A stretch of DNA of 64,000 nt from a virus (IMGVR_UViG_3300020419_000010:1-64000); one strand, 5' to 3'. Positions 1-64,000 are shown, counted from the first letter of the stretch. Notes: a model not told the origin generated them from the sequence alone. Numbers and translations: made by a program.

Positions 1-28
1 CTAAATCTCCTAGTCCCTTAATCACATA

Positions 29-2221
29 ATGGCAAAAGCAAGACTATACAAAATGGTAAACCCAGGTGTCATCAAGCGTGGTGGCATCACAGTTAAGGTT
101 GGAGATAAGACTGTCACTCAACCAACTATCAATTTCTCTAAGAATATTAGTGCAATTAATAGTTTAGGTGCTACTGTTAATAGTATTGCAATACTTACAC
201 AGGATTTAAAAGATACATTTCAAGAATATTCACGAACCTCTATATCAAATTACGAAGAGCAACTTAATAAGAGAAGAGAACAATTAGAAGTAGAACAGAA
301 GGAAAGGGATGATGCAGAACAAGCATTATTAACTGAACAGGGTAGAAAGAAAGATGATAAGTCAGAAGGGAAGCAGGAGAGTAAGTTAAAGACTGCATTG
401 AAGGGCAGTCTTGGTGTTATGAAAAAGGTTGGGAAGGCAGCATTTGGTTTCCTAGAAAAGATAGCGACTTTATTTGGTAGTATCATTTCTAAGTTTATAA
501 CTTATCAAGTGATGAAGTGGATGTCTGATCCACAGTCAGTTAAGAAGATGAAAAGTCTTATCCAAGGTATAGGAGGTATAGTCAAATTCTTTTCAACAGT
601 TGCTGGTTTTCTAATCAGTACAGGACTGAATACTCTTGCAGCAGTTTTTGATCCAGAAACATACAAGAAGATATTTGAATTTGCTAAGTTCATGATAGGT
701 TTAGCAATATTCCCAATTCCTCTTGCTATTAGTAGTATTGTAAAGTTCTGGAAATCAGGTAAATTACAGAAATCAGTAACACAATTTATGGAGGGTGTTG
801 GTAATTTGTTCAAGGGATTGATGGCAGTGCTTGGTGGATTAGGATTAGCGAAGTTTATCACAGGTGGTGGTGGCGGTGATCCTGCCAAAGAATTAGAAAA
901 ACCAGTAGAAGAGGAAGAAGAAACTGGTACAAAGACTAATGCTATCCTTGAAAAGGGACAGGTGACAGGTGGTAATATGACACAAGAGCAAGCGCAAGCA
1001 CAAATTAGATATATGGAACTTGAAGAAGCGATGAGTGATGCGTTAGAAAATCAGGATATGAAACTATATGAATCATTAGAAAAAGAACAGGCAGCGTTAC
1101 CAAAATTTGCTAAGGGTGGTTGGATCAAAGGTCCTATGTCTGGATATCCTGTGTCATTAGATGGTGGTAGATCTACATCATTTATAGGACATGGTACAGA
1201 GTATGTTGCACCGAAGATGGCAGTAGGTGGTGGACCACTTGGACAAGCATTTGTTATACCATATGACACACCAGCAACACGAACAAATCCAGGGTTGACT
1301 AACACTAGACTGTTACAAGCAAAGTCTGCTGGATTTAATGTTGCACCTATGTCAGCGGGTGGACTATTAGAAGCGATTGGTAATACAATCAGTACACCAA
1401 ATGTTCCTTATAAGAAGATTGAAAGTAAGATAGGTGCAGATAAAAAGACATGGGATACATTCAGAAATACTATTGCTGACATAGAGTCAAGTGGTAAGTA
1501 TAGAGTATTTGGTGGTAACAATGACATGTATGATGGTAGATACCAGATGGGTTCACTTGCTAAGACAGATGGTGCACGCATGATGGGTATGAGAGACCCA
1601 GGTCATGATGAAGATCCTAAGAAGTATATGCGTGTTATGTTCAGAAACAATAAAGCACTACAAGAGAGATTGTTTGCTGGATTCACCATCGCTAACCACA
1701 ACTATCTTTCCTCAGTGAAAGAATATGCAGACGCAGATTTACTTAGAAAGATGGAGATACTAGCGTATGCACATAACCAAGGATGGCAGGGTGCTAAGAT
1801 TCATATAACACAAGGAAAGGTAGGTCAGGATTCCTTTGGTACAAAGGGAACTGAGTATTCTGATAGAATCAAATCAGCATTCCAAGAGGCAAATATAACA
1901 CCACCACAGATAAACAATACAAGTAATATTACTAACCAGATAATAAACAAAGTTACACAGATAAAAGACGCAGTTAAAGGTGTCATGACAGGTGATAGGA
2001 TAAACAATAATGCGTTAGATGCAACAGAATCAAATGAGAAATCAACACAAATAATGGCAGGAGACTTAAATCCTATTGAACAACCAGCAGCACCAGCAGA
2101 AACAGCACCAATACAATCAGGTGGAGGTGGTAAACCATATGAGATTCCTGCTAATGATTACATCAAACCAAGGTTCGGACTTCTTGCTGACCTTGCAACA
2201 CAACCAGTTGAGATATTATGA
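29..2221 (+). CDS. Baseplate hub/tail-associated protein with N-terminal coiled-coil and hydrophobic helices and a C-terminal lysozyme-like (muramidase) domain
   Basis: Coiled coil (EEQLNKRREQLEVEQKER), hydrophobic helices, phage tail 'FAKGG'/'MSAGG' motifs, and lysozyme-fold pattern TIADIES...GRYQMG...AYAHNQG; lies directly upstream of the hub gene. Confidence 0.6.
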   Translation: MAKARLYKMVNPGVIKRGGITVKVGDKTVTQPTINFSKNISAINSLGATVNSIAILTQDLKDTFQEYSRTSISNYEEQLNKRREQLEVEQKERDDAEQALLTEQGRKKDDKSEGKQESKLKTALKGSLGVMKKVGKAAFGFLEKIATLFGSIISKFITYQVMKWMSDPQSVKKMKSLIQGIGGIVKFFSTVAGFLISTGLNTLAAVFDPETYKKIFEFAKFMIGLAIFPIPLAISSIVKFWKSGKLQKSVTQFMEGVGNLFKGLMAVLGGLGLAKFITGGGGGDPAKELEKPVEEEEETGTKTNAILEKGQVTGGNMTQEQAQAQIRYMELEEAMSDALENQDMKLYESLEKEQAALPKFAKGGWIKGPMSGYPVSLDGGRSTSFIGHGTEYVAPKMAVGGGPLGQAFVIPYDTPATRTNPGLTNTRLLQAKSAGFNVAPMSAGGLLEAIGNTISTPNVPYKKIESKIGADKKTWDTFRNTIADIESSGKYRVFGGNNDMYDGRYQMGSLAKTDGARMMGMRDPGHDEDPKKYMRVMFRNNKALQERLFAGFTIANHNYLSSVKEYADADLLRKMEILAYAHNQGWQGAKIHITQGKVGQDSFGTKGTEYSDRIKSAFQEANITPPQINNTSNITNQIINKVTQIKDAVKGVMTGDRINNNALDATESNEKSTQIMAGDLNPIEQPAAPAETAPIQSGGGGKPYEIPANDYIKPRFGLLADLATQPVEIL

Positions 2222-3783
2222 GTACTGCTAAAAGTTATAAACTAAGCAAAATTAATGTTCGTATCGGAGATCAGAAGGTAGACATTAGAGAACTCGTCGC
2301 TGAATTTAATTGGTTCGAGTCAATAGATTCTGCATTCATAAGATGTGATTTTACTATCTTAGATACTGTACAGTTTGATGACAACATACTTGGTAGTGAA
2401 TTGATTGATATTACGTTTGAATCTACGATGGAGGACAAATCTAGAATCCAACATGTGTTACAGATATACAAAATAGGTAGTATAGTAAAACAAGAAAGAG
2501 CAAAGTTATACATTCTACATTGTGCATCACCAGAAATATATGAGAACGAAGCAAACCGTGCATTCGGACAGTTTGGACCAGTATCAGGTAAGACAGATAT
2601 AGTCAAGTCAATGGTGAAGGGTAAACAACACATGAACTCACCTAAGAAAACACATATAGAATCACATACAAATATAAATGTATTGTCACCTAACTGGCGA
2701 CCTGTTGATCTTATCTCCTACATGTCTGATAAGGTTAGTAGAACAAAGGCAGGCAGTAGACAGAGTGGTAAAGGTAAGAAGCAAAGTGGTTTCTTATTCT
2801 GGGAGAACAGAGATGGATGGAACTTTAAATCTATGGATGGATTATGTGAACAGGATAGTATTGCAAAGTACACCTATGCACAAGCAAACGTAGGACAGAA
2901 CAATCCAGGGACAAATTTCTATCAGATTGAGTCAGTAATATATCCAGAAAGAGCGAATCAATTAGATAAGTTACGTCAGGGTGCATATAAACAGTGCACA
3001 TATGGTATTGTCATGGCACAGTTAACTGATAGTTATATGCCTAATGCTGGTGCTTCATCATCTACAACATTTGATGAGTGGGTAAAACTCAATGTACCAT
3101 ACACTGCTAATGATGGTAGTGCTGGGTCATTGTCTAATGAACAGTTGCTAGGGTTATATAATGCAAGTAAAGATTTGGACATAACATTTACTAACGCTGG
3201 TAATGATACATCATTCACATGGAAACCTAAGTCATTAGGTAGTAAGGATAATTTAACTGAGAGACAGTTGGCAAACAAAGATAAGACAGGTAAACCGTCA
3301 GGAACAATCAGTGGACCTATGGTATCTAATCTAAAACAAACATTTAGTAAAGCATCTAAATTACATGATGGTTTACCATACAGAGAAGAGCACTTAGATT
3401 TATATACAAGTCTATATCCTACAAGAACTAAGTTTAAGATCTTGCCTGGGTTCAACAATCAAACAGCAAATGCACCCAAGGGTGGTGCTGATGATGCAGA
3501 TGAGAGTGTATTAACTGCTGCAACATACTCTGCTGCACGTTGGGCACTATTAAATACACACTCTCTTACTATCAAAGTCCCTGGAAATACTAAACTAAAA
3601 GCAGGGGATGTAATCACAGTAAACTTACCGTCATCTAAACAAGAAAGTAAGTCAAATGTGGCAAGAGACCAGACATATTCTGGTAAGTATTTGGTCAAAG
3701 GACTAAGACATACCTATAAAAAACAGGGAATCACGACAGAACTTTACCTGTGTAGGGGTTCCTTGCCAGTCACAAAGAACTAA
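2218..3783 (+). CDS. Baseplate hub protein (T4 gp27/GPD-like)
   Basis: Motifs FNWFESI, FLFWENRDGWNFKS and C-terminal LTIKVPGNTKLKAGDVI...YSGKYLVKGLRH typical of contractile-tail hub proteins; upstream of gp5. Confidence 0.7.
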   Translation: MSTAKSYKLSKINVRIGDQKVDIRELVAEFNWFESIDSAFIRCDFTILDTVQFDDNILGSELIDITFESTMEDKSRIQHVLQIYKIGSIVKQERAKLYILHCASPEIYENEANRAFGQFGPVSGKTDIVKSMVKGKQHMNSPKKTHIESHTNINVLSPNWRPVDLISYMSDKVSRTKAGSRQSGKGKKQSGFLFWENRDGWNFKSMDGLCEQDSIAKYTYAQANVGQNNPGTNFYQIESVIYPERANQLDKLRQGAYKQCTYGIVMAQLTDSYMPNAGASSSTTFDEWVKLNVPYTANDGSAGSLSNEQLLGLYNASKDLDITFTNAGNDTSFTWKPKSLGSKDNLTERQLANKDKTGKPSGTISGPMVSNLKQTFSKASKLHDGLPYREEHLDLYTSLYPTRTKFKILPGFNNQTANAPKGGADDADESVLTAATYSAARWALLNTHSLTIKVPGNTKLKAGDVITVNLPSSKQESKSNVARDQTYSGKYLVKGLRHTYKKQGITTELYLCRGSLPVTKN

Positions 3784-3789
3784 TGCTAT

Positions 3790-3797
3790 AATAAATA
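3790..3797 (+). promoter_or_regulatory. T4-type late promoter (AATAAATA) upstream of cp12
   Basis: 7/8 match to TATAAATA, 22 nt before the cp12 ATG. Confidence 0.6.
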
Positions 3798-3819
3798 GTA
3801 GTAAATACCGAGTAATAAA

Positions 3820-4047
3820 ATGAAAAGTATAGAAGATCACATTAAAAAAGATCAAGACATAGTGGATGATCCACTAGCAAATCCTGCTGCACGCAGGCAT
3901 GCAAAAGAAGAACTACATGATCTAGTAGACTATGTAGAACATCATAAGGATGAGATAGAAGCAGGGGATCACCATGATCCAAATGCACTTGAACTATGGT
4001 GCGACCAGCATCCAGAAGAACCAGAGTGCTTAGTATACGACGACTAA
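3820..4047 (+). CDS. cp12: CP12 Calvin-cycle inhibitor (auxiliary metabolic gene)
   Basis: C-terminal LELWCDQHPEEPECLVYDD with the CP12 Cys pair; 75 aa. Confidence 0.95.
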   Translation: MKSIEDHIKKDQDIVDDPLANPAARRHAKEELHDLVDYVEHHKDEIEAGDHHDPNALELWCDQHPEEPECLVYDD

Positions 4048-4050
4048 GTT

Positions 4051-4629
4051 ATGTTTATTGATGTGGATGCACCGAAGAGTTTTATCGGTGGTGCAAAGAT
4101 AGATCATGAAATCGTAGATGGAGTTGTAGACTTCTGGAATACCTGTGACTACTTTGAAAAAGAAGAAGGTCAAACAGGTAAAGGTATAGACAAGAGTATG
4201 AAAGACTCTCTTGACTTGACAATTCCTAGATATCTAAAAGACAAACGAATAACTGCATATATTGATGCCCTTGCAGAGGTCACTATAAAGTATGTTGAAC
4301 ATTATCATACTATTAAATCTATCAAGTGGGACCTATTAGAGGACTTCAATATACAATGGTATCCTCGCGGTGGTGGATTTCATTCGCTACACTGTGAGAG
4401 AAGTAATGCACACCCACAGTGTGCAAACCGAGTCATGGCATGGATGACTTTTCTTAACACTATTGAGACAGGTGGTGAAACATACTTCGAGTATCAACAG
4501 TGTAAAATAAGAGCAAGCAAGGGATTAACCCTGATCTGGCCAGCAGACTGGACACATTTTCATAAAGGATGCCCCGCACCTAACGAAGAGAAAATGATTA
4601 TCACTGGATGGTATGACCTCACTTTTTGA
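4051..4629 (+). CDS. 2OG-Fe(II) oxygenase
   Basis: FNIQWY...HCE...WMTFLN...GGET.F...LIWPA.WTHFHKG...KMIITGW. Confidence 0.85.
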   Translation: MFIDVDAPKSFIGGAKIDHEIVDGVVDFWNTCDYFEKEEGQTGKGIDKSMKDSLDLTIPRYLKDKRITAYIDALAEVTIKYVEHYHTIKSIKWDLLEDFNIQWYPRGGGFHSLHCERSNAHPQCANRVMAWMTFLNTIETGGETYFEYQQCKIRASKGLTLIWPADWTHFHKGCPAPNEEKMIITGWYDLTF

Positions 4630-5113
4630 GTCCATGATACTTGGACAATTCCGTAACAGAAAACAGGCATTTACGAACCCAACTAAATGGCCACAGATAA
4701 ACGTGTTATATCAAAAGATTGCAGAGAATATACTAGACTTAAAGCAATGGTATAACTACCAGACAGAAGACACAGCATATAGACATTATCATTTAACGTG
4801 TGAGTATATTGATGAGCACACAGTTGTTACGTCAGCATTTAACATAGACACAAGGTCAGATGGTTGCCAATTACAATGGGGTTACTATGGTGGTTGGTGG
4901 TTTGGTGAAGTAAGAGGTGATTGCATCCTAAGAAATACAAGAGTAAAGAGTGAGATATGTTTTAACGGTACTCTATATCAGTCTCGTGATACTGGTATAG
5001 ATATAGATACAGGAGAGTTTAGATGGGGTAAAGAAGAAGAGGAAGGACTCTTCCGTTTTGAACGTCTAAATACTGAAAGGGAGTACGATTTAACAAATGT
5101 CACTAGGAACTAA
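4613..5113 (+). CDS. cpeT: CpeT/CpcT-type phycobilin lyase (short phage type)
   Basis: LGQFRNRKQAFTNP, Q.YNY..AYR, GC, SRDTG..D...RWG...F.FER pattern of T-type lyases. Confidence 0.85.
   Translation: MTSLFESMILGQFRNRKQAFTNPTKWPQINVLYQKIAENILDLKQWYNYQTEDTAYRHYHLTCEYIDEHTVVTSAFNIDTRSDGCQLQWGYYGGWWFGEVRGDCILRNTRVKSEICFNGTLYQSRDTGIDIDTGEFRWGKEEEEGLFRFERLNTEREYDLTNVTRN
5065..5072 (+). promoter_or_regulatory. Late-type promoter variant (TCTAAATA) upstream of gp5
   Basis: CTAAATA core 24 nt before the gp5 ATG. Confidence 0.45.
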
Positions 5114-7685
5114 AACTGACTTTGCAGGCAGAGACGGATTTCACTGGTGGATTGGTGAGGTAGAAGACCACATGGATCCCGCCCAGTTGGGTAGAGTTCG
5201 TGTGCGTATTATCGGTTGGTATACTGGTAATAGAACAAAAGATGATGGTTCAGATAGTTACTTACAAACACTTCCAACGGAAATGTTACCATGGGCAACT
5301 GTACTACTACCAACAGACAAACCACAAACTAAGAACGGTGGTACAACAACAGAATTACAACCAGGGTCAGAGGTTCTTGGTTTCTTCTTAGATGGAGAAG
5401 AAGCACAACTACCATGTGTACTAGGTGCTTTCCGTACGTTTAGACATGCAGAGGGAACATCAGAAGGTAGAGGATCATCAAATCAGATGTCTCGTACAAT
5501 CATTGCTGACGTTACAAAAGCAAATGAGAATGCAACAAACACTTCTACACAGACAGGTTTAAATAATGCCCCTGCATTTGGTGGACATCCATATGTAAAA
5601 GCACAAGGTCAAACCCCAGGATCAGCAACAGGTGGGGAAGAACAATCTCGTGGTGTAGTTAATAGAGCAGAAGTAGAGACACCATTTAACGTATATACTA
5701 ACCCTATTGGTGTACCGTCTAACATAGGTGGTATCGCTGATGGTACAACTGGACCAGCAAACGAAGGATTCCAAAAGGATCTACAACGTATGTTGACGGA
5801 TCTTGGTATGGCATTTGGATCTATCGCTCAGGACTCTGATGGCAACATGGTATCTGCTATCACAGGTCAGATCATGGAGGGTAAGGCAGCACTTAATCAG
5901 TTGACTAACCTTACAAACTTTATCACTAATGGTATCAGTGGTATGTTGGCACCATTAAAAGAGTTTCTTGCACAGAAGATGCAAATGGCGATTGATCTTA
6001 TAATGAAAGCGGTCAGTAACTTCGTACCATTGATCGTGGTCAAACAGATCATGGCAATCATACAGTCAATCATTCAAGATATATTTTGTAAACCAGTCCC
6101 AGGATTTCTTAGTGCTATAAGTGGGATAGTCGGGAATCTGGGAGGATTCCTGCAAGGAGTCATGGACTTTGTTATGAATAAGATTGATGACATGATGGCA
6201 TCTATCACTGACTTCGTTGAGAGAGCAATGAAGGGTATTCAATCAAAGATTTGTGGAGCACTTGGAGCATTTAATAAGATAGCAAACACAGTGTTATCTG
6301 CTATCAATACATTTAAGAATCTATCAAAGATTGCTGATGGTATTAGTAGTATCTTCTCTGTTAATTTCTCAGCATTAAATTTCAGCAGCATCTTAGATAT
6401 TATCGCTGCAATCATCGGATTCATTGCACAGTTCACTTCGTGTGGGAGGAAGAGTCGAAAACCAAGGGCGAAGGGGTGGATGCCACTGTTAGGCACCACC
6501 GAATGTGCAGACCCAGGAATTAGCGGACCAGGTGGAGGAGATTACAACAACTGCTCTGCTGACTCGTTCGGTGGTGGTGGATCACGACATTCTGATGGTG
6601 TACAAGGTTCAACAAGTATCTTTGATGGATACTTCCAAGACATGAATCCATTCTTGATGCAGACACAAACATTCTTGAACGGTTCTCGTGACATAGATGA
6701 TGCAACCCCAGGAAAAGAGAAGAGAGTAAGATCTGGACCAGGTGGTGTCACATCATTTGAAGATAAACGTGGTAACGTACACTATAATATACCTAACAAT
6801 GATACTAAGATCATAGGACGTGACCTAGTAGAGAACGTAAAGGGTAATCATGTTCTTACTGTTGAAGGTGACTACTATCTTAAAGTCATGGGTGACTTCC
6901 ATATCGAAGTTGCAGGGTCAATGAACGAGCATACATCTAATGGACCTGGGGCAAAAGCAAAGGCAGCAAGTGATTCTAGTTTCTTTGCAAAGGGTTCTAA
7001 GTGGAATGATCAGGGTAATGATGATCCAGATGCAGTAGAGCAACCTAGTGGTGGTAATCATTTCAATGTAAAGTCAGGACAGAAAGAAGCAAAGTCTGTA
7101 CAAACAAAAGCAGGAGACCATGATATAAGTTATCAGGGTGATATCACAATTCAAGGTGCACGAATTAATATGAAAGGTATTAATGCTATCAGTCTTGATG
7201 CACCAGAGATAAACAATTCATGTCAGGCATTGACTAATAAGGCAACAGGTGAGATAATAAATGAAACAAACTGGATCACATCTTTCTTGGCATGTGGACG
7301 TTTTGATATCGTAGGTATCTTCTCTTCTGCATTGACAAGTGTGGTCACAGGGCAGTATAGTTTAGTTAAAGGTGCTATTGTAGATGTTACAATGGATCTA
7401 CCTTTCCCTGGTCCTACTCCCCCTGCACATATTCGTATGGCAGTTGGTACAGCACAACCTAGTGCTATGGCAGACATAGTAACAGGTGGTTCCCCAGGTG
7501 CACATATGACATTAGTGGCCACTCCGACAGGTGGCATAGGAGAGATTGTAACAGCAGGATCTGGTGCTATAATAAATCAGGTAACCACAGGTCTATGCTC
7601 TTATGGAGTTGGAACTGGACTTGCTGCTCTGGGTAGTGCCCTCGGACCTACACAGATTTATGGACTCCCTGTTATGCTAAACTAA
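5097..7685 (+). CDS. gp5: Baseplate hub spike protein gp5 (no lysozyme domain evident)
   Basis: N-terminal OB-fold signature FHWWIGEVED..DP.QLGRVRVRIIG...LPWA...GFFLDGEEAQLP; C-terminal beta-helix repeats VKGNHVLTVEGDYYLKVMGD. Confidence 0.9.
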   Translation: MSLGTKTDFAGRDGFHWWIGEVEDHMDPAQLGRVRVRIIGWYTGNRTKDDGSDSYLQTLPTEMLPWATVLLPTDKPQTKNGGTTTELQPGSEVLGFFLDGEEAQLPCVLGAFRTFRHAEGTSEGRGSSNQMSRTIIADVTKANENATNTSTQTGLNNAPAFGGHPYVKAQGQTPGSATGGEEQSRGVVNRAEVETPFNVYTNPIGVPSNIGGIADGTTGPANEGFQKDLQRMLTDLGMAFGSIAQDSDGNMVSAITGQIMEGKAALNQLTNLTNFITNGISGMLAPLKEFLAQKMQMAIDLIMKAVSNFVPLIVVKQIMAIIQSIIQDIFCKPVPGFLSAISGIVGNLGGFLQGVMDFVMNKIDDMMASITDFVERAMKGIQSKICGALGAFNKIANTVLSAINTFKNLSKIADGISSIFSVNFSALNFSSILDIIAAIIGFIAQFTSCGRKSRKPRAKGWMPLLGTTECADPGISGPGGGDYNNCSADSFGGGGSRHSDGVQGSTSIFDGYFQDMNPFLMQTQTFLNGSRDIDDATPGKEKRVRSGPGGVTSFEDKRGNVHYNIPNNDTKIIGRDLVENVKGNHVLTVEGDYYLKVMGDFHIEVAGSMNEHTSNGPGAKAKAASDSSFFAKGSKWNDQGNDDPDAVEQPSGGNHFNVKSGQKEAKSVQTKAGDHDISYQGDITIQGARINMKGINAISLDAPEINNSCQALTNKATGEIINETNWITSFLACGRFDIVGIFSSALTSVVTGQYSLVKGAIVDVTMDLPFPGPTPPAHIRMAVGTAQPSAMADIVTGGSPGAHMTLVATPTGGIGEIVTAGSGAIINQVTTGLCSYGVGTGLAALGSALGPTQIYGLPVMLN

Positions 7686-7870
7686 TGAATGATTTAATTG
7701 AACATGCTTACATCCACTTCGGCACACGCACTATCGAAGTATTGGATGAAGAAGGATATTCACAGACTGTGAAATTTGAATGGTCAGAAGATGGTGGACG
7801 TGGGTTTGCAGCAATGTCTGAGTTTCTACAACAGAACTTAGAATCTGAAAGACGTACTTACACATTCTAA
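7685..7870 (+). CDS. Hypothetical protein
   Basis: 61-aa ORF translationally coupled (TAATG) to gp5. Confidence 0.7.
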   Translation: MNDLIEHAYIHFGTRTIEVLDEEGYSQTVKFEWSEDGGRGFAAMSEFLQQNLESERRTYTF

Positions 7871-8094
7871 TGAAACTAACACAAGAAATTATTGACAAAA
7901 TACAGGAAGCAATGCTTCATACCAAAAAGGATGGCACTGTTAACTGGAAAGATACTGATGAGATTGAAGTCAATCTAGCAGGAACATTTGCTGCTGATAG
8001 GTTTATTGTTATCAAGAACAAAACAAAAGACCCAGTAGTATCTGCTGCACCACACCCCAACTTTGATTACGAAAAGAAGGAATTCATCAAATGA
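7870..8094 (+). CDS. Hypothetical protein
   Basis: 74-aa ORF coupled by TAATG overlap. Confidence 0.75.
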   Translation: MKLTQEIIDKIQEAMLHTKKDGTVNWKDTDEIEVNLAGTFAADRFIVIKNKTKDPVVSAAPHPNFDYEKKEFIK

Positions 8095-8369
8095 AATCAT
8101 CTATTATAGAACTATCTGTTAAAGAAGTTAAGGAAGGTTTTGATCTGGTCTTGACAATGGTGGAAAGAGGACATACAATAAAGATTGTACAAGAAGGTAA
8201 ACCAAGCGTTTTGATGTTACCTGTTCCAGAATATGTCAAAGAGTATGCACAAGACAATGAAGAATTACCAGAGATTCCAATGCCACAGGATTGGAAACCC
8301 GATCCAGTCGGAGTAAAACAGTATGTCACAGAAGAACTCAACTCCATCCAGAAAGAACTTAACAGTTGA
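8091..8369 (+). CDS. Phd/YefM-like antitoxin-domain protein
   Basis: N-terminus IELSVKEVKEGFDLVLTMVERGHTIKIVQEGKPSVLMLPVPEY follows the Phd/YefM DNA-binding-domain pattern. Confidence 0.6.
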   Translation: MKSSIIELSVKEVKEGFDLVLTMVERGHTIKIVQEGKPSVLMLPVPEYVKEYAQDNEELPEIPMPQDWKPDPVGVKQYVTEELNSIQKELNS

Positions 8370-8547
8370 CATAAAAATGTGGTATAGCGAACATGACCAC
8401 ACATGGCATTGGACTTTGTTCGGTTACGAGGATCACTCGTATATACATAGTTCAAGAGCATACACTGTTAAGGAGTCTATGGAGATTATCCAGAAACAGA
8501 TAGCGTCTATGATGGAGGTAGAAGGACGTGAAATACAGGATTACTAG
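8323..8547 (+). CDS. Hypothetical protein (start uncertain)
   Basis: ORF fills the gap between neighbours; W.W.L motif. Confidence 0.55.
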   Translation: MSQKNSTPSRKNLTVDIKMWYSEHDHTWHWTLFGYEDHSYIHSSRAYTVKESMEIIQKQIASMMEVEGREIQDY

Positions 8548-8794
8548 CGCATATTGTAATCTAAAAGACTGCGGAGTCGTACTTATGTACATGATTGAAG
8601 GAACTCCATTCACATTTGAAGAGGACGGATTTGATTATACAGATCCTGAGATAATTGCAGAGGCAATGTTGAATCCAGAGATAACTCTGGACCAAATGTA
8701 TCAATGGTCATGTTATCTAATATTAGAAGGCATGCATCCAATAGTATATGATCTGCAAGAGCAGATCGCAAACCCAAGTATGTTACCCGAATGA
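8528..8794 (+). CDS. Hypothetical protein
   Basis: 88-aa ORF with GGAGG upstream, coupled (ATGA) to gcvP. Confidence 0.7.
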   Translation: MKYRITSAYCNLKDCGVVLMYMIEGTPFTFEEDGFDYTDPEIIAEAMLNPEITLDQMYQWSCYLILEGMHPIVYDLQEQIANPSMLPE

Positions 8795-11538
8795 CAGAAT
8801 TTATTGGTAGGCACATAGGTCCTTCCGAAGAAGAACAGACTCAGATGTTAAACGATCTGGGTCTTAATAATATAGACGAACTCATACGAGACGTTATTCC
8901 CGACTCCATACTATTAAGGGGAGACGATACACATTTACCAGAACCTTGTAGTGAATACGAAGCACTACAAGAACTGAAACATATAGCATCATTCAACAAA
9001 GTTACGAGGTGTTTAATTGGACAAGGATACTATGGAACAATTACACCGCCTGTCATACAGAGAAATGTTTTTGAGAATCCAGCGTGGTACACATCTTATA
9101 CTCCATATCAGGCAGAGATTTCGCAAGGAAGATTAGAAGCACTATTTAATTATCAGACATTAATAACAGAACTAACAGGACTACCAATTACAAATGCATC
9201 CTTACTAGATGAAGGAACTGCTGCTGCCGAAGCAATGATCATGGCACAGCAGAAAGATAAGAATACATTTCTAGTTGATAGTAAGATATTTCCACAGACA
9301 TTAAAAGTATTACAGACAAGAGCAAGACCGTTAGATATACACATACAACTTATAGATCTAGATGAAAGCATAGCACTAGAAGATTTCACTGATGCATTTG
9401 GTATCATAGTACAGTTACCTAACAATGATGGTAAACTACGACACTGTGATGGATTACTGAGGTGTGCAGAGGTATTCAATACCACAAAGATTGCAATCGT
9501 AGATCCTATGTGTCAGGTATTGATGCAACCAGTAGGTGAATGGGGATTTGATATTGCAGTTGGTAGTATGCAGAGGTTTGGTATTCCTATGGGTTTTGGA
9601 GGACCTCATGCAGCATTCTTTGCAACCACTGAGAAATATAAACGTAAGATTCCTGGACGTATTGTAGGGCAGTCGGTAGATAGTCAAGGTAATAAAGCAC
9701 TACGACTAGCGTTGCAAACAAGGGAACAACATATAAGACGAGACAAAGCAACGTCCAATATATGCACCGCCCAAGCATTACTCGCAAATATGGCAGGGTT
9801 TTACGCTGCTTATCATGGCGCGGAAGGTCTGAAAAGAATAGCAAATAGAATATTAAGATATAGACAAACGTTAATAACAGCATTAAAATGGTGTGGATAT
9901 GAGACTGATGATAGTGAAGGATTTGATACTGTTAGGTGGAAGTCTAATCTAGCAGTAGATCATATCACTATAAGATATGAAAATGGTTGGAATATTCTAT
10001 CTATTGATGAGAGAACAACACTACCAGAATTACAGGGAATTGTTAGCACTCAGGTAGACTTTGAAAACAAGTCAGATACTATTGATCATGTACATGATAT
10101 CTATAAACTATATCATTGGATGAGTATACCACAACGAACTAAACCGTGGTTACAACAGGCAGTCTTCCACAAGTATAGAAGTGAGACTAACATGATGAGA
10201 TATATGCAAAGGTTAGTGTCAAAAGACTATTCATTAGTGCATGGTATGATGCCATTGGGTAGTTGTACTATGAAATTAAATGCAGCAGCAGAACTGATAC
10301 CTGTATCATGGGAGGAGTTTGGAAGAGTACATCCATTTGCACCTGTGGCACATCATAGAGGATATGATAAGATCATACAAGATTTAGAGAAATGGTTGAA
10401 AGATATTACAGGATTTGATGCTGTATCATTACAACCTAATGCAGGGTCACAGGGAGAATATGCAGGACTGTTAGCAATACAGGCATTCCATAGAGATAAT
10501 GGAGACGATCAAAGAAAGATATGTTTAATACCCGAGTCTGCTCATGGGACAAATCCCGCTTCTGCAATCATGGCAGGGTTAAAAATTATCCCAGTAAAAA
10601 TTGACTCCCAGGGGTCGGTGGATATTCATGACCTAAGAATCAAAGCATGTCTACATGCTGATGAGTTATCTTCTTGTATGTTAACATATCCATCAACACA
10701 TGGATTGTTTGAAACTACTATTAGAGAGATATGTGGTATTATGCATGAATTCGGTGGATTAGTCTATATTGATGGTGCAAACATGAATGCACAGGTTGGA
10801 TTGGCAAAACCAGGGGAATTTGGTGCTGACGTGATGCATCTGAATTTACACAAGACATTCTGCATACCACATGGAGGTGGTGGACCAGGGGTCGGACCTA
10901 TTTGTGCATCTAAGTATCTTGCACCTTATATAAATGAGAGAGTATCATCAGCACCACAAGGTAGTGCATCAATACTACCAATAACATGGATGTATATTCG
11001 TATGATGGGTGGAGATGGACTGAGAAAGGCAAGTGAAGTTGCTATATTGAGTGCAAACTGGTTATCTAAGAAAATAGACAACTATTTTAAGGTATTATAT
11101 AAAGGAAAGAATGGTAGAGTAGCACATGAGTGTATATTTGATATAAGAGGATATGATGGTATTACAGCAGAGGATGTTGCTAAGAGACTGATGGACTATG
11201 GATTTCATGCACCAACCCTGTCATGGCCTGTATCTGGAACTGTAATGGTAGAACCAACAGAGAGTGAGTCATTAGAAGAGTTAGAAAGATTTGGTGAAGC
11301 AATGAATCTAATCAGATGTGAGATAGACGAAAACCCAGCATTATTGAAGAATGCACCACACACAGCAGCAGTATGTAGTGCAACTGAGTGGGATTATCCG
11401 TACACAAGAGAAGAAGCAGCATATCCAGTTGAACAAGAGGATAAGTTCTGGGCAGCAGTGTCAAGAATAGATAATGTTTATGGTGATCGTAACCTTGTAT
11501 GCTCCTGTGAGGATTACTTTTCCGAATCGTATAAATAA
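8791..11538 (+). CDS. gcvP: Glycine dehydrogenase (decarboxylating), glycine cleavage P protein
   Basis: FIGRHIGP, YTPYQAEISQGRLE, REQHIRRDKATSNICTAQ, PLGSCTMK, PLP-lysine motif HLNLHKTF, VYGDRNLVCSC. Confidence 0.97.
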   Translation: MTEFIGRHIGPSEEEQTQMLNDLGLNNIDELIRDVIPDSILLRGDDTHLPEPCSEYEALQELKHIASFNKVTRCLIGQGYYGTITPPVIQRNVFENPAWYTSYTPYQAEISQGRLEALFNYQTLITELTGLPITNASLLDEGTAAAEAMIMAQQKDKNTFLVDSKIFPQTLKVLQTRARPLDIHIQLIDLDESIALEDFTDAFGIIVQLPNNDGKLRHCDGLLRCAEVFNTTKIAIVDPMCQVLMQPVGEWGFDIAVGSMQRFGIPMGFGGPHAAFFATTEKYKRKIPGRIVGQSVDSQGNKALRLALQTREQHIRRDKATSNICTAQALLANMAGFYAAYHGAEGLKRIANRILRYRQTLITALKWCGYETDDSEGFDTVRWKSNLAVDHITIRYENGWNILSIDERTTLPELQGIVSTQVDFENKSDTIDHVHDIYKLYHWMSIPQRTKPWLQQAVFHKYRSETNMMRYMQRLVSKDYSLVHGMMPLGSCTMKLNAAAELIPVSWEEFGRVHPFAPVAHHRGYDKIIQDLEKWLKDITGFDAVSLQPNAGSQGEYAGLLAIQAFHRDNGDDQRKICLIPESAHGTNPASAIMAGLKIIPVKIDSQGSVDIHDLRIKACLHADELSSCMLTYPSTHGLFETTIREICGIMHEFGGLVYIDGANMNAQVGLAKPGEFGADVMHLNLHKTFCIPHGGGGPGVGPICASKYLAPYINERVSSAPQGSASILPITWMYIRMMGGDGLRKASEVAILSANWLSKKIDNYFKVLYKGKNGRVAHECIFDIRGYDGITAEDVAKRLMDYGFHAPTLSWPVSGTVMVEPTESESLEELERFGEAMNLIRCEIDENPALLKNAPHTAAVCSATEWDYPYTREEAAYPVEQEDKFWAAVSRIDNVYGDRNLVCSCEDYFSESYK
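11530..11537 (+). promoter_or_regulatory. T4 late promoter TATAAATA
   Basis: Perfect consensus overlapping the gcvP stop, upstream of the structural gene block. Confidence 0.8.
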
Positions 11539-11565
11539 CTTGGAACAACCTATTGTCTGATAATA

Positions 11566-12900
11566 GTGGGAACAAAAAGAATATCACAACTTGAAACTGT
11601 ATCTGACGATTTAGTAACTGGTGAAGCAGTACTGCCTATTGTTATTAGTGATCCTTTGATTCCTAACCGTAAGGCAAAAGTCAACCAATTATTCAGATCG
11701 ATAAGTGCGGGGTCAAGCACCGCCCCAGGTCTAAGTTTCAACTTGGACAGGGACACTGGATTTTACCAAAGCACAGTAAACGAAATTGGTATGACGTTTG
11801 GAACAGCGTCACTATATTACTCACGTTCAGCGAACCAAGATGGTTCATCTACACTGACCATAGCGGGTAATGATACAGCAAGTGCAAACTCAAACGTAGA
11901 GATAGAACCACAAGGTAGTGGTTTCTTTACTGTTGACGGTCCGTCAGTTTTTAGAGATAACCAGTTATTCTTTGAAGATGACCAGTCATCAGGAAAGAGA
12001 GTATTCTTTAACGTTGGTACAGTTTCTACTGCGGGTGGTACAAAGAGGTTTGATTTTCCTAACCTAGGAGCAAATACATCTACTACATTCGTTGCTACTG
12101 ACACAAACCAGACAATAACAAATAAAGTTGTAATCATTAAGGATAATGACCTTAGTATTACAGGTTCTACTGATACTGCAAAGATAGCAAGATTTGAGTG
12201 TGACTCATGGACTGCACCAGGGGTAAGATTATATAAACTACCTGATGCAGGAGCAGCAACTGCTCAAACCACTTTGATTGATGATCTAACAGAGCAGAAC
12301 TTGTTTAACAAGAACATGGTTAACCCCACGTTCTCTACTACATTATCAACAGATGAGAATAACCCAACCAAGTACATTATATTTGATCAGTCAGGTATAA
12401 CACAGAATAGAACAGTTACGTTCCCTGATTTGAACGTTACAGTGGTTGGTACAGGAGCAACACAAACATTAACTAACAAAGTTTATAAAGGTGCTATTTT
12501 TGAGGATACAGCAGACGCAAGTAAGAAGATTACGTTTGCTTTAACCAATCTAAATAGTAATACAAACCTTAACTTTACCTTCCCAGAAGGTAGTTTGTTA
12601 GCACCTCTAAATAATGGTACCGATGCCAACGTTTTAGTAGCAGAAAGAGCAACACAAACTCTTAATGCTAAGACGATGGAGAACATGAGGATCAATAACC
12701 CAGAGGACGTCAATGGCGAAATCATTATTGATGCTTCAAACATCACAGGTGCAAGAACCATAGCGTTCCCAGACGGTGATGCAACGTTACTTTCTACTAA
12801 CAACATTGATGCAGTGGGTGTTAGTTTCGGTGGACCATTATCAGCACCAACATTCGGAGGTAGACTTCGACTTCAAACATTTTTCCAGTCAGGATGGTAA
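11566..12900 (+). CDS. Virion structural/tail-fibre-associated protein with internal repeats
   Basis: MGTKRISQL start, APGLSF..DRDTGFY motif, repeated R...FPD...T(L/V)V.T...QTLTNK units. Confidence 0.75.
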   Translation: MGTKRISQLETVSDDLVTGEAVLPIVISDPLIPNRKAKVNQLFRSISAGSSTAPGLSFNLDRDTGFYQSTVNEIGMTFGTASLYYSRSANQDGSSTLTIAGNDTASANSNVEIEPQGSGFFTVDGPSVFRDNQLFFEDDQSSGKRVFFNVGTVSTAGGTKRFDFPNLGANTSTTFVATDTNQTITNKVVIIKDNDLSITGSTDTAKIARFECDSWTAPGVRLYKLPDAGAATAQTTLIDDLTEQNLFNKNMVNPTFSTTLSTDENNPTKYIIFDQSGITQNRTVTFPDLNVTVVGTGATQTLTNKVYKGAIFEDTADASKKITFALTNLNSNTNLNFTFPEGSLLAPLNNGTDANVLVAERATQTLNAKTMENMRINNPEDVNGEIIIDASNITGARTIAFPDGDATLLSTNNIDAVGVSFGGPLSAPTFGGRLRLQTFFQSGW

Positions 12901-12906
12901 TTTAAA

Positions 12907-15117
12907 ATGACAGCAGGAAGACTCGCTGCAAGCAACCCCAGCGCAACGACTAATACACTTTTATACAGAAGTGTGATTGACCAAACAGCATCAACAGTAC
13001 TCACAGCAACTAATATAAGTGGTTCTGGTGTTACATATCGTGCTGCACTTCGTAATTATGATCAGATTCTTAAATTAGATGGTGACGAACCGTCCAATTT
13101 GGTATTTAATAAAGGAAACCCAGTATCAACCTATAAGTTGAAGATAACACCTGGAATTTCATTCGCAGCAGCATCACCAAACGCTGAACTTAACTCACAA
13201 TCTGGTTCAAGAGCAAAGTTACTCGATGTATATAAGGATACTGCAACAATAAACAGATATGTAAAGGTAGAGAAGATAGCAAACTTTGAAGGAAGTTCTG
13301 AGACTTTAATAGGTACATTTCAAAATGGTGAAACAATTACTGGGGCAGTTTCAACATTTACAGCAACATTAAAACAGTTTGAAGCAACAACTGGACTGAT
13401 ATATGCAAGCATAGCAGACGTAGCACAAGGTGCAACATCAGTCAAAGTTTCTCGTAACACAGGTTTAGCAGAAGGCACTAAGTTAATGCTTTCAGAGAAT
13501 GCTGTTACAACAGGAACCGAAATTATTACTATTGATACTGGTGGTATTGATACAGCGACTAACTCCCTGACTGTTACTCGTGGTGTATATGGTACAACAG
13601 CAAGTCCTATCTCTGGTGGACAGTATGCTAAGTCATTCATTGATTCAGCAACTGCATCAACAATTAACGAAGGTGCAACATTTACTGCTGCTGACGTTAC
13701 ACTAACTCTTACTGATGCTACTGGATTCTTAGAAGGTAGTTTCATTCGTATTGGTAACGAGATTTTAGCAGTATCAACAGTTGCTGGTAACGACTTAACA
13801 GTTATTCGTGGTCAGTATGGTACATCAGCAGTTGACCATAACGATGGATCAGCAGTTACACAAATGACTGACGCTGGTGATTATTATCTTAATTTCTTCA
13901 CCGAATCAGAGGGTCTTCAAGGTGGAACTTCAAATGCTACTATCAGTTCTAACGTATCACAAAGTTCTAACTCTATTACTAACGCTGATAGATTTACTAT
14001 CGCAGAAGGTTCAATAGGTGGTGTATATGAGTATCTAACTTTATCTAACCATAATAACGAAAGAGTTTATCGTTATGATCAGTCAGATAGTTCAAACGCT
14101 GGTCATCCATTCAGATTATCTGAACAGGCAGATGGTACACAGACACTAACAGGTGCTGAATATACAACTGGTGTAACGAAAGTTGGAACTGCTGGGTCTG
14201 CTGGTGCATACTTAGAGATTACTATTACATCAGGTACACCATTATCACTATATTCATACGCAGAACCAGCAGTAGCAAACACTGCTGATGGTAATGCAAA
14301 CTATGGTTTCCAAATTGGTACAACACTAACACCTGACTATGAAGAGATATACATCTATGACGTAGCAGGAGAACCATGGGCAGCAGCACAAGCATTTGAA
14401 ATTGGTGGCACAACATATACTGTACAGGCAAGTGGTGTTACTGTTGGTAAGTATGGGTATGTACACGAATGGAATCCAACACTTAACGAGTTAAAAATCT
14501 CGCTGGGTGTAGGATCATCAGCATTTGCAACAGGGGATCAACTTTATGATACACCTACACTTGTTGATGCTAATAGAACTATGGCAGAAGTTGTTGCTGG
14601 TAAAGTTCTTGCTATTGATACAGTTAGTGCTGCTAATGCAAGTAGGACTGCTGGAACATACTCTGGTTTATCTCCCACAGGTGGATCAGGATCAGGACTA
14701 AAAGTTGATATTGTAGTTGCAGCATCCACAGGTGCAGCGACTGTAACACTCGTAAATGGTGGAAAGAATTATGCAGACGGTGAAACACTAACAGTAACTG
14801 ACGCTAACTTAGGTGGTGGTGGTGCTCCTAACCTTACATTTGCAACTGATGGTATCGGTGCGGGTGATGGTATTGGTGCAACATCAACAACATATGTGAA
14901 GACTGAGGATTACATACATTATGGCAAGGCAATCGCTGCAAACGCATCAGACAGAACAACTGGTATTGTAGTAGGACCTGGGCAAAATCTGGTCGTATGG
15001 GCATCAGATACAAACATAGCATTCCAAGTACAAGGATTTGAATCTGTTTCTGAGGATTACACTGTACTAGGTAACGCTAAGACCGCTGACTCTGGTGGTG
15101 GTGGTGCAACTCCATAA
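12907..15117 (+). CDS. Virion structural protein (tail/fibre associated)
   Basis: Thr/Gly/Ser-rich, repeated IGNEI....LTV.RG.YGT.A..H modules, YDQSDSSNAGHPFRLS motif. Confidence 0.75.
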   Translation: MTAGRLAASNPSATTNTLLYRSVIDQTASTVLTATNISGSGVTYRAALRNYDQILKLDGDEPSNLVFNKGNPVSTYKLKITPGISFAAASPNAELNSQSGSRAKLLDVYKDTATINRYVKVEKIANFEGSSETLIGTFQNGETITGAVSTFTATLKQFEATTGLIYASIADVAQGATSVKVSRNTGLAEGTKLMLSENAVTTGTEIITIDTGGIDTATNSLTVTRGVYGTTASPISGGQYAKSFIDSATASTINEGATFTAADVTLTLTDATGFLEGSFIRIGNEILAVSTVAGNDLTVIRGQYGTSAVDHNDGSAVTQMTDAGDYYLNFFTESEGLQGGTSNATISSNVSQSSNSITNADRFTIAEGSIGGVYEYLTLSNHNNERVYRYDQSDSSNAGHPFRLSEQADGTQTLTGAEYTTGVTKVGTAGSAGAYLEITITSGTPLSLYSYAEPAVANTADGNANYGFQIGTTLTPDYEEIYIYDVAGEPWAAAQAFEIGGTTYTVQASGVTVGKYGYVHEWNPTLNELKISLGVGSSAFATGDQLYDTPTLVDANRTMAEVVAGKVLAIDTVSAANASRTAGTYSGLSPTGGSGSGLKVDIVVAASTGAATVTLVNGGKNYADGETLTVTDANLGGGGAPNLTFATDGIGAGDGIGATSTTYVKTEDYIHYGKAIAANASDRTTGIVVGPGQNLVVWASDTNIAFQVQGFESVSEDYTVLGNAKTADSGGGGATP

Positions 15118-15122
15118 TAAAT
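15115..15122 (+). promoter_or_regulatory. Late-type promoter (ATAAATA core)
   Basis: Sequence taataaatag in the short intergenic gap before the 15143 ORF. Confidence 0.55.
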
Positions 15123-15142
15123 AGAACATAAGGGAAACCTAG

Positions 15143-18100
15143 ATGGCATTAACACGTCTTAAAAATATCATCACGTCGAGGACTGGTCGTATCATATACG
15201 TCAACCCCGACGACTTCGATGCATCGGATGCTTACGACAATAGAGGTAACTCAGCGTTACGTCCGTTTAAGACGTTGCAACGTGCTTTTTTAGAAGTAGC
15301 AAGATTTTCATACAGAGTTGGTCTAAGTAATGACGAATTCGACGCATTCAGTATATACCTATATCCCTCAGAGTATGTTTTAGATAACAGACCTGGGGTT
15401 GCTGACTTTAATGACGTACAACCGTTTGATGCTAACTCAAACTTTGATCTAACATCTTCAAGTAATGTACTTTATAAATTCAATTCAGTTCGTGGTGGCA
15501 TTATATGCCCCAGAGGTGTGTCAGTCGTGGGATCCGACCTCAGAAGAACTAAGATTGTACCTAAATATGTACCGTATCCAACAGTCCAAGGATCCCTTGG
15601 TATAACTGCGGTTAACGAACCAGGACCAACAGCGATATTCAGATTGACTGGTGGTTGCTATTTCTGGCAGATGTCATTCTTTGATGGTGACAACAACGGT
15701 GTATATTATCGTGGTGATGATATTGGAACTATTGCTCCAAACTTCTCACATCATAAGGTCACATGTTTTGAGTACGCAGATGTACCTGACCTAAACTTAT
15801 ACTACCAAAAGATTTCAAAAGCATATGCTACAATTCCTGACTCATCAGGTGTAGTTGCACAAGACCAGTTACAGGCAAGAATTGAAGAGAACAGGATCGT
15901 TGGTCCTATTAGTGATGAATTTGCTATATCACAAATTATCAGAAATGGACAAACAGCGACAGCGTTCACAGTCGACGAACTCGGTAATCCGAAGAATCAT
16001 GGATTCTCCGTGGGTGTCGCTGTTAATATATCTGGGGTTACTGGTCCTACTGAGCAGGATCAGCTCCTCTATAATGGTTCATTCTTGGTAACGTCTGCAC
16101 AGGGTAACCAGTTTACTTATCAGATGTCATCTGAACCTAGTGGTAACGCTATTGGTTCTAACATACTTGTTAAGGTTGAGATTGATACTGTTGACTCAGC
16201 GTCACCATATGTGTTCAACTGTTCACTAAGATCTGTTTGGGGCATCAATGGTATGCACGCAGATGGAGCATTTGCAACTGGTTTCAAATCAATGGTTGTT
16301 GCTCAGTTCACTGGTATCTCACTACAAAAAGACGATAGAGCATTTGTTGTTTATAACCAATCAACTGGACAATATGAACCACAGGCAGCGGGTTCTGGTG
16401 CACACATTAATGGTTTCGCAGAATATAGAAGAGGATGGCGACATGTACACATACATGCATCTAATGACTCATTCATACAGGTCGTTTCTGTGTTCGCTGT
16501 GGGATTTGGAGATCACTTCTTCTCAGAGAGTGGCGGTGACTTATCAATCACCAACTCTAACTCAAACTTTGGTAACACATCACTAAGATCAAAAGGATTC
16601 AAGGCAGCAGCATTTACGAAAGATAAGGCAGGACAGATAACACACGTTATACCACCAAAAGGATTGAGTGATGTATCAGAGGTATCAATTAACTGGGTTA
16701 CCATTGATATTACTGCAACAAAAGCAGAAGCAGATGCATCAAGACTATACTTATATGGTTACACATCAGAGTTAGGTAAACCACCAAGTAAGATACAGGG
16801 TTATACTATTGGTGCTAGACGTGATGACGTTAATACACCTGATCAGATATATGTTGCTCTTGTAGCATCAGGTGCAAGTGAACCCACAACACACTATGCA
16901 CATATATCCCCAGCAGGACCAACAGTTACAGGTACAAAAGCGGGTGATGATGATTCACCATTGAAGTTTGATAGTAACAGAAGTCAGTGGTACTTACAGG
17001 TTGACAACGCAAACAACACAATATACACAACACTACAAGCGAACAGCATATATCAGAACTTAGGATTCACACCTACTACATTCATTAGAAGGGTGCCCGA
17101 TGCAAGAGACCTTAATGACAGAACATATAGATTTAGATATGTACTAGACAAGGATGCATTCCCTATACCAAGACCACCTATTACTGGTTTCGTTCTACAA
17201 CCTAGATCCAGCGAGTCAAACTCACCAGCATATAGTAAAACTTACTACATCTATGATGTAGAAACATACCAGACATTTGAACGTGGTGTTACAGATGGTA
17301 TATACTACTTGACATTCCTGTCAGCGTCAGTATCCCCAGGTGCTACTAACTTCAATGACTTTGAGTTCTCTCAACAGACAGTGGACATATATCCTGCATT
17401 TGACAGAGACAACCCAGTTGCAGACCCAGCAGCAGCAGTTTCGGTTGCAGACTCAGAGGTATTAGGATTGGTTAGGACAACTGATGGTGCAACACCAACA
17501 CCTAACGAGAACACACAGTTATCAATTACTAAGGAGACTACACAGTTCTTCTTACAAGAGACAGAGAATAACTTAGGATATACAACCACAGTCAACACAC
17601 TAACAGGTATAGTTGTTACTGCTAGACTAGGAGATGAAGAAGAGAGAAAGATACCACTTAAACTAAATCCAGACAACTCAGTAGCACCTTTACAGGTAGA
17701 ACTGAGACGTTACTCTATCCTTAGAGCGTCAGGACACACGTTTGAGTATCTTGGTTTCGGGCCAGGTAACTACTCAACAGCGTTCCCATCTACTCAGGTA
17801 GAGGTTCTAAGTCCAGAGCAAGTCAGACTGTCACAGTCATTGAAAGAAGCAGCGGGTGTTGCTTACTACTCTGGTGTTAACAGTGATGGAGAACTATTCG
17901 TTGGTAACCAAGTTATCAACCCAGTTACAGGTCAGATCACTAACGAAGATATCGCTCAGTTAAACGTCCTCGGTGAAGAGGGAACTACGATTGAGACGTT
18001 CTCTGAATTAGTATTGACTGATAAACTGACTGTAATTGGTGGAGCATCTAACCAGTTAGAATCTGTATTCTCAGGTCCTGTAACGATGCAGAAGAAACTG

Positions 18101-18721
18101 ACATCACAGGATGAGATTCAGTCTCTTAAATTCACTTATAGTAATGATGATGGTACTGTACTAAAACAAACATTCCTAGCAAATGAACTTGCTGGTGTAC
18201 CCGATCTCGCTGCTGGATTAGCATTCAACAATGGCGACATATGTTATAACATAGACTGGTCACCAGGGGCATCCCTTGGTTGGGTTTATGATGCTGGCAC
18301 ATGGTATAAGATCGGATTGAGTGATACAGCACCGATCACATCACAAAGATATAGTGGTGTAACTCATTATGGTATTGGTATGGCACCTGACGCTTCAAAT
18401 AGATTGAAGGTCAGTGGCAACACATTCTTCTCTGGTAACATAGATGTTACTGGAACTTATGGTGCTGCCGATAAATATAGATTGGCGACTGGTCTTGCGA
18501 ATAACAATAACGGTGTAACATATAGTGGAAATGGATCCACAGTTACATTTGCTATATCACCAGGGCACACCGCATTCTCTGTATTGGTATTTTTAAATGG
18601 TGTTGCCCAAGTCCCAGGTGTAGACTACACTGTGACTGGTAACGCAGTTGATTTTAGTATTGCTGGGGCAACAATCCCTGCATCAGGTGATGTGATTCAA
18701 ATTCGTGAATTAGTAATCTAA
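15143..18721 (+). CDS. Large tail-fibre/virion structural protein
   Basis: MALTRLKN...YVNP.D.DA.D...GNS..RPFKTLQRA and G.DLRRTKI.P motifs of cyanomyophage fibre proteins; C-terminal GNGSTVTF...VFLNGVAQVPGVDY. Confidence 0.8.
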   Translation: MALTRLKNIITSRTGRIIYVNPDDFDASDAYDNRGNSALRPFKTLQRAFLEVARFSYRVGLSNDEFDAFSIYLYPSEYVLDNRPGVADFNDVQPFDANSNFDLTSSSNVLYKFNSVRGGIICPRGVSVVGSDLRRTKIVPKYVPYPTVQGSLGITAVNEPGPTAIFRLTGGCYFWQMSFFDGDNNGVYYRGDDIGTIAPNFSHHKVTCFEYADVPDLNLYYQKISKAYATIPDSSGVVAQDQLQARIEENRIVGPISDEFAISQIIRNGQTATAFTVDELGNPKNHGFSVGVAVNISGVTGPTEQDQLLYNGSFLVTSAQGNQFTYQMSSEPSGNAIGSNILVKVEIDTVDSASPYVFNCSLRSVWGINGMHADGAFATGFKSMVVAQFTGISLQKDDRAFVVYNQSTGQYEPQAAGSGAHINGFAEYRRGWRHVHIHASNDSFIQVVSVFAVGFGDHFFSESGGDLSITNSNSNFGNTSLRSKGFKAAAFTKDKAGQITHVIPPKGLSDVSEVSINWVTIDITATKAEADASRLYLYGYTSELGKPPSKIQGYTIGARRDDVNTPDQIYVALVASGASEPTTHYAHISPAGPTVTGTKAGDDDSPLKFDSNRSQWYLQVDNANNTIYTTLQANSIYQNLGFTPTTFIRRVPDARDLNDRTYRFRYVLDKDAFPIPRPPITGFVLQPRSSESNSPAYSKTYYIYDVETYQTFERGVTDGIYYLTFLSASVSPGATNFNDFEFSQQTVDIYPAFDRDNPVADPAAAVSVADSEVLGLVRTTDGATPTPNENTQLSITKETTQFFLQETENNLGYTTTVNTLTGIVVTARLGDEEERKIPLKLNPDNSVAPLQVELRRYSILRASGHTFEYLGFGPGNYSTAFPSTQVEVLSPEQVRLSQSLKEAAGVAYYSGVNSDGELFVGNQVINPVTGQITNEDIAQLNVLGEEGTTIETFSELVLTDKLTVIGGASNQLESVFSGPVTMQKKLTSQDEIQSLKFTYSNDDGTVLKQTFLANELAGVPDLAAGLAFNNGDICYNIDWSPGASLGWVYDAGTWYKIGLSDTAPITSQRYSGVTHYGIGMAPDASNRLKVSGNTFFSGNIDVTGTYGAADKYRLATGLANNNNGVTYSGNGSTVTFAISPGHTAFSVLVFLNGVAQVPGVDYTVTGNAVDFSIAGATIPASGDVIQIRELVI

Positions 18722-18732
18722 GGTAGAATCTA

Positions 18733-19599
18733 ATGTCAACCAAAATAATTGGTAATCAGATTAGCGATGCGACAAGAGCAATTATTACTGCCCTTACTGT
18801 CACAGAGCAAGTCAACTTACCTAACTTAAATCAAACACAAATCAATGCACTTGGAACAGTTGCGTTAGGTACTATCATATACAACTCTTCTGAAAAGATA
18901 TTCCAAGGATACTTACCTGATGTTAACGGACCAGGGTCACCAGGGTGGGATGACGTTGGTGGTGGTGGACCGAGTATTGGTGAAGACTCAATCATTAGAA
19001 CTAATGGTAATACTATTTCTGAGAACCTAACAATAGGACCCAGTGCTAACAATGGTACTGAGTTTACTAACGGTTTTACTGCTGCTCCTATTACAGTTGC
19101 AAACGGTTACACTGTTACTATTGAGACTGGTGCAACATGGACTATTATTGGTCCTGACGAAGATTTAAGTGCATACAGATACTATAACAACTTAGGTATT
19201 AACCAACATTTAAGAATGGTTCCTGGCTCTACATTTGAGTTTGGACAAACAAAAGAAAGAATTCTATCATTTGCTAAGTCATCTACTGTAACTGTGGATC
19301 ACAGTTTAGCAAACGTATTTGAAACCAAAAACCCAACAGGGTATAACGGTAACATTACTATCAATTTTAATAATGTACCTAATGAGTCTGGCATCATGTA
19401 CAACGGATCAGTGCTTATATACCAACAAAATGGTAATGGTGCTGTTACATCTGTACAAGTAAATGGTAGTACAGCAAACACTAAATTTAATGTAGATGAC
19501 TTGACCCCAGCAGAATATGCGAACTCATATCAGTGTATGTTCTACTTAGAGGGTTCTCAGTGGACTTGTTTTGTCATGGTAACCGCATTCGCTAATTAA
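18733..19599 (+). CDS. Tail fibre-associated protein
   Basis: GGGGPSIGEDSIIRTN..TISEN.TI...GYTVTIETGATWTI motif; position within the fibre block. Confidence 0.7.
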   Translation: MSTKIIGNQISDATRAIITALTVTEQVNLPNLNQTQINALGTVALGTIIYNSSEKIFQGYLPDVNGPGSPGWDDVGGGGPSIGEDSIIRTNGNTISENLTIGPSANNGTEFTNGFTAAPITVANGYTVTIETGATWTIIGPDEDLSAYRYYNNLGINQHLRMVPGSTFEFGQTKERILSFAKSSTVTVDHSLANVFETKNPTGYNGNITINFNNVPNESGIMYNGSVLIYQQNGNGAVTSVQVNGSTANTKFNVDDLTPAEYANSYQCMFYLEGSQWTCFVMVTAFAN

Positions 19600-19604
19600 T
19601 TATT

Positions 19605-20546
19605 ATGCCTATTGGAACCAATAAACTTATGCAACAAGGTGGTGGAGGAGGAGACTCTACACCATACATTGCTGCATCTGGTGGATCTCTCTCAACTGGT
19701 TCTCATAGTGACGCAGCAAATTTACCACTTACACTACACTCATGGCAGTCTAGTGGTACAAGCACATTCAGTATAAACGATATATCAGGTACAGGAGAAG
19801 GTATCATCTATGTATGGGCATGGGGTGGTGCAGGAGGAAATGGTGGACAAGGTGGAAATGGTGGTGGGTCTGGTGGATTCGCATTTGGAAGTTTTCAAGT
19901 AACAGCAGGACAAAGTTTTAGAGTCGCAGTCGGTGGTGGCGGTGGAAATGGTAGTGGTTGCTATGGTTGTTGGGGAGCAGGAGGAGCAGGAAGTAATGGA
20001 AGTTCATGGTGTAATGGAGGACAAGGAAGGTATGCAGGATGTCGAGGATGTTCCGCTGGTGGCGGGGGTGGCGGTGCTGGCACCGTCTTATACAATGGTA
20101 CCGAAGCATTTGGGAATATATGGTTAGTCGCTGGCGGTGGCGGTGGCGGAGGTGGTCGCGAAGGTTGCGGTGGTGCAGGACAAGGTGGTGGTGGAAATCA
20201 AAACGGTCAAGGTGGTTCGTGCAGTGCAGGAGGAGGTTCCTGTTGTGCAAACGGTGGTGGTGGAGTAGGTTCTAATGGACGCCCAGGTGGAGATCGCTCT
20301 GGCGGTGGCGGTGGCGGAGGAGGTTACGCAGGCGGTAACGTCGGTGGAGACCCAGGATGTGACTGTCATGGTGCAGCAGGCGGTGGCGGTGGATCTAACT
20401 TCGTTATTGGATCAGCGTTAGATTCAAGAACTGCTGCTGGAAACTACGGTACCGCAGGGGAATCTGGTCACTCATTCAGAAACAATGCAGGAAACAGAAA
20501 TGGTGGTACAGGTCGAATTGTTATTGGTTACGAGAGGCAAACTTAA
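19605..20546 (+). CDS. Gly/Cys-rich polyglycine-type protein, putative fibre-tip adhesin
   Basis: Repeated polyGly runs, WAWGGAGG and IWLVAGGGGGGG motifs, 11 Cys, C-terminal GRIVIGY. Confidence 0.65.
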   Translation: MPIGTNKLMQQGGGGGDSTPYIAASGGSLSTGSHSDAANLPLTLHSWQSSGTSTFSINDISGTGEGIIYVWAWGGAGGNGGQGGNGGGSGGFAFGSFQVTAGQSFRVAVGGGGGNGSGCYGCWGAGGAGSNGSSWCNGGQGRYAGCRGCSAGGGGGGAGTVLYNGTEAFGNIWLVAGGGGGGGGREGCGGAGQGGGGNQNGQGGSCSAGGGSCCANGGGGVGSNGRPGGDRSGGGGGGGGYAGGNVGGDPGCDCHGAAGGGGGSNFVIGSALDSRTAAGNYGTAGESGHSFRNNAGNRNGGTGRIVIGYERQT

Positions 20547-21124
20547 TGGAATTTACTAACATTGACAATGGTGGTGTCGACACCATCACAGACGTACAAC
20601 GTCACACACATTTCAATTTCATCATAGATATTGATAAGCAGAGTATTATGATCTCTCGCTCTATATTTCATGCACCAAATATACAGTGTCATGTTGGTGC
20701 TATCAAGAACGGTAGTAATGGATCTATTTTTACTGAATATGATAACCTTAAATATGGTATAGACATCATAAGACAGAAAGATAAGGCAAGTATCTATTCA
20801 ATTACACATGATGGTCCAACATCATCAGATCAATCATGTTTCGAGGAAATATGGATCAGTGGTTTTACTGACGGTGACCATATAGAAGAAGGCACTAATC
20901 TATATGATGCAACATTCTGGTTCTGTGAAGGCGAAGGTGCAGTCGTAGAACAGAAAATTGTATTCAATATACAACCATGTAATCATGACACCCCAGGGAC
21001 TTTTGAACGTTCATCTATAAATAAGATGATATATAACCCAGGGTATTATCCTACTGACGAAGAGTGGGAAGCACATCAAAAGTATTTGGAAGATGGGGCA
21101 ACACGTCCTATCGCTCCTAATTAG
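20546..21124 (+). CDS. Hypothetical protein in the fibre block
   Basis: 192-aa ORF coupled (TAATG) to the Gly-rich gene. Confidence 0.7.
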   Translation: MEFTNIDNGGVDTITDVQRHTHFNFIIDIDKQSIMISRSIFHAPNIQCHVGAIKNGSNGSIFTEYDNLKYGIDIIRQKDKASIYSITHDGPTSSDQSCFEEIWISGFTDGDHIEEGTNLYDATFWFCEGEGAVVEQKIVFNIQPCNHDTPGTFERSSINKMIYNPGYYPTDEEWEAHQKYLEDGATRPIAPN

Positions 21125-21147
21125 ATAAATAAAAGAAAAGGTATCAG

Positions 21148-21951
21148 ATGACGCAGTTAACAGTTGCACAAGTTAAAGACCTTAGTAATCAAGGCGGTAT
21201 GTCGTTCTCAAACGGGACGATAACTGCTAATGGTACCCTTAATGTAACTAATATTGTTATAAATGGAAATGTATCAGGTTCATCAGGTTATATTGTTCCA
21301 TCACAGTCAGGGCAATCAGGATCCTTTTTAGGTAATAACGGATCTACAATAAGTTGGGTTGGAAACTCAACAAACAAAGGTATTCCAAATGGAATCTCAG
21401 TATATAATGGTAACTCTACATGGAATAAACCAAGTGGAGTAAAAAGGATCTGGGTTAAATGCACAGGTGGTGGTGGAGGTGGTTCTGGATATGGTGAATC
21501 TGGTGCTGCTGGTGCCCATACAGAATCATTTGTTGATGTGAGTAACATCAATAGTATTTCAGTAACAGTTGGTGGTGCTGGTAGTGGTACTGGTTATAAT
21601 GGTCGTGGTGGAAATGGTGGTACATCATCATTTGGTAACTATTGTTCATCAGGTGGTGGTCAAGGTGCCAACAGACGACAACAACATGATGGTTCCACAG
21701 GTGGTAATCCCAACCAAGGTTCAGTAAGAATCTATGGTGGTTCATCACAGGGTCATAGAAACCCACCAGGGTTAGGACATGGTGGTTGTTCATTCTGGGG
21801 TGGTGCTGCACCAACATCCCATAGACAACAACAATGGGCACAGCGACATAGAGCACATGCTGCATATGGAGCAGGCGGTTCATCAGGTAGAAACAGTGAA
21901 CGTGGTGGAGACGGACGTCAAGGAATCGTAGTTGTCTACGAATTTATTTGA
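21148..21951 (+). CDS. Gly-rich tail-fibre tip protein, paralogue A
   Basis: PSQSGQSG.FL.NNG...SW linker, TWNKPSGVKRIWVKCTGGGGGG Gly-rich domain, GIVVVYEF end; GATAAATA late-type promoter upstream. Confidence 0.75.
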   Translation: MTQLTVAQVKDLSNQGGMSFSNGTITANGTLNVTNIVINGNVSGSSGYIVPSQSGQSGSFLGNNGSTISWVGNSTNKGIPNGISVYNGNSTWNKPSGVKRIWVKCTGGGGGGSGYGESGAAGAHTESFVDVSNINSISVTVGGAGSGTGYNGRGGNGGTSSFGNYCSSGGGQGANRRQQHDGSTGGNPNQGSVRIYGGSSQGHRNPPGLGHGGCSFWGGAAPTSHRQQQWAQRHRAHAAYGAGGSSGRNSERGGDGRQGIVVVYEFI

Positions 21952-21959
21952 TATAAATA
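21952..21959 (+). promoter_or_regulatory. T4 late promoter TATAAATA
   Basis: Perfect consensus followed by AGGAG and the ATG at 21984. Confidence 0.8.
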
Positions 21960-21983
21960 ACAACGAAGGAGATTTAGTACCCA

Positions 21984-22784
21984 ATGAGTACCCTCAAAGT
22001 AACATCAATTAGAGACCTATCAGGTTCTGGTGGATTAAACCTAAGTTCTGGTTCCATCACAGTGAACGGTACTCTTACTGTAAGCAACATTAATATTAAC
22101 GGAACAATAGCAGGGTCATCTGCACAGGTTATTCCGTCAGTATCAGGACAGTCAGGTAAATTCTTGACTACAAACGGTAGTACAATGTCATGGGGTACTA
22201 TCGAATCAGGTGGTGGACCAAAATCCATTTCAGTGTATAATGGTAATAGTACATGGAATAAACCGTCAGGTATCAAACGTATCTGGGTTATGTGTACTGG
22301 TGGCGGTGGCGGTGGATCAGGTTATGGTGAATCAGCGGGTGCTGGTGCACATACAGAATCCATAGTCAACGTTGAGAATATCAACTCTATCTCTGTTACC
22401 GTTGGTGGTGCGGGTGGTGGAACTGGTTACTCAGGTCGTGGTGGTAACGGAGGAACTTCATCCTTTGGTAACTACGTCTCATCTGGTGGTGGACAGGGTG
22501 CTAACAGACGTCAGCAGCATGAAGGTGCTACTGGTGGAAACCCAAACCAAGGTTCAGTAAGAATCTATGGTGGTTCTGGTCAAGGACACAGAAACCCACC
22601 AGGGTTAGGTCATGGTGGAACATCTTTCTGGGGTGGTTCTGCTCCTACATCACATAGACAGCAGCAGTGGGCACAACGTCACAGAGCACATGCTGCATAT
22701 GGAGCAGGAGGTAGTTCGGGTAGAAACTCTGAAAGGGGTGGAGACGGACGCCAAGGTATTGTTGTAGTTTACGAATTCGATTAA
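21984..22784 (+). CDS. Gly-rich tail-fibre tip protein, paralogue B
   Basis: C-terminal two-thirds nearly identical in amino acids to 21148..21951. Confidence 0.75.
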   Translation: MSTLKVTSIRDLSGSGGLNLSSGSITVNGTLTVSNININGTIAGSSAQVIPSVSGQSGKFLTTNGSTMSWGTIESGGGPKSISVYNGNSTWNKPSGIKRIWVMCTGGGGGGSGYGESAGAGAHTESIVNVENINSISVTVGGAGGGTGYSGRGGNGGTSSFGNYVSSGGGQGANRRQQHEGATGGNPNQGSVRIYGGSGQGHRNPPGLGHGGTSFWGGSAPTSHRQQQWAQRHRAHAAYGAGGSSGRNSERGGDGRQGIVVVYEFD

Positions 22785-22786
22785 CA

Positions 22787-23317
22787 ATGGGAAAAAGAGC
22801 ATTAGTCCGTGCAGACGGATTTATTACAGACATCGTTGAAGCAGGAAGCGAATTCGAGGTCTACACAGGTCCAGGGTCATCTATGAAATGGATGGATATA
22901 CCTGACGAAGCATCTAACTTATGGAAGTTAGAATTAGGAGAGTGGATTCCAGATTTTGAATACCACGACCCAGAATTAGTTCGCCAAGTAAGTTATGGCG
23001 ACCCAGGGTTGCAACTTTCTATGATCTATAATGACATCAAGAATGGTACATTAGATCAGACAGGTGAGTTTTTCACTCACATCAAGAAAGTTAAAGAAGA
23101 GTGCCCGAAAGTAGAGTATCAAGAAGTAGAAGTACTAGATGAAATGAGTGGCGAAACTCACATGGAGACACAGAAAGTGTTACCAGATGAACCATTCCCA
23201 CATGATGAATCAATGCCTGCATGGATGGGTCCAGAGGAAATGCCAGAAGAAGTACAGATAGAATTTAAGATAGGAAAATACGATCCAAAGAACGAAGAAC
23301 AAGTACCTGACGTTTAA
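22787..23317 (+). CDS. Putative tail-fibre assembly/accessory protein
   Basis: R..SY.D.G.QL.MIY.DI..G......F..HIKKVK..CPK motif seen in phage fibre-adjacent proteins. Confidence 0.5.
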   Translation: MGKRALVRADGFITDIVEAGSEFEVYTGPGSSMKWMDIPDEASNLWKLELGEWIPDFEYHDPELVRQVSYGDPGLQLSMIYNDIKNGTLDQTGEFFTHIKKVKEECPKVEYQEVEVLDEMSGETHMETQKVLPDEPFPHDESMPAWMGPEEMPEEVQIEFKIGKYDPKNEEQVPDV

Positions 23318-23325
23318 CTTACATA

Positions 23326-24894
23326 ATGCAAATTCGTAATGTACTCATTGTGGGAGGTGGTACCGCAGGATGGATGACTGCTACTGCCTTAGTGAAACTT
23401 TGCCCACATATTAAAACCAGTCTAATAGAGTCGAAAGATCAACCCATCATAGGTGTAGGAGAGTCTACCCTTGGGCAGATCAACGACTTTTTTGCGTTAT
23501 TAGACTTAAATGATGAAGAATGGATGAAGGAGACAGGAAGCACATATAAATCCAACATAAGATTTACTGATTTCTATAAGAAAGGAGAGACATGGGATTA
23601 TCCCTTTGGTAAATCTACTATTGTAGAAGATCTACCACATGGGTGGATGTCGTGGTTTGCTCTGAATATAGAGAAACCAGAGAAGTTTACAAGAGACACA
23701 TTTGCTCGATCTATGAATATCATAGGTCATCTAGCATATGCTAATAAACTTACAAGATGTGATAAGTTTCCTTTCGATCATGATACTGCATATCATATGG
23801 ACGCAGTTAAGTTTGGTCAGTGGTTACGAGATAATAGATGTCAAGAAGTAAATCATATGTATGGACACATCACAGGGTGTGTAAAAGATGAACGTGGTAA
23901 CATTGACGTATTATATGCAGGGAATAAAGAACTAAAATATGATCTGTATATAGACTGCACAGGGTTTAACTCAGTATTATTAGAAGGTATCATGGACGTG
24001 CCTTTTAAATCATTTCATGTAAATGAAGGTGGTTGTTTATTAAATGACACAGCAGTTACATGTCATATGCCACATGAACAACCACACTTGGAAGTTACTA
24101 ATACAACTACATGTACAGCAATAGACAATGGTTGGGTCTGGGACGTACCATTATGGGAGAGATCAGGGTGTGGTTATGTACACTCAAAAGATTTTGCAAA
24201 GAATCCAGAAGAAGAACTATATCAATACCTAGTTAGAAGAAGTGGTAAGTATAGGGCAGACCAAGCAAAGTTTAGGACAGTACCATTTAGAAATGGTAAG
24301 CATGAAAAAGCATGGGAGAAGAATGTAGTAGCAGTTGGGTTAGCAAACTGTTTTGTTGAACCATTAGAAGCAACAGGACTATTGACAACACATGAACAGA
24401 TCATTAGAATCTGTAACACTTTGAAAGGTAGAGAGGGATTTGTACCCAAAGTTGAAGCAGATATGCTAAACTTAGTGAATGATCTTGAAATAGAAGGATT
24501 CAAGAATTTCATTGCTGCTCATTATGCCTTTTCTGCTCGGGAAACACCCTATTGGCAAACCGTAGCAAATGATGTAGAATATGATTTTACGACTGCATCA
24601 CTAGATAATCTATTTGTTAAATATAGTTCTGAAAAGCATGTTTCCTATGAATGGTCTGGCGATCAAAACTATAATGACGGACTTAGATACATAGGAGCAG
24701 GCATGGGTTTTAATCCCCTAAATAAACATACATTGAAACTTACCCGACTACAAAATCAACTATCAGAAGCAGCGGACAAAATTGAACTTGACAAAGCAGA
24801 GTTGTTATTTGACGGTTGGAACAAAGCAATGTATCATTGGTGTGATGATCTACCCTCGTCATACGAATTCCAAAAGCAAACTATTTACAGTTAA
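23326..24894 (+). CDS. prnA: Flavin-dependent tryptophan-halogenase family protein (PrnA-like)
   Basis: IVGGGTAGW (FAD binding), IGVGEST, TYK..IRF (catalytic Lys position), IDCTGF, GWVWDVPL (WxWxIP variant), FVEPLEATG. Confidence 0.9.
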   Translation: MQIRNVLIVGGGTAGWMTATALVKLCPHIKTSLIESKDQPIIGVGESTLGQINDFFALLDLNDEEWMKETGSTYKSNIRFTDFYKKGETWDYPFGKSTIVEDLPHGWMSWFALNIEKPEKFTRDTFARSMNIIGHLAYANKLTRCDKFPFDHDTAYHMDAVKFGQWLRDNRCQEVNHMYGHITGCVKDERGNIDVLYAGNKELKYDLYIDCTGFNSVLLEGIMDVPFKSFHVNEGGCLLNDTAVTCHMPHEQPHLEVTNTTTCTAIDNGWVWDVPLWERSGCGYVHSKDFAKNPEEELYQYLVRRSGKYRADQAKFRTVPFRNGKHEKAWEKNVVAVGLANCFVEPLEATGLLTTHEQIIRICNTLKGREGFVPKVEADMLNLVNDLEIEGFKNFIAAHYAFSARETPYWQTVANDVEYDFTTASLDNLFVKYSSEKHVSYEWSGDQNYNDGLRYIGAGMGFNPLNKHTLKLTRLQNQLSEAADKIELDKAELLFDGWNKAMYHWCDDLPSSYEFQKQTIYS

Positions 24895-24896
24895 TT

Positions 24897-25379
24897 ATGA
24901 CAGTACCACCATTAGACGTAGTATTACCTGACGGAGAATCCTCAGAACTGCCCGAATTGCCTGAGCAAATTACAGAGGTAGATACTGCACAAGAAGCAGT
25001 TAAATCATTTGATGATCTCTGGTTAAATTTACGCTATCAGCATAGAGAAAAGTATAACGAATATACTGAACTACAAGCATCACTATCTGCTATGAACTTT
25101 GAGTCAGCAGAGACAAGAGTTGACTTCACTAGAATGAATGAAATGCGTGATGATATTGTTAAACTAGAAGGTGGTTTAGAAACATTAAATCTATACAGAA
25201 CCCTAGTGTTAGGAGTAGAAGCAGAACCTTGGTTAGAGATTGACATCCAAGAAAAACGTAAGAAGATTAAAGTTAGAACTAACTCTAAGTATTCTAAGAA
25301 AGGTGGAGATTATGCCAAGTATGCTAACTGGGAAGCAGATGCAACAGCAACTAATGCTGACGTAAACATTCCTAAGTAA
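24897..25379 (+). CDS. Hypothetical coiled-coil protein
   Basis: 160-aa ORF between prnA and the oxygenase cluster. Confidence 0.7.
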   Translation: MTVPPLDVVLPDGESSELPELPEQITEVDTAQEAVKSFDDLWLNLRYQHREKYNEYTELQASLSAMNFESAETRVDFTRMNEMRDDIVKLEGGLETLNLYRTLVLGVEAEPWLEIDIQEKRKKIKVRTNSKYSKKGGDYAKYANWEADATATNADVNIPK

Positions 25380-26060
25380 ATGATGAATCTTGATTATATT
25401 TTTCCCACACCAATTTGGTGGGTTGATTTAAAGATTGACGTGCAAAAAATGCAGGATATTTGTTACGAAGTAGCAAGTACTATGGAGGGTAAAGCACGAA
25501 GTAATCGGGGTGTATTGAATTATCAATCCCCTGATTTTATGGGAGAACAAGTAATCGAAGATTTAGATAATGGAACTCATGTAGATGAGTTTGGTTTATT
25601 ATTGAAAGATATTAAATCAAATGCACTAGATTGTTATAAAACATTTGGTCCAATGTCTACTGAATTATCATTTGCAAATGCGTGGATTAATATAAATGGA
25701 AATGGTGGATATAACGAGGTACATACACACCCAGGGTGCGTAATATCTGGTGTATATTATGTTAAAGTACCAAAGGAAGGTGAACCAGGGAGGATATGTT
25801 TTCACCGTGATGGTACTGATGGTTATGTATTACATAGTCTCGGTGTAGCAGAAGATATGAGTACAGCAGAAGTACCTCATACCAGTAGTACTTGGTCTTA
25901 TCCACCACAAGAAGGTAGGTTAATCTTGTTTCCTGCTTGGTTAAGTCATGGAGTTAGAGAGAATGAAACTGACGAAGATCGTATTAGTATTTCATTCAAC
26001 TTAGTTCCTAAAAGATCAAAACAAGATCTGTTGAATATTGTTAGAAACAATGCTACTTAA
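25380..26060 (+). CDS. TIGR02466-like putative 2OG-Fe(II) oxygenase (HxH type)
   Basis: IFPTPIW, WININ, HTHP, SGVYYV, LILFPAWLSHGV, RISISFN. Confidence 0.88.
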   Translation: MMNLDYIFPTPIWWVDLKIDVQKMQDICYEVASTMEGKARSNRGVLNYQSPDFMGEQVIEDLDNGTHVDEFGLLLKDIKSNALDCYKTFGPMSTELSFANAWININGNGGYNEVHTHPGCVISGVYYVKVPKEGEPGRICFHRDGTDGYVLHSLGVAEDMSTAEVPHTSSTWSYPPQEGRLILFPAWLSHGVRENETDEDRISISFNLVPKRSKQDLLNIVRNNAT

Positions 26061-26712
26061 TGTATTCCCAACACTCATACGATTCGGTACGATAACACCC
26101 TCTGAGAGCGACCTAGAAGCGTCTCTGGGCATCTTAAATGCCTATTTTGCCCTATCCAATAGAGCAGACTATGGTTTAGAATCTGGACTGTCTACTGGTT
26201 CACAACGTGGTGGTAAAGAGTTGTTCGATCATGAAGAACTAGACTGGTTGACACACCCTATCATGGTAGAAGCAGCAGACTATTGGAGGAATGATCTAAA
26301 CTATCGTAGAGACTGGCACATATATTTGGATAGTATGTGGAGTAATAAGCACAGCGAAGGAGATACTACTGGGGTGCATTGTCATAAAGGAGGTAGAGGT
26401 AAGTCAGATGTATCAGTAGTATATTATTTACAGAAACAAAAAGGTGCAGGCAATATAGAATTTAAGAATCCATTAGAACAAATATGGAGAATGTTACCAC
26501 TCAATGAAGATTATGATGATTGGGTAAGAGACGACTATTATCATCAAGGAGTACAATATGATTGGCAAGAAATAGATGCAGAATCATATAATTATATAAT
26601 ATTTCCCTCATGGTTAAAGCATAGAACTCAACCAGCAAGAGGAGATAGAATTGCTATTAGTTTTAATGTAGCGGGTTGTTCTATTGAACCAGCGGAGAGA
26701 GATTTTGAATAG
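26038..26712 (+). CDS. TIGR02466-like putative 2OG-Fe(II) oxygenase
   Basis: VFPT, WSN, HCH, SVVYYL, IFPSWLKH, RIAISFN; probable ATG at 26050. Confidence 0.85.
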   Translation: MLETMLLNVFPTLIRFGTITPSESDLEASLGILNAYFALSNRADYGLESGLSTGSQRGGKELFDHEELDWLTHPIMVEAADYWRNDLNYRRDWHIYLDSMWSNKHSEGDTTGVHCHKGGRGKSDVSVVYYLQKQKGAGNIEFKNPLEQIWRMLPLNEDYDDWVRDDYYHQGVQYDWQEIDAESYNYIIFPSWLKHRTQPARGDRIAISFNVAGCSIEPAERDFE

Positions 26713-27406
26713 ACTTATACTTCCATTTTTAAATCCTAATCTATTTGTATGTGGAGATAAACCAAAAGTATGGAGAAACGCATTACCTGACCCTACACAG
26801 TATGTGAATTGGGATACAGTTGCACATTGCTTTAATAATCCTTGGTATTATAGAACTCAGATATTAAATAAGAACGGAAGAAGATTGATGTTACCAGAGA
26901 AGTTTGAAGTCTGGTATGAGAAGGGAGTACCTCGCAAGGAAGAATTATTCGCAGCAATTAATGAAGGATATACATTTATTATTGAACAGTATGGACACTA
27001 TAATTCAGCAGTAGATAATCTATTAGAAAATATAGAATCAGTATTTGACTGTAATTGTGATGCACATATATTTGGAGCAGCAAAACCAGATAGCACATCA
27101 TTTGGTTCGCATTGGGACATACCACCAAACTTTATATGTCAGATAGAAGGAGAGACACATTGGAATGTATTTGAAGAGCGTTGTTCAGCACTCGTAGAAA
27201 TGACTGATGAACCATATCTACCTGATAAGGCAGGGCAAGAGTTAAACGTGGCATTAGATGTTACACTCAAAGCGGGAGACGTCATGTACATACCCGCTAG
27301 GACATATCATAAACCATTTCCTAGTGGTAAACGATTGAGTATGTCTATACCTTGTATGTACCCACTTGATGTAGAGAGTGATAGGAAGCAATATGTTATC
27401 GAGTAG
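26684..27406 (+). CDS. JmjC/cupin-4 (RoxA/YcfD-like) oxygenase
   Basis: SFGSHWD..NFICQIEGETHW...LKAGDVMYIP..TYH...RLSMS. Confidence 0.85.
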   Translation: MNQRREILNRLILPFLNPNLFVCGDKPKVWRNALPDPTQYVNWDTVAHCFNNPWYYRTQILNKNGRRLMLPEKFEVWYEKGVPRKEELFAAINEGYTFIIEQYGHYNSAVDNLLENIESVFDCNCDAHIFGAAKPDSTSFGSHWDIPPNFICQIEGETHWNVFEERCSALVEMTDEPYLPDKAGQELNVALDVTLKAGDVMYIPARTYHKPFPSGKRLSMSIPCMYPLDVESDRKQYVIE

Positions 27407-27947
27407 TTGTTTTCCATTGCCTGATCCTATGATGGATCAGATCGAGGAGATAGTAACCTCGCAGACATTCCCTTGGTACTTGTTAAAAGAAACAACGTTT
27501 GCTGATGAACAAGCAACACCATACGCAGGAGTATATGATAACAATAGTTTCTCTCATGTACTGGTGATGAACTATGAAGTTGTTAGTCACCAGTATGATC
27601 TATTTGAATCAGCATTAAGATTAATAGCACACAGAGCAAAGCAACCATTTACTGACATATACAGAGTCAGGTTAGGGTGTCTGTTACCTGATAACCTACC
27701 ACACCATTGCCCTCATGTTGACTTTGAAGAACCACACACCACAGCATTATATTATGTGAACAAAAGTGATGGAGACACATACTTTTTTCCTGATGAAGAT
27801 AAGTATGTCAACAAGGTAAACATACACATACCACCAGAGAGAGGTAAGATGATAGTATTTGATGGACTACAAAAGCACGCAAGTAGTAGTCCAAGCAAGG
27901 GGTACAGGATAGCACTCAATGTTAACTTCAAACCAAGGGTCACATAA
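27378..27947 (+). CDS. 2OG-Fe(II) oxygenase-like protein
   Basis: FPWY, PHVD, LYYVNKSDGDT, VFDG..KHASSSP, RIALNVN. Confidence 0.85.
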   Translation: MIGSNMLSSSCFPLPDPMMDQIEEIVTSQTFPWYLLKETTFADEQATPYAGVYDNNSFSHVLVMNYEVVSHQYDLFESALRLIAHRAKQPFTDIYRVRLGCLLPDNLPHHCPHVDFEEPHTTALYYVNKSDGDTYFFPDEDKYVNKVNIHIPPERGKMIVFDGLQKHASSSPSKGYRIALNVNFKPRVT

Positions 27948-28048
27948 TGCCTATTTTGCCCAAATTGTCTTGAATTTATGACAGTTTTGTGGTAAACTGT
28001 TTGAGTATGTGGTTAAATAAACATATACGCATAACCCAGTATGCAACT

Positions 28049-28219
28049 ATGTTTCCTAAATCCGCTATTCTGACGTCAGAGCAAAAGAAACTCGTACGTC
28101 ACGCTCTTTTTGCCTTACAGAAAGAGTATTACAATAAGATGGGAGAAATCCCACCCGCTAAACTAATCTTATTAGATGAAATTGCAACAGCATTGCACCT
28201 TAGAGATGAATACTTATGA
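28049..28219 (+). CDS. Hypothetical protein
   Basis: MFPKSAILTSEQKKLV...; in-frame ATG at 28049 after a TTAAATA late-like box. Confidence 0.6.
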   Translation: MFPKSAILTSEQKKLVRHALFALQKEYYNKMGEIPPAKLILLDEIATALHLRDEYL

Positions 28220-28697
28220 TGATTTCCTTGAAGAGGACTATCATCAAGAGTTATTGTCTATCCTCACAGGGTGGGAGTTCCCTTGGTTCTACCAGAATAC
28301 TCTAACAGCAGGCAGTCTTGACGTCTCAGCACTAGGGTTCAACCACTGGTTGAGTAATGAAAATGACCCAGAATTTTCTGAGTTAGTATTAAAAATGCAA
28401 GAGAAAGTAGGGGCAAAAGAGTGTTATAGAGCAAGATGTGACATGACAATGTATAATCCAAAAGGATATAGACATGACTTTCATACTGATGCTAAACAAC
28501 CACACCGAGTTTGTATATATTATGTGAATGATAGTGATGGAGATACTATAATAATGGGAGAGGATAATTCAATACATAGAGTCACACCCAAAGCAAACAG
28601 AATGATTACCTTTAATGGTAAACATTTACACACAGGTCACAGTCCTCAACTACATAAATGTCGTATCTTGATTAATGCAAACTACTCACTTAACTGA
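28206..28697 (+). CDS. 2OG-Fe(II) oxygenase-like protein
   Basis: YDDFL, FPWFY, HTD, IYYVNDSDGDT, HTGHSP, RILINAN; paralogue of 27378. Confidence 0.85.
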   Translation: MNTYDDFLEEDYHQELLSILTGWEFPWFYQNTLTAGSLDVSALGFNHWLSNENDPEFSELVLKMQEKVGAKECYRARCDMTMYNPKGYRHDFHTDAKQPHRVCIYYVNDSDGDTIIMGEDNSIHRVTPKANRMITFNGKHLHTGHSPQLHKCRILINANYSLN

Positions 28698-29289
28698 TAA
28701 AGTAATACCACTATTCTCTACACCTGTATTTGTAGAGGTAGGTAAAGATATGCCTGATGTTATCCCTAACATTAAGGATTTAGAATATCATAATTATTCT
28801 AATAGGCATAAAGGTGGAGAACAAACAACCAACATGAATATACTGGACACATTACCAGAACTAACAGAGTGGTTAAGTCCATTTGTTAAAGAGTATGTGT
28901 ATGGTGTCATGGGGTGTGATACTAAGAATGATATAGACATACCTTGTTCATGGGTCAATAGACATAAGTTTCAAGATAAATCACATGAACATAATCATAG
29001 AAACTGTTTATATTCTGGAATAGTATATTTGGAGTGCGAACCTAACGGTGGTGATTTGGTATTCACCAACCATAAATTTGAAATGATAAGTCCAGACAAG
29101 ACACACCATAACATATACAATAGTATGAAGTGGACTATCAGACCAGAGAAGGGCATGGTTATTATGTTCCCTAGTGACCTATTTCATTTTGTAACAGAGA
29201 ACCTATCAAGTGAGATAAGATACTCGTTAGCATTTAATATGATGTTACGAGGAAAGTTTGGCAATCCCTCGTCATTCATAAACCTATGA
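28675..29289 (+). CDS. TIGR02466-like putative 2OG-Fe(II) oxygenase
   Basis: LFSTPV, SWVN, HNH.N..YSGIVYL, MFPSDLFHFV, RYSLAFN. Confidence 0.88.
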   Translation: MQTTHLTDKVIPLFSTPVFVEVGKDMPDVIPNIKDLEYHNYSNRHKGGEQTTNMNILDTLPELTEWLSPFVKEYVYGVMGCDTKNDIDIPCSWVNRHKFQDKSHEHNHRNCLYSGIVYLECEPNGGDLVFTNHKFEMISPDKTHHNIYNSMKWTIRPEKGMVIMFPSDLFHFVTENLSSEIRYSLAFNMMLRGKFGNPSSFINL

Positions 29290-29612
29290 GTACACCTTTA
29301 TTCATTTCAGAGAGCATACCATTGGAAATCAGAGACATACTAAAAGCACTATCAGTTGGTAGTAAAGCAAGATGGCAAGGATTTGAAGGCACTATTGGAT
29401 TTGTGAGTGATGACTACATCACATTAATATTAAGAGAGATACCTGACGAGAATACCAGATATGGATATAGAACAGTCAGTCTATTAGTCAGGCGGTGTGA
29501 CTGGGAAGAACTAGAACTAGACCCAGTACACTTTAAGAGAGTGAGAGCATATAGAGGTAAGATCAATGACCACGCAGGCAATGATATGATGCCAGAGATA
29601 GACAAAAGATAA
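29286..29612 (+). CDS. Hypothetical protein
   Basis: 108-aa ORF coupled by ATGA; stop codon lies within dyad copy 1. Confidence 0.7.
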   Translation: MSTPLFISESIPLEIRDILKALSVGSKARWQGFEGTIGFVSDDYITLILREIPDENTRYGYRTVSLLVRRCDWEELELDPVHFKRVRAYRGKINDHAGNDMMPEIDKR

Positions 29613-29656
29613 ACTGTCACAAGGGGTTGACTACTGTTCAATCTATGCACTATACT
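29598..29656 (+). promoter_or_regulatory. Early cassette promoter 1 (degenerate dyad, TTGACT, TATACT)
   Basis: ATAGACA-N10-TGTCACA 29598-29621, TTGACT 29627, TATACT 29651; no CAACCAC. Confidence 0.65.
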
Positions 29657-29680
29657 AAGGAATATTATATTATTATTGAG

Positions 29681-30934
29681 TTGACAATTACATTACGACC
29701 ACATCAACAGCGAGCATTCACAGCAATGCGTGAGAACAACAAAGGTTCAGTTATAGTACCCACAGGTGGTGGTAAGACTATGGTTATGATTGAACACGCT
29801 CGTATGACATATTGTCAGAACTCAGTACCTAAAACTATTGTAGTGGTTGCACCTCGCATACTACTAGCAAATCAATTATGTTCAGAGTTTCTAGAACAGA
29901 ACCTAGACGGTTGGTACAATCAGTCTATCGAGGTTATACATTGCCACTCAGGAGAGACTCACTTCAAGTCAACTACTAAGACTGAGCAATTAGAGGAGTG
30001 GTATCACAATACACCTAAGAACCTTATCATATTTACTACATATCATTCATTACACAAGATTACAAATAGTCTTGATATTGAAGTTGACGTAGCATACTAT
30101 GATGAAGCACATAACTCAGTTACTAGACGATTCTTTGATGGTACTCAGGCAATGAGTCACAGATCAAGACAATCATATTTTTTCACAGCAACACCTCGTA
30201 TAGCACATCAACATGAGCGTAGTATGACTAACGAGAAAGTATATGGTAAGACACTTATCAATGTACCCGCACCAGAACTCGTAGAGCAAGGTCATATACT
30301 ACCACCAACTATCGTACCGTTTGAAGTTGATGCAACTAGAACCAGAGAAAATTGTCATGAAGTAGATGCAGAGTCAGTTGATGATATTATTGATACACTA
30401 GATGATACACACGCATCTAAGGTACTTGTAGCAGTTCCTAGTAGTGGTACGTTGCAAGGTATGATCTCTAAGACCACTCTATTGTATCGCTTGTCAGAGC
30501 GTGGATACGACACCTTACACATCACATCTAAGTTCGGTGCTATCATCAATGGTAAGAAGGTATCAAGAGAGTATTTCTTTGATACTCTTACATCATGGGG
30601 TAGAGACCCAGATAAGAAGTTTGTTATCTTTCACTATTCTATTCTTAGTGAAGGTATCAATGTTCATGGACTGACCCATTGCATCTTGTTAAGAAACCTT
30701 AACGTAGTTGAAATGGCACAGACTATTGGTAGAGTTATACGTCTAGATAAGAGAGATAGTAACAGGTTGCAGAGTGGAGAACTAACACCTTGCAAGTGGT
30801 CACTATATCATAAACCTACTGGTTACATTACAGTTCCAGTACACAAGACATCTAAGAGAACTATCAAGAGACTAGAATTAGTTTGTGATAGTATCTTTAA
30901 CAAAGGAGAACCACCACTTAGTATTGTTAGATGA
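29681..30934 (+). CDS. Superfamily 2 helicase (ResIII/DEAH-like)
   Basis: LRPHQ, PTGGGKT, DEAH, FTATP, ILSEGINV, QTIGRVIR; TTG start at 29681 inferred from promoter position. Confidence 0.88.
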   Translation: MTITLRPHQQRAFTAMRENNKGSVIVPTGGGKTMVMIEHARMTYCQNSVPKTIVVVAPRILLANQLCSEFLEQNLDGWYNQSIEVIHCHSGETHFKSTTKTEQLEEWYHNTPKNLIIFTTYHSLHKITNSLDIEVDVAYYDEAHNSVTRRFFDGTQAMSHRSRQSYFFTATPRIAHQHERSMTNEKVYGKTLINVPAPELVEQGHILPPTIVPFEVDATRTRENCHEVDAESVDDIIDTLDDTHASKVLVAVPSSGTLQGMISKTTLLYRLSERGYDTLHITSKFGAIINGKKVSREYFFDTLTSWGRDPDKKFVIFHYSILSEGINVHGLTHCILLRNLNVVEMAQTIGRVIRLDKRDSNRLQSGELTPCKWSLYHKPTGYITVPVHKTSKRTIKRLELVCDSIFNKGEPPLSIVR

Positions 30935-31512
30935 GTCAAATCTGTACATTATTTCCACAATTCTATTATCATGGAGAGGTAGAGAAACATCAACAGTTAA
31001 AAGATAAACTATTATCTGAATTAACTGTTGATAAACTATCTCAACCAAAGGAGTGGAATTGTAGTGTTCAATCATCATTTGAAACTGATAACAATTTCTC
31101 ATGGGATTATTTTTATGAGTGCATTAAACCTAACTTGTTAGATATGCACCAACAATTAAAAGGTAATCCATTGCACCAGTTTAATATGACCGAAGCATGG
31201 TTAAACAAATATGAGCGAGGAGATAGTCAAGAAGTACACACCCACATAGGTGCTGATAACACAACTTTCTCATGTTCATATTTTGCCCAATATGCCCCTA
31301 ATGACGCTAGATTTTTGTTCTATGACCCAGATCAAACTAAACATTTAGGAGAGTTCTCTAAACATTATGGTGGAGTGGTAAACACATGGTTTCCTGATGT
31401 ACAAGAAGGAGATATAATAATATTTCCCTCATGGATACATCATCAAGTAGAACCACATAGGTCAGACACCACACGCATTACAGTATCAGCAAACTTTAAA
31501 GTAACATCATGA
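30931..31512 (+). CDS. TIGR02466-like putative 2OG-Fe(II) oxygenase
   Basis: LFP, AWLNKY, QEVHTH, EGDIIIFPSWIHHQV, RITVSAN. Confidence 0.88.
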   Translation: MSQICTLFPQFYYHGEVEKHQQLKDKLLSELTVDKLSQPKEWNCSVQSSFETDNNFSWDYFYECIKPNLLDMHQQLKGNPLHQFNMTEAWLNKYERGDSQEVHTHIGADNTTFSCSYFAQYAPNDARFLFYDPDQTKHLGEFSKHYGGVVNTWFPDVQEGDIIIFPSWIHHQVEPHRSDTTRITVSANFKVTS

Positions 31513-32039
31513 CATATAGCACAAGTGACGTCAGAGTAATTGACGGATATTTCCCAGACTGGTTAATAGATGACGTAGGTAAATACTTGTCAACTGATTT
31601 CCCTATGTACTATAACAATACACCATACGGAGACTATAAGAAAGCAAGATTCTGGGGTAATACTGTTATCAGGGATAACGAGTTTACAGGAGAGACACCT
31701 TGGTATTGGTTTTTTGCTTATCTTAATGAATGTATAATGAAAGATATATGTAAAGACCTACCTTTAAGTCATATCCATAGAGTTTTAGTCAATGCTCAAC
31801 ACCCACATCAAGTGAGTCAGACACATACAGATTTTAACCATAAAGCAACAAGTATCATATACCACGCATACGGTCAGAGTGGCGATACAACATTTGCTGA
31901 CGGTCACAGAGTGCCATTTAGAGAAGGTAGGTTAGTTATATTTGATTCCCAAAAGGAACATGATGGCGAACCACCTAGTGAAGATATAAGAATAACACTA
32001 GGAGTAATTGCACCACACAAAGGTGTGTCAGTATATTAA
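31509..32039 (+). CDS. 2OG-Fe(II) oxygenase-like protein
   Basis: VIDGYF, HTD, GDTTF, GRLVIFDS..EH, RITL. Confidence 0.8.
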   Translation: MTYSTSDVRVIDGYFPDWLIDDVGKYLSTDFPMYYNNTPYGDYKKARFWGNTVIRDNEFTGETPWYWFFAYLNECIMKDICKDLPLSHIHRVLVNAQHPHQVSQTHTDFNHKATSIIYHAYGQSGDTTFADGHRVPFREGRLVIFDSQKEHDGEPPSEDIRITLGVIAPHKGVSVY

Positions 32040-32107
32040 GTGTCACATAGTTTGTTGAAATCGTACGACAATCATATAATATAGAACTATCAAACTATTT
32101 CAACCAC
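32024..32107 (+). promoter_or_regulatory. Early cassette promoter 2
   Basis: TGTGTCA-N10-TGTCACA 32024-32047, TATAAT 32075, CAACCAC 32101, ATG 32109. Confidence 0.85.
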
Positions 32108-32108
32108 T

Positions 32109-32240
32109 ATGTCAAGAAAAGAATTTGAACTCATGTATGATGCTTTCAAGAACTATCATATCTACATGACACCAGAACAAAAAGAATTAGCAGAACAATT
32201 ATTGAATAGAGGTTTCTACAATACAGGTGCATCAAAATGA
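32109..32240 (+). CDS. Small early protein (43 aa, not in ORF track)
   Basis: MSRKEFELMYDAFKNYHIYMTPEQKELAEQLLNRGFYNTGASK; follows CAACCAC and is coupled to the next ORF. Confidence 0.75.
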   Translation: MSRKEFELMYDAFKNYHIYMTPEQKELAEQLLNRGFYNTGASK

Positions 32241-32458
32241 TGTATCCAGATATAAGAGACTTTCATAAACTTCAAGGTAAGAAAGTTGACATCAAACTAT
32301 CATGGGAACAACTCAATGATATTATGTACTACCTAGAATGGAAACTAACAGACATATCTGAATCAGGTAATGATCTAGAATTTCCAGAGGTAGAGGAAGC
32401 AATGCAATCACTTGAAGAACAACAGTATCAAATTTACAAACAGGGGTGCGAAGCATGA
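32237..32458 (+). CDS. Small early hypothetical protein
   Basis: 73-aa ORF, ATGA coupling. Confidence 0.7.
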   Translation: MMYPDIRDFHKLQGKKVDIKLSWEQLNDIMYYLEWKLTDISESGNDLEFPEVEEAMQSLEEQQYQIYKQGCEA

Positions 32459-32694
32459 AGCATACAATCACACTAGATGACATGGAAATCACAGCACTCA
32501 ATATCCTATTAGAAGGGGAGAGTGAGATTATGGTAGAGTCTAGACTCAATACTACTGGCAATGTTAATCCAGATAGACGAGAGATCTTAATAAATCTAGT
32601 TTATACCAAAGTCTTTGATGCCTGTTGGAAAGCAGATAAAGACCCGAATAACGATTATGACTTAATGAAAAACTATGATAGGGTTCTAGCGTGA
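32446..32694 (+). CDS. Small early hypothetical protein
   Basis: ORF with probable ATG at 32455; TGA stop lies in the left arm of dyad 3. Confidence 0.7.
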   Translation: MRSMKHTITLDDMEITALNILLEGESEIMVESRLNTTGNVNPDRREILINLVYTKVFDACWKADKDPNNDYDLMKNYDRVLA

Positions 32695-32768
32695 CAGTTA
32701 TATTACTGGCACACTACTTGTTTAAATCGTAGAATTATACCTTTATAATGATTATATACTTCAACCAC
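32690..32768 (+). promoter_or_regulatory. Early cassette promoter 3
   Basis: CGTGACA-N10-TGGCACA 32690-32713, TATAAT 32744, CAACCAC 32762, ATG 32775. Confidence 0.85.
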
Positions 32769-32774
32769 AAAGCA

Positions 32775-33077
32775 ATGGACACAATTACAAACAAAAGACA
32801 ACTTGATGATTTTGTTGATTATGTATGGTCATTCTATGGTAGTGATGATGATTCACTCTATCCAATAGAAGGACTAACAAAGTTATTAATCCACAAAGCA
32901 ACTTCTATATACTTCAAAGCAATTATCTCATCAAGAGGTAACATCACATGGGGAGACGGAGACTCACTTGATAGAGAGCGTGTAAGAGATATATTAACTG
33001 GTGTTATGGGCATGACCATAGACTACAACCCACAAAAGGGAATTACAGTTCAAGATTTAAAGGATTTAGCACTATGA
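32775..33077 (+). CDS. Early hypothetical protein
   Basis: MDTITNKRQLDDFVDYVWSFY...WGDGDSLDRERVRD; start reassigned to the ATG after CAACCAC. Confidence 0.75.
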   Translation: MDTITNKRQLDDFVDYVWSFYGSDDDSLYPIEGLTKLLIHKATSIYFKAIISSRGNITWGDGDSLDRERVRDILTGVMGMTIDYNPQKGITVQDLKDLAL

Positions 33078-33205
33078 TTGAATTAACACATGATGAAATC
33101 CGTAGAGCATCTACTACTAAACTACGCAATATTCTTAAAGAGGATATTGACGTAGATCTAGATGACATGATTAACTATGAACTTTATATTAGGGAGTTTA
33201 GTTAA
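33074..33205 (+). CDS. Small early protein (43 aa, not in ORF track)
   Basis: MIELTHDEIRRASTTKLRNILKED...; coupled to neighbours at both ends. Confidence 0.65.
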   Translation: MIELTHDEIRRASTTKLRNILKEDIDVDLDDMINYELYIREFS

Positions 33206-33436
33206 ATGACTAGATTATGGGAATACCCAGAGGAAAATCCCTATGGAGAGTGTACTTATGATGGTAAAGTTGAAGTTTATTATAACATGACTTCATTCTT
33301 AGATGATGCAGAAGTACATCAAATTTGGGAAATTGTGGGTAAAGCAATGGACAGAAAAGGTATTGTCACAACAGACAATGAACAACTCTCAGTAAGAGTG
33401 TATGATGAAATTAATTCAGAGGACAATGATGAATAG
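33206..33436 (+). CDS. Small acidic early protein
   Basis: 76-aa ORF with GGGAG upstream. Confidence 0.7.
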   Translation: MTRLWEYPEENPYGECTYDGKVEVYYNMTSFLDDAEVHQIWEIVGKAMDRKGIVTTDNEQLSVRVYDEINSEDNDE

Positions 33437-33560
33437 ATCAAAACTTGAACAACTCATTACTGATTTTGTAATAGAGAATAATCTTGATGCTTCATTTGTA
33501 CAACAAACAGAAGGATTAACATACGTTAGATTTACAGTAGAAGAGGACAATCATGAATAG
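33426..33560 (+). CDS. Small early protein (44 aa, not in ORF track)
   Basis: MMNRSKLEQLITDFVIENNLDASF...; GAGG upstream; fills the gap exactly. Confidence 0.6.
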   Translation: MMNRSKLEQLITDFVIENNLDASFVQQTEGLTYVRFTVEEDNHE

Positions 33561-33744
33561 TAATCAGATCAAAATTGAAACATTCGATAAGTACATCATG
33601 CGAGGTGGAGATCAATCACTCTCAAATATAGAGGACTTATGTGAATATGGTTTCATGCTATTAGGTGCTGAACCAAATGATGAAAATGTATTCAATGACG
33701 TAGTTATTGGAACTATTCAGAAACTAACACAAAATTTGACTTAA
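33553..33744 (+). CDS. Small early hypothetical protein
   Basis: 63-aa ORF with GAGG upstream. Confidence 0.65.
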   Translation: MNSNQIKIETFDKYIMRGGDQSLSNIEDLCEYGFMLLGAEPNDENVFNDVVIGTIQKLTQNLT

Positions 33745-33762
33745 CATTATTATTAGAGTATT

Positions 33763-33957
33763 ATGGAAGTTGTTATTCAACCTATGAATCTATTTGAATC
33801 AGAAATTTGCGTAGATTGTGGAAAACCTTGTCACATGGGTTCGGGAAGATTTGTTAATCGTTATGCTTACTACGGAGACGAGGTAGAAGGTTGGCGGTGT
33901 GGCGAATGTTCAGCAGAACTAGATAGGTTACAGGAAGAAATTGGAGGATTTGAATGA
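33763..33957 (+). CDS. Small putative Zn-finger protein
   Basis: CVDC...CGEC; GSGRFVNR. Confidence 0.7.
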   Translation: MEVVIQPMNLFESEICVDCGKPCHMGSGRFVNRYAYYGDEVEGWRCGECSAELDRLQEEIGGFE

Positions 33958-34094
33958 AACCCTATTTTTTATACATCTTAATCGGACTTGTATTTTTATC
34001 ACTCATTAGAACATCATTTAAAATTGATAGGAGTGAAAGAAACAATAGATTATACGAGGAATTATGCAAAGTAGATCAGGAGTATTGTAAATGA
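33954..34094 (+). CDS. Small membrane-anchored protein (46 aa, not in ORF track)
   Basis: MKPYFLYILIGLVFLSLIR hydrophobic N-terminus, C-terminal LCKVDQEYCK; GGAGG upstream. Confidence 0.65.
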   Translation: MKPYFLYILIGLVFLSLIRTSFKIDRSERNNRLYEELCKVDQEYCK

Positions 34095-34303
34095 TAACAC
34101 CAGAATCTAACGGTTACTTCACTAAAACAAGTGATAAACAATACGATAGAAACAAGTATAAGATTAATTGTAAAGACGGTAGTTCGCTCATTACATACGA
34201 TTATAATGATGTTATAGAGAACTATTGGCATAAATCTAACTTAATAGAGAATGTAGAAGTACTGGACATTAAACCTAAGAGATCAGGCGGTAAGGGATTT
34301 TGA
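34091..34303 (+). CDS. Small early hypothetical protein
   Basis: 70 aa ending VEVLD...KGF. Confidence 0.7.
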   Translation: MITPESNGYFTKTSDKQYDRNKYKINCKDGSSLITYDYNDVIENYWHKSNLIENVEVLDIKPKRSGGKGF

Positions 34304-34401
34304 AATCAGATACATTACTAAGGATACTCAAAGTTGTTAGAGTCAAGAAGGTTAAGTATAAACCTACTCGTAAACACCATAATATGCACTTATACGGTTA
34401 A
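34300..34401 (+). CDS. Small basic peptide (33 aa, TTG start, not in ORF track)
   Basis: MKSDTLLRILKVVRVKKVKYKPTRKHHNMHLYG; overlaps both neighbours' stop and start codons. Confidence 0.5.
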   Translation: MKSDTLLRILKVVRVKKVKYKPTRKHHNMHLYG

Positions 34402-34970
34402 TGAAACATACATTATTTCCCATACAATACTACCATTGCAAGATACATAACCATAAAGAGTTATTTGGTTCATTATTAGATAGTGCTAAACATTTACTCA
34501 AAGATGCTCAGGGTAAATGGAATTGTAGTGTTTATACAACATATTTTGAAGAGCAAGATGTAGTAGATGCTGATGAACTAGGCAAGGTTCTCGCACCCTA
34601 TTTGTATCAATATTTCCCCACACATTGCAACATAGATTTAATAAACTCATGGTTAAACTTATATAATAGTGGACACACACAAGAACCACACCATCATGTA
34701 AATTTCCCTGACTTTATTAATTTTAGTGGAGTAATATTCATACAGTATAAGAAGGGAGAAGATGCTAACTTTTATTTTGAGAATTTAAACTTAGAGCATA
34801 CAGTACTAGGTTACACACATATATTCGAGCAAGATCAGATATTAACACCTGATATAACGGAAGGCGATTTGTTGTTATTTCCCTCGTTTGTACGACATGG
34901 AGTAAAGACTCAGAAATTTGATAATAACAGATTAACGCTCAGTTTCAATCTTGCTGTGACACCTATGTAA
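34401..34970 (+). CDS. TIGR02466-like putative 2OG-Fe(II) oxygenase
   Basis: LFP, SWLNLY, QEPHHH, FSGV, EGDLLLFPSFVRHGV, RLTLSFN; paralogue of 30931. Confidence 0.88.
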   Translation: MKHTLFPIQYYHCKIHNHKELFGSLLDSAKHLLKDAQGKWNCSVYTTYFEEQDVVDADELGKVLAPYLYQYFPTHCNIDLINSWLNLYNSGHTQEPHHHVNFPDFINFSGVIFIQYKKGEDANFYFENLNLEHTVLGYTHIFEQDQILTPDITEGDLLLFPSFVRHGVKTQKFDNNRLTLSFNLAVTPM

Positions 34971-35028
34971 GTGTCACATAGTTTGACACAAGTGCTAGAC
35001 GTATGATTATAATGGATATATCAACCAC
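34955..35028 (+). promoter_or_regulatory. Early cassette promoter 4 (perfect dyad)
   Basis: TGTGACAC-N8-GTGTCACA 34955-34978, TTGACA 34983, TATAAT 35008, CAACCAC 35022, ATG 35036. Confidence 0.9.
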
Positions 35029-35035
35029 AGATAAC

Positions 35036-35626
35036 ATGATTTTCAACTTCTTAGAAACAAGTTTCCAAAACGTAAGATCATCTAAGAGAACTGACCAGTT
35101 GCATGATGCACTACTAACTCAGTTCCTAGAAACATATCCAGAACTAAAATCATTACATTGGAGACAAGAGTATAAACTACAAAAAGACGCATTTGGCGGT
35201 ACATTCGATATTGATATTGTAGGACTTGATGACAATGGTTATATCAAGTATGCAATTCTTGCTAAGGCAATCAACAGCAATGTCAACAAGAATATCAAGA
35301 ACTATGCAAATACTACCATAGGCGAAGCATCAAGACTATTCTATGCACCTATCGTAAATGAAACAATCGAAAAGATATTATTTGTTTCATTACTACCTAG
35401 AACAGCACCTAGATTCAATAAGAAGGGAGAAGTTGTAGGATTTGATGACGTCAAGTCAGCGAAGGATAGAACTAATATCAAACCAGTACTAAAAACACAG
35501 TATGGTAACAAAGTACAATCTATTGATCTATTCTATACTATTGATGATGTAAGATCAGGATTAACTAACGAGGACTATAATACAATAACACCTAGTTTTA
35601 TTGATTCATTTGTATTCGAGGTTTAA
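35036..35626 (+). CDS. Putative PD-(D/E)xK-fold (restriction-endonuclease-like) nuclease
   Basis: QEY......FDIDIVG...AILAK...KN.KNY....GEA pattern resembling type II REase cores. Confidence 0.5.
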   Translation: MIFNFLETSFQNVRSSKRTDQLHDALLTQFLETYPELKSLHWRQEYKLQKDAFGGTFDIDIVGLDDNGYIKYAILAKAINSNVNKNIKNYANTTIGEASRLFYAPIVNETIEKILFVSLLPRTAPRFNKKGEVVGFDDVKSAKDRTNIKPVLKTQYGNKVQSIDLFYTIDDVRSGLTNEDYNTITPSFIDSFVFEV

Positions 35627-35628
35627 TC

Positions 35629-35799
35629 ATGAAAACATTTGTAGCAACATTCTCAGAGTATAAAGCAATCTGGTTACAGAGGTGTGATGAAGATGACCGC
35701 ACCATACCAACATTTGAGCAGTATTTACATGCCACTAAACTAGGCAGAGACTACTCAGCAATCTATGATAAGTACGGTTTCTTAAAGGAGGACTATTAA
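35629..35799 (+). CDS. Small early protein (56 aa, not in ORF track)
   Basis: MKTFVATFSEYKAIWLQRC...; GAGG upstream, abuts the next ATG. Confidence 0.65.
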   Translation: MKTFVATFSEYKAIWLQRCDEDDRTIPTFEQYLHATKLGRDYSAIYDKYGFLKEDY

Positions 35800-36033
35800 A
35801 TGACATACAAAACATTTGAGGAAATTTCAATAGGAGACATTGTATCATACAATCGGGTATGGGGATATGTTTTAGCAAGATTTGATGACGTTAAACAAAT
35901 TAAAATAGTAGATGAATATACTGACGATAAGATCATGGTAGATTATAGAAGAGTGCAGTTATTACAGAAATTCGATCTCAATACTACCTATGAAGATGAT
36001 ATGTTGAGACAAGACCCCAGACGGTTAAAATAG
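35800..36033 (+). CDS. Small early protein (SH3/KOW-like beta pattern)
   Basis: ISIGDIVSY...GYVL; GGAGG upstream; TAG stop inside dyad 5. Confidence 0.7.
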   Translation: MTYKTFEEISIGDIVSYNRVWGYVLARFDDVKQIKIVDEYTDDKIMVDYRRVQLLQKFDLNTTYEDDMLRQDPRRLK

Positions 36034-36075
36034 TGTCACACACATTATAGTAATCGACATTCACTCGACTATAAT
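36017..36075 (+). promoter_or_regulatory. Early cassette promoter 5
   Basis: CCAGACG-N10-TGTCACA 36017-36040, TATAAT 36070; CAACCAC displaced to 36164 by a structured leader. Confidence 0.8.
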
Positions 36076-36083
36076 GAATACAT

Positions 36084-36145
36084 GGGATAAGTTAGTACTC
36101 ACACCTCTAAGGTCAAAGTTGAGTGAAGCACCTCTTGACTATCCC
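36084..36145 (+). ncRNA. Candidate structured 5'-leader RNA element
   Basis: Nested stems GGGAU/AUCCC plus AGUUAG/UUGACU, UACUCA/UGAGUG, ACCU/AGGU between the -10 box and the first ATG. Confidence 0.6.
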
Positions 36146-36171
36146 TAATCAATTTAATTAATTCAACCACA

Positions 36172-36372
36172 ATGAATGCAAACAAATTAAAGCAAGTCAG
36201 ACTTTCAGTATTACTTGATAAGTTAACTGAACTAGGTTGGGATTATTCTTGTAATAGAATGTCTAGATCTGGTATGCAAATCTATGATGAGATTATGCAA
36301 TATGTTGGAGTTCTAGATGCTAACGAGCATTGGAATGAAGATGTTTATGCTGATTCTAACGGAGACTGGTAG
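36172..36372 (+). CDS. Small early hypothetical protein
   Basis: 66 aa; ATG 1 nt after CAACCAC. Confidence 0.75.
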   Translation: MNANKLKQVRLSVLLDKLTELGWDYSCNRMSRSGMQIYDEIMQYVGVLDANEHWNEDVYADSNGDW

Positions 36373-36373
36373 T

Positions 36374-36697
36374 ATGAACTTCACAGATAGAGAACTAGGA
36401 TTAATCGCTCATAAACTAGGTATGGCATATTGCGACCTAGACACACCCAATAGTGGTAACACATGGACATTTGAGAGATATGGTAAAGACGCAGTTGTAG
36501 GAGCATTTAAGAAGGTTCAAGAAGAAATTAAGAACAGAGGATTAAATGCTGACACACTTGAACTAAAACGTCAACCGTACCGTAGTCCAGTTACAAAAGA
36601 GTCCGCCTTTGGACTTGATAGAGACTTTGAGGTGCTAGGATTATATCGTAAAGATCAATCCAAGATCAGGAAAAGACCAACCACATTTTATTGCTAG
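36374..36697 (+). CDS. Early hypothetical protein
   Basis: MNFTDRELGLIAHKL...; GGAG upstream of ATG 36374. Confidence 0.7.
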   Translation: MNFTDRELGLIAHKLGMAYCDLDTPNSGNTWTFERYGKDAVVGAFKKVQEEIKNRGLNADTLELKRQPYRSPVTKESAFGLDRDFEVLGLYRKDQSKIRKRPTTFYC

Positions 36698-36921
36698 TCA
36701 TGACCAAAAGAGAACTAACAGATCAACAGTTTAAAGACTTAAAAGAGTTATATGTTGATAGAATCGTTGACAATATGTCAATGAAGGATTTAATCATCTA
36801 TGCTACCGAGGATATGCAGAAGTGGATAGACTCACTAACATTCAATGATGCAATGGTAGAAATAGAGGAGTATTTTGATGAGTATTTTACAGACACTATC
36901 GAGGAAGTAATCAATGGTTAA
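36691..36921 (+). CDS. Small acidic early protein
   Basis: LKELYVDRIVDNMS.KDL...; probable ATG at 36700. Confidence 0.7.
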   Translation: MLVMTKRELTDQQFKDLKELYVDRIVDNMSMKDLIIYATEDMQKWIDSLTFNDAMVEIEEYFDEYFTDTIEEVING

Positions 36922-37177
36922 ACAACAGTATGTTATGCAGTTCACAACAAGAACTGACTATTACCAAAGTTTTGAAATTTCATTTGATGAATTTTGGGAA
37001 GATTATTGTAAAGAGTGTGATTTTGATGAAGAGGAGTCAGATCTCTCAATGTGGGAGAATAGAGACTTGATGGAAATTGCATGGGATTTCATACTCAAAA
37101 ATCCAGACAAGTATCGTTATGGAAATTCTGATTATGATAATGAAGAGATCATGAACTACAACTTACAGAGGATTTAA
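36914..37177 (+). CDS. Highly acidic small early protein
   Basis: EISFDEFWEDYCKECDFDEEESDLSMWE. Confidence 0.75.
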   Translation: MVKQQYVMQFTTRTDYYQSFEISFDEFWEDYCKECDFDEEESDLSMWENRDLMEIAWDFILKNPDKYRYGNSDYDNEEIMNYNLQRI

Positions 37178-37180
37178 ACA

Positions 37181-37393
37181 ATGACTGAACAGATTTATAG
37201 AGTACTGGTATCTAAACAAATAGAATACTCAGTTGAAGTTGAAGCGGAGAATCCACAGGAAGCAATGGAACTAATAGAAGAAGAGATACAAGAGAATGAA
37301 GGTATCTACAACTATGAGATCGAAGCATCATGTGAAGAGTTCAATGTAACATCAGCAGAACTACATGATGGATACTATGTGACAGCATCATAA
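37181..37393 (+). CDS. Highly acidic small early protein
   Basis: YSVEVEAENPQEAMELIEEEIQE; stop lies within dyad 6. Confidence 0.75.
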   Translation: MTEQIYRVLVSKQIEYSVEVEAENPQEAMELIEEEIQENEGIYNYEIEASCEEFNVTSAELHDGYYVTAS

Positions 37394-37456
37394 GTGTCTA
37401 CTTTTTGTTTAAATTGCCCTTATAGTCCATTATAATAATATTAATGATTCAACCAC
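37378..37456 (+). promoter_or_regulatory. Early cassette promoter 6
   Basis: TGTGACA-N10-TGTCTAC 37378-37401, TATAAT 37431, CAACCAC 37450, ATG 37461. Confidence 0.85.
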
Positions 37457-37460
37457 TATC

Positions 37461-37622
37461 ATGAAGAAATTAAACATCACAGTCACATCAGGTCAGTACA
37501 ACCTATTATGGTTAATGATCGCAGAGCATGGCGAACAGATCGTTGCTAATTCCAATGGAGACATGGATATGCAGACTTTCGATAATCTATTTGATGCAGT
37601 ATGTCAGGCGGATTATGTGTAA
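37461..37622 (+). CDS. Small early protein (53 aa, not in ORF track)
   Basis: MKKLNITVTSGQYNLLWLMIAEHGEQ...; directly after CAACCAC. Confidence 0.75.
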   Translation: MKKLNITVTSGQYNLLWLMIAEHGEQIVANSNGDMDMQTFDNLFDAVCQADYV

Positions 37623-37845
37623 TAGAGGAATTCCACCAATAAGGAAAACAAGTCCTAGAAAGTACTTAGAGGGAGATCACTACCTCGATTATAAACTTAC
37701 TTTCGATCAAGTAGAAGAAATACTTGATTCAATCGAGTGGATAGCAGAGGAGAATGAAGAACACATGAAGGTTCTAATATCCGCCTATTACGCTCTAAGA
37801 GACCAAAACGGTTACACTATACCAAAAGAATGGAGGAACGGTTAA
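37615..37845 (+). CDS. Small early hypothetical protein
   Basis: 3' part of track ORF 37528..37845; ATG 37615 overlaps the upstream stop. Confidence 0.6.
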   Translation: MCNRGIPPIRKTSPRKYLEGDHYLDYKLTFDQVEEILDSIEWIAEENEEHMKVLISAYYALRDQNGYTIPKEWRNG

Positions 37846-38111
37846 TGAATTTTAAAGAAGAGATTTATGAAATAGCATTCGGAGACAATGCTATAAACAG
37901 AGATTTTGATGAACTCGAAGTAATCGAGAGAATACAATCATATAGTGATGGGAGTAACCCAGTACTAATAGAGGAAGCATGGAATGAAGCAGAGGAACTA
38001 AACACTTCACTCAGAGAACTATCAGATCAGGACTTGATAGAATGCAGACAGGCATTAATTGATAGAACTAATCTTATTATGTCAGCACTTGATGAGATAG
38101 GAGTAGAATAA
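37830..38111 (+). CDS. Acidic early hypothetical protein
   Basis: FKEEIYEIAFGDNAINRDF; probable ATG at 37845. Confidence 0.7.
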   Translation: MEERLMNFKEEIYEIAFGDNAINRDFDELEVIERIQSYSDGSNPVLIEEAWNEAEELNTSLRELSDQDLIECRQALIDRTNLIMSALDEIGVE

Positions 38112-38359
38112 TGTCATATTGTGATGTATGTGGCAACTATGATGAGTCACATATCGAAGATATTAAAGAGAATATCAAAACAGTTCCAGATGAGGACTAT
38201 CAACCAGATTTATATTATTATTGGGATAGTTGGACAGGACTATGTGATGAGGATTATGACTGGCGAGAGAAATATCCAAAAGTTGACTGTATGTGTGAGA
38301 TCTGTTTTGATATAGCAAATCAAAATAAGGAAATCAAGTGGGAGTGTACCAGTTTATGA
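38111..38359 (+). CDS. Small Cys-rich (putative Zn-binding) early protein
   Basis: CDVC...CMCEIC; stop lies within dyad 7. Confidence 0.7.
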   Translation: MSYCDVCGNYDESHIEDIKENIKTVPDEDYQPDLYYYWDSWTGLCDEDYDWREKYPKVDCMCEICFDIANQNKEIKWECTSL

Positions 38360-38423
38360 GGTGTCACACATATTTCCCATTTAATGTAATTATCGGTTAT
38401 ATTAAATAATATAAGACAACCAC
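38345..38423 (+). promoter_or_regulatory. Early cassette promoter 7
   Basis: TGTACCA-N10-TGTCACA 38345-38368, TATATT 38398, CAACCAC 38417, ATG 38431. Confidence 0.8.
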
Positions 38424-38430
38424 AGAAATT

Positions 38431-38628
38431 ATGAGCAGTTTAACTAATACAGCAATCTTTGAAGATATTGCAGACAAGTGGGATATAGTAGAATGCACCA
38501 ACGGAGTTGGAGTATTTGAACTCACTTATGAAGGAGAGCATACAGGAGACACATTCGACACCGAAGCAGAGTGTTGGCACTTCATTAAGCACGCAGTTTA
38601 CAATGAATTTGATTCAAGGTGTGAGTGA
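38431..38628 (+). CDS. Small acidic early protein
   Basis: 65 aa; single-gene cassette. Confidence 0.75.
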   Translation: MSSLTNTAIFEDIADKWDIVECTNGVGVFELTYEGEHTGDTFDTEAECWHFIKHAVYNEFDSRCE

Positions 38629-38641
38629 GACAGTTGAGACT

Positions 38642-38719
38642 TGTGACAGTCTATATACTGACCACACACCGCCCACTTTGCCCTTTTAGTCCATTACAAT
38701 AGAAACATACAACAACCAC
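38642..38719 (+). promoter_or_regulatory. Early cassette promoter 8
   Basis: TGTGACA-N10-TGACCAC 38642-38665, TACAAT 38695, CAACCAC 38713, ATG 38726. Confidence 0.8.
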
Positions 38720-38725
38720 AGAAAA

Positions 38726-38926
38726 ATGCCACAATTCAAATATACAATCGAAACACCAAAATTATTCAAAAGTGAGGTTTTTACAGATGATTTACAGAAA
38801 GCAGAAGATTTATGTTTTGACATGGGTCTTGACTACGAGTATTCTTGTGTTAGAGATAATGCCACAGGCGAAATTGTTTACGAAATGGGGAATGTTATGG
38901 GTTTAGTTGAGGAGGGCATAGTATAA
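38726..38926 (+). CDS. Small early hypothetical protein
   Basis: 66 aa after CAACCAC. Confidence 0.75.
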   Translation: MPQFKYTIETPKLFKSEVFTDDLQKAEDLCFDMGLDYEYSCVRDNATGEIVYEMGNVMGLVEEGIV

Positions 38927-39180
38927 TGTCAGCATTTAATAGACTCAATCATCTAAAAGAGTTAACAACACCAGTTATAGACGATAATGCAGGCACTATC
39001 TCAGTCACATTTACATTTGACGAGTTACACGCATTTCAGCAACACGTTGATTGGTGCATTTATGAGCAAGATCAACCAGTAAATGATAATTTACAGTCAT
39101 TTATTGATAAATTACTCTATAATAAGAGAAATACAGCACCTAAAATCAAGCAAGTTAATCTACCGAAGGAGGAATGGTAA
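38926..39180 (+). CDS. Small early hypothetical protein
   Basis: 84 aa, TAATG coupling, GAGG upstream. Confidence 0.7.
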   Translation: MSAFNRLNHLKELTTPVIDDNAGTISVTFTFDELHAFQQHVDWCIYEQDQPVNDNLQSFIDKLLYNKRNTAPKIKQVNLPKEEW

Positions 39181-39181
39181 A

Positions 39182-39421
39182 ATGAGTTTTGAAACATGGT
39201 TAAAACAATGCCCTGACCCTAGTAGATTCGCAACTGAATATGTTGATATTAGGTCAGATATTCAGAACGTAATTGATACTTATGACCGCCCAGAGTGGAA
39301 GAAGATCAACTTTAATAAGGATAAATTAGATGATCTAGTTTATCAAGTTTACGATCAAGACTGGTCAGAGTGGAACGATTTTATTGCTTATTTAATAGAC
39401 AATGAGGTTACATGGTCATGA
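39182..39421 (+). CDS. Small early hypothetical protein
   Basis: MSFETWLKQCP...; GGAGG upstream of ATG 39182. Confidence 0.7.
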   Translation: MSFETWLKQCPDPSRFATEYVDIRSDIQNVIDTYDRPEWKKINFNKDKLDDLVYQVYDQDWSEWNDFIAYLIDNEVTWS

Positions 39422-39585
39422 ATGAAAAGTTATTCAAACAAATAAGATTTCCTACAAGAGAGAAATTACTTGAATATCGTTATGAACAGTTCCAAGAGTG
39501 GTTAAATAAATGCCCACTTGTTGTAACAGATTATCAGGATTTTACAGATCGTTTTCAAGTTACTTTCGATTTGGAAGCAGACTAA
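39412..39585 (+). CDS. Small early protein (~57 aa, not in ORF track)
   Basis: MVMNEKLFKQIRFPTREKLLEYRYEQFQEWLNKCP...; shares F..WL..CP with the preceding ORF. Confidence 0.65.
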   Translation: MVMNEKLFKQIRFPTREKLLEYRYEQFQEWLNKCPLVVTDYQDFTDRFQVTFDLEAD

Positions 39586-39588
39586 ATA
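39581..39588 (+). promoter_or_regulatory. Late-type promoter ACTAAATA inside the early region
   Basis: Same octamer as those before the late genes at 45373 and 50237. Confidence 0.45.
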
Positions 39589-39590
39589 CA

Positions 39591-39779
39591 ATCGGCATGA
39601 GGTGGGTACACTATACGATTCCCTATCTGTAAGTCCGATATGATACGAAATCGTATCACTAGGCAGTAAGCATACGAACTTTAAAACACCAACTTTAATT
39701 AGATGTGGCAGTTGCAATCTTACATAAGACCTAATCAAAGACCTTACCATAAAGAGAATTAAATTTGTTATGTGGTTGT
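39591..39779 (+). ncRNA. Candidate structured non-coding RNA
   Basis: No + strand ORF over 20 codons; helices AUCGG/CCGAU, AGGUGGG/CCUAUCU, perfect inverted repeat UGAUACGA/UCGUAUCA, UAGG/CCUA, GUAAG/CUUAC, CAACU/AGUUG. Confidence 0.55.
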
Positions 39780-39852
39780 GACAGTTTAATTACTTACACA
39801 TGGTGAGGTCTTTTTTCACCTTTATATGATTATAATAGAATCAAACAACCAC
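39777..39852 (+). promoter_or_regulatory. Early cassette promoter 9
   Basis: TGTGACA-N10-TTACACA 39777-39800, hairpin GGTGA..TCACC 39802-39820, TATAAT 39831, CAACCAC 39846, ATG 39859. Confidence 0.85.
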
Positions 39853-39858
39853 AGGATT

Positions 39859-40227
39859 ATGAGCAAATTAAACACTTATCAGCAATTAGTAGTAGATGCA
39901 ATCAATACATACGGAAGCGGAGACTGGAAAAATTGGATCTCAGTTCATTATGTTCATGAGTCAGGTTACTCAAATATTATATGTCATTCTGAAATAATAG
40001 GTAAAGTATTCTATGAGTATAAGAAGAGAGACCTAGACATGGAAGAGTACACAGAAATAATAATGGATAAGACTAAGAAAGCACCAGTTGATGTAATTTT
40101 CATGATGGATAGAAAAGGAGCAGAGGAGAGTTTTAACGAAACACAGATAACCAGATACAGAAATATGTTTGTAAAGCAAGGTTTCACAGTTGTTAATGTA
40201 CATAAGAAAGCATTAGCACAATATTAA
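39859..40227 (+). CDS. Early hypothetical protein
   Basis: MSKLNTYQQLVVDA...; start reassigned to the ATG after CAACCAC. Confidence 0.75.
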   Translation: MSKLNTYQQLVVDAINTYGSGDWKNWISVHYVHESGYSNIICHSEIIGKVFYEYKKRDLDMEEYTEIIMDKTKKAPVDVIFMMDRKGAEESFNETQITRYRNMFVKQGFTVVNVHKKALAQY

Positions 40228-40245
40228 TCAAAATACAGGTGTGAG

Positions 40246-40321
40246 TGTGACAGTTATATTAGTGTCACTTCGCACCAGAAAACACCTCTATATTCGCTAT
40301 AATATAGACATAAGCAACCAC
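40246..40321 (+). promoter_or_regulatory. Early cassette promoter 10
   Basis: TGTGACA-N10-TGTCACT 40246-40269, TATAAT 40298, CAACCAC 40315, ATG 40337. Confidence 0.88.
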
Positions 40322-40336
40322 ACAGGAATTTTTAAA

Positions 40337-40663
40337 ATGAGAATCATTGAAAAGAACATGAACAGAGCAATCAGAGGTCAGAGAAATTGGGCATCTGGTA
40401 ATACAACTGTATTCACTACTGACAATGGTTTAGAGTCAACAGTATATCTACATGGCAATCATATCGCAACTTTCGATCATGTACATCAGAATCTTTATAT
40501 CTTTGATGGCGGTTGGCAGTCTAACACCACTAAGTCTAGACTCAATGCACTTTGCTATGAGTTCAACACAGGTTTCAAAGTTATTCAACGTGACTGGACA
40601 TGGTACTTAGTCAACTTCCTAGGCACTAAGCAGTTATTCAACTCAGGCATGGAGGTTGCATAA
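40337..40663 (+). CDS. Conserved phage early hypothetical protein
   Basis: MRIIEKNM...VYLHGNHIA...DGGWQSNTTKSRLNAL, a motif I recognise from phage early regions. Confidence 0.8.
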   Translation: MRIIEKNMNRAIRGQRNWASGNTTVFTTDNGLESTVYLHGNHIATFDHVHQNLYIFDGGWQSNTTKSRLNALCYEFNTGFKVIQRDWTWYLVNFLGTKQLFNSGMEVA

Positions 40664-40842
40664 TGTCAAATTTAGAATATGATGCAATGGCAGTAATGGA
40701 GCAAATACACATGGCAGAATCTAGGCATATGCAGATGGGTGCTTTATGTTCCTATCTACTACAATATCCTGATATGACAATCAGAGATTTCTTTGCAATG
40801 GCAAGTAAGGAATTAGAAGAGCAGGAGGAAGATTTATGTTAA
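40663..40842 (+). CDS. Small early protein (59 aa, not in ORF track)
   Basis: MSNLEYDAMAVMEQIH...; GGAGG upstream, TAATG coupling. Confidence 0.7.
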   Translation: MSNLEYDAMAVMEQIHMAESRHMQMGALCSYLLQYPDMTIRDFFAMASKELEEQEEDLC

Positions 40843-41033
40843 GAAGAGAAAAGTCATATTACTCAATCTTTGAACCAGTAAGGGAACTAATCGAAGAATA
40901 CGCAAACGATCATTTTTCAACATTTGGATACTATCCCGCCACAGTTCGATTATATCCACCAGTAGGCGAAGGATTACCGAGGGAATTAAGTTATGAAGAA
41001 TACCAGTTTATCATAACTGGAAAGGAAGTATAA
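40836..41033 (+). CDS. Small early hypothetical protein
   Basis: 65 aa, GGAGG upstream. Confidence 0.7.
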   Translation: MLRREKSYYSIFEPVRELIEEYANDHFSTFGYYPATVRLYPPVGEGLPRELSYEEYQFIITGKEV

Positions 41034-41061
41034 CACATTTTCAGAGTATTTCCCAATCGAG

Positions 41062-41149
41062 TGTGACGATTTTTTTAGTTGCACACCGCACCAGAGAAAG
41101 CACCCCAAACAGGTGCTTTTTATGGTACAATTAATATATAAGCAACCAC
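41062..41149 (+). promoter_or_regulatory. Early cassette promoter 11
   Basis: TGTGACG-N10-TTGCACA 41062-41085, TACAAT 41126, CAACCAC 41143, ATG 41161. Confidence 0.75.
41097..41121 (+). terminator. Rho-independent terminator-like hairpin embedded in cassette 11
   Basis: AAAGCACC-ccaaaca-GGTGCTTT running into a T tract. Confidence 0.55.
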
Positions 41150-41160
41150 AGGTAACACAC

Positions 41161-41505
41161 ATGAATTTATTTGACGCAGTTCCAGTTATCGTTAACGATA
41201 TGTTCTCAGGATACAGACCAGAGCAGAGCATATCCACAGGAGAGAAAGCAATGGCAGTAAAGAACAGTATATTAGCGACAGATTCGCTAGATTATGGTAA
41301 TATGAAGAGAGCGACATATTCGCATGTTCACACTATGGTATCGAACGCAATCGACCTATTAATAAACGATAAAGACACATTTTGGAATGTACTATATCCA
41401 GACAATCTAACACCAGAGCAGAAACTATCCCCACTATTCAGATATAACACACTATACGGAGATACAATCTATTCTACCGAAGTCCCAACACTAAAATTTC
41501 AGTAA
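41161..41505 (+). CDS. Early hypothetical protein
   Basis: MNLFDAVPVIV...; start after CAACCAC. Confidence 0.75.
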   Translation: MNLFDAVPVIVNDMFSGYRPEQSISTGEKAMAVKNSILATDSLDYGNMKRATYSHVHTMVSNAIDLLINDKDTFWNVLYPDNLTPEQKLSPLFRYNTLYGDTIYSTEVPTLKFQ

Positions 41506-41517
41506 GGAGCAATAACA

Positions 41518-41763
41518 ATGATTTTTAACTATGATGACTGTACATTTGAAGCATACGAGAGAGACGGATATATGTATTACAGAGAGGTTTCCCAAGGCGG
41601 AGACCCATTATACGACTTTATTAAGTTAGAGTGGCATCAGTTCGATTTTATCAACACCACAGAGGACTTAGTAGAGATATTAGAGGATATGGAGTCATGT
41701 TTCGATAATGTCATAAATACGCATGACCAGACAGAGCAAACACCTTATAGTTTTTATCATTAA
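41518..41763 (+). CDS. Acidic hypothetical protein
   Basis: 81 aa, AGGAG upstream. Confidence 0.7.
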   Translation: MIFNYDDCTFEAYERDGYMYYREVSQGGDPLYDFIKLEWHQFDFINTTEDLVEILEDMESCFDNVINTHDQTEQTPYSFYH

Positions 41764-42389
41764 TGAGCGACTCTACAATTAACTTATCCGATAGTCTCGA
41801 AACAGCGATTGATTTTGAGACTTATGGATTATTCATGATACCAGTTACAAAGTATTCAGCAACCGCACTTGTTGATGATGTTTTGAAGTGGGCAAGAAAT
41901 CAGGATTTTGTTAAACATGATAGGCAGGCAATTTCCCATAACATTCAACAAATCGGAGAGACTAACCAAATTTTAACAGATATACCAGAGTTAAAGGCAT
42001 TACTGTTAGAAGTGGCAAGAAAGCATAATGAAAGCGGATTAAACTATGCTAGTAATTTTGAGATAAGCGACTGTTACCTAGAAGTTGCACATCAGGGAGC
42101 GATTTATGCACCACATGAACACAGTAATTGCTTATTCTCAGGCACTTATTTTATATCATACGAGAAAGATGCACACAGTTATTTGAAATTCAAACGTAAT
42201 ACAATTTCAAATACATATCCTATTATGATGCTACCATACGAGAGCATGACCGCATTCAATTTACAGGAAGCGACAATCCCATACGCAGCAGGGGATATTG
42301 TGATTTATCCAAGTAACCTAACACATGGTTTTGACAGCAATCCAACAGACAATCGGATAACATTAACCTTTAATGTGATACCTATTTAA
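41763..42389 (+). CDS. TIGR02466-like putative 2OG-Fe(II) oxygenase
   Basis: LFMIPV, PHEHSNCLFSGTYFI, GDIVIYPSNLTHG, RITLTFN; CATAAATA late-like box at 41712. Confidence 0.85.
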   Translation: MSDSTINLSDSLETAIDFETYGLFMIPVTKYSATALVDDVLKWARNQDFVKHDRQAISHNIQQIGETNQILTDIPELKALLLEVARKHNESGLNYASNFEISDCYLEVAHQGAIYAPHEHSNCLFSGTYFISYEKDAHSYLKFKRNTISNTYPIMMLPYESMTAFNLQEATIPYAAGDIVIYPSNLTHGFDSNPTDNRITLTFNVIPI

Positions 42390-42446
42390 AATGTACAAAT
42401 AAATGTATGTGTGTGTTCAATAGGTCTCGGTACATTGCTACCTCGG

Positions 42447-42475
42447 ACTGTAACACATCAGGCGAGAGTTGTCAA
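42447..42475 (-). promoter_or_regulatory. Minus-strand sigma70-type promoter
   Basis: TTGACA-N17-TACAGT with extended TG on the minus strand. Confidence 0.55.
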
Positions 42476-42522
42476 GTAATGCGAGGAAATTCTGACAGTT
42501 CGCCCTGACTGTTTTGCCCCTC

Positions 42523-42550
42523 TTGACTCTACCGACAGATCTGGTATAAT
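42523..42550 (+). promoter_or_regulatory. Sigma70-type promoter
   Basis: TTGACT-N16-TATAAT with TGn extension. Confidence 0.6.
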
Positions 42551-42580
42551 ATATAATGAGCAGACTTTGCCCTGATCGCT

Positions 42581-42784
42581 TTGCCCTCTTTGACTTCGCT
42601 GGCAGTATTTCCCCCTGTTGTATTAGAGACAGTTCCCCCTGTTACTATTATAATAGGTAAATCTCATGCTGGTTACTATTGGAAGTATAATTATACAGGG
42701 TGCGAACCAATGGGGTATTTCTTTAATTACTCACAGGCATTGCAAGATGCTTTAACCTACTCAACTAAACACTATGCCGACTAA
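42581..42784 (+). CDS. Hypothetical protein (start uncertain)
   Basis: 67-aa ORF overlapping the next start. Confidence 0.45.
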   Translation: MPSLTSLAVFPPVVLETVPPVTIIIGKSHAGYYWKYNYTGCEPMGYFFNYSQALQDALTYSTKHYAD

Positions 42785-42962
42785 GTATAAATTACTACTA
42801 GACTTATACGACATGGGAGGGTTGCCACCTGATGAACAGATAGACCTTATCCAGTTCTTAATAGATACAGAGTTAAGGGAGGAGTTACACCAGTATGCAC
42901 CCATATGTGAGTATTTCATTCTAGAAGGACTATGTTATGATGTAGCAATTCATGATACATAA
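42774..42962 (+). CDS. Hypothetical protein
   Basis: EQIDLIQFLIDT...CEYFILEGLC. Confidence 0.7.
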   Translation: MPTKYKLLLDLYDMGGLPPDEQIDLIQFLIDTELREELHQYAPICEYFILEGLCYDVAIHDT

Positions 42963-43151
42963 GACAGTTAATTACAGTTGTTAATTAACACTTAGGACAG
43001 TTATTTCATGCTGTTTGTTATTATATTGGGTTGCCGATATAAAAGGGTTCCTAGTTCATAAGCTATAAAAGTATCCCAGAGGGGTAGATATAATTCGATT
43101 CTTTGTCAAAGTCTATATACAAAAAATTCCCCAGGTAGAAAATCACTCTCT

Positions 43152-43835
43152 ATGTCTTCACTAATTGCTAACATGCCCGCTGAGGAGGTCTGGGTAAGGA
43201 AAGAATACCTTACTGACTTTAAGAGTGGTCATGGTGAGTTTACCCCTGGTGTGTGGGTATCATGTAAGAGTATGCCTGGTAGAGCATTCTACTTTGAGAC
43301 ATATCTACCTGAGTATGCTGCCATATATGATAAGTTACCTATCAGTGCGTTCGTCAGTCGCCCCGAGACACCTTCTCCTGATATGGATTTACCTAACTTA
43401 CAGTTCTGGAATTGTATGGACTATGGGGTGACTGCTATATGTAAACAGTTTATAGGGAGTATGGATTATGAAATATACAGTAGAGATTATGGGAATATTC
43501 GTGGTAAGTACGTTGTTACACTGGATAATTATCATGATGATATAGATAGAGTCGATTACAGTACTGCTGAGACTCCTGCTGAACACAAGAGTCATAACTT
43601 AATAGAACTTGACAATGGACAGTTTGCATTGTATCCTAATAACAGGATAAGGATATATGATAACTCTCTTACACCTAAACAACCTAAGATGCCAGATTTC
43701 AAAGTGTCTACTAGGATATACAGTGTAGAGAGAGGACACATGGAACGTTATGGAGACACAGATGACTACCACTATGGACTATCAGAGACCGTCAATGGAG
43801 ATGATGAGGAAGACATATTGTCAGTGGGTGGATAG
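43152..43835 (+). CDS. Conserved T4-like phage hypothetical protein
   Basis: VWVRKEYL....GHGEF, LPISAF, EHKSHN.IELDNGQFALYPNNR. Confidence 0.8.
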   Translation: MSSLIANMPAEEVWVRKEYLTDFKSGHGEFTPGVWVSCKSMPGRAFYFETYLPEYAAIYDKLPISAFVSRPETPSPDMDLPNLQFWNCMDYGVTAICKQFIGSMDYEIYSRDYGNIRGKYVVTLDNYHDDIDRVDYSTAETPAEHKSHNLIELDNGQFALYPNNRIRIYDNSLTPKQPKMPDFKVSTRIYSVERGHMERYGDTDDYHYGLSETVNGDDEEDILSVGG

Positions 43836-44298
43836 ACCATGGATTAAGGAGAAGATGAAGGTTGGTGATTGTTATGGTATATGCATGGAGTTCTATGATA
43901 AGTTCTTTGATCTAAACCTGAGAGACTATCCAAATATTAATAGGAAGGCATTGTTTATGCCTGAGTTTATCGCTGATCAGGCAGACAGATGGGAGGATGG
44001 TGTAATACATGTTTATCAGGGAGATAGGGATACACCACCACCTAGTTTAGATGATCTTATGTTTGGTGACATGATGGTCATGAAACTGTACTTAAATCCC
44101 CTACAAGGCGGTTATGCGAGTAAGGATGGGCGAATGTGTAACCACAGTGGCATTTACCTAGGACATGGTTATATGCTCCATCATGCATGGTTAGATCCAA
44201 GTAACATAGTGGACTTAAAGATTGATGGGTATTTGCTGAGGGCAGTAGAACTTGTTCTTAGATCACCACATGTTGCAAACTATACAAATCCTATATAA
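43801..44298 (+). CDS. NlpC/P60-family protein (lambda gpK-like)
   Basis: GDCYG (catalytic Cys) and NHSGIYLGHGYMLHH; probable ATG at 43801. Confidence 0.8.
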   Translation: MMRKTYCQWVDRPWIKEKMKVGDCYGICMEFYDKFFDLNLRDYPNINRKALFMPEFIADQADRWEDGVIHVYQGDRDTPPPSLDDLMFGDMMVMKLYLNPLQGGYASKDGRMCNHSGIYLGHGYMLHHAWLDPSNIVDLKIDGYLLRAVELVLRSPHVANYTNPI

Positions 44299-44489
44299 TG
44301 ATGACACACATTTGTAACAAGAGTATGAGTAGACGATTCACATTACCTGTTGAGGTTGATGATTTCGGTGACATGTCGATAACATTCCCAGCAGAGTTAA
44401 TGACTGAATTGGGATGGTACGAAGGAACCGAGATAGAATATACTGAGGAACTCGACGGAAGTATTATATTAAGAAAAGCAGAAAAATAA
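44298..44489 (+). CDS. AbrB/MazE-like DNA-binding protein
   Basis: GDMSITFPAELMTELGWYEGTEIEY....DGSIILRK swapped-hairpin pattern. Confidence 0.75.
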   Translation: MMTHICNKSMSRRFTLPVEVDDFGDMSITFPAELMTELGWYEGTEIEYTEELDGSIILRKAEK

Positions 44490-44501
44490 CCCCTTAACAT
44501 T

Positions 44502-45170
44502 ATGAAGAGCGTGAGTCAACAGATGCAATGGTTCGGAGTCGAAGCATGTGCAGGGAGAGTAAAATACGATGATCCAAGAATGTATCATTTTAGGAGTTGG
44601 GAACCAAAGACTCCTTTTGCTCCAAGGTTTGATTGCCCGATGTGGTTAGATCAGGTAGAACCAGAGAAATGTAAAAAAATCCTAGAACAATGGGAAGAAG
44701 AAAAACGTCCGTGGGCAACATATAACTTCTTTGACGAGCAAACAGAAAATAACCTCTTACCTGAGATTAGTTTGATGACTGGGGCATTTTGTGATATACT
44801 TGAAGTAGAGATGCCTGAGAACTTATGGGTTCGTGGTTGGATTCATAAATTAACTGTCGGGCAGCACTTGCCAACTCATCATCATAGTATTCATGAGAAT
44901 ACTTTCCTATCGGGTAATATGTTACTTACACATAGTAAGACACCTACTGAGTATTACATTCCTGGGTACTCTCTATATGGTGGTAACCTAACTCCTGCCC
45001 CTATCCCTGGTATGACTACGATCTTCCCTTCTTGGTTAGAACATAAAGTAGGCACAGTCAAGGAAACAAGGATTGCTCTTGCATGGGACATATATACTCA
45101 GGAAGCAATAGACTACTGTAAGAGAAGTTCACCTTCTAATGAAATGATGATGTCTATACCTTTTAACTAA
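44502..45170 (+). CDS. 2OG-Fe(II) oxygenase-like protein (HxH type)
   Basis: RGW, HHH, FLSGN, PG..TIFPSWLEH, RIALAWD. Confidence 0.8.
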   Translation: MKSVSQQMQWFGVEACAGRVKYDDPRMYHFRSWEPKTPFAPRFDCPMWLDQVEPEKCKKILEQWEEEKRPWATYNFFDEQTENNLLPEISLMTGAFCDILEVEMPENLWVRGWIHKLTVGQHLPTHHHSIHENTFLSGNMLLTHSKTPTEYYIPGYSLYGGNLTPAPIPGMTTIFPSWLEHKVGTVKETRIALAWDIYTQEAIDYCKRSSPSNEMMMSIPFN

Positions 45171-45418
45171 TGGATAACGAATTCTTAGACGCATATAAAG
45201 AACACATGGATATGATCTCCAAGGCATTGGAGAACCTTGCTGCTCGTATGCAAACACTAGAAGGTGCTATGGGTCGTATGCCTGCACCTGGGGCAGACAT
45301 GATAAAGTATAAACCAGATGGTTACCAAGATCACCTAAACATTAAGGAAGTGTTAGATGATCTGTATATGCGACTAAATATGTTAGAAGACAGAGTTAAT
45401 CAACACAACATACCTTAG
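45170..45418 (+). CDS. Hypothetical coiled-coil protein
   Basis: 82 aa, TAATG coupling. Confidence 0.7.
   Translation: MDNEFLDAYKEHMDMISKALENLAARMQTLEGAMGRMPAPGADMIKYKPDGYQDHLNIKEVLDDLYMRLNMLEDRVNQHNIP
45373..45380 (+). promoter_or_regulatory. Late-type promoter ACTAAATA
   Basis: Upstream of the 1362-aa structural gene. Confidence 0.5.
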
Positions 45419-48400
45419 TGGCAATATACATCCTCGAAACTGGGAGAGGATTTCCAAATGTAGATGCAGGGGGAGAATATCAACAGACATGGGAACGTCC
45501 ATCGTCTAGTAGATACAAATCACACAAGTTTCATTCGGGACCTGGCACCAACTACAACATAACCTTTAATGACGACGGACCTGGGTCCAGTATCTTCGGT
45601 CAGGACAAGGTGTATTATATTGGGAATCAGGAAGAGATATGTGTAGGTAACTGTGATAATGAAAGAATAGGATTCCATCGCTTCTATCGTGCTGATGGTA
45701 GTAACAGAGATCATAAGTATTCTCCTAACAGTGAACTCAGATATCCAGAAGACTTTCCTGGTGACACAAGAGGAAGTAGAAAGAACTTAGCACACTCATA
45801 TAACAAAGAACCAAGAAACGGTCAAGCAGTATTCTTTATGTCAGGCACTAATGTGTCAGGCACAACTCAACTATACCAATGGTATAACGCAACTCTTAAC
45901 GATAGTGCACTCAGTACAGCAACTTCATACCTAAGTGGGTATGTCAATGTAGGCACAGTTGGATACATTTATACATCTGCATCAAATGCATCGACCTATG
46001 CTGACACTGGTGAGACAGCAGTGCCACTATATGAGTATTATAGAAACACAAATAACAGAAAGAGAGATCACTTCTACACAGCAGACCCAACAGTAGAAGT
46101 AAATTTACAGACAAACGTTGCAGGAGTACCTAATCCAAGAGATCCTCGTGAACAAGAGTATCAGTATGTGGGTATTGTGGGGTATGTCTTTCAAGAAGAC
46201 CTAGGTCAAGGTAACAGAAAGACACTAAGAGACCAAGGAATCATAGGACCAACTGGTTATGGTAGTCCAGTAACCTATGGAACGAGAGCAGGATGGTATA
46301 ATTGGGACGCAACTGGTGCTGGAATCTATACTCAGAAGAATTATGAGTATCAATATGATGCAAATGCTGGTCCACTCAACCCAACTCCGACTCAAAGACG
46401 TAATAATCGGTGGAGAGGAACTCCATCAACCTCTGCATTTCCTAATTTTGGTTGGGGAGATCCAACTCTCTGCCCAAATTTAAACACAGATGCATTATTT
46501 GAGTGGGTCTATGGTAAAAGTGGAGCAGTCAAAGCAGCAGTTCCGAGGTATTTGGAGTTTCATACTCTCTTTGATAGTCAATTTACCTATTATGTGTACG
46601 ATACTTCCTATCCATGGAAGGGTCCTGTCTTCGGAATCCAGTATGCGACGTCAAATCGTAACTGTTGCCCCAATCAATCCTCTGGTGACAACTGTATTTG
46701 TAACGAATCACTCCTTACTTACGACTACTACTCACATTTTTATGAGATTAGAGAGGATTCTTGGAAGACTACACGTTCTAAGATGGCAATTACTGGTGCA
46801 CCTGGCGGAACTGGTGTCAATGAGTCGTTCAAAACTGTTGACACAGACACAAAACGTATACTTTTCCGTTACACATCCAGATTTGGTGACTCATTTAGCG
46901 TAGGTGACACCGTAAATGGGTGGGAAATTAGTGAAGTTGCATATTTTGGTAACAAACTAAGAGCAGGATACATGGAATTGAAGGGAGATGGTAAGATATT
47001 TACTTACAATCAGACAATTACTGCGAATGGAGAGAACGGAAAGACAGCAAATGTGATATGTGGTTATGGAATACAGGACAAAGCAGGGTTCTTTGGAGTA
47101 TATGAGTTCCCTAAACGTATATCTTACTACCGAGTTGAGATAGATAAGACCGCATTGGTCAGTAAACAGTCGATTGATATCGCAGATGTGGAGTGTGAGG
47201 TCAATAAGAACGGAGAAATTCAGTCAATTAAGATAATCAATGGTGGAAGAGGGTATCTAAATCCGAAAATTGTCATAGAAGAACCCGCACAACTCACAGA
47301 AGGTGGTGCGATGGACAATGTAAAAGAGAATATGAGGCAATTAGATGGTTGGGAAGGTGCACCTTTGCGTTCTCCTACCTCTACATTGGACAATCCTGAC
47401 GGAACTAAGCACAATTTTACCTTCAATAGCATCAAAGAGAACCAAAGAGACTCGGAAAGAAGCATAGAATCCGATATGTCGGAGCGTGAAGCGAAGGTTC
47501 CTTATGGAAAAGACTCAAATACACAGATTGTTGGTGCAGATGAAGAACCAGATGTGGATGAAGTCTCCGTATCTATGAACGATAGATCAAAAGTAAGAAC
47601 AATTAGTGCGGAACATAGGAGAAGAGGTAAGTTCAGACAGGCAAAAGTGGAGGTTTTATCCCTAACTGACGACGGAGCGATAGATGAGATCGTGATTAGA
47701 GACCGTGGATTTGGTTATGACACCGATCCTAACCGCAAACCAAAGGTTTGGATCATCCAAACAGAGGATGAGCAGTATAAAATGCGTGGTCCTAATACAA
47801 AAACACAGCAAAAGGAGTTCAAGAACACCATAGATGCTAATGAAAAGACCGAAGACCTTACTGAAAGGATGCGTGGAACTGGTGTAGAACCCTCACAGGG
47901 GTCACAAGAGGTCACTGGTATCAAAGGAGAGGTGCGTACGAAGAGTGGAGCGAAAGAAAATCAACTTTCTATCATGGATGATGGTGTCATGGGGTCATTT
48001 GAAAGCATGATGGAAGGGTTCACTGCTGAATATCCTACTGGATACATCAAGATGACCAGTCCTGACGACGTTGAGAAGACTAAACTCTGTAATAACTTAC
48101 CAGCAGGGTGTGTAAACATCGAAATGCCATCAGTTGTAGGTAAAGCATTGTTCCCAGTAGAGACCGTACAGGGCATTATAGAGGTCAATAGCAGTTTTAA
48201 GAGTGTAATGGAGAATCAATACCCAGAAATGAAACGTGGTGCAACCACATCTGACGATTCTACGTCCTCTCTAAGCGATTTGTACGGGTGGAATAGTGGT
48301 GATGAGTGTATTTCCATAGCCCAACCCAAGTTTAAGACCGTTACACGTCTCCAAGACCTACCTTGTCCCTATGTTGATGATGATACTGGTAAGAACTTTG

Positions 48401-49506
48401 GGTGGATGATCTACAAATACTGTGCAGCAGAGGGTGACAACGCATCATTTAAGGTTTCTTTGTCTGTTGAGGGCAAAACAACAGGTCCACAGGGTGAAGC
48501 ATTCATGGAATTCATGCAAAAGTTGGCAAGACCCCAAGTTCAAGCAACTAGACCTGTGATTGATAGTGGAAATAAGAAGAAAATGTGGAGATGTACTCGT
48601 CAGAACATTGAAGGAAGGTGTTATTGGGCACCTAGCGGAGCAGATGACGTAGTTTTCGTGCCAGTTGGACTTGATGAGAACACTTTTAGTTGGGATGCTG
48701 CTGGTTTTTCGGAAGTACAGCAACTTGAACTCTGGTTAGGCAACAATTTTGTCCATTCTACTAAGAGTGTAACTGGAAGTGGCAACAATTTCTCCCAAAC
48801 CTTCAATGTAATTTCGGTTTCTGCGCTTTCTGGTGGAGTTCCACCTAATGAATGTTGGGATACATACCTTAGACACGGTAATAATGCTAACGGAGTGTTA
48901 GATGTTTACTCTGCGTACTACAATAACAACAATACGCAAGGTAGAACAGCAGGAGGAGGGTACTGGACGAGTAGTGGACTGTACAATGGTTATACTTGCG
49001 GGTCTAGTCCATGCTCAGGAAGTCTGAATTACTCATACGGAACATCTGGATTCAATAATAACAACGCTTGCGGTCTTGAATACGTCAATGACATCTCTGT
49101 TGCTGTTGATCCGCGTATGTTTACGCAACTTGGTATGCGTATGGGACCATATACAGGAACCATGAACGTGAAAAACTGGAACACGGGCTCTAACATCGCA
49201 TTTGGGCAAGCAGTGCAGAATATGGGCAACCCATTTTTCGCAGAATGTGAAGGAGAAGCATTTGGTCAGTCTCCTGCACAGATAAATCCACAACCTCCAC
49301 TAAAAAGACGTCGAGTTCACAAAGCGTCGCATGATCCAGGTGATGCTGAACTGTTAAAATCACAAGCACGCGATATTAACGACCTAGAATTCAGCGATGA
49401 CTCATGGAGAGAAAATTATGATCCTGATTTTGACTATGAAGCAGAAATAGCGAACAATCCAGTTTCTGATTTCTCAACTAACCCCATAACGGACATGACA
49501 CAATAA
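45418..49506 (+). CDS. Large virion/baseplate-associated protein
   Basis: N-terminal repeats (PLYEYY...DHFYT), I.IINGGRGY / IRDRGFGY baseplate-type repeats; immediately upstream of PAAR/gp25/gp6. Confidence 0.65.
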   Translation: MAIYILETGRGFPNVDAGGEYQQTWERPSSSRYKSHKFHSGPGTNYNITFNDDGPGSSIFGQDKVYYIGNQEEICVGNCDNERIGFHRFYRADGSNRDHKYSPNSELRYPEDFPGDTRGSRKNLAHSYNKEPRNGQAVFFMSGTNVSGTTQLYQWYNATLNDSALSTATSYLSGYVNVGTVGYIYTSASNASTYADTGETAVPLYEYYRNTNNRKRDHFYTADPTVEVNLQTNVAGVPNPRDPREQEYQYVGIVGYVFQEDLGQGNRKTLRDQGIIGPTGYGSPVTYGTRAGWYNWDATGAGIYTQKNYEYQYDANAGPLNPTPTQRRNNRWRGTPSTSAFPNFGWGDPTLCPNLNTDALFEWVYGKSGAVKAAVPRYLEFHTLFDSQFTYYVYDTSYPWKGPVFGIQYATSNRNCCPNQSSGDNCICNESLLTYDYYSHFYEIREDSWKTTRSKMAITGAPGGTGVNESFKTVDTDTKRILFRYTSRFGDSFSVGDTVNGWEISEVAYFGNKLRAGYMELKGDGKIFTYNQTITANGENGKTANVICGYGIQDKAGFFGVYEFPKRISYYRVEIDKTALVSKQSIDIADVECEVNKNGEIQSIKIINGGRGYLNPKIVIEEPAQLTEGGAMDNVKENMRQLDGWEGAPLRSPTSTLDNPDGTKHNFTFNSIKENQRDSERSIESDMSEREAKVPYGKDSNTQIVGADEEPDVDEVSVSMNDRSKVRTISAEHRRRGKFRQAKVEVLSLTDDGAIDEIVIRDRGFGYDTDPNRKPKVWIIQTEDEQYKMRGPNTKTQQKEFKNTIDANEKTEDLTERMRGTGVEPSQGSQEVTGIKGEVRTKSGAKENQLSIMDDGVMGSFESMMEGFTAEYPTGYIKMTSPDDVEKTKLCNNLPAGCVNIEMPSVVGKALFPVETVQGIIEVNSSFKSVMENQYPEMKRGATTSDDSTSSLSDLYGWNSGDECISIAQPKFKTVTRLQDLPCPYVDDDTGKNFGWMIYKYCAAEGDNASFKVSLSVEGKTTGPQGEAFMEFMQKLARPQVQATRPVIDSGNKKKMWRCTRQNIEGRCYWAPSGADDVVFVPVGLDENTFSWDAAGFSEVQQLELWLGNNFVHSTKSVTGSGNNFSQTFNVISVSALSGGVPPNECWDTYLRHGNNANGVLDVYSAYYNNNNTQGRTAGGGYWTSSGLYNGYTCGSSPCSGSLNYSYGTSGFNNNNACGLEYVNDISVAVDPRMFTQLGMRMGPYTGTMNVKNWNTGSNIAFGQAVQNMGNPFFAECEGEAFGQSPAQINPQPPLKRRRVHKASHDPGDAELLKSQARDINDLEFSDDSWRENYDPDFDYEAEIANNPVSDFSTNPITDMTQ

Positions 49507-50039
49507 TGGCAGCAGGAATTTTACTACCAGTAGCACCTATTACAGGTTTACCTTGCTCGGGACATGGTATTTGTATCCCAAGTACGGTTCACTCTGTGCA
49601 ATCTTGTGGTTCACCACCTATTCCCTATACTATTAAGATAAAAGAGTGGACATGTTGGTGGCCACCCACTCCATTGGTACCTCTTGGACCACTTAGTCCA
49701 TTGAAAGCAATGGTATTGACCAATGGGTTGCCTACAATGACATTTGGTGATAGATTCATACCACATATTTCACCATGTACCAATATTATCATCTATATGT
49801 GCCCATGTGGTAAATCTTTATGCCCAGTTCCGACTCCAATCCCTTGTAGCATACTTACAACCGAAGATATGGGTGGTGTAGGTCATATGAGAATCTTATT
49901 TGCGACCTCTTTGACTGTATATGTTACTAAGTTACCAATCGGACGTGTTCTAGACCCTCTGGGTGTAGGTACGTTGGCATATAGTTATCCATGTAACAGT
50001 GTGGTTGCATATGGGTCACCAAATGTGCTATCATCATAG
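49506..50039 (+). CDS. PAAR-like spike tip protein (gp5.4-like), Cys-rich
   Basis: CSGHG.C.P, VLTNGLP...GD.F.PH, VYV.KLPIGRV.DPL, GSPNV. Confidence 0.75.
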   Translation: MAAGILLPVAPITGLPCSGHGICIPSTVHSVQSCGSPPIPYTIKIKEWTCWWPPTPLVPLGPLSPLKAMVLTNGLPTMTFGDRFIPHISPCTNIIIYMCPCGKSLCPVPTPIPCSILTTEDMGGVGHMRILFATSLTVYVTKLPIGRVLDPLGVGTLAYSYPCNSVVAYGSPNVLSS

Positions 50040-50058
50040 AATATTGCTTTTTTACTAA

Positions 50059-50211
50059 ATGCCAGTTAGAACAAAGACAGGAAATTTCGGATCTCAGGTA
50101 GTTTCGGACACAGTTCCAAAAAAGACAAGACAGGGACAATCTCAGAATACAAAAATCAGTGCTACGTCGAGAAATAAGGCGAAAAAGAAGTATAGAGGGC
50201 AAGGTCGCTAA
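50059..50211 (+). CDS. Small basic protein (50 aa, not in ORF track)
   Basis: MPVRTKTGNF...PKKTRQG...SATSRNKAKKKYRGQGR. Confidence 0.75.
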   Translation: MPVRTKTGNFGSQVVSDTVPKKTRQGQSQNTKISATSRNKAKKKYRGQGR

Positions 50212-50217
50212 AACTGC

Positions 50218-50225
50218 TATAAATA
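50218..50225 (+). promoter_or_regulatory. T4 late promoter TATAAATA (second ACTAAATA at 50237)
   Basis: Perfect consensus upstream of gp25. Confidence 0.8.
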
Positions 50226-50250
50226 AAACTGTAACGACTAAATAATCGTA

Positions 50251-50664
50251 ATGTCGACATACAGATTCCGATCAGAAAAGTTCTTATCTCGTGGATTCAA
50301 AGATTTAGCGATTTCTTTTGAAGCAAATCCTAATACTAATGATTTCTCAGCAGTAACAAACGAAAATGCTATCAAGCAATCGATTCGGAACCTTGTATTG
50401 ACAAGTTTTGGTGAAAGACCTTTCCAACCGACCATTGGGTCAAGAGTGAGAGGTCTATTATTTGAACCGTTTGATGTTTTCATGTCAGAAGACTTGAAAG
50501 ATGAAATATCAAACACAATAGAACGATTAGAACCAAGAGTAGAGTTGGTTGACGTTGACGTGAGACTTTCTGAGGATGAACATAGTATAGACGTTGGTGT
50601 TGAATATGCCATCGTTGGACAACCACAAACACAAGTGGTTGAATTCCTTTTAGAGAGAACATAA
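50251..50664 (+). CDS. gp25: Baseplate wedge subunit gp25
   Basis: AIKQSIRNLVLT.FGERPFQP.IGS...LLFEP...IERLEPRV. Confidence 0.93.
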   Translation: MSTYRFRSEKFLSRGFKDLAISFEANPNTNDFSAVTNENAIKQSIRNLVLTSFGERPFQPTIGSRVRGLLFEPFDVFMSEDLKDEISNTIERLEPRVELVDVDVRLSEDEHSIDVGVEYAIVGQPQTQVVEFLLERT

Positions 50665-50665
50665 C

Positions 50666-52765
50666 ATGCCTGCCACCCCATCGAATCTAACGTCATTAGA
50701 TTTCTTCGAGATTAAGGAGTCCATTAAGTCATATCTCAGAACAAGACCTGAGTTTAGTGATTATGACTTTGAAGGATCTAGTGCATCATACCTAATAGAC
50801 ACATTAGCGTACAATACTTATTACAGCGCATTCACCGCTAACATGTCGATGAATGAAGCGTTCCTAGAATCAGCGACAGTAAGAGATAATGTTGTAAGAA
50901 TTGCAAAGCAGATAAACTATACACCTAGATCAATAAAGGCAGCAAAAGCATGTGTTCGTATTACTGCACAGGCAGCAGTGTTACCTGGTGCTCAGAGTTA
51001 CCCTGATAGTATTACTATCAAGAAGGGTGATGTGTTTATATCTGAGATCAATGGTGAGACATTTACATATGCTCTTACAAGAGACACACAAGCAACAGTT
51101 GACCAAACTACTGGATTAGCAACATTCTCTCAACTTATAATCTATCAAGGCAACTTTGTTAGTTTCAATTATACAGTTGATGATACTGCTAAGGCAAACT
51201 ATGTAATCCCTGCTGAGGGAGTTGATACTGAGTTACTTACAGTATCTGTAAAACCAAACGAACAGTCTGCTGAGATTGATGAATACTCTCTATCATCAAA
51301 CGTAACAGCATTGACTGCAACTTCTCGTGTTTACTTTTTAGAAGAGACAGAAGATCTTAGATACAAGGTAATATTTGGTGATGGTGTTCTAGGACGTAAG
51401 TTAATTGATAATGAGTTTATTGTATTAGAGTACATTACTACTGACGGACCAAAAGCAAACGGTGCTAATAAGTTTAGTTTCATAGGTCAAGCAGTGGATG
51501 TCACAGGACGTGCTGTACTACCTTCTCAGATGTCCCTAGCAACGATTGACAGCAGTCAAAGTGGCGAGGAGAGAGAATCTGCCCTGTCAGTTAAGTTTCG
51601 CGCTCCTAGGGCATTCTCGACGCAGAACAGAGCAGTTACAGAGAATGACTACGCTCACATTGTTCAAGACATCTATCCCCAGGCAGCAGCAGTAACTGCC
51701 TATGGTGGTGAGAAACTTTCACCCCCTGAGTACGGTAAAGTGTTTATTGCAGTCAGATCAAAGTCTGGTGTAAACTTAAACACTACAACAAAGAAACGTA
51801 TTCAGAATCAACTACTTGCATACTCCATGGCGTCGATTCAACCAGTAGTTGTTGATCCACGCATTTTCTACTTGTCACCTAAGATCTATCCATCATTTGA
51901 TGGTAACAGTACAACAAGGTCTGCTAACGAATTAGCATCTGCTATTTTAAAGTCAGTTGATAAGTTTAACTCACAGAATAGAGATGACAGATTTAGTGGT
52001 CGTCTTGAAATGTCAAAATTTAATAGTATGATTGACTCTGCTGATAATGCTATCGCTGGTACAACGACACAGATGTCTATTGGTCAGAATTTAGACCAGT
52101 TTACATTTGGTAACGTATTTACCCAGTGTCTTGACTTTGGTAATGTACTAACAGACCCTAGTTCATTAGGTGGTGGTGATGGTGCTGATTGTGATCCTAA
52201 GTTCTCATCTGTTAAGTCTGGTTCATTCTATGCAACTGGTTATACAGAGGAAGTAGCAGACTTAATTGCTGCTGGTGAAGCAGCGGGATCCCTTACTACG
52301 TCTCAACAGTCAAGTGGTCTTGAAGCAGCAGTATTTAATGGCACCCTAGTAGAATCAAGTACATTAGTACCAGTAAATCTTCGTGATGATGGAAAAGGTA
52401 ACTTATTGATGGTTACTAATAGAAATGAAAAAGAGGTCATCCTTTCTTCATCAGTTGGAACAGTAGATTACTCAACTGGAAAAGTCTGTGCTGGACCGCT
52501 AAATATTGCAGATACCCCTGACAGTACAACTCGTGTTCCTATTGTAGTATTACCTGACGGTGATGGATTAACAATCCCACCAGGTGTCGATCCTACGTTA
52601 TTTGATCCGAAAGTTTTCCCTGTTGATTATATTACTAACCCATCAAACGTAAGTGGGTTTGATCCTTACAACTTTGGTGGTTGGAACTATGGTGGAGGCA
52701 CCATAAATACAATTAATTACCCGATAGATGCGTTTACCTATCCAGAAATCGACTCCTGTTTCTAA
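50666..52765 (+). CDS. gp6: Baseplate wedge subunit gp6
   Basis: LDF.EIK..IK.YL....EFSDYDFEGS, LAYNTYY, FGDGVLG, QNRAVT.NDY, YGKVFIAV. Confidence 0.93.
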   Translation: MPATPSNLTSLDFFEIKESIKSYLRTRPEFSDYDFEGSSASYLIDTLAYNTYYSAFTANMSMNEAFLESATVRDNVVRIAKQINYTPRSIKAAKACVRITAQAAVLPGAQSYPDSITIKKGDVFISEINGETFTYALTRDTQATVDQTTGLATFSQLIIYQGNFVSFNYTVDDTAKANYVIPAEGVDTELLTVSVKPNEQSAEIDEYSLSSNVTALTATSRVYFLEETEDLRYKVIFGDGVLGRKLIDNEFIVLEYITTDGPKANGANKFSFIGQAVDVTGRAVLPSQMSLATIDSSQSGEERESALSVKFRAPRAFSTQNRAVTENDYAHIVQDIYPQAAAVTAYGGEKLSPPEYGKVFIAVRSKSGVNLNTTTKKRIQNQLLAYSMASIQPVVVDPRIFYLSPKIYPSFDGNSTTRSANELASAILKSVDKFNSQNRDDRFSGRLEMSKFNSMIDSADNAIAGTTTQMSIGQNLDQFTFGNVFTQCLDFGNVLTDPSSLGGGDGADCDPKFSSVKSGSFYATGYTEEVADLIAAGEAAGSLTTSQQSSGLEAAVFNGTLVESSTLVPVNLRDDGKGNLLMVTNRNEKEVILSSSVGTVDYSTGKVCAGPLNIADTPDSTTRVPIVVLPDGDGLTIPPGVDPTLFDPKVFPVDYITNPSNVSGFDPYNFGGWNYGGGTINTINYPIDAFTYPEIDSCF

Positions 52766-52770
52766 ATTAG

Positions 52771-55700
52771 ATGTTTGCTGACAAAATAAACATTTCGGAC
52801 AGAGTTAGTAATCAACTCCCAGAGTTTATAAGGGATGAAGATCAACAACTCGTTAACTTTCTCTTTGAATACTATAAGTCACAAGAGAAGACTGGTCGTG
52901 CGTATAATGTACTAAACAATTTACTTGAATATCTTGATATTGATGCTTATGATCCTAAGATCTTAACATCTAACACAATTCTTATCAAAGATGTTGATAC
53001 AAGTGTAGAAAAGATTGAAGTAGAAGCAATAGATGGATTCTTATCGAAAGATGGTTCGGTAATGATCGATAATGAAGTAATATATTACCAAGAAACAGTT
53101 CGTGGTCCTGATGCTATATTAACACCAGGAATTTCACTAGAAGAATTTAATAAAAAGCGTCAAAACCTAGAAAGTCCTATAAGTTTGTTCGATGGAGTCA
53201 AAACTACCTTCGATCTTAAATTCTTAGGCACCCCAGTCTCACCTGTCTCAGCAGAACACCTTGTTGTCACTGTTTATGGGACAATGATGCAACCAGTTGT
53301 TGATTATACAATTAGTGGTTCTCAAATTGTCTTTACAACACCTCCAAGATCAAAAACTGGTACTGACCAAGTAGAGTTTACACAAATTCTTTATTATATT
53401 GGTTTTGCTGACTCAGTAATCAAAAAATTAGAATATCCTGATGTTGCGACTCTTGCTGGTGAAGAGTCAATGCCTATTACTTACAATAGTCAACCATATT
53501 CACCTATTTCAGAGATTGGTCTAATTATTAATCGTAATGGTACTCTACAAAGACCATATATCGATTATGTACTAACTGACAACAATACAAGAATCAAATT
53601 CTTTGTAAATATCACCTCACAGGATGTTTACCATATAAGGTCTATCGAATACGTCTCTCCGTCCGTTGGATCGGGTGCTGAGGCGGTTACAAGGATAGGA
53701 GTCAATGGTGAGATTGAAGCAATCATAATCAAAAACGGAGGATCAGGATATGAACTTAACTTTGCTCCAAAAGTTTCTATATACAGTTCGACTGGTGTCG
53801 GTGGCAACTCAGCTGCAAGATCACTTGTCTCGGGTATCAAAAACATCCAACTTATAAGTGGTGGACAAGGATATACATCATATAACCCTCCACTTATTAA
53901 TATCACACCCCCTAGTGATTTAATCAACGGTTCAAGGGCAACTGCTGCTATTACAGTTGATGATACTACTGGTCAGGTAGATAGTGTTACTATCACAGAC
54001 TCTGGTTCTGGATATGACTTTATTCCAGCAATCACTTTCCAAAACCCAGGTGGTGCATCAATTAGTGATCCTACTATTGATGGTGAGGGTAGATTAAACG
54101 TTGATTCTATCACAGTTACTTCAACAGGTATAGGATACAGCAACCCTCCAACAATTTACATTGATCCTGCTCCTGTTGATGGTATTAATGCAGAAGCATC
54201 ATGTACAGTATCACCTGATGGACAGGTTGTTCAAGTTACTATTAATAATAGAGGTAGAGGATATTTAACTGCACCAAGAGCAAGAATTATACAACCAGTT
54301 GGTGCACAGGTTTTAGATGTAACTGTTGCTAATGGTAGTGTTACTAATATCAACCTATTAACTGGTGGTGCTGGATATACAGATGCACCTTCTGTTTATA
54401 TTGTGGATGATCGTAAAGGACCACTAGGAGAAGCAATCGGTGGTACAGGAGCATTGGCAGCAGCGACTATATTCAACGGAGAAATTACTGATATCAATAT
54501 CATTAGTTTTGGTACAGGATACTCAACAGAAACGCCCCCAAAGGTGTACATAGCCGAACCTTTATCCGCTGCATCGTCCTGTGACGTTGGATTTGGTGAA
54601 ATCACTGGTTGTAAGATTTTAAGTGCTGGTTCTTATTACGAACCCTCTGCATTCCTTAATTGTGCTCGTGGTGTATCTGATATAGTACAGTTTGACAACT
54701 ATGGTAATCAGATATATGCAAAAGAAGCACAACTAGCACAAACTAACCATTCAAGTGGTGCTGTTGTACATAACCTTGACTCTCAGATCATTAGACAGGT
54801 ATTTGACAAGTTTAGACGTCAATATATGCCTACTATCAACATTGACTACTCACAGGTCAATCCGATACAGGTTATTAAGACTATTAAGGACTTCTATATC
54901 TCTAAGGGTACAAAAACTGCTGCACAATACCTATTCAAGATATTATTTGGTGAACAGGTTGATGTTTACTACCCAAGAGAAGAATTAGTTACACCATCTG
55001 CTGCTTCATGGATAGTTGACACTATTTTAAGAGCAGAGTTGATATCTGGTGATCCTGCTAACTTACCTAACTCACAACTTAATCAATTTGCTGATGCTGT
55101 TGATCCAAACATAGGAGATGCTAATGTATTGATTGAAAACGTCATTTCAATCATAGAAGGTACTGATGTAATTTACGAATTAGCAATATCAGAAGAAACA
55201 TTATCAGGGGTATTCAAGATTCCCTATAAAACAGTTCTTGCAGAACCATTAACAACAACAGAGAACATAATAACAGTTGACTCAACTATTGGGTGGCCCG
55301 AGAAGAACGGAACTATCATTATTGGTGATTCTGAGATTGTACAGTATAAAGAAAAATCACTAAACCAGTTTATTGAGTGTACACGTTCTAAAAACGGTGT
55401 AGTAGAAGACTGGGACCCAGGAACTACTATATTCTCTGACATATTTGTATATGTCAACCGTGGTTTAACAACAGAAGTCAAACTTCGTGTTCTAGGTATT
55501 GCAGAAGCGGGTACAACAGTCTTAGAAGACAGTGGATCATATTATCTACCTGGTGACAAGTTAAATGTTGCTGCGTTAGGTTCTACTGCTAATGATAAGC
55601 GTCTAAACTCATGGTTATACAACGTTAAGAAGTTAATCTCTGTTACCGAGATTAATCCTACACAAAATAGCAATTCAATAAGTCAAATTGCTAACGTTGT

Positions 55701-58700
55701 TTGTTCTAACCCACATGGTTTACTTGTAGAAGACAAGGTTACCATCTATGGTGCTAACCCTGCTGTATATAATGGCACGTTTGAAGTAACGTCACGTCTT
55801 GATGAATTTACCTTTACATATAACTTACCTGTTCCTACTGATATTGTTCCACAGGGTAATATTCTATTATCAGTTGACCTCAACAGAGGTAAGTCAACTG
55901 TAACCTCTATTAATGAAGTTATATCACTCTTTACATCTAACATACAGAACTCCTTCTTCAATAGTGCTTATGTTTACATTGCTGCATCTGGATTACCCAA
56001 CTATAAGGTTGGACCATTTACAGGATCTGCACTTATTCCAGGAAACCAACGTAAGTTACTAAGATTCCCTAGAACAGTTGAGACAGTATCTACAAGAACA
56101 ATAGTTGCACCCAATACTCCTATTGGATCATGGGTAAATGGTGTTGCTGCATGGTCTTACAAGTCTGCTGATGTTGTAACATTTGGACCTTTAACCAGTA
56201 TTAGTATTCTTACAAATGGACAAGACTATGATGCTGGATCAAAACCAGCATTAGAAATAACTGGTGGTGGAGGTACAGGTGCTGCTGCTGCGGTAACTGT
56301 TAATGGTTCTTTATTCTCTATTGCTGTAACTAATGAAGGATCTAATTACACAACACAACCATTAATCTCTATTGTTGGTGGTGGTGGATCTGGTGCAACT
56401 GCACAAGCGGTTGTTACTAATGGTAGAGTAACAAGAGTACTTGTAGAGAATGCTGGAACTGGATATACATCTCAACCTACTATATCAATAACTGGTGGTG
56501 GCGGTATAGGTGCCCTTGCATCTGCACAAGTTCGTGGTCCTATATCAGGTGTAACTCTAACATCCCCTGGTGCTGGATATACATCAACTCCTTCAATCAG
56601 ACTAAATTCTGGTGAAGGTGCTCTGGCACAACCTATTGTTATTAATGGTCGTATTGTATCAATCGCTATTATTAACTCTGGATCTGGATATACAACTGCA
56701 CCTACTATCTTTATTAATGGTGATGGATTTGGTGCTCAGGCAGTTGCTGTTATTGGAACATTAGGAGAAGATAAAGGTAAAGTTATATCTGTAACAATTA
56801 CAAATAGAGGTGTTGGATATACACAAGGAATGACAACCGTACGTTTAGAAGCGGTTGGTCAACTAGCAACATTCCAAGCAAACGTATTCCAGTGGAATAA
56901 AAACCTTGAATACGATTTAGCATCAAAGTATGACGTAGCGAGAGGATATGTATTTACTGGATTCAATAACCAGTATGGTGGTGAGTATGCACATATATCA
57001 GATCCAAAAGAACTAAGATATGTTGTTGGTGATAACGTTGTATTAGATCCAGTCACACAATCATTCAGAGAGATAGGTGTTAACGAAGCACACTCTCCTA
57101 TTATTGGTTGGGCATTTGATGGTAACCCAATCTACGGTCCATATGGATATATCGACCCAACTGATCAGAACAGTGGATTAAGAAGAATGCGTTCCTCTTA
57201 TAAACTTAAAGACGAAGTTGTATATGATCTAGATACTAACCCAACACCATCAAGAACAGATGGTCCTGCATTATCAGAGTATCCTGCTGGTATATTTGTT
57301 AATGACTATGAATACACATTCCAAAGAGGTGACTTAGATCCTTACAATGGTAGATTCTGTAAGACACCTGATTTCCCTGCTGGAACTTATGCATACTTCA
57401 TTACTATTGATGAATCAGATACAGGTTTACCAGTATTCCCTTATATTATTGGTCCACAGTTTAACTCTGTTGTTGATACATGGAACTTATCATTAAATGC
57501 AGTTCAAGAGAATATACCTCTTGATGTTTCTCGTTTCAGAGATCCATATGCTAATGTTGATATTGATATTGACCGCCAACCTAACCAAGAGTCAGATTCT
57601 TTCGTTACTGAGAAAGAAGGTGATGTACTTATCTTTGAAATAGAGGATATTGACGGTGATGGATTAATTACTCCTGTTGAGATTGCAAATCAGCAAGCAA
57701 TTACAGAAGAAGCAGCATTACAGATATATGATTACTTCCCATTAGTATCTGCTGAGTCAAGAGTTGATATTGAAGTAGAAACAACTACAAAATTTGAATC
57801 TGCACAGATTGATGGGTTTGTTATTGAAAACCCAGGTGTATCATATCAGGTTAATGATACATTGTTCTTTGACAACACAGGAACAGGTGGATTTGGTGCA
57901 TCTGCACAAATTGAGTCAGTGGTAGGTCAAAGTATTGCTGCTTATCAGAAACAAATTATAAATGACATACCATACGGTAAAATTATTACTTCTGCTAACC
58001 ATGAACTTATTGCACAAGATGAAATCATCGTAAGTTCACGAGTTATTACAGAAAACACAAATAAGAGATTCTACATGTCAGTTGTTACTGGTATTGAGAC
58101 AATCTCTGTTGATCAGATAGGTGTTGGTTATAATGAGCAGATTCCTGCAACTTATGAGATTATTGCAAGTCAAGGACAAGACGTAGAACTAGATGTCGTT
58201 CTTGATACTACTACTGGTAAGATTGATACTGTTAATATCATTAATTCTGGTTATGGATACTCAGTAGATGCTATACCACAAATTAGAGTATCACATCCAC
58301 AACAATACAAGAAAACTTACTATTGGTTAAACCAGTATGCTGAATCTTCTGCATCATTTGAAATATTTGACATTCAACCAGCAGATGATCGTACATGGTA
58401 TGCGTGTGGTGAACTTACAGAGACAAATGGCAATAGTTCTGCATTCTTAGCTAAGTTCTCTGATCTTGGTGGTGTAATTTGGGATAGAACACTTTTACCA
58501 AGTGCAAGTATCAAGAAAGCAAGATTTAAACGTATATACTTAGATCAAACAACTGCTGATGACCATATCATCTATGTTCTTGGTGAAACAGAGTCACAAT
58601 CAACTGCTGCATACAATCCTGACATATTAGTTGTCAAATATCAATCTGGTCTTGATAATGCTAACAACCCAGAGGGTATTGTTGAGTGGCAGAAGGAAAT

Positions 58701-61700
58701 TGCTGGTGTATCGGGTTCAACAAGGTCTGACTATGCTGGTGACCTCTATATGGACGATGAACAACGTCTATACATCTGTGGTTGGACAGATACTAACTCA
58801 GTTGACCCAGATGACATCTGGATCATGCAACTTAACAGTTTAGGTGATGTTATCGAGAAACGTAAGTTTGCTTCACCTAATAAAGGAGAACAATTACATC
58901 AGATTCATTATATTGGAAATGATAAGATTATATTCACTGGTATTGACTTAGATAACAACGATCTCATGTTTGGTGAGATGATCTATGATGGATCTAACAT
59001 TGAAATGAGATATGTTAAGAAATTAGCAGTATCTGGTGGTCAGGTAAGAAGACCACAGTTTGTTATTGATTCTTACAATGATTTGTTCTTCACATGTGAT
59101 ATGTGGAACGGAACTAAGCATTATGGTGTTGCATTGTTCAAAATTGCAATGTCACAGGTTGAAACCACTGCTGCTAACCCAACATGGGTATTCTCAAAGA
59201 TTATTGCACCTAGTATTCCTTTTGAGTCAATTACACACGCTGGTGTCTCTCTTGATGAGTTTGGAAACATTAATCTTGTTACACACGTTTTATATGAAGA
59301 TAATAACCAACAAGCAATTATTAATTACATCAAATACGATGGAACGACTCTTAAAAAGTCAAATGTCATTTCTGGTGCTTGGAATAGTGGAACTTCAACA
59401 ACAGATTACGGTTTAGGGTTTACTGCACATAATCATACTGTTGATAACTCTGGTGATGTCATAATTCCAGCAAATATCCAAAAATCAGTTCAAAGTGCTG
59501 TATATCGTTTTAATGACACTAACGATCTTTACTTTGACGCTACAAAACAGAAAAAGGCGATTCCTACGATTGTAAACAGTGCACAACTTGTTTATGACAG
59601 TACAGTTCAAAAATTTGGTACAGGATCACTTAAATTCCAACAATACGGTTCTTTATCATGGGCAAACCTTGATAACAATGATGATTGGACTGTTGCAATG
59701 TGGGTCAAGATGGATACGTCTCATGACTCCAATAATCCAATAATGGAGATGATTACAGCGATAGATGACGCTGGTTCGACTGTAAAACTTAATATTATCG
59801 GTGCAGCGTCAGATGCCAACTTTGGTAAGATCAGAATGGTGATTGCACCGCAAGGTGCAAGTGCAGTGACTGTTGATTCAGTTGGATCAACATATTTCAC
59901 TACAATGGACGCTGGTAACTGGCATCACATTGCATTTGTTAAAGAAGAACCTAGTTTGGGTTCATATGACTATTCTGTTTATTTTGATGGTGTAAGAACA
60001 AATACTGCAACTAGCACTGCTGATATTGCAATGGATGACCTTACAATCGGTTGTGCAACATCAGGACAAGCAATTACTAACTCATTCCTTGGACATATTG
60101 ATGATATCGCTATTGAAGCAAGAGCAGTCTATACTGGATCATCTTTACAAGTTCCTACCGAAAGATATCGTATTACAACAGTTAATAGCAATACTGACTA
60201 CATTAAGTTTGATAGGGAGCATATTAAGCGTGCTGATTACCAAACATCAACAGATGGACTCGTATTTACAGAAAATACAAATCTCAACATTAATAATCTT
60301 AATAATCCAGTAATTACCGTTTGGAACGAAGGTGCAAGTGGATTACAGATATTAGACTACTCTGACGTGACTTCTCAACTAAGTCCAGGAACTTATACGT
60401 TCTCAGAGACAGTTACAACATTTGCGTCTAAAACTTCGACTATTCCAACTCCATTAGGTAAGAGACTACTTATTACACCTAATGTTGTTGCAAAATACTA
60501 TATTAGGGATGCTGGGTATTCTAAGATTGATAACGTCCTAGAATTCACATTTAACCAAGCAATCAAGTATTCTAAGGGAACTATCATTCAACAGTTCAAT
60601 TCCCAAGGTGTAACACAAGCATTTGGTACTATTGTTGGAGTTCCAACAGGAACACTTAATAATCCTGGATTAGGCACCAAATACAAGATTGGTAAGATAT
60701 ATGGTACTTTTAACGATTCTGACAGATTTAGAAACGATACTAACGAAGAAAACACTATTGACAACGTAGAGTTCAATGTTAAGCGTCCACAGGAACAATG
60801 GGTAACTGGTAAGGCATATGTCGTTGGAGATCAAGTTTATAGTGCTGGTAAGATATATGCTGCTACAAACTCTGCTACATCAGGTGGAACTGCTCCTACA
60901 CACTCTATTGGTATAGTTACTGATGGTGCTGTTACATGGAACTTTATTAGCGTATCTGGAACATTACAAGTTAATCTTGCAGACTATGCTTGGCCCAGAC
61001 CATCAGAACCAGAATGGGAAGAAAATAGATCTTATTCTGCTAATGATTTTGTTTACTATGGTAGATACAAGTATCAGGCACAAGCAGATGGTATTGCTGG
61101 ACCAACTGCTCCTGTACATACAACTGGTACTGTTAGTGATGGAAATGTCAACTGGGCATACGTTTCAACATATACAGGATTAGATTCGTTTGCTAGATTC
61201 AGACCATATGCTGAGAACGATTATCGAATACAAATTATGGGAATCTACACAGATTCCGATTTCATAGTTGGTGACGTAATTTCGCTAGGTAATAGTATCA
61301 CGGCTATACCAAACGCAGATAATCCAAAGATAGCAGATATCGATGGAATTGGATCTGTAAGTAAGATTAGATTTACTGTAAACCTTGATAAAGATATTAT
61401 TAGAACTGCTAATACAAGAACTGACTTAATATATGCAACTGCTACTACTAAGCATAATCTAAACGTAAATGACATTCTATATGTTGAAGGATTCACAACT
61501 GCTGAATTTAATGGATCATTCTTTGTACAAGAACTATTCTCTTCAAGAGATTACACATATAGACTTCGTTCAACTGCAAGTGCTGACCCACTATTTGTAA
61601 ACAGTGGTATTGCGAATGTCAAGATATCATCTAAGCACCCAACATTAATGTTGGTTAGAAATCATTCTTATATCTTTGATATGAGTGATGTATCTAACTT

Positions 61701-64000
61701 CGGATATTTCTTATCATTCTCACAAGACAACCAGTTTAAACTTGAATACTCATTCAACGTTATTGAAAGAGAAGGAACCCCTGGTGTAGCATCTGCAACT
61801 GAGACACCTACCGTTCAGTTTACAATCGGTGGAGAAGTTACTAATATTACTTACTACTTTGACCCATCAAGACTTGGTTCTAATTCACCTGTTGGTACAA
61901 ACTCATTTATTGATGTTATTAAGACACCGTTTGATGGTACATTTAGAATTTCTGAGGTTCTAAGTGATACTGAGTTTAGATTCCCACTATTATATGAACC
62001 AGAATTTACAAATGCTAATATAGGACTTGATGATCAAGATGAACCTAATTCCAAATACTCTACTACATCAGTAAAAGCGATTGGTCCTATTAATAATATT
62101 AAACTGATATCCCCAGGTGGATTCTATCAAAGACTACCTGTTGTATCTGATATTGCATCAGATCGTAAGATTGAGAAAGTTAGAATTGTTAATGGTGGTA
62201 CTGAATATGCAGTTGGTGTTTACACACAAGTTCCTATTTTAGGTGATGGTGAAGGTGGTCTTGTTCAACTTACTGTTGAAGTTGATGAAGAGATTGGATC
62301 AGGAACTATTACTGCTGTTGCATTAACAGATCCAGGAAAAGGATATACAGAGGCATCTATTGATGTAGATGGTATTGAAGGTATTTTAGGACCTACATTG
62401 TCAGGTTCTGGTGCTGAATTAAATGTTGTAATTCCTGCTGAGGGTACTGGTGCTGCTGTATTCTTAACTGGTAGACAGATTGGTAAGATTAAAACTCTTA
62501 AAAACAATGAATTTGGTTATGGTTACTCACATGACTATACCTTACGTCCTGAGATTGCATTCCCAGTCAACTTACAGTTATTCAATACATCTATTCTTTC
62601 ACAGATTACGATTACAAATCCTGGTGCTGGTTATACATCTCCTCCTTCTGTTATCATCGAAGGTGGTGGTGGAACAGGTGCTGAGGCAGAGGCAATCGTT
62701 AAGAACAATAGATTATCAGAGATTCTAATTAAAAATCCTGGTGCTGGATATAGTTCACAACCATCAGTAACACTTAAATCAGAATTTACATACGTTGTAA
62801 ACCTTGACTTGAACTACTTACAGTTTAACTTCCCACATGGTATTACAACTGGTGCTGCTGTACAGTTTAGAGCAGAAGATATTGGTTCTACTGTCGGTGT
62901 ACTACCAAAACCAAGTTCAGTTGGTTTGACATCATTATCATCAACACAAACATACTATGCTATCACTGGTGATGCTAACTCACTAGAATCTGATCAGTTA
63001 AGATTTGCTTTAACACCTGTTGATGCACAGTCTGGTAACTTTATCACATTCTTAACACAGGGTGATGGTCGTCAGGTTCTTCTTACTGAGGTATTTGGTG
63101 GTCAAGCAGATGCTGTTGTTGAAACATCACGTTTCTTAGAAGGTGAAGAAGTATTCCAAGGTGAGACATATGAATTAGCAAGTGCATTTGGTATTGTATC
63201 AGAAAATGAAGGTTGGCAGATACAACCTAAGATTTTAAAGATTACTAACCCACGAGGAGATTTTGTTGTTGGTGGTAAAGTACAAGGTGTGATATCTCGT
63301 GCATCTGGTATTATTGATAACTTGAATATTGCTAAGGGTGTTCTTAATATTGACGCTCTTACTAGAACTCCTGGTAGATTTATTGATGACGTTGGTAAAC
63401 CATCAGAGATTGTACAAAAGATTCAAGACTCTTACTTCTATCAGAACTTCTCTTATGTTATTAAGTCTAAGATTCCTATCAATAGATGGAAAGAACAAAT
63501 ATTAGAAAACAACCATCCTGTTGGATTCAGCATGTTTGGTCAGTTAGAACTAACTGGTGGTAAAGACGTATCTGGACGTAAAGTTGTTGCTGGATTTACA
63601 AAACAGGTAAACATCAATGAGTATTCTAATGTAAACCAAATTACATCCTTTGGTGCTGCACAACCTATCTACTCTACATTCAACAACTCTGAGGTTCTAT
63701 TCCGTAAGAAGAGATTAACTAACTCTGAGGAAATTCTAACTTCTATTGTTAAAAAGATTGATAATATTGCATCACAGTTTGATGGATCTAAGAAATCATT
63801 CCCAATCGCTGTTGAAGGTGAGAACTTAGTTGTAAATGAGAACCAGTTACTAATTACACTTAATGGTATTATACAGGCACCTGGAACTTCATATAGTGTT
63901 GTTGGTAATAACCTTGTATTTGCTGAACCTCCAAAACCTGATTCTAAGGTTGTATACAGAAATGTAGAAGTTGATCTATATCCAATTACAAGATTTAACT
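52771..64000 (+). CDS. gp7: Giant baseplate wedge initiator gp7-like protein (partial, over 3740 codons, runs off the window)
   Basis: ATG 5 nt after the gp6 stop; MFADKINISDRVSNQLPEFIRDED...FL.EYYKSQEK; IKDFY.SKGT motif; many GSGY repeats; absent from the track, consistent with no in-frame stop before 64000. Confidence 0.85.
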   Translation, partial: MFADKINISDRVSNQLPEFIRDEDQQLVNFLFEYYKSQEKTGRAYNVLNNLLEYLDIDAYDPKILTSNTILIKDVDTSVEKIEVEAIDGFLSKDGSVMIDNEVIYYQETVRGPDAILTPGISLEEFNKKRQNLESPISLFDGVKTTFDLKFLGTPVSPVSAEHLVVTVYGTMMQPVVDYTISGSQIVFTTPPRSKTGTDQVEFTQILYYIGFADSVIKKLEYPDVATLAGEESMPITYNSQPYSPISEIGLIINRNGTLQRPYIDYVLTDNNTRIKFFVNITSQDVYHIRSIEYVSPSVGSGAEAVTRIGVNGEIEAIIIKNGGSGYELNFAPKVSIYSSTGVGGNSAARSLVSGIKNIQLISGGQGYTSYNPPLINITPPSDLINGSRATAAITVDDTTGQVDSVTITDSGSGYDFIPAITFQNPGGASISDPTIDGEGRLNVDSITVTSTGIGYSNPPTIYIDPAPVDGINAEASCTVSPDGQVVQVTINNRGRGYLTAPRARIIQPVGAQVLDVTVANGSVTNINLLTGGAGYTDAPSVYIVDDRKGPLGEAIGGTGALAAATIFNGEITDINIISFGTGYSTETPPKVYIAEPLSAASSCDVGFGEITGCKILSAGSYYEPSAFLNCARGVSDIVQFDNYGNQIYAKEAQLAQTNHSSGAVVHNLDSQIIRQVFDKFRRQYMPTINIDYSQVNPIQVIKTIKDFYISKGTKTAAQYLFKILFGEQVDVYYPREELVTPSAASWIVDTILRAELISGDPANLPNSQLNQFADAVDPNIGDANVLIENVISIIEGTDVIYELAISEETLSGVFKIPYKTVLAEPLTTTENIITVDSTIGWPEKNGTIIIGDSEIVQYKEKSLNQFIECTRSKNGVVEDWDPGTTIFSDIFVYVNRGLTTEVKLRVLGIAEAGTTVLEDSGSYYLPGDKLNVAALGSTANDKRLNSWLYNVKKLISVTEINPTQNSNSISQIANVVCSNPHGLLVEDKVTIYGANPAVYNGTFEVTSRLDEFTFTYNLPVPTDIVPQGNILLSVDLNRGKSTVTSINEVISLFTSNIQNSFFNSAYVYIAASGLPNYKVGPFTGSALIPGNQRKLLRFPRTVETVSTRTIVAPNTPIGSWVNGVAAWSYKSADVVTFGPLTSISILTNGQDYDAGSKPALEITGGGGTGAAAAVTVNGSLFSIAVTNEGSNYTTQPLISIVGGGGSGATAQAVVTNGRVTRVLVENAGTGYTSQPTISITGGGGIGALASAQVRGPISGVTLTSPGAGYTSTPSIRLNSGEGALAQPIVINGRIVSIAIINSGSGYTTAPTIFINGDGFGAQAVAVIGTLGEDKGKVISVTITNRGVGYTQGMTTVRLEAVGQLATFQANVFQWNKNLEYDLASKYDVARGYVFTGFNNQYGGEYAHISDPKELRYVVGDNVVLDPVTQSFREIGVNEAHSPIIGWAFDGNPIYGPYGYIDPTDQNSGLRRMRSSYKLKDEVVYDLDTNPTPSRTDGPALSEYPAGIFVNDYEYTFQRGDLDPYNGRFCKTPDFPAGTYAYFITIDESDTGLPVFPYIIGPQFNSVVDTWNLSLNAVQENIPLDVSRFRDPYANVDIDIDRQPNQESDSFVTEKEGDVLIFEIEDIDGDGLITPVEIANQQAITEEAALQIYDYFPLVSAESRVDIEVETTTKFESAQIDGFVIENPGVSYQVNDTLFFDNTGTGGFGASAQIESVVGQSIAAYQKQIINDIPYGKIITSANHELIAQDEIIVSSRVITENTNKRFYMSVVTGIETISVDQIGVGYNEQIPATYEIIASQGQDVELDVVLDTTTGKIDTVNIINSGYGYSVDAIPQIRVSHPQQYKKTYYWLNQYAESSASFEIFDIQPADDRTWYACGELTETNGNSSAFLAKFSDLGGVIWDRTLLPSASIKKARFKRIYLDQTTADDHIIYVLGETESQSTAAYNPDILVVKYQSGLDNANNPEGIVEWQKEIAGVSGSTRSDYAGDLYMDDEQRLYICGWTDTNSVDPDDIWIMQLNSLGDVIEKRKFASPNKGEQLHQIHYIGNDKIIFTGIDLDNNDLMFGEMIYDGSNIEMRYVKKLAVSGGQVRRPQFVIDSYNDLFFTCDMWNGTKHYGVALFKIAMSQVETTAANPTWVFSKIIAPSIPFESITHAGVSLDEFGNINLVTHVLYEDNNQQAIINYIKYDGTTLKKSNVISGAWNSGTSTTDYGLGFTAHNHTVDNSGDVIIPANIQKSVQSAVYRFNDTNDLYFDATKQKKAIPTIVNSAQLVYDSTVQKFGTGSLKFQQYGSLSWANLDNNDDWTVAMWVKMDTSHDSNNPIMEMITAIDDAGSTVKLNIIGAASDANFGKIRMVIAPQGASAVTVDSVGSTYFTTMDAGNWHHIAFVKEEPSLGSYDYSVYFDGVRTNTATSTADIAMDDLTIGCATSGQAITNSFLGHIDDIAIEARAVYTGSSLQVPTERYRITTVNSNTDYIKFDREHIKRADYQTSTDGLVFTENTNLNINNLNNPVITVWNEGASGLQILDYSDVTSQLSPGTYTFSETVTTFASKTSTIPTPLGKRLLITPNVVAKYYIRDAGYSKIDNVLEFTFNQAIKYSKGTIIQQFNSQGVTQAFGTIVGVPTGTLNNPGLGTKYKIGKIYGTFNDSDRFRNDTNEENTIDNVEFNVKRPQEQWVTGKAYVVGDQVYSAGKIYAATNSATSGGTAPTHSIGIVTDGAVTWNFISVSGTLQVNLADYAWPRPSEPEWEENRSYSANDFVYYGRYKYQAQADGIAGPTAPVHTTGTVSDGNVNWAYVSTYTGLDSFARFRPYAENDYRIQIMGIYTDSDFIVGDVISLGNSITAIPNADNPKIADIDGIGSVSKIRFTVNLDKDIIRTANTRTDLIYATATTKHNLNVNDILYVEGFTTAEFNGSFFVQELFSSRDYTYRLRSTASADPLFVNSGIANVKISSKHPTLMLVRNHSYIFDMSDVSNFGYFLSFSQDNQFKLEYSFNVIEREGTPGVASATETPTVQFTIGGEVTNITYYFDPSRLGSNSPVGTNSFIDVIKTPFDGTFRISEVLSDTEFRFPLLYEPEFTNANIGLDDQDEPNSKYSTTSVKAIGPINNIKLISPGGFYQRLPVVSDIASDRKIEKVRIVNGGTEYAVGVYTQVPILGDGEGGLVQLTVEVDEEIGSGTITAVALTDPGKGYTEASIDVDGIEGILGPTLSGSGAELNVVIPAEGTGAAVFLTGRQIGKIKTLKNNEFGYGYSHDYTLRPEIAFPVNLQLFNTSILSQITITNPGAGYTSPPSVIIEGGGGTGAEAEAIVKNNRLSEILIKNPGAGYSSQPSVTLKSEFTYVVNLDLNYLQFNFPHGITTGAAVQFRAEDIGSTVGVLPKPSSVGLTSLSSTQTYYAITGDANSLESDQLRFALTPVDAQSGNFITFLTQGDGRQVLLTEVFGGQADAVVETSRFLEGEEVFQGETYELASAFGIVSENEGWQIQPKILKITNPRGDFVVGGKVQGVISRASGIIDNLNIAKGVLNIDALTRTPGRFIDDVGKPSEIVQKIQDSYFYQNFSYVIKSKIPINRWKEQILENNHPVGFSMFGQLELTGGKDVSGRKVVAGFTKQVNINEYSNVNQITSFGAAQPIYSTFNNSEVLFRKKRLTNSEEILTSIVKKIDNIASQFDGSKKSFPIAVEGENLVVNENQLLITLNGIIQAPGTSYSVVGNNLVFAEPPKPDSKVVYRNVEVDLYPITRFN

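Follow-up and report, generated by a model that had tools for sequence, protein, structure and literature searches.

A CAACCAC box in the leaders of early genes of a T4-like cyanomyovirus and its possible pairing with a hairpin RNA

What reads a short motif that recurs just ahead of the first gene in one early operon after another: the ribosome, a protein, or another RNA? The question is raised by a 64,000-nt stretch of viral DNA (IMGVR_UViG_3300020419_000010:1-64000, hereafter the window) whose source is an uncultured T4-like cyanomyovirus. The window covers an early region with small genes, in which a block of ~37 small ORFs at 32-42 kb is flanked by T4-like structural and replication genes. 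Gene calls were our own and are crude, and all Shine-Dalgarno (SD) counts and ORF assignments below are based on them. Thirteen related contigs, whose helicases are 78-100% identical to that of the window, were used for comparison. In the cultured Prochlorococcus phage P-RSM4, which belongs to a sister clade, the syntenic block sits after the helicase and dam genes. Metatranscriptome contigs span the early region and carry neither transcript ends nor strand; a contig joint, 37011->33223, is present in two RNA runs. A search of the window against Rfam returned no family match.

The first-pass annotation listed ten exact copies of CAACCAC on the + strand, 1-15 nt upstream of the first ATG. Every coordinate is correct, and the distances are 1, 6, 7, 1, 4, 7, 6, 6, 15 and 11 nt. 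The ten leader boxes and an eleventh + strand copy are as follows.

32101..32107, + strand: leader box of cassette 1; TATAAT at 32075-32080, ATG at 32109.
32762..32768, + strand: leader box of cassette 2; TATAAT at 32744-32749, ATG at 32775.
35022..35028, + strand: leader box of cassette 3; TATAAT at 35008-35013, ATG at 35036.
36164..36170, + strand: leader box of cassette 5, which has a long leader; nearest TATAAT at 36070-36075, ATG at 36172.
36678..36684, + strand: eleventh copy, within the 3' end of ORF 36317-36697; after 15 nt follows the ATG (36700) of an internal gene that lacks an SD.
37450..37456, + strand: leader box; TATAAT at 37431-37436, ATG at 37461.
38417..38423, + strand: leader box; TATATT at 38398-38403, ATG at 38431.
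38713..38719, + strand: leader box; TACAAT at 38695-38700, ATG at 38726; the operon ends 3' in the hairpin at 39740-39810.
39846..39852, + strand: leader box; TATAAT at 39831-39836, ATG at 39859.
40315..40321, + strand: leader box; TATAAT at 40298-40303, AGGA between the box and ATG 40337.
41143..41149, + strand: leader box; TACAAT at 41126-41131, AGGT between the box and ATG 41161.

Counting both strands, CAACCAC occurs 32 times in the window, while dinucleotide shuffles contain 8.64 +/- 2.95 copies (0/100 reach 32). Controls with the reversed pattern give as many as 13 and 27 copies in the 92-kb record, so the signal lies in position and not in the total. On the + strand, 11/18 copies in the window fall within 32101-41149. 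The genome-wide count by position class that had been suggested as a check bears the pattern out: under a strict automatic rule applied to the whole record, 9/21 forward copies are leader-like, against 0/14 reverse copies and 0-1 copies for each of four control heptamers. The copies at 40315 and 41143 miss it solely on account of an in-frame reading frame upstream that remains open. In this phage the box specifically marks the first cistrons of early operons.

Comparison with related phages showed that the motif is held far more tightly than its surroundings. The equivalent motif was found in 75 leader-type copies (64 unique) on the 13 related contigs, all in the sense orientation. Among orthologous cassettes of three contigs, 0/210 heptamer positions differ, while 108/360 and 112/360 positions (~30%) differ in the 12 nt on either side. 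The base that follows the heptamer is A in 53/64 unique copies, so that the box usually reads CAACCACA. The arms of the cassette dyads vary at 1-3 positions between cassettes and the heptamer at none, in agreement with the first-pass annotation. Copies outside leaders decay; 7/9 are kept in contig G001 and 1/5 in contig G002, the sole survivor in G002 being the anti-box described below.

The heptamer might be conserved chiefly as a short homology patch through which cassettes are exchanged, by shuffling of promoter-early stem-loops (PeSLs) or by an integron-core-like crossover, and play no part in expression. In T4-type phages, PeSL crossovers have been demonstrated in the interval from the SD to the -10 box (PMC2839356). 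Breaks in homology among the window, G001 and G002 fall at cassette boundaries, twice at the box, and some contig comparisons place the break at the box or the ATG. The G001-G002 match stops at 17387, directly past CAACCACaATG, the window-G001 match restarts at 36153, 11 nt upstream of a box, and the G002 cassette 10 leader resembles that of cassette 1. Nevertheless, we find this explanation very improbable. Seven bases are far too short for homologous recombination, most breakpoints lie elsewhere, at dyads and gene ends, and exchange demands neither invariance nor a fixed orientation beside a start codon.

The box could belong to the start codon or to the promoter. In 9/10 cassettes the leader box is preceded by a -10 box that matches the consensus at 5 or 6 of 6 positions, and the -35 is weak or absent in several. 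A consensus scan of the whole region gave 73 promoter-like sites, which is not above the 63.8 +/- 8.1 found in shuffles. The claim that the box tracks the ATG rather than the promoter holds only in part, since 8/10 window cassettes have the box within 8-13 nt of the -10 as well, both distances being short. The cassettes that do separate them favor the ATG; they are cassette 1, cassette 5 in all contigs and, in the contigs G002 and L290, cassette 10. In cassette 5, as the first-pass annotation had it, 88 nt separate the nearest TATAAT from the box and 1 nt separates the box from the ATG. The -10 is 20 nt from the box in cassette 1 and ~33-35 nt from it in cassette 10 of G002 and L290, where 3-6 nt lie between box and ATG. 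Leader-type copies lie 0-16 nt from the start codon, which is inside the 30S footprint, with a mode of 6-7 nt (33/71); the box abuts the AUG in just 4/71 copies. In ten model transcripts it is predicted to be unpaired (0.73-0.99). The uniform orientation, the proximity to the start codon, the attachment to the ATG at promoter distances of 20-88 nt and the predicted single-strandedness all support the RNA-level role proposed in the first-pass annotation.

In the first genes of early cassettes the box replaces the SD. GGAG or GAGG is present at -20 to -4 in 0/10 first genes and in 15/27 internal genes, which confirms the suspected contrast. Weak AGGA or AGGT occurs in 2/10 first genes, and it is where the box is at least 11 nt from the ATG that one of these intervenes. 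The box could thus be an SD-independent translational enhancer or ribosome standby site that involves no trans-acting RNA: very short leaders that begin with a C/A-only tract free of structure would load host ribosomes, perhaps via protein S1. The box stands in the SD position, most often at the modal spacing given above. Sister clades, including P-RSM4, have variable C/A tracts such as AACAAACAAA at this position, and one sister-clade cassette has GGAGG there instead. The G002 equivalent of the internal copy at 36678 is the degenerate CAACATC, which is followed by a strong SD. There are precedents as well, since E. coli ribosomes translate the TMV 5' UTR without an SD (PMC13577412) and A/U-rich S1 standby sites are known (PMC2176067).

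The host ribosome does not appear to require such a tract. The box complement GTGGTTG is found in 0/71 complete cyanobacterial 16S rRNA sequences, in which the best match is 6/7 (GTGGTTT near position 887) and whose 3' end is GCGGCTGGATCACCTCCT. Copies of the octamer number 26 in a Prochlorococcus genome (control 21) and 65 in a Synechococcus genome (control 127), an enrichment in neither; the box is not a host-wide signal. Among the other crudely called phage genes, 54/83 lack an SD and these also lack C/A tracts, so the host ribosome needs neither. Furthermore, a compositional signal should vary, as the sister-clade tracts do, yet the box is invariant at seven positions in 64 unique cassettes and is kept unchanged even in cassettes with an SD-like AGGA. 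We therefore consider the enhancer by itself rather unlikely as a full account. The unstructured C/A-only box probably also permits SD-independent initiation, and the C/A tracts of sister clades may do the same.

A different reader is suggested by a hairpin located downstream of ORF 39412-39585, at the end of the operon that begins at 38713. Its parts are listed here.

39740..39810, + strand: long conserved hairpin with compensatory stem changes, in an untranslated stretch.
39771..39778, + strand: anti-box TGTGGTTG at the tip of the hairpin, where two G.U wobble pairs close a UGGU loop.
39811..39816, + strand: TTTTTT run adjoining the 3' side of the hairpin, in an intrinsic-terminator-like arrangement.

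The new element, as modeled, is a box complement at the tip of a conserved hairpin with a U-run after it (39740-39816): the apical octamer UGUGGUUG is the exact complement of the leader box CAACCACA. The hairpin has a predicted minimum free energy of -27.4 kcal/mol (z -4.56), and 0/200 shuffles fold equally well. Eight of its 29 pairs have compensatory changes, compared with 1.7 +/- 1.1 in shuffles (0/500 reach 8) and at most 3 in slid controls, although the six sequences are closely related and the fold was tested on the very alignment that had yielded it. The apex is unchanged in 6/6 contigs that cover 39771-39778. The upper 25 nt are wholly invariant and contain the GTGACAG arm common to all cassettes, so the conservation may have another cause. 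The hairpin also doubles as the stem-loop before the promoter of the 39846 cassette, and the terminator-like site at 39811-39816 was flagged in the consensus scan as well, using a shorter local stem. Matches to a covariance model of the hairpin are confined to this clade.

The first-pass annotation had proposed an RNA at 39591-39779. A candidate RNA does lie nearby, but it is better placed at 39740-39816, and the upstream part has no fold signal (z 0.19). Only one anti-box was found. With 14 copies in 64 kb, GTGGTTG itself is no rarity on the + strand; the other copies are inside ORFs by our crude calls, with the copy at 4890 uncertain. The complementarity of TGTGGTTG to CAACCACA exceeds the 7 nt expected as a minimum for an antisense seed, its targets lie beside start codons, and in the predicted fold the seed is displayed by the apical loop and its two wobble pairs, with U6 after the stem. 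Where sister clades have leaders of the AACAAACAAA type, the DNA examined contained no loop that complements those leaders, and co-variation of loop and leader between clades is thus unsupported. Of the three RNA-level alternatives raised in the first-pass annotation, the seed target gains most, from an octamer complement at a compensated apex and from the U-run, and the enhancer is weakened.

In duplex form the anti-box amounts to the leader box in inverted orientation, and it flanks the promoter of the 39846 cassette. The box could then be a DNA operator, at which a phage or host protein shuts off or tunes early transcription by binding CAACCACA a little downstream of each early promoter as well as its inverted counterpart at 39771-39778. 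Across three contigs the box begins 8-13 nt past the -10 in 22/30 cassettes, at about +2 to +7 of the transcript, and the shut-off of T4 early promoters is described as incompletely understood (PMC3014915). This is distinctly improbable, because the leader copies all face one way (75/75), the box goes with the ATG where 20-88 nt separate it from the promoter, and a single asymmetric site of 7-8 bp is short for a repressor. The exact placement of the inverted copy at the apex of a hairpin with a compensatory stem points instead to single-stranded display.

The reading we favor, and only tentatively, is that CAACCAC is a leader box paired by a hairpin RNA to control early translation. The box, usually CAACCACA, would be an mRNA cis element placed in the ribosome-binding region of every gene that comes first after an early promoter, at the site that is occupied by an SD in other T4-type early cassettes. 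It would serve as a common address, read through base pairing with the apical octamer of the hairpin RNA at 39740-39816, which would itself be the terminator-like 3' end of the early operon beginning at 38713. As the hairpin RNA accumulated, its loop would pair with leaders 0-16 nt from the AUG and block 30S binding or lead to mRNA decay, and the first cistrons of all early operons would be turned down together. The stability of the hairpin RNA, the loop-leader pairing and the repressive effect are all inferred. Such pairing would explain why neither box nor loop can drift, because one fixed loop would read about ten targets. If it is correct, a single small RNA could control all early genes jointly.

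Alternatively, the common address could be read by a protein. In its invariance, its confinement to this clade and its placement inside the ribosome-binding region of early first cistrons only, the box resembles a site that a sequence-specific phage protein might bind or cut; such a protein would be a functional counterpart of RegA, a translational repressor of T4, or of RegB. T4 early mRNAs are inactivated by RegB cuts and RegA binding (PMC3014915). This possibility is quite unlikely in our view, as no candidate protein emerged and the complementary hairpin apex would be left unexplained. The Translat_reg domain (PF01818) had no match in five fragmentary contigs, and neither regA nor regB was matched on contig fragments, where the search controls were equally silent.

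RegB endoribonuclease cuts GGAG, that is the SD, in early translation initiation regions, and RegA binds A+U-rich sites at or just 5' of the AUG with no strict consensus (PMC3014915). Here too there is a short motif in the initiation region of early and not late mRNAs, suited to coordinated post-transcriptional shut-off. The box is C-rich and invariant, however, unlike the A+U-rich RegA sites, which include the AUG, and unlike the GGAG that RegB needs (PMC3014915), and it rarely abuts the AUG.

The cassettes resemble PeSLs of T4-type phages (Arbiol et al. 2010, PMC2839356; Comeau et al. 2014, PMC4122927). Both are repeated composite elements between small ORFans in a plastic region of a T4-like genome. 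As in PeSLs, a stem-loop and a putative sigma-70-like promoter are joined to a short leader with its ATG, and the cassettes appear to be tied to gene replacements between close relatives. Every cassette here has a local hairpin of -6.1 to -14.1 kcal/mol (shuffle means -2.2 to -4.4), a candidate terminator or attenuator. In contrast to PeSLs, which end in an SD (PMC2839356, PMC4122927), these cassettes have an invariant non-SD box in its place and an SD in 0/10. The word 'cyanophage' appears in neither paper. The cassettes also differ in having a weak -35 and a stem-loop that is mostly a GTGACAG..TGTCAC dyad overlapping the upstream stop codon.

TMV omega and poly(CAA) leaders reportedly work in E. 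coli, a result attributed to Gallie and Kado in 1989, and sister clades bear (A)ACAAACAAA-like tracts. As in TMV omega and the S1 enhancers, a G-poor unstructured tract before the AUG takes the place of the SD (PMC13577412, PMC2176067). Those enhancers are compositional and tolerate change, whereas the box fits them in composition but is invariant, and it is missing from the many other SD-less genes of this phage.

In the c4 RNA of phages P1 and P7 (Rfam RF01695), antisense hairpin loops occlude ribosome-binding sites, and in the icaR mRNA of S. aureus a 3'UTR anti-SD motif does so. The candidate described here is similar in that a short single-stranded motif on a folded RNA complements the translation initiation region of its targets, and in that the regulator is encoded within the transcription units it would control. 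It differs in that the putative regulator, predicted from sequence, would be the terminator hairpin of an early operon, and in that about ten separate operons, each with its own copy of a dedicated non-SD box, would answer to one 8-nt loop.

The 92,432-bp IMG/VR fragment, whose first 64 kb form the window, has an estimated completeness of ~50%. PHROG matches to a baseplate hub and wedge, tail fibres, a helicase, a tryptophan halogenase and several 2OG-Fe(II) oxygenases identify a T4-like cyanomyovirus. Rfam and tRNA scans of the window returned no match. The region of interest begins at the helicase gene.

29645-30934, helicase
Helicase to ~42.4 kb, + strand, early block of ~37 small ORFs

No cultured phage proved close at the DNA level when the region was compared with 50,697 phage records by megablast and blastn; the matches were short where there were any. 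The syntenic block in Prochlorococcus phage P-RSM4 (Kyanoviridae) comes after helicase and dam genes. Elsewhere in the fragment, a single ORF of 7,076 codons (52771-74001) adjoins the baseplate genes and presumably encodes a giant structural or fibre protein. TATAAATA words, which resemble T4-type late promoters, lie directly upstream of structural genes at 3784-3819, 50212-50250 and 88490-88529. Positions 42390-43151 are non-coding and hold no CAACCAC. The words GACAGTT and TTTGCCC recur there, and the region's strongest sigma-70 match lies at 42523-42550 (TTGACT-16-TATAAT); the stretch is a control region of another kind, or possibly an RNA gene.

The heptamer CAACCAC, here called the box, is found 32 times on the two strands of the window compared with 8.64 ± 2.95 times in shuffles. 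These totals mean little because reversed-pattern controls in the 92-kb record reach 13 and 27. The signal is positional. When the copies were counted by position class, 11/18 on the + strand fell within 32101-41149. No reverse copy was leader-like, and four control heptamers gave 0-1 each. The first-pass annotation had placed the box 1-15 nt before the first ATG of ten early cassettes, and this range was reproduced behind a -10 box in the ten cassettes (1, 6, 7, 1, 4, 7, 6, 6, 15 and 11 nt). The eleventh + strand copy, at 36678, is 15 nt 5' of the ATG of an internal gene lacking a Shine-Dalgarno (SD) sequence. The reported scarcity of SD cores in first genes also held, with GGAG/GAGG in 0/10 first genes vs 15/27 internal genes by crude gene calls. 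CAACCAG at 39073, before ATG 39083, was dropped as a variant box because G001, a related contig, has ACG in place of that ATG. By the same crude calls, the internal early genes (32237-41763) are unusually rich in strong SD cores, vs none in 54/83 genes elsewhere, which suggests that translation of internal genes in early operons depends on coupling. Parts of the window are contained in 13 public RNA runs as contigs that carry no ends, strand or level; in the 4/13 runs compared, such contigs span promoters and boxes in places, e.g. 31983-32358.

Relatives were found by a helicase search of IMG/VR and metagenome contigs. Contigs at 78-100% helicase identity have the box system too, and early-region DNA identity in three of them is ~72-95% per matched segment. 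In the three best-covered contigs the heptamer is kept in 30/30 cassettes and the next base is A in 27/30, giving the octamer CAACCACA. Comparison with related phages supports the annotation's description of the heptamer as invariant: in ungapped orthologous cassettes of three contigs it shows 0/210 differences, with ~30% of its surroundings changed (108/360 and 112/360 in 12-nt flanks). Thirteen contigs, including one (L287) that appears to be the window itself, contain 75 leader-type copies, 64 of them unique, by a rule that lets in a copy or two from coding regions (36678, for example). Apart from these, the + strand 3' of the helicase has only 5 copies in these contigs. The distance to the ATG is 0 (4 copies), 1 (11), 3 (6), 4 (5), 6 (25) or 7 nt (8), with longer gaps of 11 (4), 12 (1), 14 (1), 15 (4) and 16 nt (2). 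Non-leader copies are unprotected, 7/9 being kept in G001 and 1/5 in a second contig, G002. The only one kept in all relatives is a reverse complement at 39772. TATAAT-N8-13-CAACCACAG matched at least 116 stretches in IMG/VR, and among 80 of these the full architecture occurred in G001 only; an early-protein search found G001 and G002 alone.

The annotation further held that the box tracks the start codon and not the promoter. Box-to--10 gaps in the ten cassettes are 20, 12, 8, 88, 13, 13, 12, 9, 11 and 11 nt. The gaps to the -10 box and to the ATG are thus both short in most cassettes, which places the box near both, and the claim stands on cassettes 1, 5 and 10. In every contig the -10-like box of cassette 5 is either absent or 60-88 nt off behind a hairpin, and the box is 0-1 nt from the ATG. 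Cassette 1 has 20 nt to the -10 box and 0-3 nt to the ATG. Cassette 10 has about 33-35 nt and 3-6 nt, respectively, in the related contigs G002 and L290, and 11 nt on either side in the window. Across the 13 contigs the box always lies close to the ATG (0-16 nt). In ten model transcripts its predicted probability of being unpaired is 0.73-0.99. Constant proximity to the ATG, a single orientation and predicted single-strandedness favor an RNA-level role in the ribosome-binding region, and we consider an RNA-level role of some kind probable. A DNA operator with an inverted copy is consistent with the conserved reverse complement at 39772 and with the short promoter gaps of most cassettes; set beside cassette 5 and the single orientation of the leader copies, it appears distinctly unlikely.

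Several roles in translation were considered. Pairing with host 16S rRNA was dropped, as GTGGTTG occurs in 0/71 complete cyanobacterial 16S genes; the picocyanobacterial 16S 3' end is GCGGCTGGATCACCTCCT. A host-wide signal was also dropped, as CAACCACA is not enriched in the two genomes counted, one of Prochlorococcus (1.4 Mb; 26 copies, control 21) and one of Synechococcus (2.1 Mb; 65 copies, control 127). Nor is the box the phage's general substitute for SD: the 54/83 other genes without an SD core (crude calls) have background-level A/C runs, the mean longest run being 9.1 in the ten first genes, 4.8 in the 54 genes and 4.3 in background. The long runs of the first genes would suit an SD-independent C/A enhancer; weighed together with a heptamer that admits no change, this explanation seems rather unlikely. 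A site for a RegA/RegB-like protein would agree with the leader position of the box. As described in PMC3014915, the T4 RegA site is A+U-rich and includes the AUG, and the RegB site is GGAG; the box is unlike either. A regA (PF01818) search of five fragments gave no match, its controls being likewise silent. We regard such a protein site as improbable.

The conserved reverse complement at 39772 lies in a hairpin.

39740-39810, hairpin followed by TTTTTT, in the untranslated 240 nt after ORF 39412-39585

Its minimum free energy is -27.4 kcal/mol (z -4.56; 0/200 shuffles as stable). RNAalifold on six contigs gave 29 pairs, 8 with compensatory changes. In a direct count, pairing holds in 96% of cells, and shuffles have 1.7 ± 1.1 doubly changed pairs (0/500 reach the observed 8) and slid controls ≤3, in an alignment of six close relatives from which the structure itself was taken. 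The apex is GUUAUG-UGGU-UGUGAC. Both pairs at its top are G.U wobbles, so that the eight bases at the tip, UGUGGUUG, are exactly complementary to CAACCACA; they are invariant in 6/6 contigs. The upper hairpin contains the common GTGACAG arm, so this invariance may have another cause. The apex complement is single-copy, and ORFs on the + strand hold many copies of GTGGTTG. A covariance model of the hairpin matches in this clade only. With its U-run, the hairpin looks like a terminator of the operon beginning at the 38713 cassette.

The annotation had offered, as one option, that the box is the seed target of an RNA at 39591-39779. That proposal survives for the 3' hairpin, which carries the exact complement; the stretch 5' of it has indels and no fold signal. 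A single structured RNA at 39586-39800 was rejected (z 0.19), with support for the 3' hairpin only. A cis fold between the apex and the box of the 39846 cassette on read-through RNA is present in the MFE and centroid structures but is weak (z -1.64; 12/200 shuffles as stable) and was kept as a variant only. The 5' hairpin strand (39754-39771) resembles the T4 RegA SELEX consensus aaAAUUGUUAUGUAA given in PMC3014915, and G002 has AAAAUUGUUAUGUGG there, 13/15 identical to it. A mini-ORF, ATG TGG TTG TGA, can be read in the apex as well. Both features may be coincidence.

The sequences, positions and conservation of box and hairpin, the predicted fold and the complementarity come directly from the analysis. 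From them we infer a hairpin RNA, its loop-box pairing and the sign of the effect. In this model the hairpin loop would read the box as an address carried by the mRNAs of early first cistrons. Eight base pairs between loop and box, 0-16 nt from the AUG, would either impede binding of the 30S subunit or alter the stability of the mRNA. Since the hairpin RNA would be made from an early operon, the early class would come under negative feedback with a delay. A single loop for ~10 targets would explain the absence of drift on either side, and a clade-specific box absent from host and late genes. Control of early mRNAs by loop pairing to the box is a serious possibility, which we put forward tentatively. 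The single copy of the apex complement, the other possible cause of the upper hairpin's invariance and the confinement of the covariance-model matches to this clade speak against it. More speculative is an anti-leader regulon, in which a terminator-hairpin RNA from an early operon reads an 8-nt, SD-replacing address on the first gene of each early operon and times early-class shut-off, with box and loop frozen within lineages and swapped together between them. If true, box and loop would form a lineage-specific code that could prevent cross-regulation among co-infecting relatives. Loops complementary to leaders were not found in the sister-clade DNA examined, and none there was convincing in the AACAAACAAA clade; between-clade co-variation, the strongest possible computational support, is therefore missing.

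To our knowledge, how T4-like cyanophages end early expression is not settled. If true, the pairing of a hairpin RNA with a dedicated non-SD box in each early leader would offer a concrete, testable way in which a phage group among the most abundant in the ocean times its gene expression. T4-like cyanophages lack T4's MotA/AsiA system (PMC5780444). In the literature searched we found no report of the box motif; a prior description in Syn9 transcript mapping (Doron et al. 2016) is possible. The available portions of Sullivan et al. 2010 (PMC3037559) and Thompson et al. 2016 (PMC5082946) do not mention it.

The cassette plan is shared by more distant relatives (46-59% helicase identity), cultured P-RSM4 among them: a GTGACAGTT..TGTCACA dyad (often over the upstream stop codon), then TATAAT, then a short leader. 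At the place of the box these leaders have C/A tracts of varying sequence, for example AACAAACAAA and CAAACAACCAACACC, and one cassette has GGAGG. In the window a GTGACAG(TT)-N8-10-TGTCAC(A) dyad, which often includes the TGA that ends the preceding gene, is 5' of each early promoter (32040-41100). It recurs in P-RSM4 (L167) and contigs L027, L028 and L312 and is therefore family-wide. A weak stem-loop or a site for a protein are possible roles. Leaders AGAGUCAAACAAACACACCUC and GACAAACAACCAACACC of a relative with 58% helicase identity (L298:1322-2520) have C/A tracts intermediate between the AACAAACAAA and CAACCAC types. P-RSM4 (L167:2335-2435) and contigs L027 (near 4115), L028 (near 5379) and L025 (near 12168) have a conserved promoter-proximal structured element (fold z -1.28), in which 5' GUCGAAACAAA pairs with 3' UUUGUUUCGAC ahead of a U-run, so that the C/A leader is sequestered by its own complement. 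This element has no Rfam match, nor did Rfam scans of P-RSM4, L027 and L028 give one.

The closest known architecture is the promoter-early stem-loop (PeSL) of T4-type phages, described in PMC2839356 and PMC4122927 as a stem-loop, sigma-70-like promoter, SD and ATG, and associated with cassette shuffling. Here, too, a hairpin is 5' of every promoter, and inter-contig homology is interrupted at the borders of cassettes, in two cases right at the box. The latter breaks would accord with the box being a recombination patch, an explanation that, beside its fixed orientation and constant proximity to the ATG, we find highly improbable. In RNA runs X1 and X2 a contig joint leads from 37011 to 33223, 3,789 nt backwards, which implies either a relative whose cassettes are ordered differently or a form that is circular or duplicated, and recalls PeSL mini-circles. 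PeSL-like early cassettes extend to cyanomyoviruses, including cultured P-RSM4. Lineage-specific C/A leader tracts replace SD in them, which bears on translation start in hosts that seldom use SD. As the defining SD is absent, these cassettes are a variant that resembles PeSLs, not typical PeSLs.
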